A model generated the notes under the pieces. That model saw only the letters and a list, made by a program, of their open reading frames with translations, was not told the DNA's origin and searched no databases. From contig JAZSIR010000001.1 of assembly GCA_045533905.1 (NCBI GenBank), positions 1-64,000 on the forward strand: DNA of 64,000 nucleotides. The letters run 5' to 3'. This document shows, piece by piece, positions 1 through 64,000 of this stretch. This DNA comes from Clostridia bacterium (GTDB taxonomy: Bacteria; Bacillota; Clostridia; UMGS1883; UMGS1540). The stretch's first letter is position 1. Each line of letters opens with the position of its first letter. Made by a program: the position numbers and the translations under genes.

Positions 1-430
1 ACGGAGATATGTATTTGAATTCGGAGTGATACATCCGCAATCATAATCGCATAGATTGAGTTTGATTTTTGTGGTAAGGTAGTTACACCACCCTGAAAAG
101 TTAATCTCTCGAACCGAAAAGATAAGCCCTATGTTAAGCCCTTAAAATCGATTTGAAAGAACAAACGAAGGTGCGAGAAATCACCTGACGGGGCGCCCCG
201 AAACGGCGAGGTGTGGTGTTTTAAAAGAAGCAGGATAAAGCTTGGTGCGCTATTCGCCCCAAGCAGGCTCACATCGCCGTGCAAAGCCCGGCGGAGAGGT
301 TCCGAAAGTGCATCTGCTGGTGATGGTTTGGTGCTGTAATGCGGATTTTCCGCACGGTTGAGCCTTGAAATTGGTGCATATACAGGTATTAATGGTATTT
401 AACGAGATTTTGAGAAAGGTGAGTGTTATA

Positions 431-1552
431 ATGAGTAAAGTTGTATTTAAATCGCCGTATGTTTCCAGCGGCAAAGCTGTCGGCGGTGGTTATATAAACT
501 ATATGGCACAGCGAGAGAGAGTTGACAAGAGCATCAACACGAAAAGAGTTGAAATTAATCTGAATTATATTGCGACCAGGCCTCGTGTTGAAAAGGTCGG
601 AGAGCATGGTCTCTTCGGTAGTAAGGACGATGTTAATCTGAACAAAGCAAGGAGTGACATACTAAATCACAAAGGAAAAGTGTGGATGCCTATCGTATCT
701 TTGAGACGTGAAGATGCAGACAGACTTGGATATAATAACGCAGATGCATGGAGAAATTTGATTCGGTCAAAGCAGTTTGAAATTGCAGAAGCGTATAATA
801 TTCCGGCAAAGGATTTGGTTTGGTACGGGGCATATCACGATGAAGGTCACCACCCTCATATACATATGATTGTCTATAACAAGAACACAGGCAGCGAATA
901 TCTTTCCAAAAAAAGTTGTAATGACCTGCGGGTAATGTTTACAAAAACTATTTTCATAGACGAAGTAAAAAAACTCTATGATGAAAAACAAACGCTCCGA
1001 GATAGAATTATTGATGAAGTCAAGGAGAAAGTCAGTGAGTTTAAAGTTGATATTGGCGGAGCAAATGATGAATTTGCCCACGCCTTCAATGAGTTAAAAT
1101 TCTCTCTCGATGGGTACTCCGGCAAGAGAAATTATAAGTTCATTTCTCATGAGCAAAAGGAAAAGGTCGATGCGGTTGTAAAAGTTGTCTGCAAGGATGA
1201 TAACCTGCAAGAGTTGTATCGTCAATGGTGTCAGCTGCAGCTTGCAAATCAAAGATACTATCGCAAGCATCCTGAAAAAAGTTTTGATGCCCTTGAGAAG
1301 AGCAAAAACTTCGAAAAGCGTCTGCAAAATGCTGTGCTTAAATCTGCATTAAAAGATAACAGGCAAGGAAATGTTTACACAAATAAAATTGATGCATCCC
1401 CTGTCTTCGGTGACATCATTTTCAGCCTCTGTAAAATGTTTGAGCAGTCAATACAGAAAGACATTGAGGAAGGCTTCACGAAATCAATTGTCGACTCCAA
1501 GGAAAGAACAAAAGAATATCGACGGGATCATGGCATGGGAATGCATATGTAA
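431..1552 (+). CDS. MobP3/MobL-family relaxase
   Basis: N-terminal YINYMAQRERV and YIATRPRVEK-GEHGLF motifs, IVSLRREDA, HUH motif YHDEGHHPHIH; RBS GAAAGGTGAG before ATG 431. Confidence 0.85.
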   Translation: MSKVVFKSPYVSSGKAVGGGYINYMAQRERVDKSINTKRVEINLNYIATRPRVEKVGEHGLFGSKDDVNLNKARSDILNHKGKVWMPIVSLRREDADRLGYNNADAWRNLIRSKQFEIAEAYNIPAKDLVWYGAYHDEGHHPHIHMIVYNKNTGSEYLSKKSCNDLRVMFTKTIFIDEVKKLYDEKQTLRDRIIDEVKEKVSEFKVDIGGANDEFAHAFNELKFSLDGYSGKRNYKFISHEQKEKVDAVVKVVCKDDNLQELYRQWCQLQLANQRYYRKHPEKSFDALEKSKNFEKRLQNAVLKSALKDNRQGNVYTNKIDASPVFGDIIFSLCKMFEQSIQKDIEEGFTKSIVDSKERTKEYRRDHGMGMHM

Positions 1553-1579
1553 ATCTATAAAAGGAAGGTGAAATTTACT

Positions 1580-1936
1580 ATGAAAAGAGAAAAGATGACA
1601 TTCAATGTGCCGCCTGCGGTACGAACTGAAATCAAAAATTATGTTAAGCTGCTCGGCTTTAAAAGCGAGAGTGAACTCTGCAATAAGGCTATCAATGAGT
1701 ACCTTACCAAGCTGCATTATGAAGCAAACAGTGACAACATAAATAAGATTTTGGTTCAGGCGATGGACTGTACCATAGAGCATCATGTTGATAGAGTCTC
1801 GGACATGCTCTTCAAACTTGCTGTCAGCATCGAGAAACAAAATCTCATTGCCAGCGGTGAGTATGATGATTACTATGAGGAGTACATCGAACAGGTAGCA
1901 ATCGAAAATGTTATGAAAAGACATGGAAGATTGTAA
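1580..1936 (+). CDS. Ribbon-helix-helix-like mobilisation accessory protein
   Basis: KMTFNVP...SESELCNKAINEYL RHH-like N-terminus and LFKLAV motif; directly after relaxase; RBS AAGGAAGGTG. Confidence 0.55.
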   Translation: MKREKMTFNVPPAVRTEIKNYVKLLGFKSESELCNKAINEYLTKLHYEANSDNINKILVQAMDCTIEHHVDRVSDMLFKLAVSIEKQNLIASGEYDDYYEEYIEQVAIENVMKRHGRL

Positions 1937-1940
1937 AAAC

Positions 1941-1974
1941 CTTCGTGGACTTCTTCTCTCTTCTGTGGTATGCT
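1941..1974 (+). promoter_or_regulatory. Element-type promoter TGGACT-17-TATGCT (near-copy at 24323-24356)
   Basis: CTTCGTrGACTT-N6-TCTTCTGTGGTATG occurs twice in the element. Confidence 0.45.
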
Positions 1975-2021
1975 TTGTCTCACTGGAGGTGAAATTATAT
2001 GACAAAGCATACAAATGACTT

Positions 2022-2064
2022 AAGGCGATTGCATTTCGGTTAACGAATGTGCAGTCGCCTTTTG
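2022..2064 (+). terminator. Putative intrinsic terminator
   Basis: AAGGCGATTGCA...TGCAGTCGCCTT stem followed by T run. Confidence 0.5.
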
Positions 2065-2157
2065 AAATTAATAAGCTGAAACATTGACAACAAATTTTCA
2101 AAACAGTATTCGAAAAAAATATTCGGTATATAATATTTGAAAAGGAGTTGTTGAATC

Positions 2158-3003
2158 ATGAATGAAATTACTAAACGCACTATTGATGAGTACAAAAATT
2201 ATTTAGTCGAGGAAGAAAAATGCTCTGTCACTATAGAAAAATATATCCGTGACATAAATACATTCGCAGAATGGTCACACGGCAGAGAAATTACAAAGAC
2301 ACTTGTGCTTGAATACAAAAGCATATTGATAAAGCAATATGCTCCTGCAAGTGTGAATTCGGTTCTCTCATCTCTCAATGGATACTTCAATTACATTGAA
2401 AGATATGACCTCAAGGTAAAGAACTTAAAAGTGCAAAGACAAATCTTCTGCCAGAGTGAAAAGGAACTGACCAAGGCTGAGTATGAAAGACTTCTCAAGG
2501 CTGCAAAGAGTAAAAAGAACGAGCGCCTCTATCTCATCATGCAGACGATATGTGCCACAGGGATTCGTGTAAGTGAATTAAAATATGTGGATGTGAATTC
2601 TGTGATGACAGGACAGGCTCAGGTTAGGTTGAAAGGTAAAATCAGAATGATAATCCTGCCGAAAGAGTTATGCCAACTGCTTAAGAAATATATAAAAGAA
2701 AAGCATATCACTTCGGGAAGTGTATTCGTAACAAGAAAAGGTCAGCCTGTGGATCGACACTCAATATGGAAATCAATGAAACAATTGTGCGAAAGCGCAG
2801 GGGTATCAAAAGAAAAAGTATTTCCACATAACCTCCGCCATCTGTTCGCAAGGACATACTATTCACTGCAAAAGGATATTGTTCGCCTGGCGGATATACT
2901 CGGCCACTCAAGCGTAAATACTACCAGAATCTATACCATCGAAAATGGTTCCACCCACCGCAGACAAATGCAGAGAATGGGACTCGTACGGATGCAAAAT
3001 TAA
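2158..3003 (+). CDS. Tyrosine recombinase (probable DNA invertase)
   Basis: Catalytic set intact: TGIRVSE (R), LKGK (K), HNLRH, LGH, TTRIY; N-terminal SAM-like domain. Confidence 0.92.
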   Translation: MNEITKRTIDEYKNYLVEEEKCSVTIEKYIRDINTFAEWSHGREITKTLVLEYKSILIKQYAPASVNSVLSSLNGYFNYIERYDLKVKNLKVQRQIFCQSEKELTKAEYERLLKAAKSKKNERLYLIMQTICATGIRVSELKYVDVNSVMTGQAQVRLKGKIRMIILPKELCQLLKKYIKEKHITSGSVFVTRKGQPVDRHSIWKSMKQLCESAGVSKEKVFPHNLRHLFARTYYSLQKDIVRLADILGHSSVNTTRIYTIENGSTHRRQMQRMGLVRMQN

Positions 3004-3009
3004 AAAGAC

Positions 3010-3029
3010 CACATAATCAGCATTATGTG
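3010..3029. repeat. Left recombination site of invertible segment
   Basis: CACATAAT-CAGC-ATTATGTG: dyad arms with asymmetric core; exact reverse complement of 3240-3259. Confidence 0.85.
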
Positions 3030-3055
3030 GCAAAATCATTAAAATATTTGAATAA

Positions 3056-3084
3056 ATTATACCACGAAAATACATAAAGGTCAA
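3056..3084 (-). promoter_or_regulatory. Sigma-A promoter inside invertible segment (currently pointing away from downstream genes)
   Basis: Minus strand TTGACC-17bp-TATAAT with TG extended -10 (TGGTATAAT). Confidence 0.75.
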
Positions 3085-3239
3085 TGTTTCAGAGATAAAT
3101 ACATAAAAATCATAAAATTTGCACATAGCAAATAGACCAATGAAAAAATTAAGACTCATTGGTCTGAGGCTCTTTTGAATTCGTGGTAACTGCAATCACC
3201 TTAGAGGGTGCTTTTTTTATTTCAGCTGTCTTAGTTACA

Positions 3240-3259
3240 CACATAATGCTGATTATGTG
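3240..3259. repeat. Right recombination site of invertible segment
   Basis: CACATAAT-GCTG-ATTATGTG, 20/20 inverted match to 3010-3029. Confidence 0.85.
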
Positions 3260-3270
3260 AGAAAGGGGTT

Positions 3271-3804
3271 TTGAAACAGAATATGCCCGATATAGATAAA
3301 GAAAAAACTTGTTGTTTCTTCGGTCACAGAAAGATTGATGAAACAGAAGAATTAAAAAATAGGCTATATGAAATTATTGAGAATTTAATCGTAAATGAAA
3401 AAGTTGATACTTTCCTCTTCGGGGGCAAAAGTCAATTTGATGACTTATGTCATAAAGTAGTTACCGAGATGAAAGAAAAATATCCCCACATAAAGCGTGT
3501 ATATGTGAGGTCAGCATTCCAACATATTCCCGATTGGTATGAAGACAGTCTGCTTCAGCATTATGAAGATACTTACTTCCCGGAGCATATGGAGAACGCA
3601 GGCAGAGCCTCCTATGTGGAACGCAATCAGGAAATGATTAACCACAGTAAGTACTGCGTGGTATATTACGATAAAAATTATCTTCCACCAAGGCGTAAAA
3701 ACAGCAGACGTGATTTATTTGACTACCAACCAAAAAGCGGAACAGCAGTAGCCTATGATTACGCCGTAAAAAAGAAAAAGGAAATTATAAATGTACTGAA
3801 TTAG
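3271..3804 (+). CDS. SLOG-family (YspA/DUF1273-like) protein
   Basis: TCCFFGHR, FLFGG..FD, ERNQEMINHS and SGT..AYDYA motifs. Confidence 0.7.
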   Translation: MKQNMPDIDKEKTCCFFGHRKIDETEELKNRLYEIIENLIVNEKVDTFLFGGKSQFDDLCHKVVTEMKEKYPHIKRVYVRSAFQHIPDWYEDSLLQHYEDTYFPEHMENAGRASYVERNQEMINHSKYCVVYYDKNYLPPRRKNSRRDLFDYQPKSGTAVAYDYAVKKKKEIINVLN

Positions 3805-3815
3805 GAGAAATTGCT

Positions 3816-3992
3816 GTGGCAAATGAAACATTATCAAAAGCAAAAAATGCAAAGAATGATGAGTTTTATATTCAATATGAAGGTATACAGAGAGAAATAA
3901 ATGCTTATTTAGAATATAAGGGCGGAGCAACTGATATTAAAAACTGCCAGATGCTTTGTAAAACCCATAACAGAGCAAAGGGAAATAAATAA
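3816..3992 (+). pseudogene. In-frame deletion fusion: N-terminus of EcoRI-family adenine methyltransferase + C-terminus of HNH endonuclease
   Basis: GTG start with AGGAG RBS; translates MANETLSKAKNAKNDEFYIQYEGIQREINAYLEY|KGGATDIKNCQMLCKTHNRAKGNK*. Confidence 0.75.
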
Positions 3993-4005
3993 CATATGCA
4001 CAAAC

Positions 4006-4045
4006 AGAGCCTTCGGGAATTTTCTCGGAGGCTCGTTCTTTTTTT
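4006..4045 (+). terminator. Intrinsic terminator
   Basis: GAGCCTTCGGGA...TCTCGGAGGCTC stem followed by T tract. Confidence 0.65.
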
Positions 4046-4087
4046 ACCTGAACTAAATCATAAATCGTCAAAATTGACGAGTTCATC

Positions 4088-4116
4088 TTGAAAACTGAAC
4101 CAATATGTGTTATAAT
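4088..4116 (+). promoter_or_regulatory. Sigma-A promoter for HTH/LytTR/kinase operon
   Basis: TTGAAA-17bp-TATAAT with TG extension. Confidence 0.65.
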
Positions 4117-4147
4117 AGAAAGAAAATTTATATTTGGAGGCTTTATT

Positions 4148-4369
4148 ATGCAGGTTAGCTATAAAGGATTATGGGTTAAATGTGCAGAAAATGAAATATC
4201 AAAACATAAGCTGATACAGTTAGCGGAGGTTTCACCTTCTACACTCACAAGACTTAACAAAAATCAAATTGTATCACTTTCAGTTTTGCTTAAATTCTGC
4301 AAAGTGCTTAAATGTGGTATTGGAGATGTAGTAGAAGCTATACCTGCCAGTGATAAACAAAGTAAATGA
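4148..4369 (+). CDS. Cro/C1-type (XRE) HTH regulator
   Basis: VSYKGLW...VSPSTLTRLNKNQIVSLSVLLKFCKVLKCGIGDVVE pattern; GGAGG RBS. Confidence 0.8.
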   Translation: MQVSYKGLWVKCAENEISKHKLIQLAEVSPSTLTRLNKNQIVSLSVLLKFCKVLKCGIGDVVEAIPASDKQSK

Positions 4370-4389
4370 GTTTGAAAGAAGGTGGTATA

Positions 4390-5109
4390 ATGTTCAGAAT
4401 TGCCCTGTGCGATGACGAGCAAAAAATACTCGATGAAGTATTGCAATATATAAACAAGTATGCAGAAAGTAAAAATATCCAATCGCTTGAAGTATTCCCA
4501 TTCGATTCAGCAAGTTCTCTCAAGAACGCATTGGATGACGAGAAATCCTTTGACATCTTTGTCCTCGATGTTTACATCGGCAAAGAAATGGGAACGGCAC
4601 TTGCAAAGAATATCCGTGAAAGGGGAATTGAGAGTCCGATTATATTTTTAACAACCTCTGTCGAACATGCTCCGCAAGGATATGAAACAGGAACGCTCCG
4701 TTATCTTATAAAACCGCTTGAGCCTGAAAAGTTTTATGAAGCGATAGATGCAGCTTGCTTACAGGCAGAAAAATTACAGAGCAAACTTATCAGGTTCAAA
4801 ACCGAAAATGGCATAGAGAGCATCAACGCAAACAATATTATGTATTCGGAAGCACACGACCATTACCAATACATAAAGCTTGATAACGGTCAGACAATTA
4901 AAGTCAGAACGACAGTTTCGGAGCTTTATGCTTTACTTGCAAAGAATGACGGCTTTTTCCGTTTGGGAAGTGCATACATTATCAATCTGCGTAACATAAA
5001 GAATCTGACATCATCTGCGATTTTGCTTTATGATAACACTACGATACCGATACCAAGAGGGAAACACGCTGAACTGAAAAAAGTCTTTTGGAACTTTCAA
5101 TGTGAATGA
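4390..5109 (+). CDS. LytTR-family response regulator
   Basis: Receiver IALCDDE, FVLDV, IIFLT, YLIKP; LytTR domain FFRLGSAYIINL. Confidence 0.9.
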   Translation: MFRIALCDDEQKILDEVLQYINKYAESKNIQSLEVFPFDSASSLKNALDDEKSFDIFVLDVYIGKEMGTALAKNIRERGIESPIIFLTTSVEHAPQGYETGTLRYLIKPLEPEKFYEAIDAACLQAEKLQSKLIRFKTENGIESINANNIMYSEAHDHYQYIKLDNGQTIKVRTTVSELYALLAKNDGFFRLGSAYIINLRNIKNLTSSAILLYDNTTIPIPRGKHAELKKVFWNFQCE

Positions 5110-5127
5110 TAGGAGGATTAACTGAAT

Positions 5128-6384
5128 ATGACCGGAACAATTATTGAATTTATACTCTTATTGGTAGCCCACGCTGCTGCTGGTATCTTTTCCTCCACTC
5201 TCAAATACAGTAAAAAAACCACATATATCATTTGGGGCACCTGGGTTGTGCTTCAAACAGCACTTCTGTTCTATACGGAATTTGTGCTGACAAATTGGGC
5301 GCTGCAGTTTTTCGTTGGATTTGTACTTTCTCTTGTCGGTCAGTATGTGATATTCTTTGTAACGACAAAAGGAAAGCTTGCACAAAGAATTTTTACCATG
5401 TTGACCTATTCGATCTTCTTCTGTATTGTTATGTCCTTGGTTACGATGGTCAATGGCTCTTTTGGTGAGCTGCACTGGATACTTATCGCACTCATTCAAG
5501 CGGCTTTGCTTTTCGCTATTGTGTTCTATTTTCTTCGCTATGTATGCCCTTTGTGCCGTACTGCTGCAAGGAATATAACAACGGGTTGGGCACCGCTGAT
5601 TTTTGTGAACATCGTCTTTTTGATTACCGTAATTTTGTCCTCGGTATTTCCGGTTAGACTGACAACCTTTAATGATCCTGCGGTTATCACATTTGTTTTT
5701 CTTAGCGTATCTATCTTGTCTGTGTATCCGGTTATTTTTTCAAACATCAACAGCCTGTCCGAAGCGGCAATGAAGAAAGCTGTAGAAACACAAAACAAGC
5801 TGCTTATGACACAGATTGAAGCGGAAAACACACAACTTGCGGCAGACAGCCATGCAAAGCATGACAGACGTCACCACAATCTCATTATGTTGGAATATGC
5901 CAACAACAATGATTTTGAAAGCGTAAAGGATTACTTAAAGACTCTTGTGGAAATTGATGATAAAGCAACAGGTGAAGTGCGGTACTGTGAGAACAGGACG
6001 ATTAACACCATTATAACTGTTTATGAAAGACGTGCGAAAGAAAGCGGAATCTTAGTAAAAGTTGCTGCGGAGAGCAGCCGTGAACTTACCGTTCTTCCGC
6101 AGGACCTTGTGGTTGTCATTGCCAACCTTTTTGAAAATGCAATCAACGCCACTCTGAAGCTAAAGAGCAGAGATAAGTTTATAGATATTCGTATTAAAGA
6201 AAGCTCCAAACGCCTCGTAATAAAGGTTGAAAACCCTTGCAAAGCAAACCTTACCTTTGATGAGTCGTGCTTTGGTGTTGGTATTCGCTCGGTAATTGCC
6301 ACCACAACCAAGTACGAAGGTATGTATGATTTCACCGCCGAGGATGGAATTTTCTCTGCAAAAATCATCTTGAATTTAAAATAA
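5128..6384 (+). CDS. Membrane sensor histidine kinase (GHKL, AgrC/VirS-like)
   Basis: About 7 TM segments, HDRRHH H-box, ANLFENAINA N-box, GVGIRSV G-box. Confidence 0.88.
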   Translation: MTGTIIEFILLLVAHAAAGIFSSTLKYSKKTTYIIWGTWVVLQTALLFYTEFVLTNWALQFFVGFVLSLVGQYVIFFVTTKGKLAQRIFTMLTYSIFFCIVMSLVTMVNGSFGELHWILIALIQAALLFAIVFYFLRYVCPLCRTAARNITTGWAPLIFVNIVFLITVILSSVFPVRLTTFNDPAVITFVFLSVSILSVYPVIFSNINSLSEAAMKKAVETQNKLLMTQIEAENTQLAADSHAKHDRRHHNLIMLEYANNNDFESVKDYLKTLVEIDDKATGEVRYCENRTINTIITVYERRAKESGILVKVAAESSRELTVLPQDLVVVIANLFENAINATLKLKSRDKFIDIRIKESSKRLVIKVENPCKANLTFDESCFGVGIRSVIATTTKYEGMYDFTAEDGIFSAKIILNLK

Positions 6385-6391
6385 AACTGCG

Positions 6392-6424
6392 ATCTACGAC
6401 AAAAAACATACAATCTACGACAAA
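6392..6424 (+). promoter_or_regulatory. LytTR-type direct-repeat binding site
   Basis: ATCTACGACAAA at 6392 and 6413 (21-bp period) upstream of TACAAT -10 at 6451. Confidence 0.7.
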
Positions 6425-6448
6425 CTCCCCATTTCGGGGAGTTTTTTT
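6422..6448 (+). terminator. Intrinsic terminator after kinase
   Basis: AAACTCCCC-ATTTC-GGGGAGTTT followed by T run. Confidence 0.7.
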
Positions 6449-6520
6449 GTTACAATTTATATAAGTATTTTTATTCTGTTAAAAAAACTATGTGAGCATT
6501 TGTGCAAGGGAGGCATAATA

Positions 6521-6781
6521 GTGAACGATAAAAAATATGACGAAAACGGTTATCTTATCATATCCGAAATGGATACTTGTCCTTTATGGGAAAAAGATAC
6601 TGTCCCGAGCATTTACCGTTGTACGCAAGATTGTTTTTATTGCCGTTTTGCAGACTTTCGCACGGAGGAAACTATAACGAGTGCGAAGGAAATACCGCGA
6701 GGCGAAAAACTGTATAGTATCTGCGGCAACGAGAAAAATCGAATAAAGAAATCCGGAAAGGAGCTTAAAAATGAAGATTAA
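6521..6781 (+). CDS. Small Cys-rich hypothetical protein
   Basis: GTG with GGAGG RBS; C-x13-CxxxCxxC...C; overlaps the next gene start. Confidence 0.6.
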   Translation: MNDKKYDENGYLIISEMDTCPLWEKDTVPSIYRCTQDCFYCRFADFRTEETITSAKEIPRGEKLYSICGNEKNRIKKSGKELKNED

Positions 6782-9725
6782 AAAACTTTTATGTTTGCTG
6801 TTTGCACTTCTTATGGTAGTTGGCCTTTTCGCAGGGTGCAGCGGTAAGACAGAACAGAAAAAGGAATTTCAAACATTTGAAGAGTTTAAGGATGCAAAAC
6901 TTGGTGTTCTTACTGGAAGTGAATATGACAGATTAACAAAAGAACTGTTTCCCGACAGTGAGAAATTCCAGTTTGCAGACGTCGCAAATCTTATTTTGAG
7001 TTTAGATGCTGATAAGATAGACGGCTTCCTTCTCGACAGTGCTTACTATTCAGCTGTCGGTTGGGAAAGAGAGGGATACAAGTCTATACAGAGTGACAAC
7101 AACACTACCGTCAGCTATGCTTTTATGTTGTCTGAAAGTGGGATGGCAAAGAAAGTTAAGGGCGAGCTGGACGAATTCATTACAGATATGAAATCCAGCG
7201 GTGGCATAGAGACGCTTGCCGAAAAATGGTTATCCGGAAGAAAACCCACAGAGTTTGAGGATTACAGTACATTAAGCGGAGAAAACGGTATCTTAACGGT
7301 CGCTGTTTCCAATTCCGATATGCCTTTGAGCTTTGTTCCTGAAGATATTGCAATGGGTTTTGATGTGGAGATTATGATTGCTTTTGCTAAAGAGTACGGA
7401 TACAAACTCAACTTTGCTCCTGTTGACTTTGAAGCAAAGCTCGGTGGTATTGCTTCAAACAAATATGACATTGCCATCGGTGGCATTACGGTTACTGACG
7501 AGCGTCGGGAAGAGATGAATTTCACTGTTTCCTATTACGAGAGTCCCGTTGTGATGGTAACAAAAGGACAGGATAATGCAGGGAGTACACTTTCTGACCT
7601 TGCGGGTAAAAAAGTAGGTGTTATGACAGCATCTATTCAGGCAGTTATGATGCCAAAGCTTGTTCCTGACGCAGAATATATGGAATTTAATTCGATATCA
7701 GATTTGATTGCAGCACTTAACAGTAACAAAATAGATGCTTTTGGCTGCGATGAATCCTTATATACATCAATGCTTTGGGAAGGTCAGGCAGTTGACCGCA
7801 TTGATGAGCCTATTGATAAAAGTAATTATGGACTTATATTCCAAAAGGGCAAAAAACTTGAGCTTCAGAACGAGGTTAATGAGTTTATTGCCACGATAAG
7901 TGCAGACGGAACGCTTAAAGCGTTGGAAGAAAAATGGTTTGGTGCGAAAGAACCGACAGAGTTTGCATCATATGAAAACTTAAATGGAACAAAGGGCACA
8001 ATTACAGTTGCCACCAATTCTGCTTCCATGCCGTTTGTATATCGCAAAAATAATAAATTTGTCGGCTTTGATATTGAATTTATTACCGCCTTTGCCAAAG
8101 AATACGGCTATAATATTAAGTTTGAAGATACAGAATTTGCAGCTATTCTCAGCGGTGTTGGGTCAGGAAGATATGACCTTGGTATATCGGGCATTACCAT
8201 AACCGATGAAAGAAAAGAAAGTATGGACTTTTCTGATGTTTACCACGTAGAAGATCTTGCTGTAATTATAAGAAGAGAAGCAGGTGCAGATGAACTTTCG
8301 CAGTTTAACAGCGCAACACTCGGTGTTGTTACAGGCTCACTATACGGTGGATATTCTAAAGAGCAGTTCCCGGGCGCAAGCATCAAAGAGTTTAACAACT
8401 TCTCTGATGTTCTTGTTGCCTTAAAGCAAGGCAAAGTTGACGGGATTATGCTTGATAAACCAAACTTTAACTCCGTTGCACGAACAGACAAGAGCCTTAA
8501 ATGTATCATAGTTCCCGCATATTCTGTGGAAATCGGTTTCGGATTCCAGAAAAATGACGGTGGCGATGCACTTCAGGCACAGATGAACGAGTTTTTGGCA
8601 AAGCTTGATAGCGATGGTACAACAGAGAAGCTCATAGATAAATGGTATGGCGAAACAGAGCCGGAAGAGACTATTGCATTAGAAGAACTTAAGGCAAACG
8701 AAAAGACACTTAATGTATCTATCGACACAACAAGAAAGCCTTTTGTATATATGTATAAAGGAAAACCTGTGGGATTTGAAATTGAAGTCCTTTATATGTT
8801 CTGTAAGGAATATGGCTACAATGTAAATATCTCGGATGTTTCCTTTGCATCAGGACTTGCAGGCTTGGCAAGTGAAAAATATGACCTTGTTTGTGGCGGA
8901 CTTTATATGACGCCTGAAAGAAAAGAAAGTGTAAACTTCTCCAATCCTTATATGAACGCAGAAGTTGTTATGGCAAAATGCGAAAGGTCAGGATTTGATA
9001 ACTTTATGTTATCCATTAAGGAGAGCTTTGAAAAAACCTTTGTAAGAGAGCAAAGATGGAAGCTGATTGTAGAGGGTATTTGCACCACAATGATTATAAG
9101 CTTGTTCTCCGCTTTGGGCGGAACACTACTTGGCTTTGCGCTTTATATGGCGGCACGCAGCAAGAAGAAGTGGCTCTCTAAACTTGCTAAAGGAATAGCA
9201 AAAGTGTATTCCACAATTATTGCAGGCACACCTACGCTCGTTGTACTTATGCTTTTGTTCTATGTGGTATTCACTTCTCCCGATATGAGTGGAATTGTAG
9301 TTGCAATCGTCGGCTTTATACTGACCTTCGGCTCATTTGTTTACGATAATCTTGCATTAACCGTGTCAGGCGTTGACAACGGACAACTTGAAGCTGCATA
9401 TGCTCTCGGCTATTCAAGAAACAGAACATTTTTCAGAATCATTCTGCCGCAGGCAATGAAGATGTTTGTGCCAAGTTATTCGGGCGAAATTGTAAACCTC
9501 ATAAAAGCAACATCCGTTGTTGGTTATATAGCAGTAAACGACTTAACCAAAATGGGAGATATTATCAGAGGTAATACATACGAAGCTTTCTTCCCGCTTA
9601 TTGCAGTTGCAGTAATTTACTTTGCAATCACATGGGTTATAGCAGGACTTCTCGGAATTTTAAGAAAGAAAACCGAACCAAAAAGAAGAAAGAATAAAAA
9701 CATATTAAAGGGGGTTGTAAGATGA
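6771..9725 (+). CDS. Polar amino-acid ABC transporter, multiple substrate-binding domains fused to permease
   Basis: Lipobox LFAGC; repeated GFD/E.E, T.ER...FS..Y and KW motifs of family-3 SBPs; C-terminal HisM-type permease with EAAYALG loop. Confidence 0.9.
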   Translation: MKIKKLLCLLFALLMVVGLFAGCSGKTEQKKEFQTFEEFKDAKLGVLTGSEYDRLTKELFPDSEKFQFADVANLILSLDADKIDGFLLDSAYYSAVGWEREGYKSIQSDNNTTVSYAFMLSESGMAKKVKGELDEFITDMKSSGGIETLAEKWLSGRKPTEFEDYSTLSGENGILTVAVSNSDMPLSFVPEDIAMGFDVEIMIAFAKEYGYKLNFAPVDFEAKLGGIASNKYDIAIGGITVTDERREEMNFTVSYYESPVVMVTKGQDNAGSTLSDLAGKKVGVMTASIQAVMMPKLVPDAEYMEFNSISDLIAALNSNKIDAFGCDESLYTSMLWEGQAVDRIDEPIDKSNYGLIFQKGKKLELQNEVNEFIATISADGTLKALEEKWFGAKEPTEFASYENLNGTKGTITVATNSASMPFVYRKNNKFVGFDIEFITAFAKEYGYNIKFEDTEFAAILSGVGSGRYDLGISGITITDERKESMDFSDVYHVEDLAVIIRREAGADELSQFNSATLGVVTGSLYGGYSKEQFPGASIKEFNNFSDVLVALKQGKVDGIMLDKPNFNSVARTDKSLKCIIVPAYSVEIGFGFQKNDGGDALQAQMNEFLAKLDSDGTTEKLIDKWYGETEPEETIALEELKANEKTLNVSIDTTRKPFVYMYKGKPVGFEIEVLYMFCKEYGYNVNISDVSFASGLAGLASEKYDLVCGGLYMTPERKESVNFSNPYMNAEVVMAKCERSGFDNFMLSIKESFEKTFVREQRWKLIVEGICTTMIISLFSALGGTLLGFALYMAARSKKKWLSKLAKGIAKVYSTIIAGTPTLVVLMLLFYVVFTSPDMSGIVVAIVGFILTFGSFVYDNLALTVSGVDNGQLEAAYALGYSRNRTFFRIILPQAMKMFVPSYSGEIVNLIKATSVVGYIAVNDLTKMGDIIRGNTYEAFFPLIAVAVIYFAITWVIAGLLGILRKKTEPKRRKNKNILKGVVR

Positions 9726-10813
9726 TTAAGATAAATCACTTAAAGAAAGAATATGCAAATGTTACTCCCTTAAAGGATGTAAATGTTCATATTCATAAGG
9801 GCGATGTCATTTCTATTATTGGTCCTTCAGGCACCGGTAAATCAACCCTTATCAGATGTATCAATATGCTTGAAACTCCCACTTCCGGCGATATTTTCGT
9901 TAACGGTGAACGAATTACCGACAAAAAATGTAACATAAACAAAATCCGTCAGAAGATGGGTATGGTGTTCCAATCCTTCAATTTGTTTAACCACATGAAC
10001 ATTATTGAAAACATTATGGCAGCACCTATGGACTTACTTAAAAAATCAAAGCAGGATGCTTATGACGACGGTATGGAGCTTCTTCGCACAGTTGGTCTTG
10101 CAGATAAAGCCTTTAACTATCCCGATGAGCTTTCAGGCGGTCAGAAACAGCGTGTTGCCATAGCAAGAGCACTCGCAATGGAACCCGAAATAATACTCCT
10201 TGATGAGCCGACATCGGCGCTCGATCCCACAATGGTCGGTGAAGTTCAGGCGGTAATTAAAGACCTTGCAAAAAAAGGCTTAACTTTAATGATAGTAACT
10301 CACGAAATGCGATTTGCAAGAGAAATTGCAAACAGAGTTTTCTATATGGATGAAGGCGGTGTTTATGAAGACGGAACACCTGAAGAAATCTTCGATAATC
10401 CAAAGCGAGAAAAGACAATCAGATTTATTAAGCACCTTAAAGTATTTGAAAATCTTATCACCTCAAAGGATTTCGACTTTATAGGCTTTAATACATCTTT
10501 AGAAGAATTCGGCAGACGAAATCAGGTTCCGCAGGAAACCATTTACCGCGCACAGTCGGTATTTGAAGAACTTGTTGTGCAATGTCTTCTTCCAAAGCTT
10601 GAGGAAGAGTTTACTCTAAGTATTGCCTTTGAATATTCTCAAGATGAAGAAACACTTTCGATGATTATGAAATATGACGGAGAACATTTCGATGTACGAA
10701 ATACACCTAATGTTATTTCGTTTGCTATTGCTGAAAATGCATCAGAAAGCATTGATTATACTGAGTGTAACGACGGTAATTTTACAAACCTCGTGACGGT
10801 GAAAATCAAATAA
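9722..10813 (+). CDS. GlnQ-type ABC ATPase with C-terminal RsbW-like (HATPase-fold) extension
   Basis: GPSGTGKS, LSGGQKQR, ILLDEPTSALDP, VTHEM; ~120-aa extra tail VFEELVVQ...YDGEHFD...TNLVTVKIK. Confidence 0.88.
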   Translation: MIKINHLKKEYANVTPLKDVNVHIHKGDVISIIGPSGTGKSTLIRCINMLETPTSGDIFVNGERITDKKCNINKIRQKMGMVFQSFNLFNHMNIIENIMAAPMDLLKKSKQDAYDDGMELLRTVGLADKAFNYPDELSGGQKQRVAIARALAMEPEIILLDEPTSALDPTMVGEVQAVIKDLAKKGLTLMIVTHEMRFAREIANRVFYMDEGGVYEDGTPEEIFDNPKREKTIRFIKHLKVFENLITSKDFDFIGFNTSLEEFGRRNQVPQETIYRAQSVFEELVVQCLLPKLEEEFTLSIAFEYSQDEETLSMIMKYDGEHFDVRNTPNVISFAIAENASESIDYTECNDGNFTNLVTVKIK

Positions 10814-10825
10814 CGAGGTGATAAA

Positions 10826-12397
10826 TTGGAACAGTATAATTTTTCAAACAGCAATATTGACCTTGCCTGTGAGGATGTTGGCGTTTTTCTGACATCGGTC
10901 GGAGTGGAAAAACGCGAAGTTTTGCGAAACAAACTCACCCTTGAGGAAATACTCCTTGAATACCAAGCAAAGTTTGGTGAAGAAGCGAACTTTAAGGTAA
11001 GATGCGTAAACCGCTTTATGACCATCAAGGTTGAGTTAATTGTTTCGGGACGGGTTTACAATCCGCTTGAAAAGAACGAGGAAGAAAACATCATACATGG
11101 AATTTTGGCAGGTATCGGTCTTGCCCCCTCATACGGATACAGAAACGGAAAGAATTATATCATTTTCACTCCCAAGAAAAAACCGTTGTCAAGCACGGTT
11201 AAAATGGGTGTGGCGATTGGACTTTCGCTCATTTGCGGTTTTTTCCTTAATCTTCTGCCCGATTCAGTTAGAGCAGGTGCAAGCAAATATGTACTTTCGC
11301 CTGTGACCGATGCGTTTATGGGATTGATTTCGGCTGTATCGATTCCGCTGATTTTCTTGTCTGTCCTTGGTAGCATCTGCTCTATGGGCAACATGGAAAC
11401 TCTCGGCAAAATTGGAAAAAAGACCATTAAAACTATTCTCCTGTATTTGACGGCGTTCAGTATACTTATGACAGCACTTGGAAGCTTGTTCTTTCACGTA
11501 CAGTGGGGTGGCGGAGGAGCATCAGGTTTCTCACAGGTTTTCGATTTGATTTATAACATCATTCCATCGAATATGTTTGAACCTTTTATAACGGGAAATA
11601 CTCTGCAGCTTATCTTCATTTCCATTATAGTTGGACTTGCAATGCTTGTCCTTTCGACAAGAGTGAACGGTGTTTTCAAACTTGTCGAACAGTTGGGCGC
11701 GATTGTGCAAACAATTATGTCAGGACTTTCATCTATGCTGCCGATTTTGATTTTTGTACTCTTTACGGGAATGATATCCGGCGGAGAGTTCGGAACTCTG
11801 CTTGATTCTTGGAAGATTATTGCAGTTTTCCTGTTGCTCGTTATGGTTTACTATGCAACAACTGTTTTGTACATTGCATTTAATAAAAAAATTTCGCCGG
11901 CTTTGCTATTAAAAAAGACATGGAAGACGCTTATTATTGCTCTTACAACTGCATCTTCTGCTGCGGCATTCCAAAAAAATATTCGCGATTCAAACAAAAA
12001 GTTTGGTATTGACAAACGTCTCGCGGAATTTGGGGCATCCTTGGGACAAGTGTTGTTCAGCCCTGCTGATGTTGCTATTCTCATTGCAATGGAGGTTGGG
12101 TTTGCGGAAATGTATGGCATTGCGATCACTCCGCAGTTTTTAATCATTGCGTTGATCACGAACCTACTTTTGTCATTTTCCATTCCTCCCGTACCCGGAG
12201 GCTCTGTGATGGGATACACTATTGCATTCACACAGCTTGGTATTCCTTTGGAGGTTATGGGTGTTGTTCTTGCCTTGGATGCGATCATTGATTTTCCGGC
12301 AACAGCGTGCAACATTTCGGGATGGCAGCTTACAATGATTGAGGTTGCTGACTCGCTCGATATGCTCGATAAAGAAACACTTTGCAAAAAGAGATGA
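10826..12397 (+). CDS. DAACS (dicarboxylate/amino acid:cation symporter)-family protein with N-terminal RsbW-like domain, copy 1
   Basis: PLIF.S, IIPSN.F, TASSAAA, PPVPGG, D.P.TACN.SG motifs; TTG start with GAGGTG RBS. Confidence 0.85.
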   Translation: MEQYNFSNSNIDLACEDVGVFLTSVGVEKREVLRNKLTLEEILLEYQAKFGEEANFKVRCVNRFMTIKVELIVSGRVYNPLEKNEEENIIHGILAGIGLAPSYGYRNGKNYIIFTPKKKPLSSTVKMGVAIGLSLICGFFLNLLPDSVRAGASKYVLSPVTDAFMGLISAVSIPLIFLSVLGSICSMGNMETLGKIGKKTIKTILLYLTAFSILMTALGSLFFHVQWGGGGASGFSQVFDLIYNIIPSNMFEPFITGNTLQLIFISIIVGLAMLVLSTRVNGVFKLVEQLGAIVQTIMSGLSSMLPILIFVLFTGMISGGEFGTLLDSWKIIAVFLLLVMVYYATTVLYIAFNKKISPALLLKKTWKTLIIALTTASSAAAFQKNIRDSNKKFGIDKRLAEFGASLGQVLFSPADVAILIAMEVGFAEMYGIAITPQFLIIALITNLLLSFSIPPVPGGSVMGYTIAFTQLGIPLEVMGVVLALDAIIDFPATACNISGWQLTMIEVADSLDMLDKETLCKKR

Positions 12398-12406
12398 GGT
12401 GGTTAA

Positions 12407-13981
12407 TTGGAACAGTATAATTTTTCAAACAGCAATATTGACCTTGCCTGTGAAGAAGTCGGTGAGTTTCTTTCCAAAGTCGGTGTAGAACGACGCGAGG
12501 CTCTCCGAACAAAGCTCACATTTGAGGAAGTATTGCTTGAATACCAATCCAAGTTCGGAGAGGAAGCCACCTTCAAGGTGAGACTTCTGAAACGCTTGTC
12601 CTCTATAAAGGTCGAGATCATCGTAGAAGGAGAATCCTACAACGCTCTTGTCAAAAACAGCGACGAGGGTGACGTGATACAAGGTCTGCTTGCAGGTATC
12701 GGTCTTGCTCCTACTTGGAATTACAAGAACGGTAAAAATTACATCGTATTTATACCAAAGAAAAAACCGCTGTCCGGCACGGCCAAAATGGTCGGTGCAA
12801 TCGGACTTGCGGTGATTTGCGGAATTATCTTAAATCTCTTGCCAGACGGAATCAGAGCAGGCGCAAACGATTATGTGCTAACACCCGTAACGAATGCGTT
12901 TGTGGGACTTATCTCAGCAGTATCAGGGCCGCTGATCTTCCTATCGGTTCTCGGCAGTATCTGCTCCATGGGCAATATGGAAACCCTCGGCAAGATCGGA
13001 AGTAAGACGATTAAGGTTATCCTTCTTTATATGACGGTAATCGCAGTATTGATGACCGCATTCGGCTGCCTGTTTTATCACATTGAAATGGGTGGCGGAG
13101 GGACATCGAGCTTCTCGCAGATTCTCGATTTGATCTATGACATCATTCCGTCAAATCTGTTTGAACCCTTTGTAACCGGAAATGCTTTGCAGCTGATCTT
13201 CATTTCCATCATGGTCGGACTTGCAATGCTTGTCCTATCGTCGAGAGTCAGTGGCGTGTTCAAGCTCGTGGAACAGCTCAGCTCCATCGTGCAAACGATT
13301 ATGTCGGGGCTGTCCTCAATGCTTCCGATTCTGATATTTGTTCTCTTTACGGGAATGATTTCAAGCGGTAACCTTGGTGCAATTCTCGATTCTTGGAAGA
13401 TGATATTAGTCATCGTGCTAATGATTGTAGTTTACTACGTACTGAATCTTCTGCGAATCTCCCTTATGAAAAAGATACCGCCGGCTTTGCTGATGAAGAA
13501 AGCGTGGCAGACACTTCTCATTGCACTTACCACCGCATCCTCGGCTGCCGCGTTCGGTACGAACACCCGTGATGCAAACAAAAAGCTTGGTATTGACAAA
13601 AAGCTTGTTGAGTTCGCAACTCCCATCGGTCAGGTATTGTTTATGCCCGGATATGTCGCCATGCTTTTTTGTATGGAAATGGGCTTTGCGGAATCCTACG
13701 GTCTTCCGATTACTCTACCGTGGATATTTATCGCTCTTATCACAAATCTTTTGTTATCATTTGCAGTCCCGCCCGTGCCCGGTGGTGCAATGATGGGATT
13801 TACGATTGCTTTTACACAACTCGGCATTCCTATGGAGGTTATGGGTATTGCGTTGGCGGTGAACGCTATCATTGATTTCCCCTGTACAGCCTGCAATGTT
13901 TCAGGATGGCAGCTTACTCTTATTGATGTTGCTGACTCACTTAATATGTTGGATAAAGAATCATTACATAAAAATAATTAA
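12407..13981 (+). CDS. DAACS-family protein with N-terminal RsbW-like domain, copy 2
   Basis: Tandem paralogue of 10826-12397 with identical first ~47 nt. Confidence 0.85.
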   Translation: MEQYNFSNSNIDLACEEVGEFLSKVGVERREALRTKLTFEEVLLEYQSKFGEEATFKVRLLKRLSSIKVEIIVEGESYNALVKNSDEGDVIQGLLAGIGLAPTWNYKNGKNYIVFIPKKKPLSGTAKMVGAIGLAVICGIILNLLPDGIRAGANDYVLTPVTNAFVGLISAVSGPLIFLSVLGSICSMGNMETLGKIGSKTIKVILLYMTVIAVLMTAFGCLFYHIEMGGGGTSSFSQILDLIYDIIPSNLFEPFVTGNALQLIFISIMVGLAMLVLSSRVSGVFKLVEQLSSIVQTIMSGLSSMLPILIFVLFTGMISSGNLGAILDSWKMILVIVLMIVVYYVLNLLRISLMKKIPPALLMKKAWQTLLIALTTASSAAAFGTNTRDANKKLGIDKKLVEFATPIGQVLFMPGYVAMLFCMEMGFAESYGLPITLPWIFIALITNLLLSFAVPPVPGGAMMGFTIAFTQLGIPMEVMGIALAVNAIIDFPCTACNVSGWQLTLIDVADSLNMLDKESLHKNN

Positions 13982-14000
13982 AAGAAAGAGGTAGATTACT

Positions 14001-14297
14001 ATGACTATCGAAAAAAACTTAAACGGAACCGAACTGACAGTTGCCATTGTTGGCAGACTTGACACAACAACCGCACCTGAACTTGAAGCATCTTTAAAAG
14101 AAAGCTTTACTGGTGTAGAAAAACTTGTGCTTGATTTTGCTTCACTTGAGTATCTTTCTTCTGCAGGACTTCGTGTTCTTCTGGCGGCTCAGAAGGCAAT
14201 GAACAAGCAGGGCGAAATGATTATTAAGAATGTAAACGAAACCATCAATGAAATCTTTGAAGTAACGGGATTTATTGATATTTTGACAATCGAATAA
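14001..14297 (+). CDS. STAS anti-anti-sigma-type protein, copy 1
   Basis: GRLDTTTAPEL, LVLDF..LEYLSSAGLR phosphoacceptor motif, EIFEVTGF. Confidence 0.92.
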   Translation: MTIEKNLNGTELTVAIVGRLDTTTAPELEASLKESFTGVEKLVLDFASLEYLSSAGLRVLLAAQKAMNKQGEMIIKNVNETINEIFEVTGFIDILTIE

Positions 14298-14317
14298 TTG
14301 CTTAGGGAGGGCTTTGT

Positions 14318-15211
14318 ATGCCGAATTACGATTTTTTGCTTGAGCATAAGCTGAAGGAACTGAATAGTGAGTTTGCATATCGGCATACCTGCTGTATGTC
14401 ACTTTTTGAGCAAATGCTGAAAAGGTTTCTCGCCGTATTCCCAACATTTACCGATCATACACTCCTACATACTTTGAGTGTGACAAACATATCAAACCAA
14501 CTGCTTCGTGAAAATGTTATGAAATTAAATGCAAGCGAGATATACATATATCTTATGGCGTGTGCTTTGCATGATATTGGAATGGGTGTTTCGGACAAGG
14601 ACATTGGCTCATTTATTGATGCATCCGGTCTCAGAGGATATGTAAACGAACATCCTGAAATATCTAAGCCTAATTTGATACGCAAATTTCACAACGATTT
14701 TTCAGCACAGTTTGTAAAAAAGTATTGGGAGATACTTGAGATACCAAATAAGCGGTATGCTGATGCGATTGCTGAGGTCGGACGAGGGCACAGAAAGACG
14801 GATTTGATGGATGAAGCACTTTATCCTACAGATTACGAACTTGGTGACGGAAGCAAAGCGAATCTTGCCTTGCTTGCGGCACTTATACGACTTTGCGATG
14901 AGCTTGATATAGCATCGGACAGAAACCCTGATTTGCTGTATGATACCGAAACTATGGAGGGTATGAGCGAGAAGGATGTATTTGAGTTTTCCAAGCACGA
15001 GGCTATCCATACGCTAAAGTTTAGTGAGGATAATATTGTGGTTATTGCTGACACAGATAAACCGGATATTGCCGATGGAGTTATAGAGGCGATCCGTACT
15101 GTTAAAGAAACTCTTGAATATTGTCTTTCTGTAATCAGCAAACGTAGTGATTTTCAAATTGATTGCGAAACAATAAAACTGATATTAAATGATAAAGAAG
15201 TAGAGGTGTAA
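14318..15211 (+). CDS. HD-domain phosphohydrolase (HD-CE-like)
   Basis: FTDHTLLH, LHDIGMG, RKFH...S, GH, IRLCDELD motifs. Confidence 0.7.
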   Translation: MPNYDFLLEHKLKELNSEFAYRHTCCMSLFEQMLKRFLAVFPTFTDHTLLHTLSVTNISNQLLRENVMKLNASEIYIYLMACALHDIGMGVSDKDIGSFIDASGLRGYVNEHPEISKPNLIRKFHNDFSAQFVKKYWEILEIPNKRYADAIAEVGRGHRKTDLMDEALYPTDYELGDGSKANLALLAALIRLCDELDIASDRNPDLLYDTETMEGMSEKDVFEFSKHEAIHTLKFSEDNIVVIADTDKPDIADGVIEAIRTVKETLEYCLSVISKRSDFQIDCETIKLILNDKEVEV

Positions 15212-15215
15212 AAAT

Positions 15216-15929
15216 ATGGCAACTGCACATATAAATGCAAAACCGGAGGATTTCGCAAAAACGGTGCTTATGCCCGGCGATCCTCTCCGCGCAAAGCTGA
15301 TCGCGGAAAAATATCTTGAAAACGCTGTACTTGTAAATAATGTCAGAGGCGTTCAGGGCTATACGGGTACATATAAGGGCAAACGAGTGTCCGTTATGGC
15401 GAGTGGTATGGGAATGCCGTCAATGGGTATTTATTCTTATGAGCTTTACAAGTTTTTCGGAGTAGAAAACATTATTCGTATTGGTTCAGCAGGTGCTCTT
15501 AATACCGATATTTATGTTCGTGATGTTGTAATCGGTATGGGTTGTTCTACTGATTCCAATTTTGCGGCAAATTACAAGCTTCCCGGAACTTTTGCTCCAC
15601 TTTGCAGCTACAAACTGATGGACGCTTGTGTTGAAAGTGCAAAAGAAATGGGTGTAACATATCACGTGGGCAACCTTCTTTCGTCAGATATTTTCTATGG
15701 TGATGACGAAACGGCAAACGACGCCTGGGCAAAGATGGGTGTTATGGCAATAGAGATGGAGGGTGCGGCACTTTATATGAATGCTGCGCGTCTTGGCAAA
15801 AACGCCCTTGTTATTTGTACCGTATCCAATCACATAATCACGGGCGAGGAAACTACTGCTGAGGAAAGACAGAATTCCTTTGGTGAAATGATTACATTGG
15901 CACTTGAAACCGCCTTGAAGTTAGACTGA
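15216..15929 (+). CDS. deoD: Purine-nucleoside phosphorylase
   Basis: ATAHINAK, VLMPGDPLRAK, GMGMPSMGIYSYEL, IRIGSAG, EMEGAALY. Confidence 0.95.
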   Translation: MATAHINAKPEDFAKTVLMPGDPLRAKLIAEKYLENAVLVNNVRGVQGYTGTYKGKRVSVMASGMGMPSMGIYSYELYKFFGVENIIRIGSAGALNTDIYVRDVVIGMGCSTDSNFAANYKLPGTFAPLCSYKLMDACVESAKEMGVTYHVGNLLSSDIFYGDDETANDAWAKMGVMAIEMEGAALYMNAARLGKNALVICTVSNHIITGEETTAEERQNSFGEMITLALETALKLD

Positions 15930-15943
15930 CGGAGGGGGTACTG

Positions 15944-16582
15944 ATGGTAGAAATATTGAAGGGACTTGGCATCACCGTTTTTCTGACTGTTGCATGCTTT
16001 ATAACAGCATCCTTGATTGGAGCATTAACTTGTGCCGGCTTTTGCTCTAAAAACAAAATAGTCAGAACGGTATGCAAGATTTATAATGGCTTGGTGATTA
16101 AGATTCCTCCGCTCGTTATGTTAATGCTTTTCGCATTAGTCGTTATGGGCGACCGTAATAAAGGAACTATATTTATTGCTTTTGTAGGACTGTCTCTTTT
16201 TGTTGCAGCAAATCTTACCGGTGTTTTCTGTGGCGGTGTTTTTTCCGTTGCAAATGGAGAAATTGAAGCGGCTCGCACGTTGGGAATGAACAAGATTCAA
16301 ACATTTTTTCATGTTATGTTACCTCAGATAATTGAAAACATTGTTCCGGTATATATGTCAATGTTTGTGATGTGTATGCAGATTACAAGTGTGGCATCCG
16401 TTATTGGAGTAGGTGAATTTCTTAGCGTAACCGATGGTATTTCCGATGCTGTAATTGGAATTGTGATTTCGATTTCAGGTTATTTTGTTATTGGAACACT
16501 CGGTGATTTCGTTATCACCCGTATAGGAAAGATAAAACATATTAAAGCAAAGGATTATCCTGGAAAGGCGGAGGTGAGATAA
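15944..16582 (+). CDS. Amino-acid ABC permease (HisM-like, divergent)
   Basis: GEIEAARTLGM EAA loop, hydrophobic segments. Confidence 0.8.
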   Translation: MVEILKGLGITVFLTVACFITASLIGALTCAGFCSKNKIVRTVCKIYNGLVIKIPPLVMLMLFALVVMGDRNKGTIFIAFVGLSLFVAANLTGVFCGGVFSVANGEIEAARTLGMNKIQTFFHVMLPQIIENIVPVYMSMFVMCMQITSVASVIGVGEFLSVTDGISDAVIGIVISISGYFVIGTLGDFVITRIGKIKHIKAKDYPGKAEVR

Positions 16583-16583
16583 G

Positions 16584-17675
16584 ATGAGTCTTGTAGAAAT
16601 AAAAAATCTTACCAAGCGTTTCGGAGATAATCTTATTTGGGAGAATGTCAACGAATCTATCGAAAAAGGCGATGTGATAGTTATTGTCGGTAACTCGGGT
16701 TGCGGAAAGACAACTTTCCTTCGGTGTATCAATATGCTTGAAACACCTTCATCCGGTCAGATTTTCATTGATGGTGATGAAATAACTGCAGTCGGTGCTG
16801 ATATTGATAAAATTCGCAGTAAAATGGGTATGGTGTATCAGAATTTCAATTTGTTCTCACATCTTACTGTACTTGAAAACATTATTAAGGCACCAATGGT
16901 GGTTAATAAGATTCCCAAGGAGCAGGCAATCAAGGAAGGTATGGAATATCTTCGTATGGTAGGTATGCAAGAGAAAGCAGATTTTATGCCCGATCAGCTT
17001 TCGGGCGGACAGAAACAGCGTGTGGCAATTGCCCGTTGTCTTGCTATGAAGCCTGAAATCATTCTGTTTGACGAACCGACAAGCGCACTTGATCCTACAA
17101 TGGTGGATGAGGTTCTTGCGGTTATTAGAAATCTTGCTAAGAGTGGGTTCACTTGTGTAATTGTAACCCACGAAATGGCATTTGCTAAAAGTGTGGCAAG
17201 TAAAATCATCTTCTTTGCTGACAGAGGAATTTATGAGGAGGCACCGCCTGTTGAGTTTTTTGAGCATCCCAAAAGAGAAAAAACAGTTGCCTTTGTTCGC
17301 AAACTCAAGACCTATACCTACGAGTCTGAGGTTTGCAATATCGATCTTTATACACTTTTAGTTCAGGTCAACAATTATTGTAGTAAATATGCATTTCCGC
17401 TTAAATCTGCAAACCGTTTTCAATTAGTAGTGGAAGAACTTTTAACCTGTTTGCAAAGTATTGGCGGAGATGGCGAGATGAACTTGACTGTGGCGTATGA
17501 AGATACCACAGGCAAAAAAGAAATTATTTTGCGCGAAAAAGTGTGTAAGGGAAATATACTTGATGCGGAGCAGATGGACGAACTGAGTCTGATGCTTATT
17601 AAGAACTGTGCATCCGATATTAAGCACTGCGTTGAAAACGGATATAATGTATTAACAATTGAAATAAAAGAATAG
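16584..17675 (+). CDS. GlnQ-type ABC ATPase with C-terminal RsbW-like extension, copy 2
   Basis: GNSGCGKT, LSGGQKQR, LFDEPTSALDP; tail FQLVVEELLT...ENGYNVLTIEIK. Confidence 0.88.
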   Translation: MSLVEIKNLTKRFGDNLIWENVNESIEKGDVIVIVGNSGCGKTTFLRCINMLETPSSGQIFIDGDEITAVGADIDKIRSKMGMVYQNFNLFSHLTVLENIIKAPMVVNKIPKEQAIKEGMEYLRMVGMQEKADFMPDQLSGGQKQRVAIARCLAMKPEIILFDEPTSALDPTMVDEVLAVIRNLAKSGFTCVIVTHEMAFAKSVASKIIFFADRGIYEEAPPVEFFEHPKREKTVAFVRKLKTYTYESEVCNIDLYTLLVQVNNYCSKYAFPLKSANRFQLVVEELLTCLQSIGGDGEMNLTVAYEDTTGKKEIILREKVCKGNILDAEQMDELSLMLIKNCASDIKHCVENGYNVLTIEIKE

Positions 17676-17698
17676 AATTTTCGGCAAGTGAGGTTTTT

Positions 17699-19387
17699 AT
17701 GAAACGATTGTTGTATGGCGGTACGGTTGTTAATGTGTTCACAGGCGAGCTTGAGCAAACGAACGTGCTGATAGAAAAAGATAAAATTGTAGGTGTTGGT
17801 GCATATTCTCCCGATGATGCGGATATGACCGAGGATATTACAGGAAAGTACATATGCCCCGGATTTATTGACGGTCATATTCACATTGAAAGCACGATGT
17901 TGACACCCTCAGAGCTTGCAAGACTGTGTATGCCTCACGGAACTACCGCAATCGTTGCCGATCCTCACGAGATTGCCAATGTATGCGGTATGGATGGCAT
18001 CAAATATATGATGGAAGCAAGTAGCGGTATCCCTCTCTCGGTTTATTTTACATTGCCTTCCTGCGTTCCCGCAACACCGTTTGATGAATCGGGTGCGGTG
18101 CTTGAGGCGGACGATATCAGACCACTGTACGAAAACAAGCGAGTTGTAGGACTTGCCGAAATGATGAACTATCCCGGAGTTCTCCTTGGAACGAGCGATG
18201 TGTATAACAAAATCGGTGATGCAATAGAACACGGAAAAGTCATTGATGGCCACGCCCCCTTCTTGTCAGGAAAAGAACTTGATAAATACATTTGTGCAGG
18301 TATTACGAGTGACCACGAGTGCTCGGATGTGGGTGAAGCGATAGAAAAAATCAGAAAAGGTCAATGGGTGATGATTCGCCAAGGAACGGCTGCTCGTAAC
18401 CTTGCAGAGCTATTGCCATTGTTTGATGATGCTTATAGCCATAGATGCGTTCTTGTCACCGATGACCGTCATCCCGCAGACCTTATAAGAGACGGACATA
18501 TTGATAATATCATCCGTCTTGCCGCCCGAGGCGGGAAATCAGTTATTACGGCAATTAAAATGGCTACGATACAGGCAGCTCAGTGCTTCGGTTTGCGATT
18601 CGTTGGGGCTGTTGCTCCCGGTTACCGTGCAGATCTTCTTGTACTAAACGACCTTAATGCAGTTGATATTGAAGACGTTTATTCAAAGGGAGAAAAGGTT
18701 GTAGAGCGAGGGCAAATGAAAGCGTTTGACCGTCCCAAAATTGACGGGGGGTTGTGCGAAACAGTACATAACTCGTTCCATACAAAAGAATTGACGATTG
18801 CTGATTTTCACATTGAAGAAAATAGCAACAAATGTCGAGTGATAGAGATTATTCCCGGTCAGCTTCTCACGGGGGAACAAGTGTGTGAGATTGATTGGAG
18901 CAAGAGGAACGGCATTGACACCACGAGAGACATTCTTAAACTCGCGGTTATTGAAAGACACAAAAACACAGGTCATATTGGACTTGGCTTTATTAAGGGT
19001 ATTGGAATAAAAAATGGTGCTATTGCATCCTCCGTATCTCACGATTCACACAATATTATTGTGATTGGCTCAAATGACGAGAATATGGTGATTGCCGCAA
19101 ATAACATCCGTAAGAATGGTGGTAATGTAGTTGTTTCTGCCGGAAAGATTATTGCCGACATGGCATTGCCGATAGCAGGTCTTATGACCAATCTTTCAGG
19201 CGAGGAAATTGCCCTTGCCAATGAAAATGTACGCAAAGCCGTGTATGAGCTTGGCGTGTCGAGGAATATCGAACCTTTTATGAATATGGCGTTTGTGAGT
19301 CTGCCTGTAATTCCGTCACTCAAAATGACGACGCAGGGGCTTGTGAACGTAGATAAACAAGAAAGAATATCGCTTTACTGCGATTAA
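17699..19387 (+). CDS. ade: Adenine deaminase
   Basis: PGFIDGHIHIES, DPHEIANV, LAEMMN, DGHAP, SDHEC, TDDRH, HDSHN. Confidence 0.95.
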   Translation: MKRLLYGGTVVNVFTGELEQTNVLIEKDKIVGVGAYSPDDADMTEDITGKYICPGFIDGHIHIESTMLTPSELARLCMPHGTTAIVADPHEIANVCGMDGIKYMMEASSGIPLSVYFTLPSCVPATPFDESGAVLEADDIRPLYENKRVVGLAEMMNYPGVLLGTSDVYNKIGDAIEHGKVIDGHAPFLSGKELDKYICAGITSDHECSDVGEAIEKIRKGQWVMIRQGTAARNLAELLPLFDDAYSHRCVLVTDDRHPADLIRDGHIDNIIRLAARGGKSVITAIKMATIQAAQCFGLRFVGAVAPGYRADLLVLNDLNAVDIEDVYSKGEKVVERGQMKAFDRPKIDGGLCETVHNSFHTKELTIADFHIEENSNKCRVIEIIPGQLLTGEQVCEIDWSKRNGIDTTRDILKLAVIERHKNTGHIGLGFIKGIGIKNGAIASSVSHDSHNIIVIGSNDENMVIAANNIRKNGGNVVVSAGKIIADMALPIAGLMTNLSGEEIALANENVRKAVYELGVSRNIEPFMNMAFVSLPVIPSLKMTTQGLVNVDKQERISLYCD

Positions 19388-19420
19388 AAATAATAATAAT
19401 TTAGAAAGAGGTAATTTATA

Positions 19421-19717
19421 ATGACTATCGAAAAGAACTTAAGCGGTACAGAACTTAATGTAAAGGTGTCAGGCAGACTTGACACAACAACCGCACCGGA
19501 ACTTGAAGCAGAAGTTATGGGCGCAATCTCAGGTGTAACAAAACTTGTACTTAACTTTGAAGCACTTGAGTACCTTTCATCTGCAGGACTCAGAGTACTG
19601 CTTCAGGTACAAAAGATAATGAACAAGCAGGGTGAGATGATTATTAAGAACGTAAACGAAACAATCAATGAGATTTTTGAAGTAACAGGATTCATTGATA
19701 TTCTGACGATTGAATAA
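19421..19717 (+). CDS. STAS anti-anti-sigma-type protein, copy 2
   Basis: Close paralogue of 14001-14297; YLSSAGLR. Confidence 0.92.
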   Translation: MTIEKNLSGTELNVKVSGRLDTTTAPELEAEVMGAISGVTKLVLNFEALEYLSSAGLRVLLQVQKIMNKQGEMIIKNVNETINEIFEVTGFIDILTIE

Positions 19718-19760
19718 GGTGAACTCCAATGAACCAAACAAGTATTGGAGGGATATACCT

Positions 19761-21611
19761 ATGAAACCAAAAAAGCAAACAAGCATTTCCTACAACTTCC
19801 TAAAATGGCTCTTATTCTTGATGCTCGTCGCCTTTATTGCCACAACCGTGTTCCTGTGGGTATTCCAAACACGACTCGCAAACAACAATGCCGACAATCT
19901 CTTGCGGTTGAACATCACTGATGTCAAGGCAGACATAAAAGACGCCACCAACGACCATATGCTTGAGATCGTTCGCAACATATCGGCAGAGCTTGACGAT
20001 ATAGATGCAGATACCGCATCAGAAGAAGAAATGAGTGCACGAATTGCGGAAATGCTCACACGGTACGATGTAACGGAGATTGATATTATCAACAGTAAAG
20101 GTATCATCGTGGCGTGTAATATCGAATCTTTCGTCGGCTTCGATATGGCATCGGGCGAGCAATCCAAAGAGTTCTTGGTGTTGCTCGAAGGCGAAAAGGA
20201 AATGGTGCAGGAATTTCAAGCTCAGTCCTATGACAGCTCCATTGAGCGTAAGTATGCAGGCGCATCGCTTACAAACGGCGGTCTTGTGCAGATTGGTTAT
20301 GACTACGCGCATTTGCAGGCGAGCGTTGACCACGAGGTTGTTTCGCTCACCCGTAACCGTCACGTGGGCAACAACGGACGAGTTCTGATTGTTGACCAAG
20401 ATAAAAACATTGTCAGCAATGTCAAAGGAATTGACCGTAAAAAACTTGATTTAGAAGCGTTCGGAATAAAACCCGGCTCTGTTCAATCAGGACAACGTGT
20501 TACCGCAAACGTAGAGGGTGTTGATTTCTACTGTATGGCAGAAATGGCCGAAGGCTACTACATTATATCCGCAATACCGGTTAAAGAAGTAACCATCACA
20601 CGAAATATGGTTGTCATTATGGCAGTTGCGGTTGAAATGCTGATATTTATTGCCCTGACGCTTCTTGTCTATCTTTTGATAAAGAAACAGATCGTCGTCA
20701 GCGTGAACCGTATCAACCATTCGCTATCGGAGATCACAAACGGAAACCTTGATGTTACGATGGACGTGCGTAACAATTTGGAATTTGACTCACTTTCCAA
20801 CGACATCAACGCAACGGTAGATACTTTGAAGCGGTACATCAAGGATGCAGAAGAACGCATCGACGCAGAGCTTGCCTTTGCAAAAGCCATTCAGCACTCG
20901 GCGTTGCCGTCTGTATTCCCGCCTTATCCGAATAGAAAAGAGTTCGAGATCTTCGCCACGATGCACACGGCAAAAGAGGTTGGCGGTGATTTCTACGATT
21001 TCTATTTTGTAGACGAAGATAACCTTGCGTTCTTGATAGCAGACGTATCCGGCAAGGGTGTCCCTGCGGCAATGTTTATGATGCAATCCAAGACCATCAT
21101 CAAGAGCTGTGCCGAGTCGGGCATGAGCGTTGAGCAGGTATTCACCGTTGCCAACGAAAAGCTCTGCGAGGGCAATGATGCAGGTATGTTCGTTACCGCC
21201 TGGATGGGTATTCTGAATACCAAAACCGGCAAGGTACTCTTTGCCAATGCCGGACATAACCCGCCTCTTGTCAAACACGCAGACGGTACATACGAATATC
21301 TCAAATCCCGTGCAGGTTTTGTGCTTGCAGGTATGGAGGGTGTTCGCTACCGCAAGAATGAAGTTGAGCTTGCACCCGGTGATGCGATTTATCTCTACAC
21401 CGACGGTGTTACCGAAGCAACCGATCTGAACACCGAGCTTTACGGAGAAGATCGTCTGCATATCGTTCTTGAAAAATACAAAGATGCAGCACCGCAAGTG
21501 ATCTGTGATGAAGTCAAAAAGGATGTAGACGCCTTCGTCGGGGAAGCTCCGCAGTTTGATGACATTACAATGCTTGCGCTGAAATACTACGGGAAGGAGG
21601 ATGCACAATGA
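19761..21611 (+). CDS. Membrane sensor PP2C (SpoIIE/RsbU-type) phosphatase with HAMP domain
   Basis: Two TM segments flanking an extracellular domain, HAMP, VGGDFYD, ADVSGKG, NAGHNPP, YTDGVTEA, DDIT; GGAGG RBS before ATG 19761. Confidence 0.92.
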   Translation: MKPKKQTSISYNFLKWLLFLMLVAFIATTVFLWVFQTRLANNNADNLLRLNITDVKADIKDATNDHMLEIVRNISAELDDIDADTASEEEMSARIAEMLTRYDVTEIDIINSKGIIVACNIESFVGFDMASGEQSKEFLVLLEGEKEMVQEFQAQSYDSSIERKYAGASLTNGGLVQIGYDYAHLQASVDHEVVSLTRNRHVGNNGRVLIVDQDKNIVSNVKGIDRKKLDLEAFGIKPGSVQSGQRVTANVEGVDFYCMAEMAEGYYIISAIPVKEVTITRNMVVIMAVAVEMLIFIALTLLVYLLIKKQIVVSVNRINHSLSEITNGNLDVTMDVRNNLEFDSLSNDINATVDTLKRYIKDAEERIDAELAFAKAIQHSALPSVFPPYPNRKEFEIFATMHTAKEVGGDFYDFYFVDEDNLAFLIADVSGKGVPAAMFMMQSKTIIKSCAESGMSVEQVFTVANEKLCEGNDAGMFVTAWMGILNTKTGKVLFANAGHNPPLVKHADGTYEYLKSRAGFVLAGMEGVRYRKNEVELAPGDAIYLYTDGVTEATDLNTELYGEDRLHIVLEKYKDAAPQVICDEVKKDVDAFVGEAPQFDDITMLALKYYGKEDAQ

Positions 21612-22018
21612 AAGAACTAACCATTGCCGCAACAGTAGAAAACATTGAAACTGTAACGGACTTCGTAAACGAACAGCTTGAAGCGTTTGATTGCCCTATG
21701 AAAGCACAGATGCAGATCGACATTGCCATCGACGAGCTTTTCGGCAACATTGCGCACTATGCGTACAATCCCGATGTAGGAGAAGCGACCGTTCGCGTGG
21801 AGGTTACCGAAGATCCTCTTGCCGTGGTAATCACCTTTATTGATAACGGCGTACCTTACGATCCTCTTGCAAAAGCCGAGCCCGACACAACGCTTTCCGC
21901 AGAGGAAAGAGACATCGGTGGTCTTGGCATCTATATGGTGAAGAAGTCTATGGACGACATTGCCTATGAATACAAAGACGGACACAACATTTTGAAAATC
22001 AAGAAGAATTTGAATTAA
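21608..22018 (+). CDS. RsbW/SpoIIAB-type serine kinase (anti-sigma-factor family)
   Basis: AIDELFGNIAHYAY N-box, DNGVPYDP, GGLGIYMV. Confidence 0.92.
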   Translation: MKELTIAATVENIETVTDFVNEQLEAFDCPMKAQMQIDIAIDELFGNIAHYAYNPDVGEATVRVEVTEDPLAVVITFIDNGVPYDPLAKAEPDTTLSAEERDIGGLGIYMVKKSMDDIAYEYKDGHNILKIKKNLN

Positions 22019-22031
22019 AGGATTATTGCAA

Positions 22032-24218
22032 ATGAAGAACTTAAACAAAAAACTTTTGACCTTCGGTATAGTTTTGTGTATGCTTCTCTCGTGTTTTTCG
22101 GGAGTGGTATTTGCAAAGGATATCGAAACAATCGTTATTCTTTATGAAAACGATGTTCATTGTGCAGTAGAGGGTTATTCTAAACTTGCAGCAATGAAAA
22201 ATGAATTATCAGAAGATTATGAATATGTAGGCGTTGTATCCTCCGGCGACTTTGTTCAGGGCGGAACTCTTGGTGCAGTTTCTCGTGGTGAATACATAGT
22301 AAGCCTTATGAACCTTGTGGGATATGATGCCGTAACACTTGGTAATCACGAATTTGATTATAAGCTCCCACGCCTTGATGAACTTGCAGAATTGATGAAC
22401 ACCGAACCTATCTCTTGTAACTTTCAAAAGATAGGTGAAACTGAATCATATTTTGAGCCGTATTCCATCGTAACCTACGGTGATGTGGATATAGCATATA
22501 TCGGTATCACAACACCATCTACATTGTCCTCATCGTCACCTGCACAGTTTAAGGGTGAAAATGGTGAGTATATTTACACATTCAATGTAGATACCCTTTA
22601 CGATGTGGTACAGGCAAGTATTGATTCTGCAAAGGAAGATGGTGCTGATTACATAATCGCCCTTTCTCATATTGGATATGAAGAAGATGAGCAGTATGAG
22701 GATGTTGTTGACTTAATTGAAAACACATACGGATTTGATGTTGTTCTTGATGCTCATTCTCACTCTGTTATTGAAAATATGAAGCTGACCGATGAGGGCG
22801 GAAATGAGGTTGTTCTTACCTCAACAGGCACAAAGTTTGAAAATATCGGCAAGCTTACAATTTCAGGCGGTGAGATAACAACAGAGCTTATAGAAACTGA
22901 GAACTACACAAACACAGATACAACCGTTGATGCAAAACTTGCGGAAATAAACGAAGCATATTCTGCTCTCGGTAATCGCAAGATTGGTGAAAGCGAAATA
23001 GAGCTTATCACGAACGATGCGGACGGAAACCGCCTTGTTAGGACAACAGAAACCAATCTCGGCAATTTGTGTGCAGATGCAATTAAAACAGTAACGAAAG
23101 CTGATATTGCCTATGTAAACGGCGGCGGAATCCGTGCACCGATTGAAATTGGCGAAGTATCGTTCAATGACATTTTTAGTGTTTTTCCATTTAACAATCA
23201 GATTGTTGTAGCAGAAATGACAGGTCAGAAAATACGCGATATGCTTGAAATGTCACTTATGAATTATCCGGCAGAAGATGGCTCTTTCCCTCATGTTGCA
23301 GGACTAACATTTTCGGTTAATAAATCCATTCCAACATCTGTTAAAACAGACGAAAACACAGTTTTTACAGGCGTTGACGGTGAGTATAGAGTTTATGATA
23401 TTAAAGTATTAAATGAAGACACAGGCGAATACGAGCCTATTAAACTCGACGGAACATACTCCTTTGCAAGCTTCAACTACTTTGTTTTAGACCAAGGCGG
23501 CGGTATGAGTATGTTTGACGGTGTAAAAATATTAAAGAATGACGGAATGCTTGATGTTGAAGCGTTAGAAACATACATCACAGAAAACCTTGGCGGTGTT
23601 ATCGGCGAAGAATATGCAGAGGTAGATAACAGAATCAACTTTACAGACGGTGAAGATGCACTTAATAAGTTCACCGATTTGTCCGATGATGCTTGGTATA
23701 GTGATTCTGCAAAGTATGTTTTGGAAAACGGTCTTATGAAAGGCGTAACAGATACCACCTTTGCACCAAACGAAAACTTAACAAGAGCAATGCTTGTTAC
23801 AGTTCTTTACCGTGCAGAAAATGAACCTGCCACAAACCGCAGCATTCCTTTCTCTGATGTTGATACGGGTGCTTACTATGCAAGTGCAGTTTCTTGGGCA
23901 AAGCAGAACGGTATTGTAAACGGTGTAACAGAAACAGAATTTGCACCGAATGACAATATCACCCGTGAACAGATTGCGGCAATTATGCACAGATACGCAC
24001 AGTACAAGGGTTATGATGTCAGCGTAGGAGAAAACACAAATATTCTTTCCTATGACGATTTTGACAGCATTTCCGAGTATGCAATAGCTTCTATGCAGTA
24101 CGCTTGCGGCAGCGGCTTGATTAAGGGTAAATCAGAAAGCACCCCCAATCCGCTTGATAATGCTACAAGAGCAGAAATAGCAGCAATACTTCACAGATTT
24201 ATTGAAGTGAATAAGTAA
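22032..24218 (+). CDS. Secreted 5'-nucleotidase/metallophosphoesterase with C-terminal SLH domains
   Basis: Signal peptide, NDVH, GD, GNHEFD, SH.G, AHSH, ETNLGNL.AD, NGGGIRA, PFNN; three SLH repeats (LTRAM, ITREQ, ATRAE). Confidence 0.9.
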   Translation: MKNLNKKLLTFGIVLCMLLSCFSGVVFAKDIETIVILYENDVHCAVEGYSKLAAMKNELSEDYEYVGVVSSGDFVQGGTLGAVSRGEYIVSLMNLVGYDAVTLGNHEFDYKLPRLDELAELMNTEPISCNFQKIGETESYFEPYSIVTYGDVDIAYIGITTPSTLSSSSPAQFKGENGEYIYTFNVDTLYDVVQASIDSAKEDGADYIIALSHIGYEEDEQYEDVVDLIENTYGFDVVLDAHSHSVIENMKLTDEGGNEVVLTSTGTKFENIGKLTISGGEITTELIETENYTNTDTTVDAKLAEINEAYSALGNRKIGESEIELITNDADGNRLVRTTETNLGNLCADAIKTVTKADIAYVNGGGIRAPIEIGEVSFNDIFSVFPFNNQIVVAEMTGQKIRDMLEMSLMNYPAEDGSFPHVAGLTFSVNKSIPTSVKTDENTVFTGVDGEYRVYDIKVLNEDTGEYEPIKLDGTYSFASFNYFVLDQGGGMSMFDGVKILKNDGMLDVEALETYITENLGGVIGEEYAEVDNRINFTDGEDALNKFTDLSDDAWYSDSAKYVLENGLMKGVTDTTFAPNENLTRAMLVTVLYRAENEPATNRSIPFSDVDTGAYYASAVSWAKQNGIVNGVTETEFAPNDNITREQIAAIMHRYAQYKGYDVSVGENTNILSYDDFDSISEYAIASMQYACGSGLIKGKSESTPNPLDNATRAEIAAILHRFIEVNK

Positions 24219-24235
24219 ATAGCAAAATGGCACTA

Positions 24236-24264
24236 AGGAGTGAGTCGAAAGGCTCACTCCTTTT
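24236..24264 (+). terminator. Intrinsic terminator ending the transporter/partner-switch operon
   Basis: AAGGAGTGAG-TCGAAAGG-CTCACTCCTT-TT. Confidence 0.8.
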
Positions 24265-24400
24265 ACATACCCTCATATTAAAATATGGTCCACATTAATC
24301 AAAGAAAAGGACTTTGAAAAAACTTCGTAGACTTATGTCATCTTCTGTGGTATGTTTGTGTTGCCGAAAAGGTAAATACAAATTTAGGAGATGAAATTTT

Positions 24401-24955
24401 ATGAAGAAAAAAGTATTATGTACGGCATTGGCAGTGACTATGTTGCTAACAACAACTGCATCGGCAACTGCAAAACCTTGGTGGCTCAGTAAATACCGAG
24501 TAACTTTCGACAATGAACTTGGAATCGTAGGAAATGTAACCTTAACCTTCGCCTCAGACGGCGGTAGCTTTATCAGGCCAATAACCAAAAGATATGGCGA
24601 GAGCATCAGTCTTGAAAGTTATGTACCAACAAAATACGGTTACACATTCAAAGGATGGTTCACAGATCCAAGAACAAAGCAAAATCAGGTAACAACATTC
24701 AAATTCACAAAGCCTGATGTGCTTTACGCTAAGTGGCAGCCTAACCCACAGGAGCCTATAAATCCGAATGACGAAATCATAGCAAAAGATACCTGCTACC
24801 TCACGGACGAAGAAACAAAAATACGAAATGAAATTATAGAAGAAAAGAATAAGACATACATCGAAGGCTTCGGTTATGTAGCTCCAAGTAAAACAAAAAC
24901 AATCATCGTAGACTCAGGCGGTGATATAAATAAAATGGTCGGCACAATGGAATAA
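24401..24955 (+). CDS. Secreted protein with InlB B-repeat (Flg_new) domain
   Basis: Signal peptide; LTFASDGGS, PTKYGYTFKGWF, LYAKW. Confidence 0.7.
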   Translation: MKKKVLCTALAVTMLLTTTASATAKPWWLSKYRVTFDNELGIVGNVTLTFASDGGSFIRPITKRYGESISLESYVPTKYGYTFKGWFTDPRTKQNQVTTFKFTKPDVLYAKWQPNPQEPINPNDEIIAKDTCYLTDEETKIRNEIIEEKNKTYIEGFGYVAPSKTKTIIVDSGGDINKMVGTME

Positions 24956-24971
24956 AAAGAATAACTTAAAT

Positions 24972-25011
24972 GGCGGTATGCTCGAGATTACCTCGAACAT
25001 ACCGCCGTTTT
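24972..25011. terminator. Bidirectional terminator between convergent genes
   Basis: GGCGGTATG.TCGAG...CTCGA.CATACCGCC stem. Confidence 0.7.
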
Positions 25012-25016
25012 GTATC

Positions 25017-26102
25017 TTATATTTCTTTCAGTAGCCTGATGGCTTCATCAAGTGAAATTTCTCCGGACTCGCCACGATCTTTAATATCCATAGCCAATGT
25101 ACTCTGTTCAAGCCACTTGGAATAATCCAATCCGCTTGATTTTCGCTTAGCCAATCGATCGTAAGTTCTGTCATATTCTTTTTTTATTGGAGACCTGAAT
25201 TCATCTGAGTTTTCTTTTTTGTGAGCACCTACCTTGCTGCATGTCCTGCCTTTCGGATCGTTAGGAGCCACTCTGTTGCAATAGTGGGTATCATGACCTG
25301 TTGGCAAAAGAAAAAAACGTTTGCAATTATGACATCTTTTCGGTGAGTGTTTAACATTTAATCCTCTGAACAGGTCTGAATTTAAAAAGCCGCCAATAGA
25401 CCTGAAAATGACTCTTTCTGCCAATATATAATTTTCTTTGCAATCAGGATCAGGACAAGTGACATATTCAATATTTGCCGGCATTTCTGCTTTAAATGTA
25501 ATTGCAGGATATTTCGGGATAAGAGATTCAAGATTTTGCTGTAATTCGCTATTATTCAGAAACTGATATATTGCGTGTGCAAAATGTGCAGGGGTTCTTG
25601 CAGTAACATTTTCTATATATAAATCAACAAATGCAGATGCATATATTTTAAAAATCAGTATTTCATCATTGATTGATAACAAGCCTACTAAAATTCTGTT
25701 TAATATGCTTCTGCTCTCGCTTTTGGGATGGGTTTCATATATTTCCCTGAACTCCGATATATATCTTCTTTTATCAAATTCAAAGCGGTCATATAAAGGC
25801 AGGCTAAGGATAACATCTAATGCCTTGCTTAGATATGGAGCAAAGCCATCAAAACTGCATGATGATATAATCATTAAATTTGATTCGTATTCCCCATATA
25901 GTTTTTCTAGAAACGCTTTCCTTAAATTTGATAATACTGTTTTCAAATTATCAAGCTGTTCGTCAGATAGCTCCAGAATTTCAGTTGAAATCTGACCAAG
26001 CGAGACCTTTTCTTTTCCGATAATGACATAATCTTTATAAAATTGTGCCGTTATATATCCAAAATCAAATGGTTTTTCATCTAAACTTTTTATACTTGCC
26101 AT
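25017..26102 (-). CDS. DUF6076-like protein with C-terminal zinc-ribbon (putative element regulator)
   Basis: KRCHNCKRFF...YCNR...TCSKVGA Cys cluster; typical position opposite recombinase cassettes. Confidence 0.6.
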   Translation of the reverse strand: MASIKSLDEKPFDFGYITAQFYKDYVIIGKEKVSLGQISTEILELSDEQLDNLKTVLSNLRKAFLEKLYGEYESNLMIISSCSFDGFAPYLSKALDVILSLPLYDRFEFDKRRYISEFREIYETHPKSESRSILNRILVGLLSINDEILIFKIYASAFVDLYIENVTARTPAHFAHAIYQFLNNSELQQNLESLIPKYPAITFKAEMPANIEYVTCPDPDCKENYILAERVIFRSIGGFLNSDLFRGLNVKHSPKRCHNCKRFFLLPTGHDTHYCNRVAPNDPKGRTCSKVGAHKKENSDEFRSPIKKEYDRTYDRLAKRKSSGLDYSKWLEQSTLAMDIKDRGESGEISLDEAIRLLKEI

Positions 26103-26165
26103 ATACTCACTTCCACGATACATATTTTATAATTCCACTACTTTTGAAAATGGCGGCAAAATCGA

Positions 26166-26236
26166 TTGACGCACATCTTGCGATATGTTAGAATAGCCAC
26201 ACAACAAATTATACACGATACAAATAAAAATGTCAA
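26166..26236. promoter_or_regulatory. Overlapping divergent sigma-A promoters
   Basis: Plus TTGACG-17-TAGAAT (26166-26194); minus TTGACA-17-TATAAT (26236-26208). Confidence 0.65.
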
Positions 26237-26410
26237 TCGTGGAAATTGAACCTTGAAAACTTAATAGCCGAACCGCAAGGGATACATTCTCGGGGAAGTG
26301 TCGCCACGATATGAGCGCACCAAGAGATGAAAATACGATGTCGGTGTCAAACAAGGCAGGAGGTCAGGAACTGTAGCGGAAGTCGGTGCTAAAATAATTA
26401 TATGAAGGGA

Positions 26411-26575
26411 ATGATGTTTATGAAATCTATGAATATAGAGATAGAAAAGGCTGTTGCCAAGGCTATGATTTTAAACCTGTTAAAAGCAAACCTTATAAGC
26501 GATGAGGAAGCAAACAAGCTGATAGATAAAGCCTTTGATGCATTAAGCGAGCCTTTAATAGAAAACTCAGCATAA
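26411..26575 (+). CDS. Small SHOCT-like protein preceding recombinase cassette
   Basis: 54-aa ORF MMFMKSMNIEIEKAVAKAMILNLLKANLISDEEANKLID... with GAAGGGA RBS (below ORF-track cutoff). Confidence 0.6.
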   Translation: MMFMKSMNIEIEKAVAKAMILNLLKANLISDEEANKLIDKAFDALSEPLIENSA

Positions 26576-26667
26576 TCTTTTAGTTTTTGTTTAATATTTG
26601 TCTGGATATATTAAGTTATTTGTGGTATTGTTGTCTTGAAAAAAATATGGAAAGGAGTGTGAGGCTG

Positions 26668-28209
26668 ATGTCAGAAGTAATTGTTATCCAAGGAAATCAT
26701 ACAAAAAACGAACCTGTGTTAAAGCGAGTATCCGCTTATGCCAGAGTAAGCTCTGCTTCAGACGAACAGCAATACTCCTTCCATAATCAGGTTCAGCACT
26801 TTACAAGCTTGATACAGGGAAATCCCGATTGGAAATATGTAGACATATATGCCGATGAAGGTGTAACCGGCACAAGAGAGGACAAACGCAGTGAATTCAA
26901 CCGAATGATAAGAGATGCCGAGGATGGACTGATGGACATTATCATTACAAAATCAGTCTCACGCTTCGGCAGAAATGTTTCAGAGTGCCTAAGAACAGTA
27001 AAACATCTCAAGGATATTGGAGTTACCGTGATATTCGAAGAGGAAGGTCTTGATTCGGGAAAGCCTGCTGACTTTACAATGATATCTGTAAAAGCAGCAA
27101 TGGCAGAACAGGAATCAATCTCTACTGCTGAGAACGGCAGAATGGCAAACCGCCAGAGAATGAAGATGGGTACATTTGTTCAAAGCAATCCTCCAATCGG
27201 TTATACATTAAACGGCACGGAATTCGAGGTTAACGAGGAACAAGCCGATGTTATCAAACGAATATTTGCCGAATACCTGTCAGGAAGTGGTACAAGCAAA
27301 ATTGCCGATGGGCTTATGAAAGATAAAATTCCCAATAAGTATGGCAAGGTGCATTGGACACCGCAAAGTGTCAGCTATATCATAAATAACCCAAGATACA
27401 AAGGCGGTGCCCTGTTCCAGAAATCCTTTAAGACAGGATTTCCGTATAAGAAAAAGAAGAACACAGGCGAACTGCCGATGTATTATGCAGAGGATGCCAA
27501 TATCCCCATAGTAAGTGCAGAAGACTTTGACAAAGCAGCCGAGCTTATGCAGACAAGGCGTGAAAAGCATGCCCAGGAAAACAACGAGAATGCAAGTATC
27601 TTTGCAAAGAAGATATATTGCAGGCACTGCGGTTCCACTTATCGATATAAAAATGGTACAGATACATGGGTATGCAGAACACACGATAAAGGCACAGACA
27701 AATGTCAGGCAATGCCTGTAAGCGAAGAAATGCTTAAAAAGGCATTTGTTCAAATGTATAATAAGCTGAAAGCAAATTATGAGCATATCCTTCTCCCGTT
27801 CTTAACACAGGTAGAGGCTATGAAGATAAACAAGGCAGAGCAAGATAGAATTGCTGATATCAACATGCAAATAGCACAGAATACAGAGCAGGTTTTATCG
27901 CTCCGAAGACTAAAGAGTCAGGAGCTGATAGAGCCTGCTTTCTATATTCAGGAGCTTAACCGCTTTGATAAGCAAACAATGGAACTTCGGAAAAAGAAAA
28001 ATGCCATACTGCACAACAACCGATATGATGACATTATCTCAAAGACCAGAAAAATCATAAGAGAAATGGAATCGGCTTGTGCAATAGGCAAATTCGATGC
28101 TGATAGCTTCAAAAATCTTGTAAGCAGAATTGAAGCAGATAATGAAATAATAACCTTTATCCTCATAAACGGAATGGGGCTTGAGGTTAGCAAAAAGGAG
28201 GTGTTATAA
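26668..28209 (+). CDS. Large serine recombinase 1
   Basis: AYARVSS catalytic Ser, YADEG.TG, TKSVSRFGRN, recombinase domain, CRHCG zinc ribbon. Confidence 0.92.
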   Translation: MSEVIVIQGNHTKNEPVLKRVSAYARVSSASDEQQYSFHNQVQHFTSLIQGNPDWKYVDIYADEGVTGTREDKRSEFNRMIRDAEDGLMDIIITKSVSRFGRNVSECLRTVKHLKDIGVTVIFEEEGLDSGKPADFTMISVKAAMAEQESISTAENGRMANRQRMKMGTFVQSNPPIGYTLNGTEFEVNEEQADVIKRIFAEYLSGSGTSKIADGLMKDKIPNKYGKVHWTPQSVSYIINNPRYKGGALFQKSFKTGFPYKKKKNTGELPMYYAEDANIPIVSAEDFDKAAELMQTRREKHAQENNENASIFAKKIYCRHCGSTYRYKNGTDTWVCRTHDKGTDKCQAMPVSEEMLKKAFVQMYNKLKANYEHILLPFLTQVEAMKINKAEQDRIADINMQIAQNTEQVLSLRRLKSQELIEPAFYIQELNRFDKQTMELRKKKNAILHNNRYDDIISKTRKIIREMESACAIGKFDADSFKNLVSRIEADNEIITFILINGMGLEVSKKEVL

Positions 28210-29073
28210 ATGGCAAACCGTTACCTTGCATTCGGCTACAAAATAGCTGACGGCAAACTTTGTGTTGAAGAAACTGAGGCAGAACTTGTAAAGGCGACCT
28301 TTACACTGTATGCGGCAGGAAAATCCTACAGCCAAATTGCTGAAAGATTTACCTTAAGCGGAATCAGATACAACATTGATTTTGACAAATGGAATAAAAA
28401 TATGGTAAAGCGGATAATTGAAAACGATAAATATATCGGCAGGAACGGTTATCCGCAAATCATAGAAGAAAAGCTCTATAACAAGGCGAACAAGACAAGA
28501 ATTTCAAAAGTCATAAATAAACCGCCTGAAAAAGCAGAGCTTGACAACTTCCTTCGGTCTCATTCGGAATGCCCGGTTTGCAGCTCCCCGATAAAAAGGC
28601 AGAATCAATGCTACGGCGAGAATAGGTCTGTGGCATATAAATGTACCAATTCTGTATGCCCGGCGAAATCTGTTAAAGAGAATCGACTTGTAAATCTCAT
28701 AACGGAATTGCTTAACGAAATTGCAAATGATTTAAGTCTTGCAGATGAACCTGTTATAACCGCAATTCCCGATGATGAACTGACAGACGATATGGCAAAC
28801 GATATCTACATAAAAATGCTGACGGAATACGATAAGGATGAAGTGCTTGCAGACATATATGAGCTTGCAAAATTCAAATTCCGAAACAGTATCAAAACAG
28901 ATATGAGTGCAGTTACAGAAAGAATAAAAAAAGAGCTTTGCAAGTATGGGATACTTACAGAGCCTCATCTTCCGCTTATGCAGAAAATTATATCAAAATT
29001 CTATGTAGGCGGTCAGGAAGAGCTTTCTATACTGCTTACCAATGGAAAATTAATAACAAGGAGTGTGAATTAA
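28210..29073 (+). CDS. Recombinase-domain protein lacking catalytic resolvase domain (middle gene of triple cassette)
   Basis: FGYKI.DG, WNKNMVKRIIEN.KY.G, CPVC/YKC zinc motif. Confidence 0.8.
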   Translation: MANRYLAFGYKIADGKLCVEETEAELVKATFTLYAAGKSYSQIAERFTLSGIRYNIDFDKWNKNMVKRIIENDKYIGRNGYPQIIEEKLYNKANKTRISKVINKPPEKAELDNFLRSHSECPVCSSPIKRQNQCYGENRSVAYKCTNSVCPAKSVKENRLVNLITELLNEIANDLSLADEPVITAIPDDELTDDMANDIYIKMLTEYDKDEVLADIYELAKFKFRNSIKTDMSAVTERIKKELCKYGILTEPHLPLMQKIISKFYVGGQEELSILLTNGKLITRSVN

Positions 29074-29075
29074 AG

Positions 29076-30680
29076 ATGGCAAATGTAATCGAAATACCTG
29101 CAACAAAATCATATTTCGGGCATAGTGCAAAGCGAGTCCTGAATGTGGGTGCTTATGCGAGAGTCAGCACCGAGGCGGAGCAACAAGCAAAAAGCTTTGA
29201 AACTCAGGTTGAACACTATACCAAACTGATCAAAGAAACTACCGGTTGGAAATTTGTAGATGTATATGGCGATGAAGGTATCAGCGGAACCTCTATATAC
29301 AACCGACCAGAGTTTCAGAGAATGATGAATGATTGCAGAAAAGGCAGGCTGGACTTAATAATAATTAAATCAGTATCAAGATTCGGCAGAAATTCCGCCG
29401 AGAGCTTACAATGTATCAGAGAACTTAAGGATTTAGGTGTCGGAGTAATATTTGAAAAGGAAGGTATCAATACCCTCAACTATACGACCGAGATGTTCAT
29501 TGCACTGCATACCATATTCGCTCAATCCGAAAGTGAGTCGATGAGTGAAAATATAAAAATGGGCAGAAGTTACAGATACCGTGAGGGTAAGTGCTGCTAT
29601 AACTTTAACGGAGTATACGGCTTCAGTCAGGACGATGAAAAAAACATATCAGTGGAAATCGGCAAAGCAATCAATGTCAGGTTCATCTTCGACTGCTTCA
29701 TAAAAGGTATGAGCATAGAACAAATTGTCAATGCACTTGCCGAAAGAGAAATCCCCTCTCCGAGAGGTAAAGAAAGATGGTCGCCCGGCTCAGTGGAAAG
29801 AATACTTAAGAATGAAAAATATGCAGGTGATGTTCTGACCTCAAAGACATTAACTCTTGATCCAATCTCAAAGAAAAAGGTAAAGAACACAGGTCAGGCT
29901 CCGCAGTATTATATCAGAGACCATCATCCGCCAATCGTAGAACGAGAACTGTTCGACAGTGTACAAGAGGAAATTAGCCGACGTGGATGTATCAAAAAGT
30001 TTGATAAAAAACAAAGCTATGGAAAATACAGCGGGAAATTTCCTTACAATGACTTAATATTCTGTGGTGAGTGCGGTGCCAAATACAGACGAACAGAATG
30101 GAAAACCCGTAGCGGTGATAAGAAATATGTGTGGCGATGCCTGAACAGAATTCAGAACGGACAAGATTGCTGTAAGAATTCTCCTTCCATCAACAATAAC
30201 TTTATGAATGAGGTTACGCTCGAAGCTATCAATGCGATATACACAAGTAGAAAAAGAGTAAAGGACATATTAAAAAGCTCAATCGCCTCTCTACTCGGGG
30301 ATACCGAACAGCCAAAGATAAGTGCAAATATGGAAAAGCTTAATCTAATGAGCGACAGAATGCGTGAGGCTATATACCAAAATGCTAACGGTGAAATATC
30401 AACGGACGAGCTTGACAGAATATGTCTGGAAGTAAAGATGGAATCGCAAAGACTGCGTCAAGAGAATAAGGAATATGAGATGGAGAGAAAGATGAAATCA
30501 ACCGAGTCATCTAAGCTGAAGCTTATCTTCAAAGCCATTGATGGTATGGAAGATAAGGTGAGCGAGATTGATACACCTCTCATTCGAAGCATCATCGAAA
30601 GATACGAGGTTGTGTCAAAGAAAAAGATGATCATATGGTTCATCGGCGACATACCTTATGAGGTTGACCTACCGAAATAA
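29076..30680 (+). CDS. Large serine recombinase 2
   Basis: AYARVST, YGDEGISGT, KSVSRFGRN, NEKYAGD, CGECG, WRC. Confidence 0.92.
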   Translation: MANVIEIPATKSYFGHSAKRVLNVGAYARVSTEAEQQAKSFETQVEHYTKLIKETTGWKFVDVYGDEGISGTSIYNRPEFQRMMNDCRKGRLDLIIIKSVSRFGRNSAESLQCIRELKDLGVGVIFEKEGINTLNYTTEMFIALHTIFAQSESESMSENIKMGRSYRYREGKCCYNFNGVYGFSQDDEKNISVEIGKAINVRFIFDCFIKGMSIEQIVNALAEREIPSPRGKERWSPGSVERILKNEKYAGDVLTSKTLTLDPISKKKVKNTGQAPQYYIRDHHPPIVERELFDSVQEEISRRGCIKKFDKKQSYGKYSGKFPYNDLIFCGECGAKYRRTEWKTRSGDKKYVWRCLNRIQNGQDCCKNSPSINNNFMNEVTLEAINAIYTSRKRVKDILKSSIASLLGDTEQPKISANMEKLNLMSDRMREAIYQNANGEISTDELDRICLEVKMESQRLRQENKEYEMERKMKSTESSKLKLIFKAIDGMEDKVSEIDTPLIRSIIERYEVVSKKKMIIWFIGDIPYEVDLPK

Positions 30681-30857
30681 CGGCAGGTCCTTTTTACAAG
30701 AAATTTTCAAAAAGGCCTTGTAAAAAATATAGTTTTATGGTAGAATAAATCTTGTAAAAGAGATTTATTCTGCCTTTGGAATTGATAAGGGTAAAACCTT
30801 GAAACCCGCTTGAAATCAAGCAAAAATTAATGTGGCAGTAAAATCATATCGTTCTTA

Positions 30858-31031
30858 CACGTCGGAGCAAAGTACGCTTTGCTCCGTTTTTCTTTTATAA
30901 GAAAAACATTCGCCTACTTCCTCTCCCCTCCTTTTCGCAAAAGGTCACGTTCAAGTCGGCTATTCGCTTGTAAACGCGCTCATAACGCCTTTTTTCACTA
31001 CCAACCTTTTGCGAGTGTGCCTTCGGCACGA
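30858..31031. repeat. Multi-hairpin palindromic element at the island junction
   Basis: CGGAGCAAAG-TACG-CTTTGCTCCG, GTTTTTCTT...AAGAAAAAC, TCGCAAAAGGT...ACCTTTTGCGA and GTGCC-TTCG-GCAC stems. Confidence 0.55.
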
Positions 31032-31048
31032 TCTGTATTGTTATGTAT

Positions 31049-31083
31049 AAAAAGGGCAGATTTTATAGAAATCTGCCCTTTTT
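31049..31083 (-). terminator. Intrinsic terminator
   Basis: AAAAGGGCAGATTT-TATAG-AAATCTGCCCTTTT. Confidence 0.8.
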
Positions 31084-31084
31084 C

Positions 31085-34000
31085 TTATTTTTCTATTTGC
31101 TTTTTCACAAGGCTTTCGTCCCATCCATATTCTTTAATATATGTATCTGCCTCTTTTAGGGCCTTTTTGTCTGTGTAGGCATCATACGAGAAGATACCGT
31201 CCTCGACCATTTTCTCAATCGTCGGTAGCGCTTCGTCAGGGGTTGCCTTGGCTTCAAGGATTGTGCGAACGGTCTGCGATACTTTCTTGTTTTTTCCTGT
31301 TTTCTGAGGCACTTGTATGTCTCTGTGCGGTTTTTCTCCGCTTGGGATTGCGCCGTACCTTTCTATAAGCTCGTTGTAAAGTTCAGTACTTACGTGCCCT
31401 TTCTCTACATACTTTGCCAACTTGCGTTTGGCGGCCTCGTCCCCTTTTTGCAAGCCTTGAATGGTGGCAACATATTCCCTCTCCGAGAGCATGCCTTTGA
31501 GAGAAAAATCACTCTTGACTTTTTGTTCGGGATGTGCTACACTCTTGTTAAGGTCAGCACTTGTGTGCCCTGCCTCAGCATCTGTATTGATGCTTGCAGG
31601 GAAAGTGTTGGCCGTTTCTTTTTCCCAAACCCTGTGCACCCAGAATTTGTTTTTCTGCGGTGATTTTTTAATATCTAGGCGGATGGTAACGTCTTTTCCG
31701 TCGACCTCCAGCGTATGCTCGATGTACGCAAATTTTTTATTATCGCTGTTTCCGTATTGGTTTTGAACATTATCAGCAACAAGACGTCCTTTCTCGATGA
31801 TTTCTGGTAATCTCCTTATCGTAGCAAGCTTTGTAATTTTCTTATTCTTACCGAGACGTGCATAATTTTTCAAATTAAATGTCTCGTCGATTCCGCTTTT
31901 ATTTGTTTCAATAATCATACCGGAATCTTCGTTGACGTCTACTCTTTTTCGCTTCTCGGTATCTGTAAAAAAGTTTTCCCCGAGAAGAGTTTTTAGCACT
32001 TGTCTTTGCACGTGAATGTAATCCCCAGGCGCGTCAATCCCAAAACTTTCAAAGGTGCTTTTAACAAACTCGTCCGAATAGTTGCTCTCACGCCTCGCGG
32101 GGACGCTTTCAACCGCTTTTATATAGTCGGAGTCTTTGAGAGAAAAATCACTCTTGACAATTTTTTGGGGGTGTGATATATTATCCCTAGAGTAGTTCTC
32201 TTTAACGTCTTGGACGTACGCCTTGCGGATTTCATGCAAATCAGCGAGATATTGAGAACTACTCTGTTTTTTATGTATAGCATCAATCAAGCCATACAGG
32301 TTTGGAATACTATCTATCCCCGTTTTTACCATTTGCTTGTTAATAAGAAGTTTTTCTCTGTTATATTCCGTTGTTATTGCTTCGACATAATAAATCACAT
32401 CACCCGGCATTACTTTTACATAAATCAAACCCGGATCACCATTTGCGTTTGTTTTGTAAAATACTTTATCGTAATTTTCAACAATATACGGAATTAGCTC
32501 AACATCTGCTTCGGTAACAGGGTATTTTTCATTTGTTTTTTTGCCGTGGGAGTTCTTGATATGCCGAATATCATTATCGCGCAACGCATGAGAATAACCC
32601 GATATATCCACATCAGAAGATACTTCATTTATCAAATCCCTTCCAACCTTTAGGAATTTAATGTAAGATTTTTCATTATCGTTTAGATAGGCTTTTTCTA
32701 TGTACCGGTTGATGTCAGATTGCGTAACCTCAAAATCAAACACTTTATCCGCATATCCTAATGTCTTCAAGGAAAAGTCCACACCGCCCTCTGGAGCGGT
32801 GTTCTTTTGTCCGTCTATTCTCTTGAGTGAATAGCTCTTTTCTTCCGATTCTCTGAAGAGATTTTCGAGGACATTTCTAAAAGCTCGGCTTCCGTTGCGT
32901 TGGGATTGTCTCGGCAAAACTCCAACATTTTGATTGTGTCTTCCGCCTCCCAGGTTTCGAAGATTATTTTGACTACTGTTGACATTTTGCAACCAACTTC
33001 CTTGAGATACCCTTTGAGCAAAACTTGGTTTTCCGTTAATACCCTTGCCATCTTCTTCGTCCTCCAATAAATCAATTAAAATATCTAATTCAAAGCTTCC
33101 GTCATCGCCTTTTCTTTCGTAGAGGATTGTAGGATGTTCTGGGGTTTCCGTGCTGTATATGGCAAACAAAGCTTCTCCGTCAATTCTGCCTTTATACCAA
33201 CATCCAACCGTATCTGCGATTCTTTTAGGTTCGTGATTCTCAACCTGCCGAATCCAGTCTTCCAGCATTTTGAACTGCGTTGCGTTCAAATCTGTGCGCC
33301 ATTTTAACGAATAGCTTGTATTTCCATTATACTCCGCTCCCATGTTTTTTTCAAGAGTATCGGAGGAATTCTCTTTTTTGAGAGAAATTTCATTCTTGAC
33401 AGAATTTGAATTTTGTGGTATATTGTCATTAGAAACACTATCCCGTGTAGCCTGTCTTTCGGCAGGCAATCTGGTCATTCTTTCGAGAAGACCAATCTCG
33501 GCGGTAGTGTTTTCTTCAATCCCAACAATATCGTATAGGTATTTGTTGCCATCAGAAGCATTCCTAATCAACAGCTCGACATCAAAAGCTCGTACCTTTG
33601 TTATCTTTCCTCGATTATCTTTTATCGGGAAAGCAAAGGAATTAGCATAACGATACATACCATACTTCGCATCCTTATTATGTGTGTGCTGCGTCTTTTC
33701 CCACCTGCGATTCGTAGCTGTTTCTATCAATTCTCCAAAGCCGTCAACAGCTTTATTTTTACCTCTTGCGGCGGTGCGATTAACCCTACGGAGAAAAGTG
33801 GTGTACTTCGAATGCGTGTACTCTTGCGGCAAATCCTCGCCAATGTAGACCTTCTGCCCACTTTCTATAATCGTATAAACTTCGCCTATATGTTGTGCAA
33901 TGTAGCCTGCAACAGCTTGATGGCTGTTTAATTGCTTGTTGGTCAGTCCACTTTCTTCAATCCATACAAAGCTCTTGCCATCAACATTTTTCAAGCTAAA

Positions 34001-35160
34001 GTCTACGCCGTCCTCTGTGTCGGTGTTTTTTTGTGCCTCTGCGGTCTGTTTAGTATGAGCCTTTGCTTCCACCGCCTTTTTGTTTTCCACAGCCTTTGCG
34101 ACAGCAGTCTCAAACATATCGCGAAGACTTGTGATTTCGTCAAGCTTTGGCTGAATCTTTGCTTTTTCTTTGGCGCTCTTGCCTGCAAGAAAATCACGAA
34201 TTTTCCTAATCATCTCGGCAAGATACTCAATGTACTTCCGCAAGCCTTGCTTTGCCTTTTCGTCCGTGCCGTTGATGATGCTGTCAATAGCCTTATGGAA
34301 TCGCGCCTCATCGTTGCCGTAAAGGTAGAGAATGTTGTTTGCAGAAACTTCTTCCATTGCCTTTGCAAGAGATATTTCCTCGCCCTGTGCGGCGTATGCA
34401 CTTCGTTTTTGGTCTGCAACGGTAAATATAGACGGCTCATTGCCGGCAATGTGATTATACATCGCATACACAAACGCGCTGCCTTCTTCAGGGGCAAGGT
34501 CGACAACTCTATGCAGCGCTATTTCGTGCGCCGCATGGAAGACAATAGATACCTTCTGCCCGCCCACTTCTCTTTCAAAATCGAAGTCAATAGGCACTTC
34601 CCCCGTTTGCCTGTTGTACTCGGCGTTGCCTTTTAGGCCCTTTGCCATATACGCCTTTACGCCAAGTCCTTCTGCTAAAAGATTGAGCGTTGCAACCTCG
34701 CTTTGTTTAACATCGCTCGGCAGGTTTTCCGCAAGAACGCCGCTTTCCATATTTACAACTGCATTTCTAAACCTTTCTTTGGCGGCGAGGTCTTCCATTT
34801 TTCTGTCCATCTGCCCTGCCGTGAACGCATCTTCTTGTGCTTTGGATATAAATACGTCCTTGCCTTTTTTAACATTCAAGTCCGGTTGCTTAAAGCCTGT
34901 CATGTACGATGCCTTGACCTCTTCCAGCACTTTGTTAAAGGTTGCCCCGTCTGCATTCGAATAATTGGCCACAAGTTTCGCCCCTTCCTCGCCAAACCCC
35001 GTGACCTTTCTTACCTCGTCGGCGGTTATCTCCACGCCGTTCTCGGTGAGGACATCTAGTGTTTCGCTGCTTACGATTCCTCTTCTGCGGTTTTCAAGAA
35101 GGGTGTAACCGTCTACTCGATTTTTTCTACCGCGCCCATTGCCTTCCTTATACGCAAAAA
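31085..35160 (-). pseudogene. Truncated phage-type large polyvalent protein (LPD/PBECR/MuF-C-like modules)
   Basis: ~4-kb open frame without a credible start; modules separated by (D/Y)(F/S)SLK linkers; HE.A.H zincin-like motif, DIRHIKNSHG...IPYIVENYD nuclease-like module; ends in copy of host ligase C-terminus. Confidence 0.7.
32815..33051 (-). CDS. Small overprinted gene inside polyvalent ORF (alternative frame)
   Basis: GGAGG 9 nt before ATG; 78-aa helical-looking product MARVLTENQVLLKGYLKEVGC... Confidence 0.5.
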   Translation of the reverse strand: MARVLTENQVLLKGYLKEVGCKMSTVVKIIFETWEAEDTIKMLEFCRDNPNATEAELLEMSSKISSENRKKRAIHSRE

Positions 35161-35191
35161 GGCTGTGAAACCTAGGTTTCACATCCTTTTC
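35156..35191 (-). terminator. Terminator after acyl-CoA ligase
   Basis: Perfect 20-bp palindrome TGTGAAACCTAGGTTTCACA flanked by A/T runs. Confidence 0.7.
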
Positions 35192-36820
35192 TTATTTCTC
35201 GATTTGCTTTTTTACGAGGCTTTCGCCGCAGTATTTTTCGCGGAGTTTCGGTTTTTCGATTTTGCCGGTGGGGTTGCGCGGTACATCGGCGAAGATGATG
35301 CGGCGCGGTCTTTTATATCGTGGAAGTGCCTGACAAAACGCTTCGATATCTGCTTCCGTGCAGGTGCTGCCGGGCTGCAGTTCGATAATGGCCGCGGCAA
35401 TCTCGCCGAGTCTGTCATCCGGAAGGCCGATAACGCCCACGTCCTTAATCTCGCGGTTTGTGCGGAGAAAATCTTCAATCTGCACAGGGTAGAGGTTTTC
35501 GCCGCCTGTGATGATAACGTCTTTTTTGCGGTCTACGAGGAAAATGAAGCCATCCGCATCTTCCATGGCCATATCGCCTGTGTAGAGCCAGCCGTCGTGC
35601 AGTACCGCATTTGTGGCCACCTCATCGCGATAATAGCATTTCATAACGCCGGGGCCTTTTACTGCAAGTTCCCCCACTTCGCCACGAGAAACGGTGCTTC
35701 CGTTTTCGTCAATAATCTTCGTTTCCCAAAGATGACCGGCAATACCGATGGCGCCCACCTTATGTATATTCTCTACGCCAAGATGTACACAGCCGGGGCC
35801 GATAGATTCGGAAAGCCCGTAATTGGTATCATATGCGTGATTCGGGAAACGCTCACGCCAGCGCTTTATAAGGCTCGGCGGTACCGGCTGTGCGCCGATA
35901 TGCATGAGCCGCCAAGAAGCAAGGTCATATTCTTCTATATTGACATCGCCGCGGTCAATCGCATCGAGAATATCCTGCGCCCACGGCACGAGAAGCCATA
36001 CGATAGATGCCTTTTCCTCGGAAGCGGCTTTTAAAATCCACTCCGGCTTTACGCCGCGAAGAAGCACTGCTTTGCCGCCGACCAGAAAGCTTCCGAACCA
36101 ATGCATCTTCGCGCCGGTATGATACAGCGGCGGAATGCAGAGGAACACATCGTCCTTCGTTTGCCCGTGGTGTTTATTTTCCGTAATGCACGAGGATATG
36201 AGGCTTCTGTGTGCATGCAAAATAGCCTTGGGGAAGCCTGTGGTGCCGGAAGAAAAGTAGATGGCCGCATCGTCCTCTTCCGAAAGCGGTGCATCCGTAA
36301 AGTCTGCACACATTTCGGGGAGGCGCCCGTTATAATCTACGGCAAAATCGGGTGTATCCTCACCCACAAAGATATATTGTTTCACGCCGGGCATATCGCC
36401 CTTGGCCGCGGTTACGCGTTCTGTAAACTCAGGGCCAAAGATCAAAACATCCACCTCAGCAAGACCCGAGCAATAGGAAATTTCATCTGCTGCATAGCGG
36501 AAATTCATAGGCACGGCCAGTGCGCCCGTTTTGAGAATACCAAAATAGATGGGAAGCCACTCGAGGCAGTTCATAAGAAGGATTGCAACCTTATCCCCCT
36601 TCTTGATGCCAAGCGCTGTGAGCATATTGGCAAAGCGGCAGGCGCTTTCGTCAAACTCGCGCCATGTGATTTCGCGGCGCCCTGCATTTTTTGCGGCCGC
36701 TTCCACTAGCTCAAAATCGCGCCAAGCCTGCTTTTCACGCACCTCGGGGCTGATTTCTACAAGCGCCGCACAGCTACCGTACTTCCTTGCATTTTCTCTT
36801 AAAACCTCAGTAATAACCAT
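35192..36820 (-). CDS. Acyl-CoA synthetase / AMP-binding enzyme
   Basis: YFSSGTTGFPK, YGLSE, TGD, DRKKDVIITGGEN, PRNPTGKIEK. Confidence 0.92.
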   Translation of the reverse strand: MVITEVLRENARKYGSCAALVEISPEVREKQAWRDFELVEAAAKNAGRREITWREFDESACRFANMLTALGIKKGDKVAILLMNCLEWLPIYFGILKTGALAVPMNFRYAADEISYCSGLAEVDVLIFGPEFTERVTAAKGDMPGVKQYIFVGEDTPDFAVDYNGRLPEMCADFTDAPLSEEDDAAIYFSSGTTGFPKAILHAHRSLISSCITENKHHGQTKDDVFLCIPPLYHTGAKMHWFGSFLVGGKAVLLRGVKPEWILKAASEEKASIVWLLVPWAQDILDAIDRGDVNIEEYDLASWRLMHIGAQPVPPSLIKRWRERFPNHAYDTNYGLSESIGPGCVHLGVENIHKVGAIGIAGHLWETKIIDENGSTVSRGEVGELAVKGPGVMKCYYRDEVATNAVLHDGWLYTGDMAMEDADGFIFLVDRKKDVIITGGENLYPVQIEDFLRTNREIKDVGVIGLPDDRLGEIAAAIIELQPGSTCTEADIEAFCQALPRYKRPRRIIFADVPRNPTGKIEKPKLREKYCGESLVKKQIEK

Positions 36821-36964
36821 GTATACCGTCCTTCCGTACTGCATAATGTACTATTTATACAGTATACCGCAAAAAAAGGAGTTTGTAAATACCCAAAATT
36901 TCTTTTCGCATACTTTTTCTGTTTGTGCACAAGATAAGAAAAGTATATAAAAAGGAGAACCCCA

Positions 36965-38212
36965 ATGTCTCTCATCCGCATCCGTCCCACGGGGCCGCTT
37001 TCGGGCACTGTGCGCATTGCCGGTGCCAAAAATGCGGCGCTCCCTATCCTTGCCGCAACGCTTTTAGCCTCTTCCCCCTGCACGCTCTATGAAATCCCGC
37101 CGCTCTCCGATGTGTACAATATGCTGGAAATTATCAAAAAACTCGGCGCGGTATGTTTGCCTTCTTCAAAAGGGCTTCACATTGACACGCGCGGCGTGCA
37201 AAACCTCGAAGCCGCCTACACGGATACAAGCCGCCTTCGTGCCTCTTTTCTCATTGCGGGGCCGCTTCTTGCCAAGTACGGCCGCTTCAAAATTGCGCTT
37301 CCCGGCGGCTGTAAAATCGGCACGCGCCCTATCGACCTCCATCTGAAAGGCTTTGCCGCGATGGGCGCGCAGCTTACACATACACACGGCTATATAGAAG
37401 CAGAAGCTGCCCGGCTTCGGGGCGCAAATATATATCTGGACTTCCCGAGTGTTGGGGCAACGGAAAACATCATGCTGGCCGCGTGCCTCGCTGACGGGCA
37501 GACCGTAATTGAAAACGCGGCAGTGGAGCCGGAAATCACCGACCTTGCAACCTTTCTGTCCCGTATGGGTGCAGAGGTGCGCGGTGCCGGCACGGATACT
37601 GTCAAGATATGGGGAAAGCCTTCTCTGCACGCCGCCGAGCACACCATCATTCCCGACAGGATTGAGGCCGGCACCTTTATGGTGGCCGCGGCCATTACGG
37701 GAGGGCGGGTGGAACTTCGAAACATTGTGCCCGAGCATATAAAGCCGCTTTCGGCAAAGCTTCGTGAAATGGGCGTGCGGATTACGGAAAGTGAGACCTC
37801 CGCCCTTATAGAGGCCGGTGCGGAGCTTATACCCACCGATATCAAAACGCTTCCCTTCCCCGGTTTCCCCACGGACATGCAGTCCCAGCTTTGTGCGCTT
37901 ATGAGTGTGGCGCAGGGCACGGGCATTATCACGGAAACGGTTTTTGAAAATCGTTTCATGCACGTAAACGAGCTTCGGCGTATGGGCGCCGACATTACTA
38001 TTGAAGGGCGCGCCGCCATCGTGAAAGGAAGGGCGCATCTTATGGGTACGCGCGTGGCCGCCCCAGACCTTCGTGCCGGTGCGGCGCTTGTGCTTGCGGG
38101 CCTTGTGGCCGACGGCGAAACAGAAATCGAAGGTGCAGAATATATTGCGCGGGGGTACGCGCATTTCCCTGAGAAGCTCCGTGCGCTTGGAGCAGATATG
38201 CAGGCAAGATAA
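36965..38212 (+). CDS. murA: UDP-N-acetylglucosamine 1-carboxyvinyltransferase
   Basis: GAKNAALP, LPGGCKIGTRPIDLH, SVGATEN, PDRIEAGT, FPTDMQ, DLRAG. Confidence 0.97.
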   Translation: MSLIRIRPTGPLSGTVRIAGAKNAALPILAATLLASSPCTLYEIPPLSDVYNMLEIIKKLGAVCLPSSKGLHIDTRGVQNLEAAYTDTSRLRASFLIAGPLLAKYGRFKIALPGGCKIGTRPIDLHLKGFAAMGAQLTHTHGYIEAEAARLRGANIYLDFPSVGATENIMLAACLADGQTVIENAAVEPEITDLATFLSRMGAEVRGAGTDTVKIWGKPSLHAAEHTIIPDRIEAGTFMVAAAITGGRVELRNIVPEHIKPLSAKLREMGVRITESETSALIEAGAELIPTDIKTLPFPGFPTDMQSQLCALMSVAQGTGIITETVFENRFMHVNELRRMGADITIEGRAAIVKGRAHLMGTRVAAPDLRAGAALVLAGLVADGETEIEGAEYIARGYAHFPEKLRALGADMQAR

Positions 38213-38244
38213 AAGAGACATACCAAACGGTATGTCTCTTTTTT
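38212..38244. terminator. Bidirectional terminator
   Basis: AAAAGAGACATACC-AAAC-GGTATGTCTCTTTT. Confidence 0.8.
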
Positions 38245-38731
38245 ACGCGGTTTTATGAAAGTGCTTACAAATTTTTCTTCCAAGCGTTACAAGTGTAATG
38301 CTGAAAAGCGCGCCTGCCGTATCGATGCAGACATCAAAAAATTCACAGCTTCGGCCTTTGACAAAGTTCTGGTGTACCTCATCACTCACCGCATACAAAA
38401 CACAGATGAGAAGTGCCCAAAGCCACACGCCTTTTTTGTTCCGGAAGGAAATGGCGGTGCAGAGGGCAAAAATACCCAGTACAAAATAAAGACAGAAGTG
38501 CGCCGTTTTTCGCACGATGCGCGTCATAAGTGACTGCGTTTTCGGCTTGTTTGTGTCGAGCTTCGGGAATACCTTTTTCACCACCGCTTCCACCTTCTTT
38601 TGTACGGCGCCGCTTACGGCAGATGACTTTTTCGCCGGCTGTGCGGAAAAGAAAAAAATCACGCCCATCCAGAGGCACAAAAGCACGAGGCTCAGTATTC
38701 TTTTAAACACCAGAAGTTCTCCTTTCCACAA
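38243..38731 (-). CDS. VanZ-family membrane protein
   Basis: IFFFSAQ, VRKTAHF..Y, YAVSDEVHQ.FV.GR, DV.ID. Confidence 0.88.
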   Translation of the reverse strand: MWKGELLVFKRILSLVLLCLWMGVIFFFSAQPAKKSSAVSGAVQKKVEAVVKKVFPKLDTNKPKTQSLMTRIVRKTAHFCLYFVLGIFALCTAISFRNKKGVWLWALLICVLYAVSDEVHQNFVKGRSCEFFDVCIDTAGALFSITLVTLGRKICKHFHKTA

Positions 38732-38770
38732 ATGACATTGGCGGGGCGTTTTTGCCCCGCCAAGCCTTTC

Positions 38771-41695
38771 CTAGTAACGGAAAATGATAATTGCCTTTAC
38801 ATTGTAGGAACCTGTGTAGTAGACCAGAATCTGCGATGCAGAATCTGCATTGTTTGTAATTGAATACGGCTGAATGTTGCCCTCAAGGCTTACATCCATC
38901 TGTACCTTCATATCGTCCTTCACGGCCGTATAGTCATACAGGAACACTTTGGCATTCTTGACATTATCAAAGAGGAACTCGTCTACTCTCTGGATACCGC
39001 CTTCGTCCTCTTTGATGGTCGGAACCAGCGACAGGGACATCTGCCCGTTTTCTTCCTTTTCGAAGCCCATCGCCGTGCCGAACAAGAAGCCGCCTGCTGT
39101 CGCAGAATCTAACACTGTATCTACTTTGAAGATTCGTGCCTCTTTTGCGGCTTTTGCCACCTCTTCAAGTTCGCCACGAAGCGGCGTGGAAACCTCAACG
39201 CCATCGCAGTTGAACACGGTTGCTTTCGTTGTGCCAAAATCTATGAGCTGCTGCGTATCGCTGACTTCGCCATCTGCGACTGCATACCGGAACATATCGC
39301 CTTGCTGATACTTACCGCGGAGCATTTCCTCTTTGGTGCTGCGGACATCCACTGCCGAACCGCCGGGGAATGTAAGACCTGAAACCCTATCCATAATTTC
39401 TGCAGTTTCATCGTCACGCACGCTGGAAACCTCTGTTGCAATCATAATGGGCGATTTCGTGTTAATAGCTGCGCTACCCGCAAAAATACCGCCCGAGTAG
39501 GAAATGGCATACTTTGCGATTTTCGTACTGCCGACATTAAACGCTTCCATCTGATATTTCGTATTGCTCGTAAAGGAATTCCGGATGAAATATTTGGAGG
39601 TGTCTGTAACATCCATCGGGATTTCCAGAACCTTGGTGGAAGAGTTTGCAATAAAGGCTACCTTCCCCTGCCCGTTTTCAAAACGGCCACTCGTGGTGTG
39701 CTTCAGTACATTTTCTCCATCCTGCTCTACCGTGTTATCCTGCGGATAGGAAACATCCAGAGAAAGGTCGGAGGAATTCTTCTTATTGAGAATCGTATCA
39801 ATCGTGTCAATCTTTCCTGCAGAAGTTTTACTGTAACGAATCATCTGCGAATACGGCGTGACCATAATGCCGGCTTCCGCTTTTCCCTCGTTGTAAATGG
39901 TGGCCGCATCTTCCAGAGCCTTTAAGGCATCTGCAGGTTCGCGATACAGCTCGCCGTCAATCGTTACAGGGTCAGCAAGTACCATCGTCTGGCGCTTGGT
40001 TGTGCCCGTGATACCGTAGAAGGTAGCATATACGCTTCCGCTTTTGCCGGCTTCCTTATCCGCATCAATGAGAAATGCAAGATACGTTGTACTTTGCGCT
40101 GTGGACACGGTTGCCGCAGCGATTTTGCCTTCCATATCAAGGTATACGGAAACCTGTTCGCCAAGCTTCATTTCCGGCTTTGTGCCCGTATAGCGGGCAT
40201 AGTTATCAGCAATAGCATAATAGGCATTTCCGATTTTTCTTCTGCCGTCTCCGTCGACTTCCGTGATTTTGCCGGTGACTTTTTTCGTGGAAACAACGCC
40301 ATTCCAAATGCCCTTGCCTTCTGCCGTGGGCTTGGAGCGCATAACGCTAATAACATTCCACTGAGAGAGCGAATTAATGATAGCTTCGGGCGTATCGGTG
40401 TTTCCCTGCTTTGTCAGCGAAAAATGTACGCCGGAATTTTTATAAGGGATCTCGAGTGTGCCCGCGTTGTACTTTCCGTACACCTTCGGCGGGTTCATAT
40501 TCTTATCCGCGCTGTTCACTACGAAGTTTTCGTACTCGGTTACGAAGGCTACTTCGGCATCGCCGTCACCATCGTTACAAATAAGTTCCACGATTGCGGA
40601 GCCAAGGTCACCGAAGTCATCCGTATCATACGTAGCATCGTGCTTGCCGTTATAAATAACCTCTACATCTTCAATCCCCATTTTCTGGGCTCGTCCGCCT
40701 TTTTCGGCATAGTAGGTGACGATTCCGTCAGAAACGGTCTCGATCATATCCGATGTGAGCCTTACCTCTTCCGTTTTGGTTATGGTAATCTGGGATATTT
40801 CAAGGGTATCATCCATGCCCGGTTCTACATAAGCACTGATTTTTCTGCCGAGGATGGACATTGTATCATACCCTTCGGGTACATTATAAAGTTTTTCTTC
40901 GCCTTTGACTTCTACCAGAATGCGATCTTTGGCAAGGCTTGTATCCCCGCCGTAAATACCGGTCTGCGGTACGCCCGTAACAATACCGGTGATCTGTTCT
41001 TTGCCTTGGAACTTATCGAGGGCTGTCTGCGAGTCCGAAATAATATTGCCATCGGCATCTGTTTCTATAATTTCAACGCGCAGGCAGTTGTTTGTGAGAA
41101 TCGCAACTGTGCCACGGGAGGCATAGTCCTCCACATTATTGACGGAAGCGTTCTTCAGAATGCCCTGTTCAGCCGCCACGGCCATATAGCCCGAATACCA
41201 CGGGGCGCCCGGTGCCGTGCGGCGTTGTGCCATATCTCCATAACCCAGGGAGCAGACAAGCATCTTTACGATTTCCGTATATCTGACGGGTGCATCCGGT
41301 TGGAATGTGCCGTCGGTATAGCCGTTTACAATCTTCTGGTCTGCCGCAAGCTTAATGTACTTTTTGGCCCAGTGCGCTGCATCGTCCACATCCGGGAATC
41401 CGGAGGGAACTGTATCGAATGCAATGCTCTCCTGCCCGAGGAAAGAAATGATGATTTTGGAAACCTCGCCGCGCGTAATGGTGTTATCCGCGCGGAAGGT
41501 ACCATCCTCGTACCCGTTGATAATGCCGAGCTTGACAAGCTCTGTAACAGCCTTTCCCACCGTGCTGCCGGCATCAATGTCTGTAAGATTTACCGCGCCC
41601 GTCGCCGTTTCTTCCGCAAAAACACCGAGAGGCACAAGCGAAAACAGCATCAAAACGCTCATAAGTGCCGCTAAAATTCTTTTTCGAATCTGCAT
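38771..41695 (-). CDS. S-layer homology (SLH) surface protein
   Basis: Signal peptide; GIINGYEDGTF...ITRGE and IVNGYTDGTF SLH repeats; beta-rich body. Confidence 0.85.
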   Translation of the reverse strand: MQIRKRILAALMSVLMLFSLVPLGVFAEETATGAVNLTDIDAGSTVGKAVTELVKLGIINGYEDGTFRADNTITRGEVSKIIISFLGQESIAFDTVPSGFPDVDDAAHWAKKYIKLAADQKIVNGYTDGTFQPDAPVRYTEIVKMLVCSLGYGDMAQRRTAPGAPWYSGYMAVAAEQGILKNASVNNVEDYASRGTVAILTNNCLRVEIIETDADGNIISDSQTALDKFQGKEQITGIVTGVPQTGIYGGDTSLAKDRILVEVKGEEKLYNVPEGYDTMSILGRKISAYVEPGMDDTLEISQITITKTEEVRLTSDMIETVSDGIVTYYAEKGGRAQKMGIEDVEVIYNGKHDATYDTDDFGDLGSAIVELICNDGDGDAEVAFVTEYENFVVNSADKNMNPPKVYGKYNAGTLEIPYKNSGVHFSLTKQGNTDTPEAIINSLSQWNVISVMRSKPTAEGKGIWNGVVSTKKVTGKITEVDGDGRRKIGNAYYAIADNYARYTGTKPEMKLGEQVSVYLDMEGKIAAATVSTAQSTTYLAFLIDADKEAGKSGSVYATFYGITGTTKRQTMVLADPVTIDGELYREPADALKALEDAATIYNEGKAEAGIMVTPYSQMIRYSKTSAGKIDTIDTILNKKNSSDLSLDVSYPQDNTVEQDGENVLKHTTSGRFENGQGKVAFIANSSTKVLEIPMDVTDTSKYFIRNSFTSNTKYQMEAFNVGSTKIAKYAISYSGGIFAGSAAINTKSPIMIATEVSSVRDDETAEIMDRVSGLTFPGGSAVDVRSTKEEMLRGKYQQGDMFRYAVADGEVSDTQQLIDFGTTKATVFNCDGVEVSTPLRGELEEVAKAAKEARIFKVDTVLDSATAGGFLFGTAMGFEKEENGQMSLSLVPTIKEDEGGIQRVDEFLFDNVKNAKVFLYDYTAVKDDMKVQMDVSLEGNIQPYSITNNADSASQILVYYTGSYNVKAIIIFRY

Positions 41696-41778
41696 AGGAA
41701 GTTCCTCCTTTTCCTGCTTTAAGCGTATTTCTATTGTACCATTTTATCCCCCGAAAAGTCAACAACTATTTCGAAGTA

Positions 41779-42561
41779 TTATTCTTCCACGTTTGCCTTT
41801 TTCCGTGCGCGATAGAGGAATATGCCGCCTATCACAAGGACGAGTGAAAAAACCTGCGAAATGCGGAGATTTCCGAGCCAGAGGCTGTCCGCCCGCAGTC
41901 CTTCAATGAAGAAGCGCCCAATCCCGTAGCCGACCATATAAAGACTTGCGGCGCGCCCTTCGAAGCCACGCTTTTTCCGCGTAAACCACAAAAAGAGGAA
42001 AAGAGCAAGATTCCAAAGGGATTCATACAAAAATGTAGGATGTACCGCTTTGCCGTCTACAAGCATACGCCACGGAAGATTCGTAATTTCGCCGTATGCT
42101 TCGGCGTTGACGAAATTCCCCCATCTGCCGATGCACTGCCCGATAAGGAATCCGTATGCACCGATATCGAGAAATTTCCAGACCGGCAGTTTATGTTTTT
42201 TCGTATAGCAAATGCCTGCAAGTAAGGCCCCGATGACACCGCCGTAAATGGCGATGCCGCCCTCCCATATGTAAAACACAGACAAAAGGTTGTCCTTATA
42301 CTCCGAAAAAGAAAAGAGAACGTAATAAAGGCGGGCGCCCACAATGGCCGCAGGAAGCCCCCACAAAACCATATTATAAAGATGGTCGGGGTCCTCACCG
42401 AGACGCTTTGTTTCTCTTGTCCCGATCAAAAGTGCCGCAATAATGCCGAGCATAATAATAAGCGCATACCAGCGGATGCCCCCGCTTCCAAACGGAAGCG
42501 GTATGGCAATCTCATGTAGTGTGAAGGAAAGGCCGAGGCCCGGGAATGCTATCTTATTCAT
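41779..42561 (-). CDS. lgt: Prolipoprotein diacylglyceryl transferase
   Basis: IRWYA, GARLYYV, GGIAIYGG, GRWGNF.N.E, HPTFLYES. Confidence 0.95.
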   Translation of the reverse strand: MNKIAFPGLGLSFTLHEIAIPLPFGSGGIRWYALIIMLGIIAALLIGTRETKRLGEDPDHLYNMVLWGLPAAIVGARLYYVLFSFSEYKDNLLSVFYIWEGGIAIYGGVIGALLAGICYTKKHKLPVWKFLDIGAYGFLIGQCIGRWGNFVNAEAYGEITNLPWRMLVDGKAVHPTFLYESLWNLALFLFLWFTRKKRGFEGRAASLYMVGYGIGRFFIEGLRADSLWLGNLRISQVFSLVLVIGGIFLYRARKKANVEE

Positions 42562-43825
42562 TTTCTTCCCCTCCCTTTTTCGGTTTTACAACGGAAAGGA
42601 CGCATTTTGAAGCTGCAAGTCCGCCGCCGAGTGCCGCGGTTACATCTGAAAGCGTAAGCGCGCGCAAAACATCAGGGTAAGAGAGAAAATCGCCGCCGCG
42701 AAAGGCCATCGGCACAAAATTGTGCGCAATTTTCTCGGTGCTGTCCATCATACGGATCACGGTGCCCAAAGCGTTCTTTCTTGCTCTTTCAAATTCCGCC
42801 TCTCCGATGCCTTCTCTGCGCACCTTTTCCACGCGGTCTAAAATCCTGTCACGAACAACACGCGGGTTTTCGCTTTCCCCTTCTATTGCCAAAAATGCAT
42901 ACCCGCGCCCTGCGCTATAGCCGCAGGAAACATCTTCGCCGATGAGGCCTTCGCCGTAAAGCTCTTTGAAAAGAGAGGTGCTTTTGCCGAAAAGGATGGA
43001 CCCGAGCACTTCATACACGGCATCTGCAAAAACGGGGTCTTCCATAGGTTTCTCCTTAAAGCATACGGAAAACATCGGGCGCGAAACCATAAATTCGGCT
43101 TCCACTTCCGCTTTTACAATTTCCTCGCCTTCTTCCGGAAGGCTCCACTCAAGAGCTGGCGAGCGTCTTTCTGCCGCCGTCTCCTCTACAACCTTCTGCA
43201 CTTTTTCCGGTTCTACATCACCCGCAACGAATAAAATCATATTTTCGGGTGCATAGAACGCGTTATAGCACTGATACAAAAGTGTTTTATCGATTTTGGC
43301 GATGGATTCCTGATCGCCTGCAATATCAATCCGAATGGGATGGGTGCTGTACATTGCGCGAAGTGCCGAGAAAAAGCAGTTCCACGCCGGATCATCGCGG
43401 TACATATCAATTTCCTGCCCGATGATACCCTTTTCCTTTTCTACATTTTCTTCCGTAAAATACGGATTTTGCACAAACCGAATCAGAACCGAAAGTGCCT
43501 CGTACACATTCGAGGTGGCGGAGAAGAGATATCCCGTCATATCAAACGACGTGTATGCATTGGCAGAGGCGCCAAGTGCCGAGAATTTCTCAAATACATT
43601 CCCCTCTTCCTCTTCAAAGAGCTTATGCTCCAGAAAATGTGCTACACCGTCCGGCACGCGGATTTTTACGCTGTCCGCCGTAAAGGCAGTGTTGACAGAG
43701 CCGAAATCTGCCGCAAAAAGAGCAAAGCTCTTTCCAAATCCTTTTTTGGGAAGCACAAAGACGCGAAGACCGCTTTTATGCTTGAAATCATACAGTGTTT
43801 CACCGATGGAAGGATATGTTTTCAT
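42554..43825 (-). CDS. M16 zinc peptidase (YmfH-like)
   Basis: PDGVAHFLEHKLFE (HXXEH), NAYTS, EKGIIGQEI. Confidence 0.9.
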   Translation of the reverse strand: MKTYPSIGETLYDFKHKSGLRVFVLPKKGFGKSFALFAADFGSVNTAFTADSVKIRVPDGVAHFLEHKLFEEEEGNVFEKFSALGASANAYTSFDMTGYLFSATSNVYEALSVLIRFVQNPYFTEENVEKEKGIIGQEIDMYRDDPAWNCFFSALRAMYSTHPIRIDIAGDQESIAKIDKTLLYQCYNAFYAPENMILFVAGDVEPEKVQKVVEETAAERRSPALEWSLPEEGEEIVKAEVEAEFMVSRPMFSVCFKEKPMEDPVFADAVYEVLGSILFGKSTSLFKELYGEGLIGEDVSCGYSAGRGYAFLAIEGESENPRVVRDRILDRVEKVRREGIGEAEFERARKNALGTVIRMMDSTEKIAHNFVPMAFRGGDFLSYPDVLRALTLSDVTAALGGGLAASKCVLSVVKPKKGGEENE

Positions 43826-45093
43826 ACTTCTTTCCCTCCTTTTCCGTTTAAGAAGTAAACCGTATCCATAAAAATGCGCCCGGCAACTGCCGCAACGTCT
43901 TCCTTTCTGACTGCCAGAATCTTATCAATGACGCGGTCAATTTCTATAATATCACCAAACGGGAGCTGACGGCGGTGGTATCCCATAAGCTGGGAGGGCG
44001 AATCCTTGCAGGCGCGAAGATCCGAGATGGCACCCTGCACCGCGCCCGAAAATTCCGCATCGGTAATATTTCCCTTTCGGATTTCCGCTTCTTCCGCGCG
44101 GATAGCTTCCAGCGCCACGGCGTACTTCGAAAAAGAAATGCCCGACTGCACAAACATAAGCCCCTTGGCGCGTTCAAGCCCCGAGGATGCATAATAGCAA
44201 AGGCTCATCTTCTCGCGCACGTTATTGAAAAGCTTTGAGGCGGTGCCGCCGCCGAACACGCGGTTATACAGCATCAGGGCATACATGTCGTCCGAAGAAG
44301 GGTCCACATCCACACGGTAGCCGATAACGAGTTTTCCCTGGAGAACCGCTTCCTTGTCCTCCACATAGCGGACTTCGTCTGCAGTCTTTCGCAGTGCTCC
44401 CGGGTATTCTGCGCTTCGCGCACCCAGCTTTTCGGCAAGGCGTTCTGCGCCACTGCGAGCCGCCGCTTCCTCAAAATTGCCGGACACAAAAATATCTACG
44501 CGAGCCGAAGAGAGCATCTCGCGGTATATCTGATAAGCGCTTTCAGGGGTGATGCGCGGCAGGTCCTCCTCCCGCCCGTCAGCACGGATAGCATACGGCT
44601 CCCCTTTACACATTTCCTCGGCGCAGCGAACGAGGGCATACCGTCTTTTATCGTTCACAATGCCACGAATATCTTCCAAAAGCGCCTCTTTTTCACGGGT
44701 TAACACTGCCGCATCAAACCCCTCGCCTTCGGTGCGGGGGGAAAGAATGATATCGGAAAGCAGGTTTTGCATCTTTTCAAAAAGCGGTTCGCCTGCATAG
44801 GCATCGGCGATGGAATCGGCTACAAAATACACCGTCTGCATTTCGCCCGATTTTTCTACGCCTGTATGCAGTTTCGTACCGTACAGCTCCTCGAGGTACA
44901 GATGAAGCGCCGACCGATCAGAAAATTTCGAGTTGCCCGCCGTCAGCATTTTCGGCAAAAGTGCAAGCGCGGTTGCCTTTTCTTCTGCGAGCGGCATATG
45001 AAAATAGATGCCGATAACACTGTTTTTGAACTTTTTGTCCGGCAGCATACAAAGCGTTATTCCGTTTTTAAGTGTTCGTTTTTGTATATCCAC
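43822..45093 (-). CDS. M16 peptidase inactive-type partner (YmfF-like)
   Basis: KFK, LEELYG, SKLFNNVREKMSLCYY; lacks HXXEH. Confidence 0.85.
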   Translation of the reverse strand: MDIQKRTLKNGITLCMLPDKKFKNSVIGIYFHMPLAEEKATALALLPKMLTAGNSKFSDRSALHLYLEELYGTKLHTGVEKSGEMQTVYFVADSIADAYAGEPLFEKMQNLLSDIILSPRTEGEGFDAAVLTREKEALLEDIRGIVNDKRRYALVRCAEEMCKGEPYAIRADGREEDLPRITPESAYQIYREMLSSARVDIFVSGNFEEAAARSGAERLAEKLGARSAEYPGALRKTADEVRYVEDKEAVLQGKLVIGYRVDVDPSSDDMYALMLYNRVFGGGTASKLFNNVREKMSLCYYASSGLERAKGLMFVQSGISFSKYAVALEAIRAEEAEIRKGNITDAEFSGAVQGAISDLRACKDSPSQLMGYHRRQLPFGDIIEIDRVIDKILAVRKEDVAAVAGRIFMDTVYFLNGKGGKEV

Positions 45094-46208
45094 AGAGCTT
45101 CCTCCCATAAAATTTCTTTCTTAGTATTTGCAGGGTTCTTGATGGCATACATAAAAAGTTTTCCGAGTGCCTCGCCGATTTCCCTGCCGGAAAAACCGAT
45201 TTCCGCAAGGTCCCTGCCTGAAATTGGAAGTTCCGCCATATGCATTAAAGTGCCGTTTTCCTTTGCGCATATCCATTCTTTCTCAGCCGCCGCGTCCTGC
45301 AAAAAATCAAAAAGCTCTTCCGCGGACGAATGTTTAAGAGACGCGACATCAAAAACTATGCTTTCGCCCCTTTTATAGGCAGAAAGCTCCTCTGCGGAAA
45401 GAACGAGTGCACGCGGGGCATGCAAAGACCGCAGTGTTTCCGCGGCATCCTCGTCCAGAAGGTGCGCCCATTTTGCCGAAAGCGTGCGACACGCCGCAAC
45501 CTTCTGAAATGTCGATGCAGAAAGCGAGGCCTTTGGCACAGTGACGCGAAAGACGACCTCAGCCGCCGAAAGCGCCGAAAAATTGGCATACGTAAGGAGC
45601 TTTGTAAGTTCGGCAAAAATCCGCTCGCGGCTTATATCCTGCAGCGTAGCCGCCATTTCCCTGGCCGCTTTTTCCGTTTCTTCTTCCACAGAAAACGAAA
45701 GCTGCGCCGCAAAGCGAAAAAGGCGCAGGATGCGAAGGGCATCCTCTCCAAACCGCTGGCGCGGATCCCCCACCGTGCGAAGAAGCTTCTTTTCAAGGTC
45801 GGCTTCTCCTGAAAACGGGTCATACACCCCGCTTTCAGGGCTATACGCTATGGCGTTTACGGTGAAATCCCGCCTTTTTAGATCTTCGTCAATCTCCGAA
45901 AGAAAATCCACGCTGTCCGGCCTTCTTTTATCGGTGTATGCACCGTCTTTCCGAAAGGTGGTAACTTCTATCGCACCCTCATCGGTTACAACTGTTACTG
46001 TGCCGTGCAAAAGCCCGGTATCATAGGTGTGCGGAAAAAGGCGCTTTACTTCCTCCGGCCGTGCGGAGGTGGCCACATCATAGTCGTGCGGCGTGCGGGA
46101 CAAAAGAAGGTCCCTTACACATCCGCCTACCGCATAGGCACGAAAACCCGCGTCCGTAAGTGTTTTACATATTGCTTCCACGTGCCGGGGCAGTGGCAAG
46201 TATCTCAT
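45057..46208 (-). CDS. cca: CCA tRNA nucleotidyltransferase
   Basis: AVGGCVRD, DYDVAT, EVTTFR, DLKRRDFTVNA, EDALRILR..RF. Confidence 0.9.
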   Translation of the reverse strand: MRYLPLPRHVEAICKTLTDAGFRAYAVGGCVRDLLLSRTPHDYDVATSARPEEVKRLFPHTYDTGLLHGTVTVVTDEGAIEVTTFRKDGAYTDKRRPDSVDFLSEIDEDLKRRDFTVNAIAYSPESGVYDPFSGEADLEKKLLRTVGDPRQRFGEDALRILRLFRFAAQLSFSVEEETEKAAREMAATLQDISRERIFAELTKLLTYANFSALSAAEVVFRVTVPKASLSASTFQKVAACRTLSAKWAHLLDEDAAETLRSLHAPRALVLSAEELSAYKRGESIVFDVASLKHSSAEELFDFLQDAAAEKEWICAKENGTLMHMAELPISGRDLAEIGFSGREIGEALGKLFMYAIKNPANTKKEILWEEALWIYKNEHLKTE

Positions 46209-47310
46209 CTTTTCTTTCATATTTTTCAAAAATAAAATCTCCCAGACGCTTCATAGGGTTTCGCTCGCTTATGGTGCGAATCCCCTCCCGAAGGTTTTCA
46301 CGCCGCCAATCATTCTGCAAAAACTGGTATACTGCCTCCTCAATCGGGCAAGTACTCGAAACAGCCATCGCAAGGCCGTTATTGACAAGGAACTCGCGAT
46401 TTCTGTCCTCATGCCCCGGAATCGGGTTCATCAGAATGGTCGGCACCCCTTTGACAAGGCTTTCCGAAAGCGTAATCCCGCCCGGCTTTGTAATCATAAG
46501 GTCAGCCGCATCCATCATCACATCCACATTGTCTACATACTCGTAAGCATACAAAGTATGCGCCGTTTTCAGCCGGTCGATATCGCGCTTCGCTTTCCTG
46601 TTTTTGCCGCAGACACAAAGAAGCTGAAAATCATCCTGTATCTTATCAATCTGGCGTATGCTCTTTGTCATATTGCCGTAGCCCATACTGCCCATCATCA
46701 CCAAAATCGTGGTTTTATTCTCGATGCCGAGCGCCGCACGTGCCTCCGCTTTGGAAACGGACGTGGTGAATTTTTCCCGCACGGGAATCCCAAACGGCAA
46801 AATCTTATACTCCGAAATTCCCTTCCGGATGCACTGGTAATTCAGGAGGGATGATGCGGTCACATAATAGTCAAGCCTTGTATTCTCCCAGTACGGATGC
46901 ATCGTGAAGTCTGTTACGATACCGAAGGTGGGGATTTCCCCGAGTTCTGCTTCCAGATATGTCAGATGGAGCGCCGCAAAAAGATGTGTGGTAATAATCA
47001 CATCAGGCGAGAAGGATTCGATATGACGAAGAAGCTTCTGCCCCACAACACTGTTGGCAATGCGGCTTAAGGGAATACCGTGGTGCTCGCTCTTTTCTGC
47101 AAGGCGGTACGCTCTTCTGTACATACCGGTTGCATACTGCGTGCCCACAAGATATCCCTTTTCAAGAGAATCGCTGAGAAGCGGGTTTGTTGCCTTATAG
47201 GCATCCAGCACGCGGCACTCATGCCCGCGGGTTTCGAAATACTCGGAGATGGCCATTGCAGTCTGCGTATGACCCTGACCGGTTGAAATTGTTAAAACTA
47301 AAATTTTCAA
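46165..47310 (-). CDS. MGDG-synthase/UgtP-family glycosyltransferase
   Basis: STGQGH, ITTH, VTDF..HP.W, GIPV, TKPGG.T.SE, PIPG.E. Confidence 0.88.
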   Translation of the reverse strand: MKILVLTISTGQGHTQTAMAISEYFETRGHECRVLDAYKATNPLLSDSLEKGYLVGTQYATGMYRRAYRLAEKSEHHGIPLSRIANSVVGQKLLRHIESFSPDVIITTHLFAALHLTYLEAELGEIPTFGIVTDFTMHPYWENTRLDYYVTASSLLNYQCIRKGISEYKILPFGIPVREKFTTSVSKAEARAALGIENKTTILVMMGSMGYGNMTKSIRQIDKIQDDFQLLCVCGKNRKAKRDIDRLKTAHTLYAYEYVDNVDVMMDAADLMITKPGGITLSESLVKGVPTILMNPIPGHEDRNREFLVNNGLAMAVSSTCPIEEAVYQFLQNDWRRENLREGIRTISERNPMKRLGDFIFEKYERKDEILATAPARGSNM

Positions 47311-47331
47311 AACACTTCCGCCTTTCCTGTG

Positions 47332-47360
47332 TCACCAAAAAAGTGGCGTTTACATACTAT
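47332..47360 (+). promoter_or_regulatory. Possible mother-cell (SigK/SigE-type) promoter
   Basis: CACC-16bp-CATACTAT upstream of Cys-rich peptide genes. Confidence 0.35.
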
Positions 47361-47420
47361 ACTATTGAAACAGCGGTGTGCTGTTTTACAGTACTATCAA
47401 TATTTAAGGAGGACTTACAC

Positions 47421-47570
47421 ATGGGTTTATTTGGTGGATGTGGCAACAACAACGGTAATTCCTGTCTCTGGATTATCATCATTCTGATCCTCATCTTCTG
47501 CTGCGGCTGCGGCTCGAACAATCTCGTAGGTGGCTGCCAGAGCAACTGCGGCAACGGTTGCTGCGACTAA
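47421..47570 (+). CDS. Small Cys/Gly/Asn-rich hydrophobic peptide (spore-associated type)
   Basis: AAGGAGG RBS; MGLFGGCGNNNGNSCLWIIIILILIFCCGCG...CCD. Confidence 0.75.
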   Translation: MGLFGGCGNNNGNSCLWIIIILILIFCCGCGSNNLVGGCQSNCGNGCCD

Positions 47571-47605
47571 GAGAATCTCTATCTAGCTTTCAGAAAGGAG
47601 TATAC

Positions 47606-47734
47606 ATGATGAACTGCGGTCTTTCTTGCGGAAACAACAGCAATAACTGCTGTGAATGGATTTGGTGGATTCTTATCATCTATGTTTTCTTGAACTGCTT
47701 CTGCGGCGGTTGTAACAACCAGAGCTGCTGCTAA
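47606..47734 (+). CDS. Second small Cys-rich hydrophobic peptide
   Basis: AAAGGAG RBS; MMNCGLSCGNNSNNCCEWIWWILIIYVFLNCFCGGCNNQSCC* (not in ORF track). Confidence 0.75.
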   Translation: MMNCGLSCGNNSNNCCEWIWWILIIYVFLNCFCGGCNNQSCC

Positions 47735-47785
47735 ATCCGAAAGGGCACTGCATCGGGCGAAGTTTCGCCCGATGTAGCCTTCCCG

Positions 47786-48361
47786 CTATTTTTCAAGATA
47801 TGCGCGAAACTTTGCCAGCGCTCGCGAGCGGTGGCTGATTTCATTTTTTATTTCGGGCGAAAGTTCCCCGAAGGTTTTGCCGTATTCCGGAATGTAAAAT
47901 ACGGGGTCATACCCAAAGCCGTTCGTGCCGTGCGGTGAAAACGAGATTACACCGCGACATTCGCCGCGAAAGACCTTTTCCTCCCCTTCGGGCGTGACAT
48001 AGGCGATAACAGATACGAATGCCGCCCCACGTGCTGCTTCGGGAATTTCCTGCATGGCGAGAAGAAGCTTCTCCACATTTTTTTCGTCTGTGGCGTCTTC
48101 CCCCGCATACCGTGCCGAATAAATGCCGGGCGCGCCGGAAAGGGCATCTACCGCAAGCCCCGAATCATCCGCAATCGCGGCTTTTCCCGTAGCGTGCATC
48201 ACAGCGCGCGCCTTAATCAGCGCATTTTCCTCAAAGCTTGCACCATCTTCTATTATTTCTTCCGTAAATCCTGCTTCCCGCATAGTAATAAGTTCATAGG
48301 AAGGCAGAATTTTGCGGAATTCTTTCATTTTACCCATATTTCCTGTTGCAACCACCAGCAT
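47786..48361 (-). CDS. rdgB: Non-canonical purine NTP pyrophosphatase (RdgB/HAM1)
   Basis: ATGN.GK, ENA..KA, ADDSGL, APGIYSARY, GFGYDP, SHR. Confidence 0.95.
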   Translation of the reverse strand: MLVVATGNMGKMKEFRKILPSYELITMREAGFTEEIIEDGASFEENALIKARAVMHATGKAAIADDSGLAVDALSGAPGIYSARYAGEDATDEKNVEKLLLAMQEIPEAARGAAFVSVIAYVTPEGEEKVFRGECRGVISFSPHGTNGFGYDPVFYIPEYGKTFGELSPEIKNEISHRSRALAKFRAYLEK

Positions 48362-48381
48362 TTTCGTTTCTCCTTTTGGGG

Positions 48382-48507
48382 CTATCGGATAATCGGCAGA
48401 AATTTTCTTGCGATTTCCTCTACGCCGTAAGTATTCGGATGCACCTCGTCTGCAGAGATAAAGGACATATCCCCAAGAACAAAGCGCCCGTTTATGTAGG
48501 TCACATT
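48382..48507 (-). pseudogene. C-terminal remnant of SGNH/GDSL hydrolase
   Basis: Frame reads NVTYINGRFVLGDMSFISADEVHPNTYGVEEIARKF...*, with the DxxHPNxxG block V motif but no N-terminus. Confidence 0.55.
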
Positions 48508-48532
48508 TTATAGTGCATTCCTTTTCCCCAAT

Positions 48533-49018
48533 TTATTTTTCTTCCGCCACAACAAACAAAGTCGAGTATTCTTCCACATCATAGTCGCCCGCGGCGCGAA
48601 AATCCATAAATTCTTTTTTGAGGCAGTATTCGCCGGGCGAAAGTTTGCCGTACAGATACTCCCAGTCTACCGAAAACTCGGTAGTTTCATTTTTCCGGAT
48701 GATATAGGCCATTGCATTCCACGTGTAATTTTCGATAATTGTGCTGACCGGTTCCCAGTCTTCGCCCTTTTTTTCAAAAAGCACAAAGTCCGCCCCTGTC
48801 TGAAGCTGGCCCGTAGGTTTGCCGCCTTTCTGTGTCACACGGATTTTTATACCGCCGGCGGTTACATTTTCTGCCGAAAGCGTAAGACCCCAGTCATATG
48901 TCTTCGATTCTTCTACATATACGGAAGTGGGGCCCTCTGCCCCGCCGATAGGGCTCTCGCCCGCGCAGCCCGAAAGAAGGCAAAGCGCCGAAAGCAGTAT
49001 GAGAGATATTCGTTTCAT
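48533..49018 (-). CDS. Lipoprotein with Ig-like domain
   Basis: Lipobox LLSGC; IGGAEGPTSVYV; W...YG.L.PG.Y...K. Confidence 0.7.
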   Translation of the reverse strand: MKRISLILLSALCLLSGCAGESPIGGAEGPTSVYVEESKTYDWGLTLSAENVTAGGIKIRVTQKGGKPTGQLQTGADFVLFEKKGEDWEPVSTIIENYTWNAMAYIIRKNETTEFSVDWEYLYGKLSPGEYCLKKEFMDFRAAGDYDVEEYSTLFVVAEEK

Positions 49019-49044
49019 ATTTTCTTCCTTTCCCCAAAGTGCTC

Positions 49045-49989
49045 CTACAGTAAGCCCAGAAAGCTTAAAAGGAACGTCCAGCCGAACAGGGTGATAAGGC
49101 ACAGCGCTGAAGAAATAACTACCAGGTGCGCCGCCAGCTGCTCGTCCCCACCCGTTTGCTGCGCCATCGTAAAGGACGACACGGCAACAGGTGCACCAAA
49201 GGTAATGAGCACACAAACGAGTGCTTCACCACGGATGCCGAGGCAGGCGGCCGCGGAAAGTGCCAGAAGCGGAATCCATATGAGCTTTGCACTGACGGTA
49301 ACCGTGATTTCTTTTATACATTTCCGTATCGACTGATATTCAAACTCCGCGCCGAGCGCGATGAGTGCAAGCGGCGTTGCCACCGCGGCAACATCCTTTA
49401 CTGAACTTTCGAGTAGCGAAGGCAATCGAAGATCCAAAAGCAAAAAGCCAACACCGAAAAGGCATGCTATAATTAAGGGGTTTTTGAAAATTTCCTTGAC
49501 CATATGCATAGTGGAAGGGCGACCCTCGCCGTTTCCGAACCAGGTGAGCGCAAAGATGGCCAGAATATTAAAAATCGGCACGACCACGCTTACCATGAGA
49601 GATGCCACGCCGCCCGCCCCGCTTCCATAGAGGTATCCCACGAAAGGAAGCCCCAAAAGTGCGAAGTTCGAGCGAAAGGTTCCCTGCAGTATTACGCCCC
49701 TTTTTGCATTTTCCTTTGCGGTGCACATTGCCACCGCATACCCGAGGGCGAAATTTATAAGAATTGCGATAATGGTGAAGAGAACGAGCTTTCCATCAAA
49801 GATACTGCCAAGGTCCGTTTTATACAGATTATAAAATAAAAGCACAGGCAAAAAGACTTTGAAAACCATTTTATTCATCGTATCAAAGCCTCTTTTATCG
49901 GTAAGCTTTATCTTTTTCAGAAAATAGCCGATAAGCATCAGCACAAAGAGAGGCGCCACGGCATTATATGACAGCTGTAAGCTTTCCAA
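49045..49989 (-). CDS. AEC (auxin efflux carrier) family transporter
   Basis: VFLP.LLF, FRSN...LG.P, KNPLIIA, PLALIALG, P.AVSS..MA. Confidence 0.88.
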   Translation of the reverse strand: MESLQLSYNAVAPLFVLMLIGYFLKKIKLTDKRGFDTMNKMVFKVFLPVLLFYNLYKTDLGSIFDGKLVLFTIIAILINFALGYAVAMCTAKENAKRGVILQGTFRSNFALLGLPFVGYLYGSGAGGVASLMVSVVVPIFNILAIFALTWFGNGEGRPSTMHMVKEIFKNPLIIACLFGVGFLLLDLRLPSLLESSVKDVAAVATPLALIALGAEFEYQSIRKCIKEITVTVSAKLIWIPLLALSAAACLGIRGEALVCVLITFGAPVAVSSFTMAQQTGGDEQLAAHLVVISSALCLITLFGWTFLLSFLGLL

Positions 49990-50011
49990 TTGTTTTCCTC
50001 CGTACGCTTTT

Positions 50012-50680
50012 TTAGATCTTATAGGCCTTTTCGGTAGGAATGGCGAACACAATGCCGTTTGCTTCTGAAGTAAGGCCGAACGCCCCGTTTACATCCTGCA
50101 TAATCCGGCGGCTTGTTTCAAGCGGTGCAAGGATACAAAGGATTTCGCGCTCACCCTCGATATTTGTTTTGCCCATTGCGGCAAACTGCTCAACCTCGGC
50201 AAGGCGCCCTTTGATGATCGTGCCGCCGGTGGCACCTGCTTTTCTTGCAGTATGCATTACGTCCTCGGCGTAGCCTTCATTTACAGATATGAAAATCAAA
50301 TTGTTATGATGCTCGTTTTTCATTGCGCCATCTCCTTTTTCTGCGTTTACATCGTTATTGAAGCCGAGCACCTCCGTGAGAAGTCTGCTCGCGGCGGAAA
50401 CCCCCAGAATAATCATAAGACCGCCGTATTTTGAGTGGCTCTCAAAGGCCGTGCCGAAATTCGCCATCATCGTTTTGACAACACCCTCCGCGCCGAGGCT
50501 TATGATGATATCTTTATCGTGTGAACCAAGGCCGAAGATGTCCATCATTTCCGTAGGTGCCGTGCCGAGGCCGACCGATTGGAAATTGATACGGATATCG
50601 TTCTTTTCGAGTTCTTTTATCAGTTTTTGTCCTTTATCCCGTTCTACAATGGATAAAAGGAACATCGGTTTTTTGCTCAT
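50012..50680 (-). CDS. Tandem PII-like protein associated with DUF1538
   Basis: GLGTA, ARKAGATGGTIIKGR, GIVFAIP. Confidence 0.75.
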   Translation of the reverse strand: MSKKPMFLLSIVERDKGQKLIKELEKNDIRINFQSVGLGTAPTEMMDIFGLGSHDKDIIISLGAEGVVKTMMANFGTAFESHSKYGGLMIILGVSAASRLLTEVLGFNNDVNAEKGDGAMKNEHHNNLIFISVNEGYAEDVMHTARKAGATGGTIIKGRLAEVEQFAAMGKTNIEGEREILCILAPLETSRRIMQDVNGAFGLTSEANGIVFAIPTEKAYKI

Positions 50681-52200
50681 ACGCTCTCCTCCTCATCAAA
50701 GAACAGAATATCATCCTCGAGCATACTGATTTCGGTGTGAAGCCTCTGCAGCATGCGGGCACGTCTTCTCCTTTCAAAAAGGCCTAATGTCTGAATCGTG
50801 ATGAGCGGTGTCATCGCAATCATCGCTACAATGCCGAAGGCATCCATCATCACATTGCCTCCGATGGCCTCGCAGGCACCCATTGCAAACGGAAGCATAA
50901 AGGTCGATGTCATCGGACCGCTCGCAACGCCGCCCGAGTCAAACGCGATGCCGGTATAGATGTGCGGCACGAAAAAGCTGATGACAATGGATATGGCATA
51001 TCCCAAAATCAAAAACGGCATAATCGGCATCCCCGTAAGAACACGGAGCATAGAGATGCCCACAGAAATCGAAACGCCGACGGAAAGCGCCGTTGCTACG
51101 GCTTTCTGGGAAATAGCGCCGTTTGTAATTTCGCTGACCTGTCTTTTTAAGGAGTGCACCGCAGGCTCTGCAGAAACCACGAAGTAGCCCATCACCATAC
51201 CGACGGGAATAAGCATCGCGCGAAAGGAACCCCCGGCAAGCTTTGCGCCGATAAGGCGGCCTGCGGGCATAAAGCCGACGTTGGCGCCCGTCAAAAAAAG
51301 TACAAGCCCTATATAGGTGTATACAAAACCGACGGACATTTTGAGAACATTATGAATATGGAATCTCCTTGTGATAAGCTGAAAGACAAGAAAGACCAAA
51401 ACAATCGGCACAAACGCCATCAAAACCTCTTTTGCATATTTCGGGAGCCAGTGTGCAAACTCGCCGAAAGCTTCCGTAGTTGTGGTAATTTCCGTCATCG
51501 TATAGGTCGAGGTGGCAGCGTGGGGCCTGAAGAAAATGCTAAGAAGAAGCACCGACAAGATGGGACCGATACTGCAAAGTGCTACAAGACCGAAGCTGTT
51601 TTCGCCGCTATGCTTACCACCCTTGACAGAGGCAAGACCTGCACCGAGCGCCATAATAAAGGGCACCGTGATGGGTCCGGTGGTAACGCCGCCCGAATCA
51701 AAGGCTGTAGGTACAAATTCGGCCGGTGCAAAGAAGGAAAGGCCGATAATTAAGATGTAGAAAATAAGCAAAAGTGTGCGAAGTGGGATATTCTTTTTGT
51801 TCCGGACAAGCGTGATACTGAGAAAAACACCGACGCCGATACCGACACAGTTTATAAGAAGTGCATTCGGAATGGTAGGCACCTGCTCGGCAAGCACCTG
51901 CAGATCCGGTTCCGACACGGTAATCAGAAAGCCGAGAACGCCGCAGATAATAAGCGGCAGCAAAATTTTGCTGTTTTTATTGAGAGACTTCCCGATGCCA
52001 TCGCCAAGCGGTTCCATCGATATGCCGGAACCTACCGTAAAAAAGCCCATTCCGAGGATCAGAAGAATTGTGCCGAATAAAAACAGAACGAGCACCCCGG
52101 CATCGAGCGTTACTGCGGTGACAGACAGAATTAAAACAATAATCGCAATCGGCAAAACCGAGGAAAGCGATTCTTTGGCAGATGCATAAATATGTGACAT
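50677..52200 (-). CDS. DUF1538 membrane protein (two-domain)
   Basis: SEPDLQVLA, AFDSGGVTTGP.TVPF and AFDSGGVASGPMT repeats. Confidence 0.85.
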   Translation of the reverse strand: MSHIYASAKESLSSVLPIAIIVLILSVTAVTLDAGVLVLFLFGTILLILGMGFFTVGSGISMEPLGDGIGKSLNKNSKILLPLIICGVLGFLITVSEPDLQVLAEQVPTIPNALLINCVGIGVGVFLSITLVRNKKNIPLRTLLLIFYILIIGLSFFAPAEFVPTAFDSGGVTTGPITVPFIMALGAGLASVKGGKHSGENSFGLVALCSIGPILSVLLLSIFFRPHAATSTYTMTEITTTTEAFGEFAHWLPKYAKEVLMAFVPIVLVFLVFQLITRRFHIHNVLKMSVGFVYTYIGLVLFLTGANVGFMPAGRLIGAKLAGGSFRAMLIPVGMVMGYFVVSAEPAVHSLKRQVSEITNGAISQKAVATALSVGVSISVGISMLRVLTGMPIMPFLILGYAISIVISFFVPHIYTGIAFDSGGVASGPMTSTFMLPFAMGACEAIGGNVMMDAFGIVAMIAMTPLITIQTLGLFERRRRARMLQRLHTEISMLEDDILFFDEEESV

Positions 52201-52347
52201 GCAAACGACTCCTTGCCCTAAACCCACACGGATTTTTCTATGTATATCCTGACGGTTTTCTGCAAATTCACAGTTATAGTTTATTATACCATATTCTTCT
52301 CTTTTTTGCAATTTTTTTGAAAAAAATAAAAAATTAAAAAAAAGACT

Positions 52348-52375
52348 TGTATATTTCAAAAAGTTATGCTATAAT
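52348..52375 (+). promoter_or_regulatory. Sigma-A promoter of rpmB
   Basis: TTGTAT...TGCTATAAT. Confidence 0.55.
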
Positions 52376-52419
52376 GTATCTGTTTCAGTATGGAAACGAA
52401 CCGAAGGAGGTGTATATAT

Positions 52420-52605
52420 ATGGCAAAGTGTGATATCTGCGGAAAGGGCGTTTCGTTTGGCATTCAGGTCAGCCACTCGCACAGAAGAGCAAATAAGATG
52501 TGGAAATCGAACATCAGAACAGTTAAGGCTATCGTTGGTGGTACGCCGAAAACGGTGCATGTTTGTTCCCGTTGTCTGCGCTCGGGTCTTGTGACACGCG
52601 CTTAA
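52420..52605 (+). CDS. rpmB: 50S ribosomal protein L28 (zinc-binding form)
   Basis: MAKCDICGK...VSHSHRR...W..N...VCSRCLRSG. Confidence 0.96.
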   Translation: MAKCDICGKGVSFGIQVSHSHRRANKMWKSNIRTVKAIVGGTPKTVHVCSRCLRSGLVTRA

Positions 52606-52683
52606 TTCGTTTGGTTTGAGAAGAAGATATTTCCTCGCGAATATCTTCTTTTTTCATTTAGAGAGAAACATAGAAAGGACTTT

Positions 52684-53574
52684 TTGAAAGTGAAAAGAAA
52701 ACGTCGCTGGGGTGACCGCAAAGACGGGAGACGCCTTCGTACTCTCCCCCCGATGTCTATGGTTTCCCCCTATATTATGAAAACACGCGCAGGCGCGCAA
52801 AATAAAGTGCATTATACGTTGGATATTGCAAAGGTAGAAGACTATATCCGTAAAAAACGTGCCGAAGGGCTTAAGAGTTTTGGCGTTCTGCACGTACTCG
52901 TAGCCGCCTATGTGCGGACCGTGGCCGCAAGGCCCGCTATCAACCGCTTTATCTCCGGGCAGAAGATTTTTGCCCGCCACGACATTGAAACGGTGATGGC
53001 GATTAAAATGTCGATGACGCTCGATGCGCCCGACACGATGATTAAGCTGAAGTTTGCACCGTCGGCAACGGCGGACGATGTATACCATGCTTTTGTAAAG
53101 GAAATTGATGCAAACCGTGGTGAAGGTGCTGCGGAGGAAAGCGATTTTGATAAGCTCGCACGTATTCTCCGCTACATCCCGGGGCTTCTTCTTCGCTTTA
53201 CGGTTTCGATTCTGACCTTCCTCGATTACTTCGGACATCTGCCGCGGTTTTTGACGAATTTAAGCCCGTTCCATGGCTCGATGGTCATTACCTCTATGGG
53301 GTCACTTGGTATTCCGCCGATTTACCATCATCTGTATGACTTTGGCAACGTACCGATTTTCATCGCGTACGGCGCAAAGAAAAAGATGATTGTACCGCAA
53401 AGAGGCACGTGCGAGCCGGAGTACAAGAAGTTTCTGGACTTTACGGTGACTACGGACGAGCGCATTTGTGACGGATACTATTTCGCCTCTGCCCTAAAGT
53501 ATCTGTGCAGCATTCTCGAAAATCCGGATGTTTTAGACACGCCCCCGGAAAAGGTTATTGAAGATATTGAATAG
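52684..53574 (+). CDS. Stand-alone 2-oxoacid-dehydrogenase acyltransferase-like protein
   Basis: GDRKDGRRLR, ITSMGSLGI, TTDERICDGYY; no lipoyl domain. Confidence 0.75.
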   Translation: MKVKRKRRWGDRKDGRRLRTLPPMSMVSPYIMKTRAGAQNKVHYTLDIAKVEDYIRKKRAEGLKSFGVLHVLVAAYVRTVAARPAINRFISGQKIFARHDIETVMAIKMSMTLDAPDTMIKLKFAPSATADDVYHAFVKEIDANRGEGAAEESDFDKLARILRYIPGLLLRFTVSILTFLDYFGHLPRFLTNLSPFHGSMVITSMGSLGIPPIYHHLYDFGNVPIFIAYGAKKKMIVPQRGTCEPEYKKFLDFTVTTDERICDGYYFASALKYLCSILENPDVLDTPPEKVIEDIE

Positions 53575-53618
53575 ACAAGATAAGGGACTGAAAACCTCGG
53601 TTTTCAGTCCCTTTTGTA

Positions 53619-55529
53619 TTATACAATGCGGCGGAATTGTTTCTCTATTTCCTTTTTTGTGAGTGACAGAATAATCGGTCTCCCGTGCGGGCAGGTGGCA
53701 ATGCCTTCCAGAAGAAGTGCCTTCTTCACAAGAACCTCCTGCTCCTTTTCGGAAAGGTACCGGCCGCCTTTTAAGGCCGCCTTGCAGGCGATGCTCTCGA
53801 GAGCTTCCATCTCGGCAGTGGTCTTGGTGTCCCGTCTTGCGGAAAGTCTGTCGATAATTTCCAGAAATGCGGCGGAGACATCGGTATCGGAAAGTGCCGT
53901 GGGCACCATACTGATTTTGACAATCCCCGTGCCGAACTCCTCGGCATCAAAGCCGATTTTCTGCACAAGTGCTTCGTTTTCAAGAAATACAGACATTTCG
54001 CTCGGCGAAAGCCGCACATTCGTAGGCATCAGAAGCATCTGGCTGTCCACGCCCTTACCCTTTATATCTTCAAGGAGGGCATTATATAAGATACGCTCGT
54101 GCGCTGCGTGCTGATCAACTAAAATGAGCTTTCCTTCTGCTTCGGCCACGATATAGGTATCAAATGCCTGCCCCAAAATGCGCACAAACGGCTCCGGCTC
54201 GGGTGCGGGCACAGCTTCGGCTTTACCTTCGACTGTAGATTCCGGTACGCGTGCGGGCGCAGGTGTTACCGCAGTTTCCTTCTTCTCAGGAAACTCCGGA
54301 AGCGGAACTTCCACGGAAATACGCGGTGCAGAGCACATCTCTTCTCTTTCTCCGGCATAGGAATATGCGGGCGGCGGCGTCACGGTCACCGTGCGCGGCG
54401 ACTCTCTCTTTTCCGGCGTTTCTGGCGTGGCAGCACGCGGCTTTGTGGGCGCTGAAGGCGGTACGACTTCGGTCTGCACCGGAGAAGCCGTCTCCCTCTT
54501 CGGCGGAGGCGTCGTTTCTATATGCAGCGTGCGCGTATCGCGGATCGCATAGAGCGAATTTTTCGTACCCCAGTAAATCACATCAAAAATGGGCTTGTCA
54601 TTTGCAAACTTGATTTCCGCTTTCGAAGGATGTACATTCACATCACAAAGTGCAGGGTCAATATTGATATGTAAAACGGCCACAGGGAATCTTCCTGTCA
54701 TAATCTGACCGCGGTATGCCTCCATAAGCGCTATGGAGAAGCTTTTATGCATAACACTTCTGCCGTTGACAAAGAAAATCTGAAACGTGCGGTTCGGCCT
54801 TGTCAGCTCACTTTTGCCAATGAGCCCCGTAATCTGCACGCCGTCCTGCGCATAGGAGACGGGAAGCATTGCCTCGGCATAGTCACGCCCGAAAAGCGCC
54901 AGAACTGCATTTTGTAGCTCGCCGTCACCGGGCGTGAAAAAGATTTCTTTGCCGTTTACAATAAAGCGAAAGGAAATATCCGGGCGTGCGAGGGCGATTT
55001 TACGGACAATCTCCTCCGCATAGCCTGCTTCAACACTGTCTTTTTTCAGAAACTTCATTCTTGCCGGCGTATTAAAGAATAAATCACGAACAACAACGCT
55101 TGTGCCGTCGGGACAGCCGCAAGGCTCGAGCAGCGGCTCGCCGCCACCTCGTACGGCGGCGCGCGTTCCCATTGCATCCTCGCGGCGCTTTGTTATGATT
55201 TCCACTTCCGCCACAGCCGCGATACTGTAAAGAGCCTCCCCGCGAAAGCCGAGTGTTACGATGCTTTCGAGATCCTCTTCCGTTTCTATCTTACTCGTTG
55301 CATGGCGCAAAAACGCCGTGGGTACATCCTCTTCGGCCATACCGCGGCCGTTATCGGTGACCCGCATATATGTAATGCCGCCACGGCGCAGCTCCACGGT
55401 AATATGGCTCGCCAAAGCGTCAATTGCATTTTCCACAAGTTCTTTTATAACAGATGCCGGGCGTTCTACCACCTCGCCCGCAGCAATAAGCGCCGCAACT
55501 TCAGGCGCCAGTTTTCTGATTTCTGCCAT
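53619..55529 (-). CDS. mutL: DNA mismatch repair protein MutL
   Basis: IAAGEVVERP, ELVENAIDA, GFRGEAL, DQHAAHERI, ACKAA, CPHGRP. Confidence 0.97.
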   Translation of the reverse strand: MAEIRKLAPEVAALIAAGEVVERPASVIKELVENAIDALASHITVELRRGGITYMRVTDNGRGMAEEDVPTAFLRHATSKIETEEDLESIVTLGFRGEALYSIAAVAEVEIITKRREDAMGTRAAVRGGGEPLLEPCGCPDGTSVVVRDLFFNTPARMKFLKKDSVEAGYAEEIVRKIALARPDISFRFIVNGKEIFFTPGDGELQNAVLALFGRDYAEAMLPVSYAQDGVQITGLIGKSELTRPNRTFQIFFVNGRSVMHKSFSIALMEAYRGQIMTGRFPVAVLHINIDPALCDVNVHPSKAEIKFANDKPIFDVIYWGTKNSLYAIRDTRTLHIETTPPPKRETASPVQTEVVPPSAPTKPRAATPETPEKRESPRTVTVTPPPAYSYAGEREEMCSAPRISVEVPLPEFPEKKETAVTPAPARVPESTVEGKAEAVPAPEPEPFVRILGQAFDTYIVAEAEGKLILVDQHAAHERILYNALLEDIKGKGVDSQMLLMPTNVRLSPSEMSVFLENEALVQKIGFDAEEFGTGIVKISMVPTALSDTDVSAAFLEIIDRLSARRDTKTTAEMEALESIACKAALKGGRYLSEKEQEVLVKKALLLEGIATCPHGRPIILSLTKKEIEKQFRRIV

Positions 55530-55617
55530 ACTGTTTCCTCGCTTTTCTCTCGTTCTCTCCGTGCCCGCTAGAACAAAAAGGCAAATGAAAACTCATTTGC
55601 CTTTTTGTTTTGGCAGA

Positions 55618-55893
55618 TTACTCTGCGTCGTCTTGTTGCAGAAGCGTTTCTTCGTACTTACGAAGAATGGCACTCTGAAGAAGCTCTCGCATTTCGGCAT
55701 TGATCGGGTGCGCAACGTCCTTAAAAACACCCTCAGGCGTTTTTCTGCTAGGCATTGCTATGAACAGCTTGTCTTGACCTTCAATTACTTTGATGTCATG
55801 GATTACGATAGCGTTATCGAAGGTTACAGAAACAACCGCCTTCATTTTGCCCTCTGCCGTCATCCGCCTGACGCGGATATCCGTGATGTCCAT
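55618..55893 (-). CDS. spoVG: Septation regulator SpoVG
   Basis: [39 protein letters not shown]. Confidence 0.96.
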
Positions 55894-56070
55894 GAATGCA
55901 TCTCCTCCCGTTTATGTAGGTCAGAAGCGTCTCTAACCCCGCTTATTTACTATTTTATCAAATAAAAAATAAAATTTCAACAAAAATTACAATTTTATTG
56001 TATTTTTTTTATTTTTTAGTGTATAATATATATAATAGTATATTCTGATTTGGGAAAGGACAACATCGAA

Positions 56071-57441
56071 ATGGCATTTTTATTATCTTCCTTACCGCAC
56101 GGCGCACATATTCATTTTATCGGCATAGGCGGCATCAGTATGAGCGGCCTCGCCGACATACTAATAGACCGAGGCTTTCGCGTAAGCGGTTCTGATGTGC
56201 GCGAATCCCGCCTTACGGAGCATCTCCGTACGCGCGGTGCCACCGTGTACATAGGCCAACGTGCAGAAAACATCCAAAATCCGGATGCCGTTGTATACTC
56301 GGCAGCCATAAAGCCGGATAACGAGGAATTTCGCGCGGCCGAGGAATGCGGCGCGCCTTTGTTTGACCGTGCAACGCTGATGGGCGCGATCATGAAGCTT
56401 TATAAATACCCCGTAGCAATTGCGGGCACACACGGCAAAACCACAACCACCTCCATGATGACGCATATTGCACTCGCAGCTGACCTTGACCCCACCATTT
56501 CCCTTGGCGGGGAGCTTTCTGCCATCGGCGGCAACATCCGCGTTGGCGGCGGCGAGCATTTTATTTGCGAGGCTTGTGAATACCACCAGAGCTTTCTGCG
56601 GTTTTTTCCGCTTGTAAGTATTATTTTAAATGTAGAAGAGGATCATCTCGATTACTTTAGAGATCTTGACCATATTATGGATACTTTCCGCGGTCTCGCG
56701 GATTTAACGCCGCCGGAAGGGGCCGTAATCATCAATGCCGATGACGAAAACACCTGTACAGCAGTGTCGGAAAGTTCTGCCCGCATTATCACCGCTTCTG
56801 TACGGGACAAGTCAAAAGACTTTGTGGCCGTAGATATCGAAACGGATGAAGCCGGCTTCCCCGCCTTCTCCGTTTTAGAGTATGGAGAGAATCTCGGGCG
56901 CATTACGCTCTCCGTTTTCGGTATGCATAATGTATCAAATGCTCTTTGCACCGTGGCCGCTGCGCGTTTTCTCGGTATTCCGTTCTCGGCCATTTCGAAA
57001 GGGCTTGCTGCCTTCACAGGTGTTGGCCGCCGATTTGAAATCAAGGGCACGAAAGACGGCGTTATGGTGGTAGATGATTATGCGCATCACCCCACAGAAA
57101 TTGCCGCTACACTTCGCGTAGCGCAGGAGACCGCAAAAGGGCGCGTGTGGTGCATTTTTCAGCCGCACACCTATACGAGGACCAAAACACTGTTTGACGA
57201 CTTTAAAACGGTATTTTCAAACACAGGCGTACTTATGTTAGACATTTATGCCGCCCGTGAAAAGGATACGGGACTTGTAAGCGCAAAAGAGCTTGCGGAT
57301 GCAACGCCGGGCGCTATGTACCTTCCCTCCTTTGAGGCGTGCGCCGCATACCTTCTTGAAAATGTCAGAGAGGGAGATATGGTGCTGACGATGGGCGCGG
57401 GCGATGTATACCGCATCGGCGAAATGTTTTTAAAAAAATGA
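56071..57441 (+). CDS. murC: UDP-N-acetylmuramate--L-alanine ligase
   Basis: HFIGIGGISMSG, AGTHGKTTT, EACEY, DHLD, GVGRRFE, DDYAHHPTE, FQPH. Confidence 0.96.
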   Translation: MAFLLSSLPHGAHIHFIGIGGISMSGLADILIDRGFRVSGSDVRESRLTEHLRTRGATVYIGQRAENIQNPDAVVYSAAIKPDNEEFRAAEECGAPLFDRATLMGAIMKLYKYPVAIAGTHGKTTTTSMMTHIALAADLDPTISLGGELSAIGGNIRVGGGEHFICEACEYHQSFLRFFPLVSIILNVEEDHLDYFRDLDHIMDTFRGLADLTPPEGAVIINADDENTCTAVSESSARIITASVRDKSKDFVAVDIETDEAGFPAFSVLEYGENLGRITLSVFGMHNVSNALCTVAAARFLGIPFSAISKGLAAFTGVGRRFEIKGTKDGVMVVDDYAHHPTEIAATLRVAQETAKGRVWCIFQPHTYTRTKTLFDDFKTVFSNTGVLMLDIYAAREKDTGLVSAKELADATPGAMYLPSFEACAAYLLENVREGDMVLTMGAGDVYRIGEMFLKK

Positions 57442-57454
57442 ACAGATATACAAA

Positions 57455-57486
57455 AAGGCTTTAGCAAATAGCTAAAGCCTTTTTTC
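57455..57486. terminator. Bidirectional terminator
   Basis: AAAGGCTTTAGC-AAATA-GCTAAAGCCTTT. Confidence 0.75.
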
Positions 57487-58818
57487 TTATTGCTCCGGCA
57501 TTTTCATAATGCCAAATTCGTCTTTGAGCCAGAGAAGTACTTCTCCATCGAGGGATGCCAGGCCTAAATTGAACTGACCTTTCAGTGTTGTATCCTTTCG
57601 GATGGTTTCGTACAGACCCTTTGCAATATCCACCTGTGCTTTGATTTCAGGTGTTTTAAACATAAACTGCCTGTCAATGATAGCCTTATCTTCATACGTT
57701 AATACATCTATAATGCAGTCATGAATCGTTGTGATTAAGAGATACGGCTCAACGCCGGAAAACTCATTGAGATGTGCACTTATGTCGTCACGCACAAATC
57801 TGAGCTGGTCGGCCATCGCCTTGTTTTCGAGCGCGTAGTTCGGCGTGGGCGTCGGTTTCGGCGTAGCCGTTGCAGTGGGCTTCGGAGAAGCGGTTGCAGT
57901 AGGTTTCGGCGTAGCTGTTGCAGTAGGCTTCGGAGAAGCGGTTGCGGTAGGCTTCGGAGAAGCGGTTGCGGTAGCACTCGGGCTCGTAGTTGCCGTGGGT
58001 GCAGGGCTTGCCGTGGGCGCAGGAGAAGCCGAAGGGCTCTGTGTGGGAACCGGTGTGGCTGTAGGTGTGGGCGTTGTGCCGCCGACAACATTGTTGCCGC
58101 CGCCTCCACCGCCGCCTCCACCGCCGCCACCGCCGCCTCCGCCGCCGGAGGAGCTTGTGGGTTTGGGTGTAGGCGTGGGAACTACAGGCACATAGAGATT
58201 TGCAAACATCTGGCAAAACTCAGCTCTTGTTATGTTTTGCGTAGCACGGAAGGTGTTCCCCGCTTCCAGCGAAACGAATGCATTTCCAAGCGCGGCCTGT
58301 ACATACGGAACGGCCCACTCGGAAACCACGTCACTGATTTCGGTTTTAATCCCCAAGTCAAAAAGAGCTGCCGTGCGGCAAAGGATAGCGCACGCTTGTT
58401 CTCTTGTTACCATATTCTGGCCGCGGAAGGTGCCGTCCTCATACCCTACGATGTAGCCGGCCTTCTTGGCAATCAGTACATAGTCATAATACCAGTCCTC
58501 AGCCGTTACATCCGAAAAACCGGTAGCGTCTTTTTCAGTGTAGGCGAAAATGGCATTTACAATCTTGGAAAGCTCTGCACGTGTGATGGGAGCATCCGGT
58601 CGGAATGTACCGTCGCCATATCCAAGCAAAATGCCGCCGTCGGCAAGCTTGTAGATGGCTTTTCCTGCATCTGTGTTCTTATCTACATCCGTAAACACAA
58701 TGGGAGTTTTCGTCTCCGCCGAGCGTGCGGAAAGCTCTGTTGCAGAAACGGATGCAAGTGTGGCGAACACTGTCATGGCAATTGCCAGAAACAATGCGCC
58801 TTTTCTTGAAGGTTTCAT
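57487..58818 (-). CDS. SLH-domain surface protein with Gly run and Pro/Thr-rich linker
   Basis: Signal peptide, three SLH repeats (ITRAE, VTREQ, ITRAE), poly-Gly, TATA(S/T)PKP repeats. Confidence 0.85.
   Translation of the reverse strand: MKPSRKGALFLAIAMTVFATLASVSATELSARSAETKTPIVFTDVDKNTDAGKAIYKLADGGILLGYGDGTFRPDAPITRAELSKIVNAIFAYTEKDATGFSDVTAEDWYYDYVLIAKKAGYIVGYEDGTFRGQNMVTREQACAILCRTAALFDLGIKTEISDVVSEWAVPYVQAALGNAFVSLEAGNTFRATQNITRAEFCQMFANLYVPVVPTPTPKPTSSSGGGGGGGGGGGGGGGGGNNVVGGTTPTPTATPVPTQSPSASPAPTASPAPTATTSPSATATASPKPTATASPKPTATATPKPTATASPKPTATATPKPTPTPNYALENKAMADQLRFVRDDISAHLNEFSGVEPYLLITTIHDCIIDVLTYEDKAIIDRQFMFKTPEIKAQVDIAKGLYETIRKDTTLKGQFNLGLASLDGEVLLWLKDEFGIMKMPEQ
57851..57973. repeat. 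24-bp tandem repeat (about 5 units) encoding ATA(S/T)PKPT
   Basis: GTAGGYTTCGG(AGA/CGT)AGCGGTTGC units. Confidence 0.8.
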
Positions 58819-58878
58819 TTTGTTCCCTCCTTGTTCTGAAAATCCGCCACGGCCACACGGCTGTGGCGGATTTTTTGA

Positions 58879-61800
58879 TTAAAATTCAAGTTTTCTCGTG
58901 ATGCGAAGTGTGATATTTGCGAAATTTACGCGAAAATCATCTCTTGTAGCGATGTCATCCGCGGTCTCCGGTACGCGGAAGGGTTCCACACCTTCCTCTG
59001 CGATGAGGCAAAGAAGATCGTATACAGAATCCACAGTGCCTGTCACTCTACCCGAATTCTTGATTTCATCCATGCGGTCGGCCAGTGTGCCGAATCCGCC
59101 GCGGCCGGCAAAGAGTTCACCAAGCGATGTGCTTTCGAACTTGTTGACTGCTGTGCGGAGCTTGCCGGAATCAATCAGCTTCTTGAGAGCTTCCTGCGTC
59201 TTTGCTTCGAACTGATAGAAGAGCGTATAGAGAGAATCCATTGTGATAACCGGTTCTTCCTGCCCTACAATCCAGTCGGTAAGCTTCTGTACCTTTTCGT
59301 TATTTTCAATGTCACCCGAGAGGATCAGTTCATCCACGCGCGAGCCGAGATAACGTTCTACGAGTCCCTGCAATTTTGCGCGGTTCTTAGAAAGCAGATC
59401 GGAAATCTGGCTTACCTGCGAAATGAGCGAATCTATGCGACCGGGAAGCGTTCCGTCGTTTTCGAAGGCTTCTAAAAGCTCACGGATCTTTGCATATGCC
59501 GCATCGGCTTTATCAAAGAGCGCGCTGTAAACCGCCGCAAACTCTGTCGGCGTTACGTTGTTATCATCACCGTACCAGGTGAGTGCATCGTCCGCAACAA
59601 GGAATGTTGCATAGATGTAATCGTAATAATCCATAACATCCTTTACCGTGTAGCCTGTGAGCGTTTCGCTCCGGAGCGCCGGGTTATATGTGAGAAGGCT
59701 GTCAACAATGCTCGTTTCCACCAGATACTTAAGGTAAATGTTTTCATCGTAGCGAACACCGAGATCCCGGATCTTCTCTTCAGCCTTTGCCTGCGCCTTT
59801 TCATAGATCGGCACTACGATTTCATTGATTACGTCGATTTTCCATGTAAGCGAGGTTGTGTACTTCGCCGGAGCACCGGTATTTCTTGCTCTGTCAATAG
59901 CGGCTTCGAGACCATCGCAGTACTCGTCACGGATTTCAGTGAAGAAGCCGTTGATGCGGTCCTTGCCGAGGATGTTGACCATCTTCGAAAGGATTGCATT
60001 ATCCGTCTGCTCCAGTGCGGAATCGAGAGAGAGCGAACGGATGGCACCGGCAATGGCAATGACCATCGAAAGATTACCGCTGTTGATTTCAAATTCTTTC
60101 TTTGTTAGAAGACTTGTTAAAAGTGTATCGTACTCTGTAGTCTGGCTGATCTCGGTGTAAACGCTGTCTGCAAATGCAATCTTATCTTCAAGACGGCTAA
60201 TGTACGCCTTCACAAGCGTCTCGTTAATTACGGAAGACAAATCGAATGTAGCGAGCACTTCTGTGATCAGCGCGCGGTTATCATGAATAAATTCTGCCGT
60301 AATATTGTCGATAAATCCACCGACTTCTGTTGCAATTTCCGCGGGCGTTGCATCCTCGTTGATATAGGTCGTAGCCATAGATTCGAGCGTGGAAGCCTGC
60401 GCCGGATCTGCAATAAAGGTCTCCAGTTCTGCACGAATAAGTGTGACGTTTGCGGAGTCTGCCCCGAGGAACTTTGCGGTGTATCTGTTGAGATCGGACA
60501 GCGAGATCGTGCCAACACTGGTAACGAGCAGCCCCTCTACCATGGTTCTGTTTTCCGCTACCGCGGTTGCCATGTAGCCGGTGATTGCAGTGTTCGACAT
60601 CGTGGGAATGTACGCCGCAAGTTTTGTCTTTAACGTTTCCTTTGCGTTCGGAACCGTATTGAACATGCTTGTGAGATTTGTAGCAATCTGTTCCTTTGTA
60701 AGGCCGCCTACATATGTCTTAATCAGGGCCTTCATTTCTGCGCCTTCACAATTTCCGGCGATGAAGGAAGACATTGTGGCCGTGCTTACTTTCCCATCCG
60801 TTACGGCATCAATCAAGGCCTTTTCCACGTCTCCGTAGACGGTGCTGCCTGCTGCCTGCACCATAGGAACGAGCTTTGAAATCAAGAGGCTGTAATTGGC
60901 ATCCTGTTTTACAATGCCTTCGGCCATTGCGCGGTTTGTCGATACAAATTCGCGAATAACCGCAGCAATATCGTCCTGCTTGGTTTCGTCATGGAGCATT
61001 ACGTTCTTGAGCGTTTCAAGATGTCCCTTAATGGTATAAATTTCATCTGTGCTTTCTACGTTAGTAGCTTTTACAATTTCGCCAACGCATGTAATAAGGA
61101 TTTCTTCAATAACAGATGCTACATTCGCGTTGAGAGAAGAATCTTCCGTGAGATACTTTTCTACGTATTCCACCATCTTAGCTTCAATAATGCTGTTAAT
61201 CTTAGCATCGGTAATGGTGTTACCGGCGGCCAAAGCATCGAGCATTTCTACCTTGTAGGCGTCGAATTCGCTTCTTGCTGTTGCGAGGATTTCGTCGCGT
61301 GCGGCAGAATTGGTATACAGGTCATCCTTAAACATCTGCTGGTTTGCGCCTGCGTAATTCGTGGAGCCGTAAATAGCTGCAATCCCCGGGTTTGTAGCAT
61401 ACATTTCGTCATACAAATCCGAAAGCATAGCTTCTACTTCTGTCTGCGTGATAAAGCCTTCAAAGGCACTCGCATCTACCCCACTCTGGCCGCAGATGTA
61501 GGCGTACAATGCAGACTCATTCGGAACCACAGCGCTGAATGTGATGGAATTTAAAACTTCTGTACGCATCGCGCCACGGATATCTGTCGGTTCCTGACCG
61601 GGAAGCGGCTTGGAAATCAAGAGTTTGAAGTTTGTGTCAGCCTTTACACGGTTTAAAATGTTCGTTTTAAACGCGGTGTTGCCGGCAAGGAGTGCTTCGA
61701 TATCCGTCTTTATATCGCCGTGATGGAGGTTATCAACCACATGGTCATGGAAAATTGTGGAATGCAGAAGTGCATCAATAAATGCATCATTGGCAACAAC

Positions 61801-64000
61801 TGCATCGATAAGTGCATCGCGAAATGCCGTGTTTGCCAGGACCTTATCGATAAAGGTGTCTGCAAGAAGCATTGTGGCGATCATGTCCTTTACAGTGGTT
61901 TCCTGCAAAATGGTCGAGAGCGAGCTGCTCATCAAAATCGCTTTGCGAACATTGGTACCTGTAGATGTAGTGGTATCCAAAATAGCTGCTTTGACTTCTG
62001 TCAACACCGTGTTCATCATAACTGAGCTTGTGCTCTTAAGGTCGGCGCAAATTACGTTTACAAGTTCGTCGCTTCCTTTAATATAGGTTACAACAGCGTC
62101 GCTTGCCGTTCCCGCGGCAAGGTCACCAATAAGTGCTTCCGCAATGGTCGTCTTAATCGTGCCATTTTCGCGAATCTCCGCAATAACAAAGTCACGCAGG
62201 GGGTCTTCCGGCGCTGTGTTCGAAAGCGAGGTAATCAGTGTATTTACAAAGCGCTTCTGCAAATCGCTTCCTTCTGTTTTGAGAAGACCGTCAAGATAGG
62301 TAAGCGCGGAAGTTTTGAGCGCGGATTGTTTCTCTACATCCTGCAAATCTGCGAGAAGTTGATTTACAATTCTTGTGCGGAATTCCCCGTTGGTTGTCAG
62401 GTAATTTACAACGAACGAAAGCATCTTCGAAGGCGTTGCCGTAAGGTCTGTTACAATGTAATTTACAATCTGCGGCTTGAACTCTTCTGTTTTTACGAGG
62501 TTTGCAAGTTCTTCATCCGTCATCGCGCCAATGAGACCGGATACATCGATCGTGCCCGCGAGATCCGCTACGTCAATCATGCTGAAGAGGTTATCAAGCT
62601 TTGCCTCGTCACTTACAGTATCGCGGACAAACTGGCGAACCATGCTGTCAGCCGTGTTTCTCTTTACAAAGGTAGAAATCGGCAAGGAAATCTCCGAAAC
62701 CTTGATGTTCAAATCTTCGTCGATAAGACCTGCGTTCGAAAGCTTTTCGATAAGCTGCACCTTTGTTTCATCGTACCGCGGAATCATATCGAGCGTAATG
62801 GCCTTTTCAAGCTGCTGTCTGCCGGCTTTCGCCATATCCTTGACGGAATTCATTGCGCGCGTGCTTGCATTGTAAAACGCCTGCACGTAGAGCGGCTCGG
62901 GCATGTCGCGGATAAGCGCTGTGATAGCTATACTATCGAGAAGAATGTATACATTGGTATCTTCTGTAAGAACGACCTCTGTAGTGAAGGGTACGAGTGT
63001 ATTTGTATCATCTACATACCAAAGAGAACCCTCTGTCTTGTGTGTGTATTCGTTGCCGGCGTATACAGAGGCGAGGCTCGCAGTCTCAGAATACCCTGTC
63101 TTATAAAACTGCGTCATATCCGGAAGGTCTGCTTCCGAAAGTGTGCCGCCTACATAGGTACCGGAAGTTTTTACATTCAGAATTTCGTTGTAGCCGCGGA
63201 AGAACTTAACGACTACCGGAGGCTTCGGTACGAAGTTCGGGAAAAGTTCAATTACATCCGGTGTTTCGTCTGTAACTTCAAAGCCCGTAAACTCTGTGCC
63301 GTCCGCAAGAATCCAGCCGCCCATCATCTGGGAAGGATCGCTTACGACTACCTTGTCGAAGTCTGCAAGCGGCGTAATGCTTGCATTTAAGATGGTGTAT
63401 TCCGTAGTCGGTACATAGCCATCTACGAAAGTGGCGTTATAGTGCACCGTGTATGTGATAATTTCAAAGTCTGCATATACATCGACTGTCGTGCCCATAC
63501 CGGCTGCGACGGCGAGTGTGGCATCATACGGAACGTAACTTACGTTGCCGCCGTTTTCGACGCGCATAAACCAACCGAGGAAGGTATAACCGGTGCGGTG
63601 TACCTTATCAAGTTCCGGGAAGGTGTAGGCTGTTTCAATGTCGAAGTCCACGCCCGGCGTAAAGCCCGTGACAAAGTCGGTAAAGGCTGTACCGTCCATA
63701 TTCTTAAAGACAACTCTGTACGGAATCTTTTCCCATACTGCACGAAGCGTAATGCCTTCGGCCACGGTCATATCAGCAGTAACTGCAAGCTCGGTGACAT
63801 CCGCGCCCGAAGCATCCTTCCAGCCGAGGAATCTCCAGCCGAGTCTTTCAATATTTTCATCTGCCGGCAAAACTGTGGTGCCCTGATTCAGAATTGTAAA
63901 GTTTGCAGGGGCGGTATATCCGTCCTTATAATAGGCAAACGGCGTGGTGCCGTCCGCATCCATAAAGTGAATCGGATATGTGTTCAGGGTATAATTGGAA
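58879..64000 (-). CDS. Very large surface protein (partial, start outside window): InlB B-repeat domains followed by long alpha-helical region
   Basis: Frame open to window edge; GW.FLGW...LRAVW and GYTFLGWF...VYADF repeats, then >1200 aa amphipathic helical sequence. Confidence 0.7.
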   Translation of the reverse strand, partial: SNYTLNTYPIHFMDADGTTPFAYYKDGYTAPANFTILNQGTTVLPADENIERLGWRFLGWKDASGADVTELAVTADMTVAEGITLRAVWEKIPYRVVFKNMDGTAFTDFVTGFTPGVDFDIETAYTFPELDKVHRTGYTFLGWFMRVENGGNVSYVPYDATLAVAAGMGTTVDVYADFEIITYTVHYNATFVDGYVPTTEYTILNASITPLADFDKVVVSDPSQMMGGWILADGTEFTGFEVTDETPDVIELFPNFVPKPPVVVKFFRGYNEILNVKTSGTYVGGTLSEADLPDMTQFYKTGYSETASLASVYAGNEYTHKTEGSLWYVDDTNTLVPFTTEVVLTEDTNVYILLDSIAITALIRDMPEPLYVQAFYNASTRAMNSVKDMAKAGRQQLEKAITLDMIPRYDETKVQLIEKLSNAGLIDEDLNIKVSEISLPISTFVKRNTADSMVRQFVRDTVSDEAKLDNLFSMIDVADLAGTIDVSGLIGAMTDEELANLVKTEEFKPQIVNYIVTDLTATPSKMLSFVVNYLTTNGEFRTRIVNQLLADLQDVEKQSALKTSALTYLDGLLKTEGSDLQKRFVNTLITSLSNTAPEDPLRDFVIAEIRENGTIKTTIAEALIGDLAAGTASDAVVTYIKGSDELVNVICADLKSTSSVMMNTVLTEVKAAILDTTTSTGTNVRKAILMSSSLSTILQETTVKDMIATMLLADTFIDKVLANTAFRDALIDAVVANDAFIDALLHSTIFHDHVVDNLHHGDIKTDIEALLAGNTAFKTNILNRVKADTNFKLLISKPLPGQEPTDIRGAMRTEVLNSITFSAVVPNESALYAYICGQSGVDASAFEGFITQTEVEAMLSDLYDEMYATNPGIAAIYGSTNYAGANQQMFKDDLYTNSAARDEILATARSEFDAYKVEMLDALAAGNTITDAKINSIIEAKMVEYVEKYLTEDSSLNANVASVIEEILITCVGEIVKATNVESTDEIYTIKGHLETLKNVMLHDETKQDDIAAVIREFVSTNRAMAEGIVKQDANYSLLISKLVPMVQAAGSTVYGDVEKALIDAVTDGKVSTATMSSFIAGNCEGAEMKALIKTYVGGLTKEQIATNLTSMFNTVPNAKETLKTKLAAYIPTMSNTAITGYMATAVAENRTMVEGLLVTSVGTISLSDLNRYTAKFLGADSANVTLIRAELETFIADPAQASTLESMATTYINEDATPAEIATEVGGFIDNITAEFIHDNRALITEVLATFDLSSVINETLVKAYISRLEDKIAFADSVYTEISQTTEYDTLLTSLLTKKEFEINSGNLSMVIAIAGAIRSLSLDSALEQTDNAILSKMVNILGKDRINGFFTEIRDEYCDGLEAAIDRARNTGAPAKYTTSLTWKIDVINEIVVPIYEKAQAKAEEKIRDLGVRYDENIYLKYLVETSIVDSLLTYNPALRSETLTGYTVKDVMDYYDYIYATFLVADDALTWYGDDNNVTPTEFAAVYSALFDKADAAYAKIRELLEAFENDGTLPGRIDSLISQVSQISDLLSKNRAKLQGLVERYLGSRVDELILSGDIENNEKVQKLTDWIVGQEEPVITMDSLYTLFYQFEAKTQEALKKLIDSGKLRTAVNKFESTSLGELFAGRGGFGTLADRMDEIKNSGRVTGTVDSVYDLLCLIAEEGVEPFRVPETADDIATRDDFRVNFANITLRITRKLEF

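Follow-up and report, generated by a model that had tools for sequence, protein, structure and literature searches.

A predicted invertible-promoter cassette with a SLOG cargo in gut Clostridia, found only in the OFF orientation within its branch

Introduction

The closest described counterpart of the locus reported here comes from the hCom2 survey (PMC11892184; preprint 10.1101/2024.06.01.596983), whose accessible sections describe an inverton group, 139, with 32 of its 33 members in Clostridia, a tie to tyrosine recombinase invertase group 35, read-level flipping, and two examples that measure 231 and 241 bp from start to start. In the fimS switch of E. coli, with FimB/FimE, the invertible piece carries a promoter and, as here, sits immediately 3' of the gene for a tyrosine recombinase, and the accessible text of PMC5386303 offers a parallel for fimE, in that the orientation of the switch sets the 3' end of the recombinase mRNA. 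The RecV switches of C. difficile (cwpV and flagellar) likewise represent clostridial inversion by a tyrosine recombinase, and the descriptions available for cwpV include a terminator that acts in OFF. With the Xer/dif systems (XerC/D, XerS, XerH), the locus shares a Xer-like enzyme and a dyad site with a 6-bp centre, and the right arm of its site has ATTATGT in common with the difH consensus as given in the available part of PMC2731167. Its cargo is most similar to B. subtilis YpsA (2nx2), being above the cut-off of the Pfam YpsA profile and finding its best fold match there.

Here, we analyse a stretch of 64,000 nucleotides (the window) with which contig C11 begins in a genome of 1.57 Mb. 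A preliminary description, made from the letters, had proposed a phase-variation switch: a promoter inverted by the tyrosine recombinase beside it, captured in OFF and serving a SLOG gene. The anatomy of an invertible promoter, the OFF state and the SLOG target are supported, and relatives occur in both orientations, while the phase variation itself has to be qualified, as every copy in the window's own branch was OFF. We read this branch, with a probability of roughly 0.7, as a functional but strongly OFF-biased switch.

Results

Layout of the cassette

The cassette comprises the following features, in the coordinates of the window.

2158 to 3003, forward strand: gene for a tyrosine recombinase of 281 aa, a predicted invertase with Pfam Phage_integrase and SAM-like domains
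3010 to 3029, forward strand: left recombination site, with dyad arms and a 6-bp centre at 3017-3022; identity of 0.997 across 30 segments
3056 to 3084, reverse strand: putative sigma-70-type promoter with extended -10 (TTGACC-17-TATAAT with TG, 11 of 12 matches), pointing into the recombinase gene (OFF)
3134 to 3165, no strand: family-wide palindrome (arms of 10 bp separated by 12 bp) that lies 49 bp upstream of the -35 and is likely a protein-binding site
3196 to 3218, forward strand: intrinsic-terminator-like hairpin with T tract, typical of the window branch and weakened in the window copy
3240 to 3259, reverse strand: right recombination site, the exact reverse complement of the left; identity of 0.975 across 30 segments
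3262 to 3268, forward strand: RBS-like purine run of the SLOG gene, from sequence and alignment
3283 to 3804, forward strand: gene for a YpsA-like SLOG protein of 173 aa, the predicted target of the ON promoter (Pfam YpsA, 35.9 bits with a cut-off of 27.7)

The two sites are inverted and exact reverse complements of each other, the left one starting 6 nt past the recombinase stop, just as the preliminary description had it. Their 20-nt arms are 100% complementary and 210 nt lie between them; the 250 bp that had been placed between the sites is the span with both sites counted. A dyad with an asymmetric core also stands, but the centre is 6 bp rather than 4 bp long, its outer positions varying too. 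Across the 64 kb, the site pattern has two exact matches and one with three mismatches, compared to 0.33 matches expected at up to three mismatches, and none of 100 shuffles of the window gives three. The whole genome contains just three perfect inverted repeats of at least 18 bp with a gap of 60-1000 bp, including the window pair, and the remaining two stem from one palindrome repeated on contig C15. The cassette is present in this genome in one copy, and a site with one mismatch at C11:84970, which lies within a coding region and has no partner site, was set aside as a chance match. Mean pairwise identity over 30 distinct segments is 0.975-0.997 at the sites, compared to 0.58-0.84 in the adjoining spacers.

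The neighbouring gene is an intact tyrosine recombinase, as proposed: it has the Phage_integrase domain, its catalytic residues R137, K159/K161, H224, R227, H250 and Y259 are kept in all 32 intact relatives, and its dN/dS is 0.067 at a dS of 0.66. Its best NCBIfam matches are XerA, XerD and XerC, each below the respective cut-off (138.1 of 220, 131.8 of 330 and 113.8 of 335 bits), as is XerS (64.1 of 267 bits), and it also falls under the cut-offs of the FimB/FimE-type invertase profiles PRK09870 and PRK09871 (41.5 against 221 and 29 against 222 bits). The region upstream of the gene, at 1960-2157, has a conserved ribosome-binding site with the start of a short open reading frame, and a conserved imperfect hairpin at 2006-2077. 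A TTGACA in the same region has its matching -10 intact in locus L019, but in most copies a stretch that looks duplicated pushes the -10 out of place; this upstream arrangement may limit expression of the recombinase.

A leftward, near-consensus promoter antisense to the recombinase gene was likewise borne out, with a mean pairwise identity over 30 distinct segments of 0.985 for the -10 plus TG and 0.945 for the -35. As promoter-like matches in 1500-4500 are not in excess (11 compared to 11.7 by chance), the weight of the call rests on this conservation. In the captured orientation the promoter does point away from the SLOG gene, which makes it OFF; in the other, as far as motif and conservation tell, it is placed to drive that gene.

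The 10-bp inverted repeat at 3134-3165 proved real (folding z of -4.3), with arms that are invariant in 30 of 30 segments. Among 33 cassettes of the family, 31 have as their best palindrome one with the same or compensated outer bases and a span of 30-40 bp, located 47-51 bp (7 cassettes), 56-62 bp (23) or 69 bp (1) upstream of the -35. Such one-turn steps suggest that a protein is bound at the palindrome on one face of the helix. The palindrome folds as RNA on both strands, but we favour a DNA site over an RNA-only role because its outer bases and span are fixed and its two distance classes lie one turn apart. The T-rich hairpin that had been noted closer to the right site is present as well, although weak in the window copy (-4.8 kcal/mol, z of 0.07), where a single change weakens it, and stronger in relatives.

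Rules of the cassette family

As judged from sequence comparison, the window cassette belongs to a large family of recombinase-plus-invertible-promoter cassettes in gut Clostridia. Like the window, with its two inverted sites and matching asymmetric centres, 93 of 94 distinct cassettes have 6-bp centres that are exact reverse complements, with 19 different centres among them, a count in which partners were accepted at up to two mismatches and many were found by the exact site pattern. Within the window branch, centres have changed in concert in L042, in L196/L218/L243 (copies of 73% identity) and in L233, and single genomes hold several site pairs with different centres.

The distances from site to site form a ladder of 219, 230, 240, 250, 262, 272 and 283 bp. 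For 33 centre-and-spacing lineages, a set that excludes L088 with its three sites, the best period is 10.55 bp with an R of 0.71, which none of 5000 jittered sets reaches, a significance that is overstated as the lineages are related; without the 227-231 class, R is 0.68 in 23 lineages. A record of Monoglobus pectinilyticus, checked afterwards, has 278 bp and is off the ladder, and a second record checked for spacing has no site.

Elsewhere in the family, a sister clade (L034, L220, L232, L234, L236, L245, L251, L200 and L088) has a TetR-like regulator behind the switch, and several of its copies carry a third site 33-39 bp past the second. Another sister cassette (L193, 9095-17076, in G036) has the window's exact site and stands ON before an operon whose products, judged by eye, look like subunits of an F0F1 ATP synthase; phase variation of such an enzyme, if true, would be unusual.

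Relatives invert and the window branch is found OFF

Related cassettes invert. Among 106 metagenome stretches with the 18-bp site, five contigs carry a single type of cassette whose enzyme shares about 53% identity with that of the window; their 18-bp sites and flanks are the same, two are ON and three OFF, and the interiors are 97-99% identical as reverse complements. Between L223 and L246, the recombinase end is 99.7% and the downstream part 100% identical while the interior is 99.6% identical in reverse, and L209 and L210 differ in orientation in the same way at 85-91%. L167, whose enzyme is 65% identical, carries the exact site of the window together with a homologous interior that is ON, facing the downstream gene.

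In a quick maximum-likelihood tree of 69 full-length enzymes, the window and 28 others form one clade (SH-aLRT of 97), which is marked by SLOG cargo of three kinds. This branch is OFF in all 30 genome loci that have both sites (of 49 loci) and in all eight of its metagenome contigs, which come from the same 106 metagenome stretches. Counted by distinct interiors, 42 of 42 are OFF, the window included, compared to 20 OFF and 12 ON among 32 sisters. These sisters are the remaining rows of the 56-row clade that also holds the branch, together with five partial rows, excluding lineages at about 50% identity and with orientation read from the stronger promoter motif; the Fisher P value of 1e-5 for this comparison treats as independent what are in part kin.

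A single orientation in homologues was part of what the preliminary description had named as speaking against it, and for the branch this is what the assemblies give, as the exact ON-junction pattern has no match in metagenome contig assemblies either. No strand-change joint was seen among 15/20 joints listed in four Logan contig sets (4 of the 24 listed runs, with short contigs in which many strains are mixed), and searches with the segment in 14, 151, 5, 18 and 25 genomes returned only OFF or broken copies. The site pattern occurs in three stretches of viral contigs, none with the recombinase, and the palindrome pattern in no viral contig. The contig of L001 ends at the last base of the inner arm of the left site, the predicted orientation fork, which is a hint only because the rest of its segment was not found in its genome. 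A second hint of activity is the joint of L012 to host DNA through half a site, for which no partner piece was found either. Other candidates were dropped: a Logan joint that skips the 210-bp interior, with a side of 21 bases and an undefined middle; contigs that start beside the right site, which are better explained by multiple copies per genome; and L003/L008, both of which end at the same base.

The switch could also be an ordinary two-state one whose ON copies are common in nature yet missing from consensus assemblies because sampling or assembly is biased. Assemblies show the majority state only, and several contigs do break at or near sites, but the sisters, in the same genomes and the same kinds of assembly, are ON in 12 of 32, and some of the breaks are two copies in one genome (L003/L008). 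We consider this account very improbable.

The 42 OFF copies and the missing ON junctions could also mean that the switch has been domesticated and locked, with the enzyme binding its sites (for example in self-repression), the strong promoter acting as an antisense silencer, and SLOG owing its expression to read-through or to a weak promoter that overlaps with the right site. There is a -10-like hexamer in the arm of the right site, and free-standing SLOG homologues use forward promoters; however, no good -35 precedes the hexamer, the best forward promoter score in the segment is 7.5 compared to 12.5, and a terminator-strength hairpin stands just upstream, ahead of the right site, in 38 of the 42 branch copies. 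A hairpin of such strength is found in 6 of 32 sisters, and the branch has gained it as an internal terminator. Binding alone, moreover, would keep neither the 6-bp centres matched through concerted changes nor all catalytic residues in 32 of 32 relatives, and we regard a locked switch as unlikely.

The SLOG gene and its downstream neighbours

The start of the SLOG gene had been placed at 3271, but the TTG found there is not kept in frame in relatives, and the ATG at 3283 is therefore most likely the start. The protein has both the Pfam YpsA profile and the SLOG fold, its model (pLDDT of 59) matching YpsA 2nx2 best (E value 1.4e-3). It differs from YpsA proper in its 16% identity in the structural match, in an NCBIfam equivalog score of 23.8 compared to 165 bits and in having no gpsB among its neighbours. 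A PDB sequence search with the protein returned no matches, and PADLOC reports nothing for the window SLOG and a weak ShosA match for SLOG-B. The dN/dS of the gene is 0.069 at a dS of 1.04 (21 intact copies), and conservation points to purifying selection on this gene as well as on the recombinase, the sites and the promoter. Among the 30 best SLOG homologue loci, 23 have no switch and carry a forward promoter-like site of their own.

From the accessible text of PMC6459960, overproduction of YpsA stops division in B. subtilis, and viral YpsA-like SLOGs have been proposed, in the available part of PMC9503650, to degrade ADP-ribose immune signals. By analogy, both are leads only for the function of the cargo.

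Two further features follow the SLOG gene.

3816 to 3992, forward strand: fused remnant of the start of an EcoRI-type methyltransferase and the end of an HNH nuclease (deleted restriction-modification pair)
4007 to 4034, forward strand: strong terminator-like hairpin, the predicted end of the ON transcript

Behind the right site, 38 loci hold SLOG-A (29), SLOG-B (6), other cargo (2) or a contig end (1), and homology among copies of the element stops at the SLOG stop. The methyltransferase/HNH remnant of the window has 58 codons; an intact SLOG-methyltransferase-HNH run is found in G351 (L247, 1445-4286) and an HNH tail lies behind SLOG in L092, so that in some copies a restriction-modification pair may formerly have been under the control of the switch. 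On contig C15 of G000 (97569-98907), three copies of a perfect palindrome of 36 bp enclose another SLOG homologue, of 54% identity, together with a small HTH gene, in a cassette-like stretch inserted behind histidine genes.

The carrier element

Upstream of the recombinase lie two genes of the element that carries the cassette.

434 to 1552, forward strand: MobP3/MobL relaxase gene (NCBIfam MobP3, 239 bits with a cut-off of 150; Pfam MobL)
1580 to 1936, forward strand: gene for a small DNA-binding protein, likely a relaxase accessory (PHROG DNA-binding protein, E value 2e-5; no Pfam family)

The small DNA-binding protein gene comes after the relaxase in relatives too, and in eight extended loci the block runs on leftwards with HTH_17 and HTH_36/DnaD-like genes, families assigned on equivalents from the first loci. 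Related recombinases occur in 49 genome loci, mostly at 89-98% identity (lower values being broken copies), in records labelled with many gut Clostridia genera and in two bins labelled as other phyla, which may be binning errors. The exact site is in none of eight genomes of the host family and in 10 of 401 genomes of the class. Given the relaxase upstream, the spread over many genera, its absence from those eight genomes and the homology that ends at the SLOG stop, the cassette is the end module of a patchily distributed, likely mobilisable element.

Enzyme and sites might then serve the element itself, in integration, multimer resolution or cargo exchange, with the promoter segment as baggage. 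It fits this idea that the cassette ends a relaxase-carrying element of many unrelated hosts, that the cargo behind the right site varies and that, by eye, no other integrase adjoins seven of the eight extended loci; however, the left ends of all eight lack a copy of the site, and the cargo types share bases past the right site, so that swaps do not map to the crossover. Broken copies are common (L012, L036, L039, L046, L049 and L177) and comprise a joint at half a site, a copy whose entire segment is gone through the site arms, and deletions at short homologies that took out the promoter or most of the recombinase. L012, joined through a half-matching site to foreign DNA, that of its host, and L036, which lacks the segment through its site arms, could be taken as traces of such activity, but no second half of the site turned up in the genome of L012, and a deletion at 8 bp of microhomology in a decayed copy can account for L036. 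Moreover, tyrosine recombinases acting on an inverted pair of sites yield inversion and not excision, and the sites here are inverted. We hold a role in mobility to be distinctly improbable.

The left junction of the element adjoins tRNA-like 3' ends in L202, L203 and L205, the last of which also has a 548-aa open reading frame that by eye resembles a large serine recombinase. Farther right in the window, an HTH / LytTR / GHKL block (4055-6743) shares 98% identity with its counterpart in a different genus (G328 C24), pointing to a separate recent transfer. At 10826-13981, a large gene for an amino-acid-binding ABC transporter is followed by two membrane proteins in tandem, paralogues of 523/524 aa with 73% identity at the DNA level.

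Discussion

In a working but OFF-biased switch, the 281-aa recombinase would invert the promoter-bearing piece between the mirror-image sites and set the predicted strong promoter 69 nt before the SLOG ATG. The enzyme would pair the sites across a short DNA loop, as suggested by spacings that come in whole helical turns, and exchange strands at the 6-bp centre, for which the centres must match. In OFF, the promoter would fire antisense into the recombinase gene and damp the enzyme, while the terminator particular to the branch would keep read-through from the recombinase gene out of SLOG. In ON, the antisense transcription would be gone, the enzyme would rise and the piece would be flipped back. 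As the branch is likely OFF nearly all the time, expression of SLOG would be confined to rare cells or to brief pulses. The palindrome at 3134-3165 would likely be bound by a dimeric protein, either an activator or a recombination helper.

The antisense arrangement alone cannot explain the OFF bias because the sisters share it and are nonetheless partly ON. Nor is SLOG expression simply intolerable, since most of the best homologue loci are switchless and have forward promoter-like sites, which weakens the idea that SLOG is too toxic to express; switch kinetics and the cost of the cargo would both be candidate causes. The lack of any ON copy of the branch and the weak terminator of the window count against the OFF-biased working switch.

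On a more speculative and rather doubtful reading, a mobilisable element of gut Clostridia would carry a one-way-biased switch that keeps a SLOG counter-defence or growth-arrest gene silent (in some copies with a restriction-modification pair) and fires it in few cells. SLOG would have been recruited repeatedly, in three lineages of the branch, the 6-bp centres would act as addresses by which several switches in a single genome stay independent of one another, and the phased palindrome would be the site of a helper protein. If the switch does fire only in rare cells, it would amount to bet-hedging by a mobile element and offer a handle on the function of stand-alone SLOG proteins. Matched centres, helical spacing and a phased palindrome make the mechanism directly testable, and they point to the family as a source of small invertases, possibly orthogonal to one another, for genetic tools in Gram-positive bacteria.

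Among known systems, fimS differs in several respects: the window enzyme is far under the invertase cut-offs and has an N-terminal SAM-like domain, its sites are dyads with a 6-bp centre, its cargo is a cytoplasmic SLOG protein rather than fimbriae, and its carrier is mobilisable. Unlike in Xer/dif, the enzyme is below all Xer cut-offs, the perfect arms are only 7 bp long, and two inverted sites 230 bp apart surround a promoter on a mobile element in place of a single terminus site. The RecV pieces are promoterless and flipped by a distant enzyme, whereas the window piece has a promoter and its own adjacent enzyme.

Judged by host, recombinase adjacency and size, the window family is probably group 139 with its recombinase group 35, as far as the accessible text of the survey describes them: both have Clostridia hosts, similar sizes and a tyrosine recombinase close by (within 5 kb) that is not driven by the switch (non-regulatable orientation), and the example spacings of 231 and 241 bp fall on the family's ladder at 230 and 240. 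This identity may bear on all novelty of the family. Neither a mobile element nor SLOG cargo, nor an internal terminator, a palindrome or helical phasing, is brought up for the group in the sections of PMC11892184 available to us, and the window branch, unlike the examples given there, was never seen ON. In literature searches that were mostly at title level and left subscription journals largely uncovered, we found no paper on a member that controls a SLOG gene or is borne by a mobile element, or on the palindrome or spacing; PMC11602134 and 10.64898/2026.10.01.755998 have nothing on the window cassette family.

The switch itself is ordinary, as recombinase-linked invertible promoters are known and the family, probably catalogued already, is a frequent one in gut Clostridia. 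Less ordinary are the place of this branch on a mobile element, its target, a nucleotide-binding SLOG protein instead of a surface structure, and an OFF state that persists while all parts stay under selection. Set beside the systems described so far, the window branch is a modest variant: mobile, with a SLOG cargo, insulated by a terminator and never seen ON.

Follow-up and report, generated by a model that had tools for sequence, protein, structure and literature searches.

Lid-less RsbW-like domains on four transporter subunits of a clostridial operon as candidate docking sites of a STAS partner switch

The question raised by this locus is why four nutrient-transporter subunits encoded in a single operon of a gut bacterium should each carry an extra domain of ~120 amino acids. 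The operon lies in a 64,000-nucleotide stretch of DNA from a Clostridia bacterium (GCA_045533905.1 JAZSIR010000001.1:1-64000; the window) and extends from 6500 to 24218 with intergenic gaps of at most 33 bp (Table 1). Every peptide quoted in an earlier note on this DNA was located at its position, and the module placed by that note at 9722..22018 lies inside the operon but is incomplete, as the operon also includes the binding protein-permease region, purine-salvage genes and a 5'-nucleotidase gene. The purine genes are accessory in the operons of relatives, and the nearest solved relatives of the binding domains at 6771..9725 are glutamine/arginine-type binding proteins. A promoter scan gave no excess over chance (52 vs 47), and among 72,556 plasmid records there was no match to the single ABC tail or the single DAACS domain used as queries. 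Parts of the operon, among them the N-terminal domain of a DAACS protein, are matched by contigs from three RNA runs (two studies); as these runs come without a silent control, they say nothing on transcription.

Table 1. Features of the operon, with coordinates in the window
Feature	Coordinates	Strand	Evidence
Polar amino-acid ABC importer, three SBP_bac_3 and permease BPD_transp_1	6771..9725	+	Pfam, 3 stretches
ABC ATPase 1, GlnQ-like, catalytic motifs intact, C-terminal RsbW-like domain	9722..10813	+	
Lid-less RsbW-like domain of ATPase 1	10442..10810	+	HHalign 96.7, model, Foldseek, VIA
DAACS protein 1, N-terminal RsbW-like domain 10826-11188; substitutions at NMD and TM8 Asp	10826..12397	+	
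DAACS protein 2, N-terminal RsbW-like domain 12407-12769; substitutions at NMD and TM8 Asp	12407..13981	+	
STAS protein 1	14001..14297	+	Pfam STAS; TIGR00377 over cut-off; RsbV alignment
HD-CE domain protein (accessory)	14318..15211	+	PF24391 E 1e-34
Purine nucleoside phosphorylase DeoD (accessory)	15216..15929	+	NCBIfam over cut-off
Second ABC permease, without a binding protein of its own	15944..16582	+	BPD_transp_1
ABC ATPase 2, C-terminal RsbW-like domain 17301-17672	16584..17675	+	
Adenine deaminase (accessory)	17699..19387	+	TIGR01178 over cut-off
STAS protein 2	19421..19717	+	81% identity with STAS 1
Membrane sensor phosphatase, dCache-HAMP-PP2C (SpoIIE)	19710..21611	+	SpoIIE E 2e-51
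RsbW-type Ser kinase, N, G1 and G2 boxes intact	21608..22018	+	HATPase_c_2 E 4e-22
SLH-anchored 5'-nucleotidase, final gene of the operon (accessory)	22026..24218	+	7-bp gap before it

The ABC ATPases bear their extra domain as a tail of ~123 amino acids behind a GlnQ-like core, and the DAACS proteins carry theirs, of ~121 amino acids, ahead of the SDF domain. As Pfam gave no match on any of the four in the window, their likeness to RsbW was tested against chance by profile-profile comparison. In HHalign the ABC tails matched 31 RsbW-subfamily domains with a probability of 96.7 (E 4e-10, score 60) and the DAACS N-termini with a probability of 97.6 (E 3e-12, score 73), and the 15 column-shuffled profiles that served as controls for each domain type scored at most 13 and 18, respectively. 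Diverse sequences were required for this result, the comparison of ABC tail and kinase with a profile from close relatives only being not significant, and the tails of ATPase 1 and ATPase 2 are ~17% identical to each other. Pfam HATPase_c_2 was reached by 5/11 ABC-tail homologs (best E 7e-4), by a distant DAACS N-terminus (E 8e-5) and by 1 of 12 close DAACS domains (E 0.07); some clusters among the ESM Atlas neighbours at 0.96-0.97 have HATPase_c_2 on 12-16% of their members, which we take as a lead only. Structure models, predicted for a single ABC tail and a single DAACS domain, follow the RsbW order of elements with the lid absent, and in both a two-layer GHKL fold is combined with the N-terminal strand and helix of anti-sigma factors. 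Their top Foldseek matches were anti-sigma factors without exception, the matching structures being UsfX, RsbW and SpoIIAB. For the ATPase 1 tail (pLDDT 95) the best match was UsfX (TM 0.78), with which VIA, run on the ABC model only, aligned 118 residues at Z 13.8 and rmsd 3.0; VIA scored the RsbW-type group at Z 10.5-13.8 as compared to at most 7.7 for histidine kinases, and had SiaB-SiaC among its fold matches. PDB profile searches with the domains returned no RsbW, and weak OspA and HPr matches were dismissed as chance. The extra domains are under purifying selection (dN/dS 0.05-0.2 where dS is unsaturated).

The residues needed for nucleotide binding have been lost, as the N-box Asn is present in 31/31 kinases as compared to 1/21 ABC tails and 0/17 and 8/76 DAACS domains. 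The lid is shortened, GGLG is missing and the G1 Asp is not conserved, with the G1 Gly mostly retained; the DAACS domains have a short GxG-like stretch past the third helix (Gly in 54/76), yet without GGLG. At the level of sequence and profiles, the four domains are RsbW/SpoIIAB derivatives from which the ATP-binding motifs are gone, and an RsbW-like fold is predicted by the models. Both claims of the earlier note on this point are borne out, RsbW likeness by HHalign with controls, models and fold searches, and absence of the N-box Asn and GGLG by alignment counts. In the RsbV-RsbW crystal, a nucleotide-free complex with a disordered lid, RsbW Ser48/Glu49 touch RsbV Tyr53/Ser56 (PMC7340262). 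Mapped through the PDB match of the operon's kinase to B. subtilis RsbW, these two positions hold an acidic pair which is the sole invariant pair in ABC tails (21/21), is invariant in 17/17 DAACS domains and among 76 diverse DAACS fusions is Glu in 75/76 and Glu/Asp in 74/76. At the RsbW Asp42 position 13/21 ABC tails and 16/17 and 59/76 DAACS domains have Arg/Lys, and 24/25 STAS proteins have an acidic residue where RsbV has Arg87, so that a charge swap between the two is possible from the alignments. The acidic pair, along with a conserved C-terminal Asn, could instead be structural.

The canonical parts of a partner-switching module, a PP2C phosphatase, phospho-serine STAS proteins and a kinase with N, G1 and G2 boxes, are all present as judged by sequence only. 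Both STAS proteins hold the serine motif quoted in the earlier note, with Ser54 of STAS 1 at the RsbV Ser56 position and Tyr51 and Ser54 invariant (25/25). In the phosphatase the metal-binding Asp motifs are present and dCache_1 is matched weakly, under cut-off (E 1e-3); a PDB search with its sensor domain gave no informative relative. The kinase has the N box, DxG and GGLG, and scores under both the RsbW and SpoIIAB equivalog cut-offs. The 22 ORFs scanned, from the operon and its surroundings, include no sigma factor, and the host SigF is encoded with its own spoIIAA-spoIIAB pair on a different contig. The inventory first read from the locus (two STAS proteins, a membrane PP2C, one active-type kinase and no sigma gene) agrees with these Pfam and motif results.

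In the two ABC ATPases Walker A/B, Q-loop, signature, D-loop and H-loop are all present, and Walker A/B, signature and H-loop are conserved in at least 104/106 homologs; as they score under the GlnQ equivalog cut-off, no substrate is assigned. The fused DAACS proteins resemble the DAACS/SLC1 carriers GltPh, GltTk, GltP, DctA and SstT in the SDF domain, HP1, HP2, D394, T398 and N401 (the last less retained in distant fusions, 37/76), and differ from them in the N-terminal RsbW-like domain and in the replacement of NMD, the TM8 Asp and R397. The TM8 Asp, GltPh D405, is replaced by Trp in 115/120 fused proteins, and the R397 position is variable. New here is the loss of the cation-coupling NMD motif of TM7 across the fused family (1/76 retain it), the motif being missing from 120/120 close and 75/76 diverse fused proteins; three fused proteins from a different subgroup retain NMDG. 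Among 34 unfused controls, which as best-scoring family matches lean canonical, 25 have NxDG and 31 have at least one of NxDG and the TM8 Asp. In DAACS carriers Na+ is coordinated by the NMD motif (PMC5110648, PMC12668577), and with NMD, the TM8 Asp and R397 replaced neither Na+ coupling nor acidic-substrate selectivity is expected. Since ion-uncoupled DAACS carriers are on record (PMC12668577), loss of NMD need not mean loss of transport, and the fused family may be uncoupled or a sensor. This loss, missed by the earlier note, adds weight to that note's alternative that the fused transporters relay substrate status.

In a sample of the class, this RsbW subfamily was encoded in 11/12 genomes with a fusion as compared to 33/386 others, and in a second sample from the phylum in 6/6 as compared to 4/244 at a threshold of 1e-20 that was picked post hoc (3/6 and 3/244 at 1e-25), the counts taking in related genomes and hence not being independent. 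Some fusions sit on contigs other than that of the kinase, or 60-300 kb away from it. Within the class, 8/12 assessable ABC fusion loci adjoin a module, whereas outside it a module neighbour was found at 1/9 loci (a partial STAS; four loci end at contig edges), and none of nine distant DAACS fusion loci adjoins one. The expected link of such fusions to STAS, PP2C and RsbW thus stood at genome level in two samples and did not extend to the neighbourhoods of distant fusions, most of which are without such genes; this counts in part against the earlier note, although the genomes concerned mostly encode the module at another site. In genome G236 (99% complete) a DAACS fusion occurs with the kinase subfamily absent and no STAS match, and just 11/44 class genomes with the kinase subfamily hold an ABC or DAACS fusion detectable with these profiles. 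Other outputs adjoining the kinase subfamily are STAS-APH, RelA/SpoT and kinase-acyltransferase genes. SigB/F/G over cut-off is missing in 3/9 non-self fusion genomes tested (G220, G461 and G500), which hold both fusions and kinase. The DAACS-form domain matches 903 clusters at 50% identity, 366 of them at E 1e-10. Rows were dropped for G101 (stops within the match), G157 (ClpC), G501 (weak, non-ABC ATPase), G574 (the match is the kinase itself) and L021 (broken gene); G153 and G385 were left unscored, and G607 stayed among the tail genomes, although its tail is read in a frame of its own downstream of a 235-aa ATPase.

We propose, with a probability of roughly 0.55, that the dead domains are docking sites through which unphosphorylated STAS gates amino-acid transport, the kinase and phosphatase setting the STAS state. 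Going by what is known of these families, the kinase at 21608 would phosphorylate both STAS proteins at Ser54, and the dCache-PP2C would dephosphorylate them in response to an outside ligand. Unphosphorylated STAS would then dock on the dead domains at their helical face and phospho-STAS would be let go, as we infer from the acidic pair that the domains retain and from a kinase-negative precedent in M. smegmatis, where RsbW1 shows no kinase activity toward RsfB and binds unphosphorylated but not S63E RsfB, the kinase being a separate RsbW2 (PMC7693655). UsfX, the top fold match of the extra domains, is an ortholog of RsbW1. Docking would alter transport, and the likeliest way is a restraint of the ATPase dimer like that exerted by EIIA-Glc, which only when unphosphorylated binds the MalK ATPase and its C-terminal regulatory domain, whereby uptake is blocked (PMC6906923); this gating is the weakest step of the proposal, and its sign is a guess from the analogy. 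The dead domain would be a portable STAS receptor that stands in for a sigma factor as output, and the STAS phospho-switch would likely control transport directly, in place of a sigma factor. More tentatively, the lid-less RsbW fold may be such a receptor on unrelated transporters of anaerobic Bacillota, forming a sigma-free post-translational carrier switch to which the fused DAACS proteins are wired as amino-acid receptors or uncoupled carriers.

One point against this explanation is that cation-site loss in the DAACS cores suits a sensor as well as a gated carrier. Information could run in the reverse direction, with the transporters, chiefly DAACS, as sensors whose substrate alters their hold on STAS, and freed STAS acting on the kinase or other targets. 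We regard this as unlikely though by no means negligible: the fused DAACS proteins have lost NMD and the TM8 Asp while HP1, HP2, D394 and T398 are kept, and further candidate outputs lie close to related modules, but ABC ATPases with full catalytic motifs and an importer with three binding domains speak for transport, a sensor phosphatase is already in the operon, and three fused DAACS proteins retain NMDG, uncoupled carriers being known in any case (PMC12668577). Rather improbable is a role for the domains only in dimerisation, folding or trafficking, with STAS binding lost. DAACS proteins are trimers, a poor match for a two-fold dimer module, and such a role leaves unexplained the genome co-occurrence that includes unlinked fusions, the invariant acidic pair and the attachment to the C-terminus in one carrier type and to the N-terminus in another, unrelated one. 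It does accommodate the many distant fusions that are unlinked and the lack of a module in G236, and RsbW dimerisation via beta1 and alpha1 would suit an ABC ATPase dimer (PMC7340262).

It appears quite improbable that the domains serve, like kinase-negative UsfX/RsbW1, as anti-sigma factors, here tethered to the membrane and holding a sigma factor from another locus in the way MalK holds MalT, since host SigF is paired with its own spoIIAA-spoIIAB, the operon has no sigma gene, and G220, G461 and G500 combine fusion and kinase yet have no SigB/F/G over cut-off; UsfX, the top fold match, is a SigF binder too, and SigF/G-like genes are present in the host. ABC importers often carry C-terminal ligand-binding regulatory domains (MetN, ModC), and purine-salvage genes share the operon, which would suit direct trans-inhibition by a small metabolite in the emptied nucleotide pocket, without STAS. 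We consider this the least credible reading, as lid and DxG Asp are not conserved and have no conserved substitute, and the purine genes are only accessory in relatives.

The proposed docking switch shares a sensor PP2C, phospho-serine STAS and GHKL serine kinase with the Bacillus RsbU-RsbV-RsbW/SigB and SpoIIE-SpoIIAA-SpoIIAB/SigF systems, and the extra domains share the RsbW/SpoIIAB fold and STAS-contact positions (PMC7340262). Unlike these switches, its operon has no sigma factor, its kinase falls under the RsbW/SpoIIAB equivalog cut-offs, and kinase-fold copies without ATP motifs are fused to transporters. In the mycobacterial SigF switch (RsbW1/UsfX, RsfB, RsbW2 and the PP2C RsfR) a non-kinase RsbW fold reads STAS phosphorylation set by a kinase and a phosphatase distinct from it, as is proposed here (PMC7693655, PMC10950880); there, however, RsbW1/UsfX is a free anti-sigma factor, whereas here four copies are fused to membrane transport proteins. 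The working mode would probably resemble EIIA-Glc/MalK inducer exclusion, although the parts are unrelated, a PTS phosphocarrier and the MalK regulatory domain in one case and STAS, an RsbW fold and a dedicated kinase and phosphatase in the other. Outputs other than a recognised sigma factor are also seen for the partner-switching parts of Vibrio SypA/SypE, Bordetella BtrUVW, Nostoc HmpUVW and Pseudomonas SiaABC, for which the account consulted names no transporter as target and no dead kinase fold fused to a target (PMC8256260). Literature searches, confined to listings from a collection with few subscription papers, turned up no RsbW domain fused to a transporter.

Several STAS switches have non-sigma targets that are unidentified (PMC8256260), and for these the locus supplies a concrete candidate target class and docking surface. 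The domain is mostly invisible to Pfam, yet matches many clusters in its DAACS form alone, and the NMD-less DAACS subfamily defined here is of use in ion-coupling studies. If the proposal is true, the operon would represent a second, unrelated kind of inducer-exclusion-like control, equipped with an outside sensor of its own and put to use on both ABC and DAACS carriers.

The extra domains on the transporters of the operon, which form the C-terminal tails of two ABC ATPases and the N-termini of two DAACS proteins, gave no match to Pfam in any of the four cases in the window. Profiles were built from loci in other genomes (21 ABC tails, 24 DAACS N-termini, 7 MATE tails and 31 kinase domains), and in HHalign the kinase domains gave probabilities of 96.7, 97.6 and 98.8 against the ABC tails, DAACS N-termini and MATE tails, respectively, and the ABC tails 97.4 against the DAACS N-termini; the alignment scores of real profiles lay at 60-99 as compared to 29 or less for shuffled and reversed controls. 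In AlphaFold predictions, one ABC tail (pLDDT 95) and one DAACS domain (pLDDT 89) share the order strand-helix-helix-strand-strand-helix-strand-strand, which is that of RsbW, with a shortened lid. The top ten Foldseek rows for each of the two models were UsfX, RsbW and SpoIIAB, and anti-sigma proteins matched the ABC model with Z values of 10.5-13.8 as against 7.7 or less for histidine kinases. The RsbW-like fold claimed in an earlier note was supported by three approaches, and the extra domains are RsbW derivatives which, by their catalytic motifs, fall outside the kinase family.

The N-box Asn, G1 Asp and GGLG box were present in 31/31 kinases, and the N-box Asn was found in 1/21 ABC tails and 0/17 DAACS domains. 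According to the account of the RsbV-RsbW crystal in PMC7340262, this structure holds no nucleotide, its lid is disordered, and RsbW Ser48 and Glu49 touch RsbV Tyr53 and Ser56. Alignment mapping places an acidic pair of the dead domains at the positions of Ser48/Glu49; this pair is invariant in 21/21 ABC tails and 17/17 DAACS domains, and nearly so in 76 full-length DAACS fusions (median identity 32%) drawn from 150 listed representatives. Tyr and Ser occupy the RsbV contact positions in 25/25 STAS family members, the RsbV Arg87 position is acidic in 24/25, and the RsbW Asp42 position is mostly Arg or Lys in the dead domains, for which we propose, from the alignments, a putative charge swap relative to RsbV Arg87/RsbW Asp42. 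Unsaturated pairs gave dN/dS values of 0.05-0.2 for the dead domains, the DAACS domain being as low as its membrane core.

The association of such fusions with STAS, PP2C and RsbW genes, also raised in the earlier note, held at the level of genomes, and distant fusions mostly lacked such neighbours. Among approximately 400 genomes of the class, 12 carried fusions (real ABC tails in 10, real DAACS fusions in 6), and the kinase subfamily (E <=1e-25) was present in 11/12 of these as compared to 33/386 others, or in 8/9 versus about 21/208 when counted by genus, counts that include kin genomes and hence are non-independent. Strong tail matches occurred in 6 of 250 genomes sampled across the phylum, where the kinase was found in 6/6 versus 4/244 at E <=1e-20, a threshold chosen post hoc, and in 3/6 versus 3/244 at E <=1e-25; STAS was found in all five of the six tail genomes that were searched. 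No SigB, SigF or SigG match exceeded the cut-off in three of nine non-self genomes tested (G220, G461 and G500), all with fusions and kinase, and the host sigF is accompanied by its own partner genes. A STAS gene lies directly 3′ of the DAACS gene in 12 of the 15 close loci (from a set of 25) that extend far enough. Local linkage to the module drops with distance, from 8/12 ABC fusions within the class to 1/9 outside it, and stands at 0/9 for DAACS fusions, while genome G236 has a DAACS fusion and no module; both the fading linkage and this genome count against a STAS-module reading.

The operon is a single co-oriented run with gaps of 33 bp or less, immediately preceded by a terminator-like hairpin. 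It encodes, in order, a triple-SBP permease, ATPase 1, two DAACS proteins, STAS 1, an HD-CE protein and DeoD, followed by a second permease, ATPase 2, adenine deaminase, STAS 2, a dCache-HAMP-PP2C, the RsbW-type kinase and a 5′-nucleotidase. The GC content of the region is 38-41% versus 49% in the remaining window, and genes for a MobP3 relaxase, a tyrosine recombinase and serine recombinases lie on its flanks. A single-sequence query did not find the DAACS dead domain in 60 related genomes, and near-identical cassettes are present in MAGs with the titles Clostridia, Eubacteriales, Faecousia and Acutalibacteraceae; we infer that the region is a mobile island. The operon also holds a purine-salvage set (5′-nucleotidase, DeoD and adenine deaminase) with the HD-CE protein, for which tblastn found no second host copy, and HD-CE is also close to a distant DAACS fusion (locus L178). 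The LytTR/GHKL/Cys-rich ORF group ahead of the operon recurs upstream in several relatives.

Coordinates of the operon and of features in the window and in related loci (L-numbers)
Feature	Location	Detail
LytTR regulator and GHKL sensor, then Cys-rich ORF	window 4366-6781	ORF of 93 aa
Operon	window 6500-24218	
Purine-salvage set and HD-CE protein	window 14318-19387 and 22026-24218	
Single-chain importers	L046:9709-12459; L054:6683-10093	916 aa; 1136 aa
Stand-alone protein	L076:7305-7931; L077:8392-9018; L078:4159-4731; L089:9340-9939; L094:18677-19300	~200 aa
RelA/SpoT and HD_4 proteins	L014:5746-7328; L076:2266-4130; L077:12253-13835; L090:8612-9694; L044:16497-17063	
STAS-APH and RsbW-acyltransferase fusions	L044:15320-16543; L078:5343-6914; L079:6467-7960	
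Single-module NRPS	L014:9575-13765; L018:15673-19857	
Peptide-exporter-like ABC genes	L011:15086-18566; L082:4930-9753; L083:10324-15146	~720 aa

The ABC ATPase motifs are intact. Compared with solved carriers, the DAACS cores have the NMD motif, R397 and the TM8 Asp (D405) replaced, and HP1, HP2, D394, T398 and N401 kept. PMC5110648 and PMC12668577 assign NMD to Na+ coordination, R397 to acidic-substrate selection and D394 to amino-group binding. NMDG was found in 0/120 close and 1/76 diverse fused DAACS, in 25/34 unfused controls and in three fusions of another subgroup. The fused DAACS would accordingly be a neutral-amino-acid binder, uncoupled, differently coupled or non-transporting.

A third carrier class comprises MATE proteins adjoining PP2C in related modules, with a C-terminal domain above the HATPase_c_2 cut-off; these loci were retrieved through kinase or tail matches, so that their linkage to the module is biased. 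The N-box Asn is kept in 4/7 and GGLG in 0/7 of these domains, which by their motifs appear to represent an intermediate state of motif loss. Single-chain importers unite binding domains, permease, ATPase and a dead RsbW tail, and two DAACS fusions (P0391 and P0369) carry a region of ~230 aa without Pfam match N-terminal to the RsbW-like domain. Five related PP2C-RsbW-STAS clusters hold the stand-alone protein, likewise without Pfam match, or have it nearby; with the acidic pair in 4/5 and a weak alignment to ABC tails (HHalign 74), it may be a dead RsbW that is not fused to a carrier and contains an insertion. Other fusions of the same kit are STAS-APH kinase, STAS-APH-RsbW and RsbW-acyltransferase. 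STAS genes in related modules are directly flanked by small RelA/SpoT-domain proteins and HD_4 hydrolases, and such modules could have an alarmone output. An NRPS (condensation, adenylation, carrier and reductase) is inserted in the cassette 3′ of a STAS gene at two loci, and peptide-exporter-like ABC genes lie 3′ of the kinase in several modules.

In the mechanism that we favour, dephosphorylated STAS would dock on the dead domains and gate transport, a reading to which we give slightly better than even odds (about 0.55). This working mode would resemble that of EIIA-Glc on MalK, as outlined in PMC6906923, with the difference that the system here is built from partner-switching parts. In M. 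smegmatis, a kinase-negative RsbW senses the phosphorylation state that a different kinase imposes on STAS, according to PMC7693655 and PMC10950880. No description of transporter-fused RsbW domains was found in the literature searched, and we rate these dead domains as a variation on partner switching.
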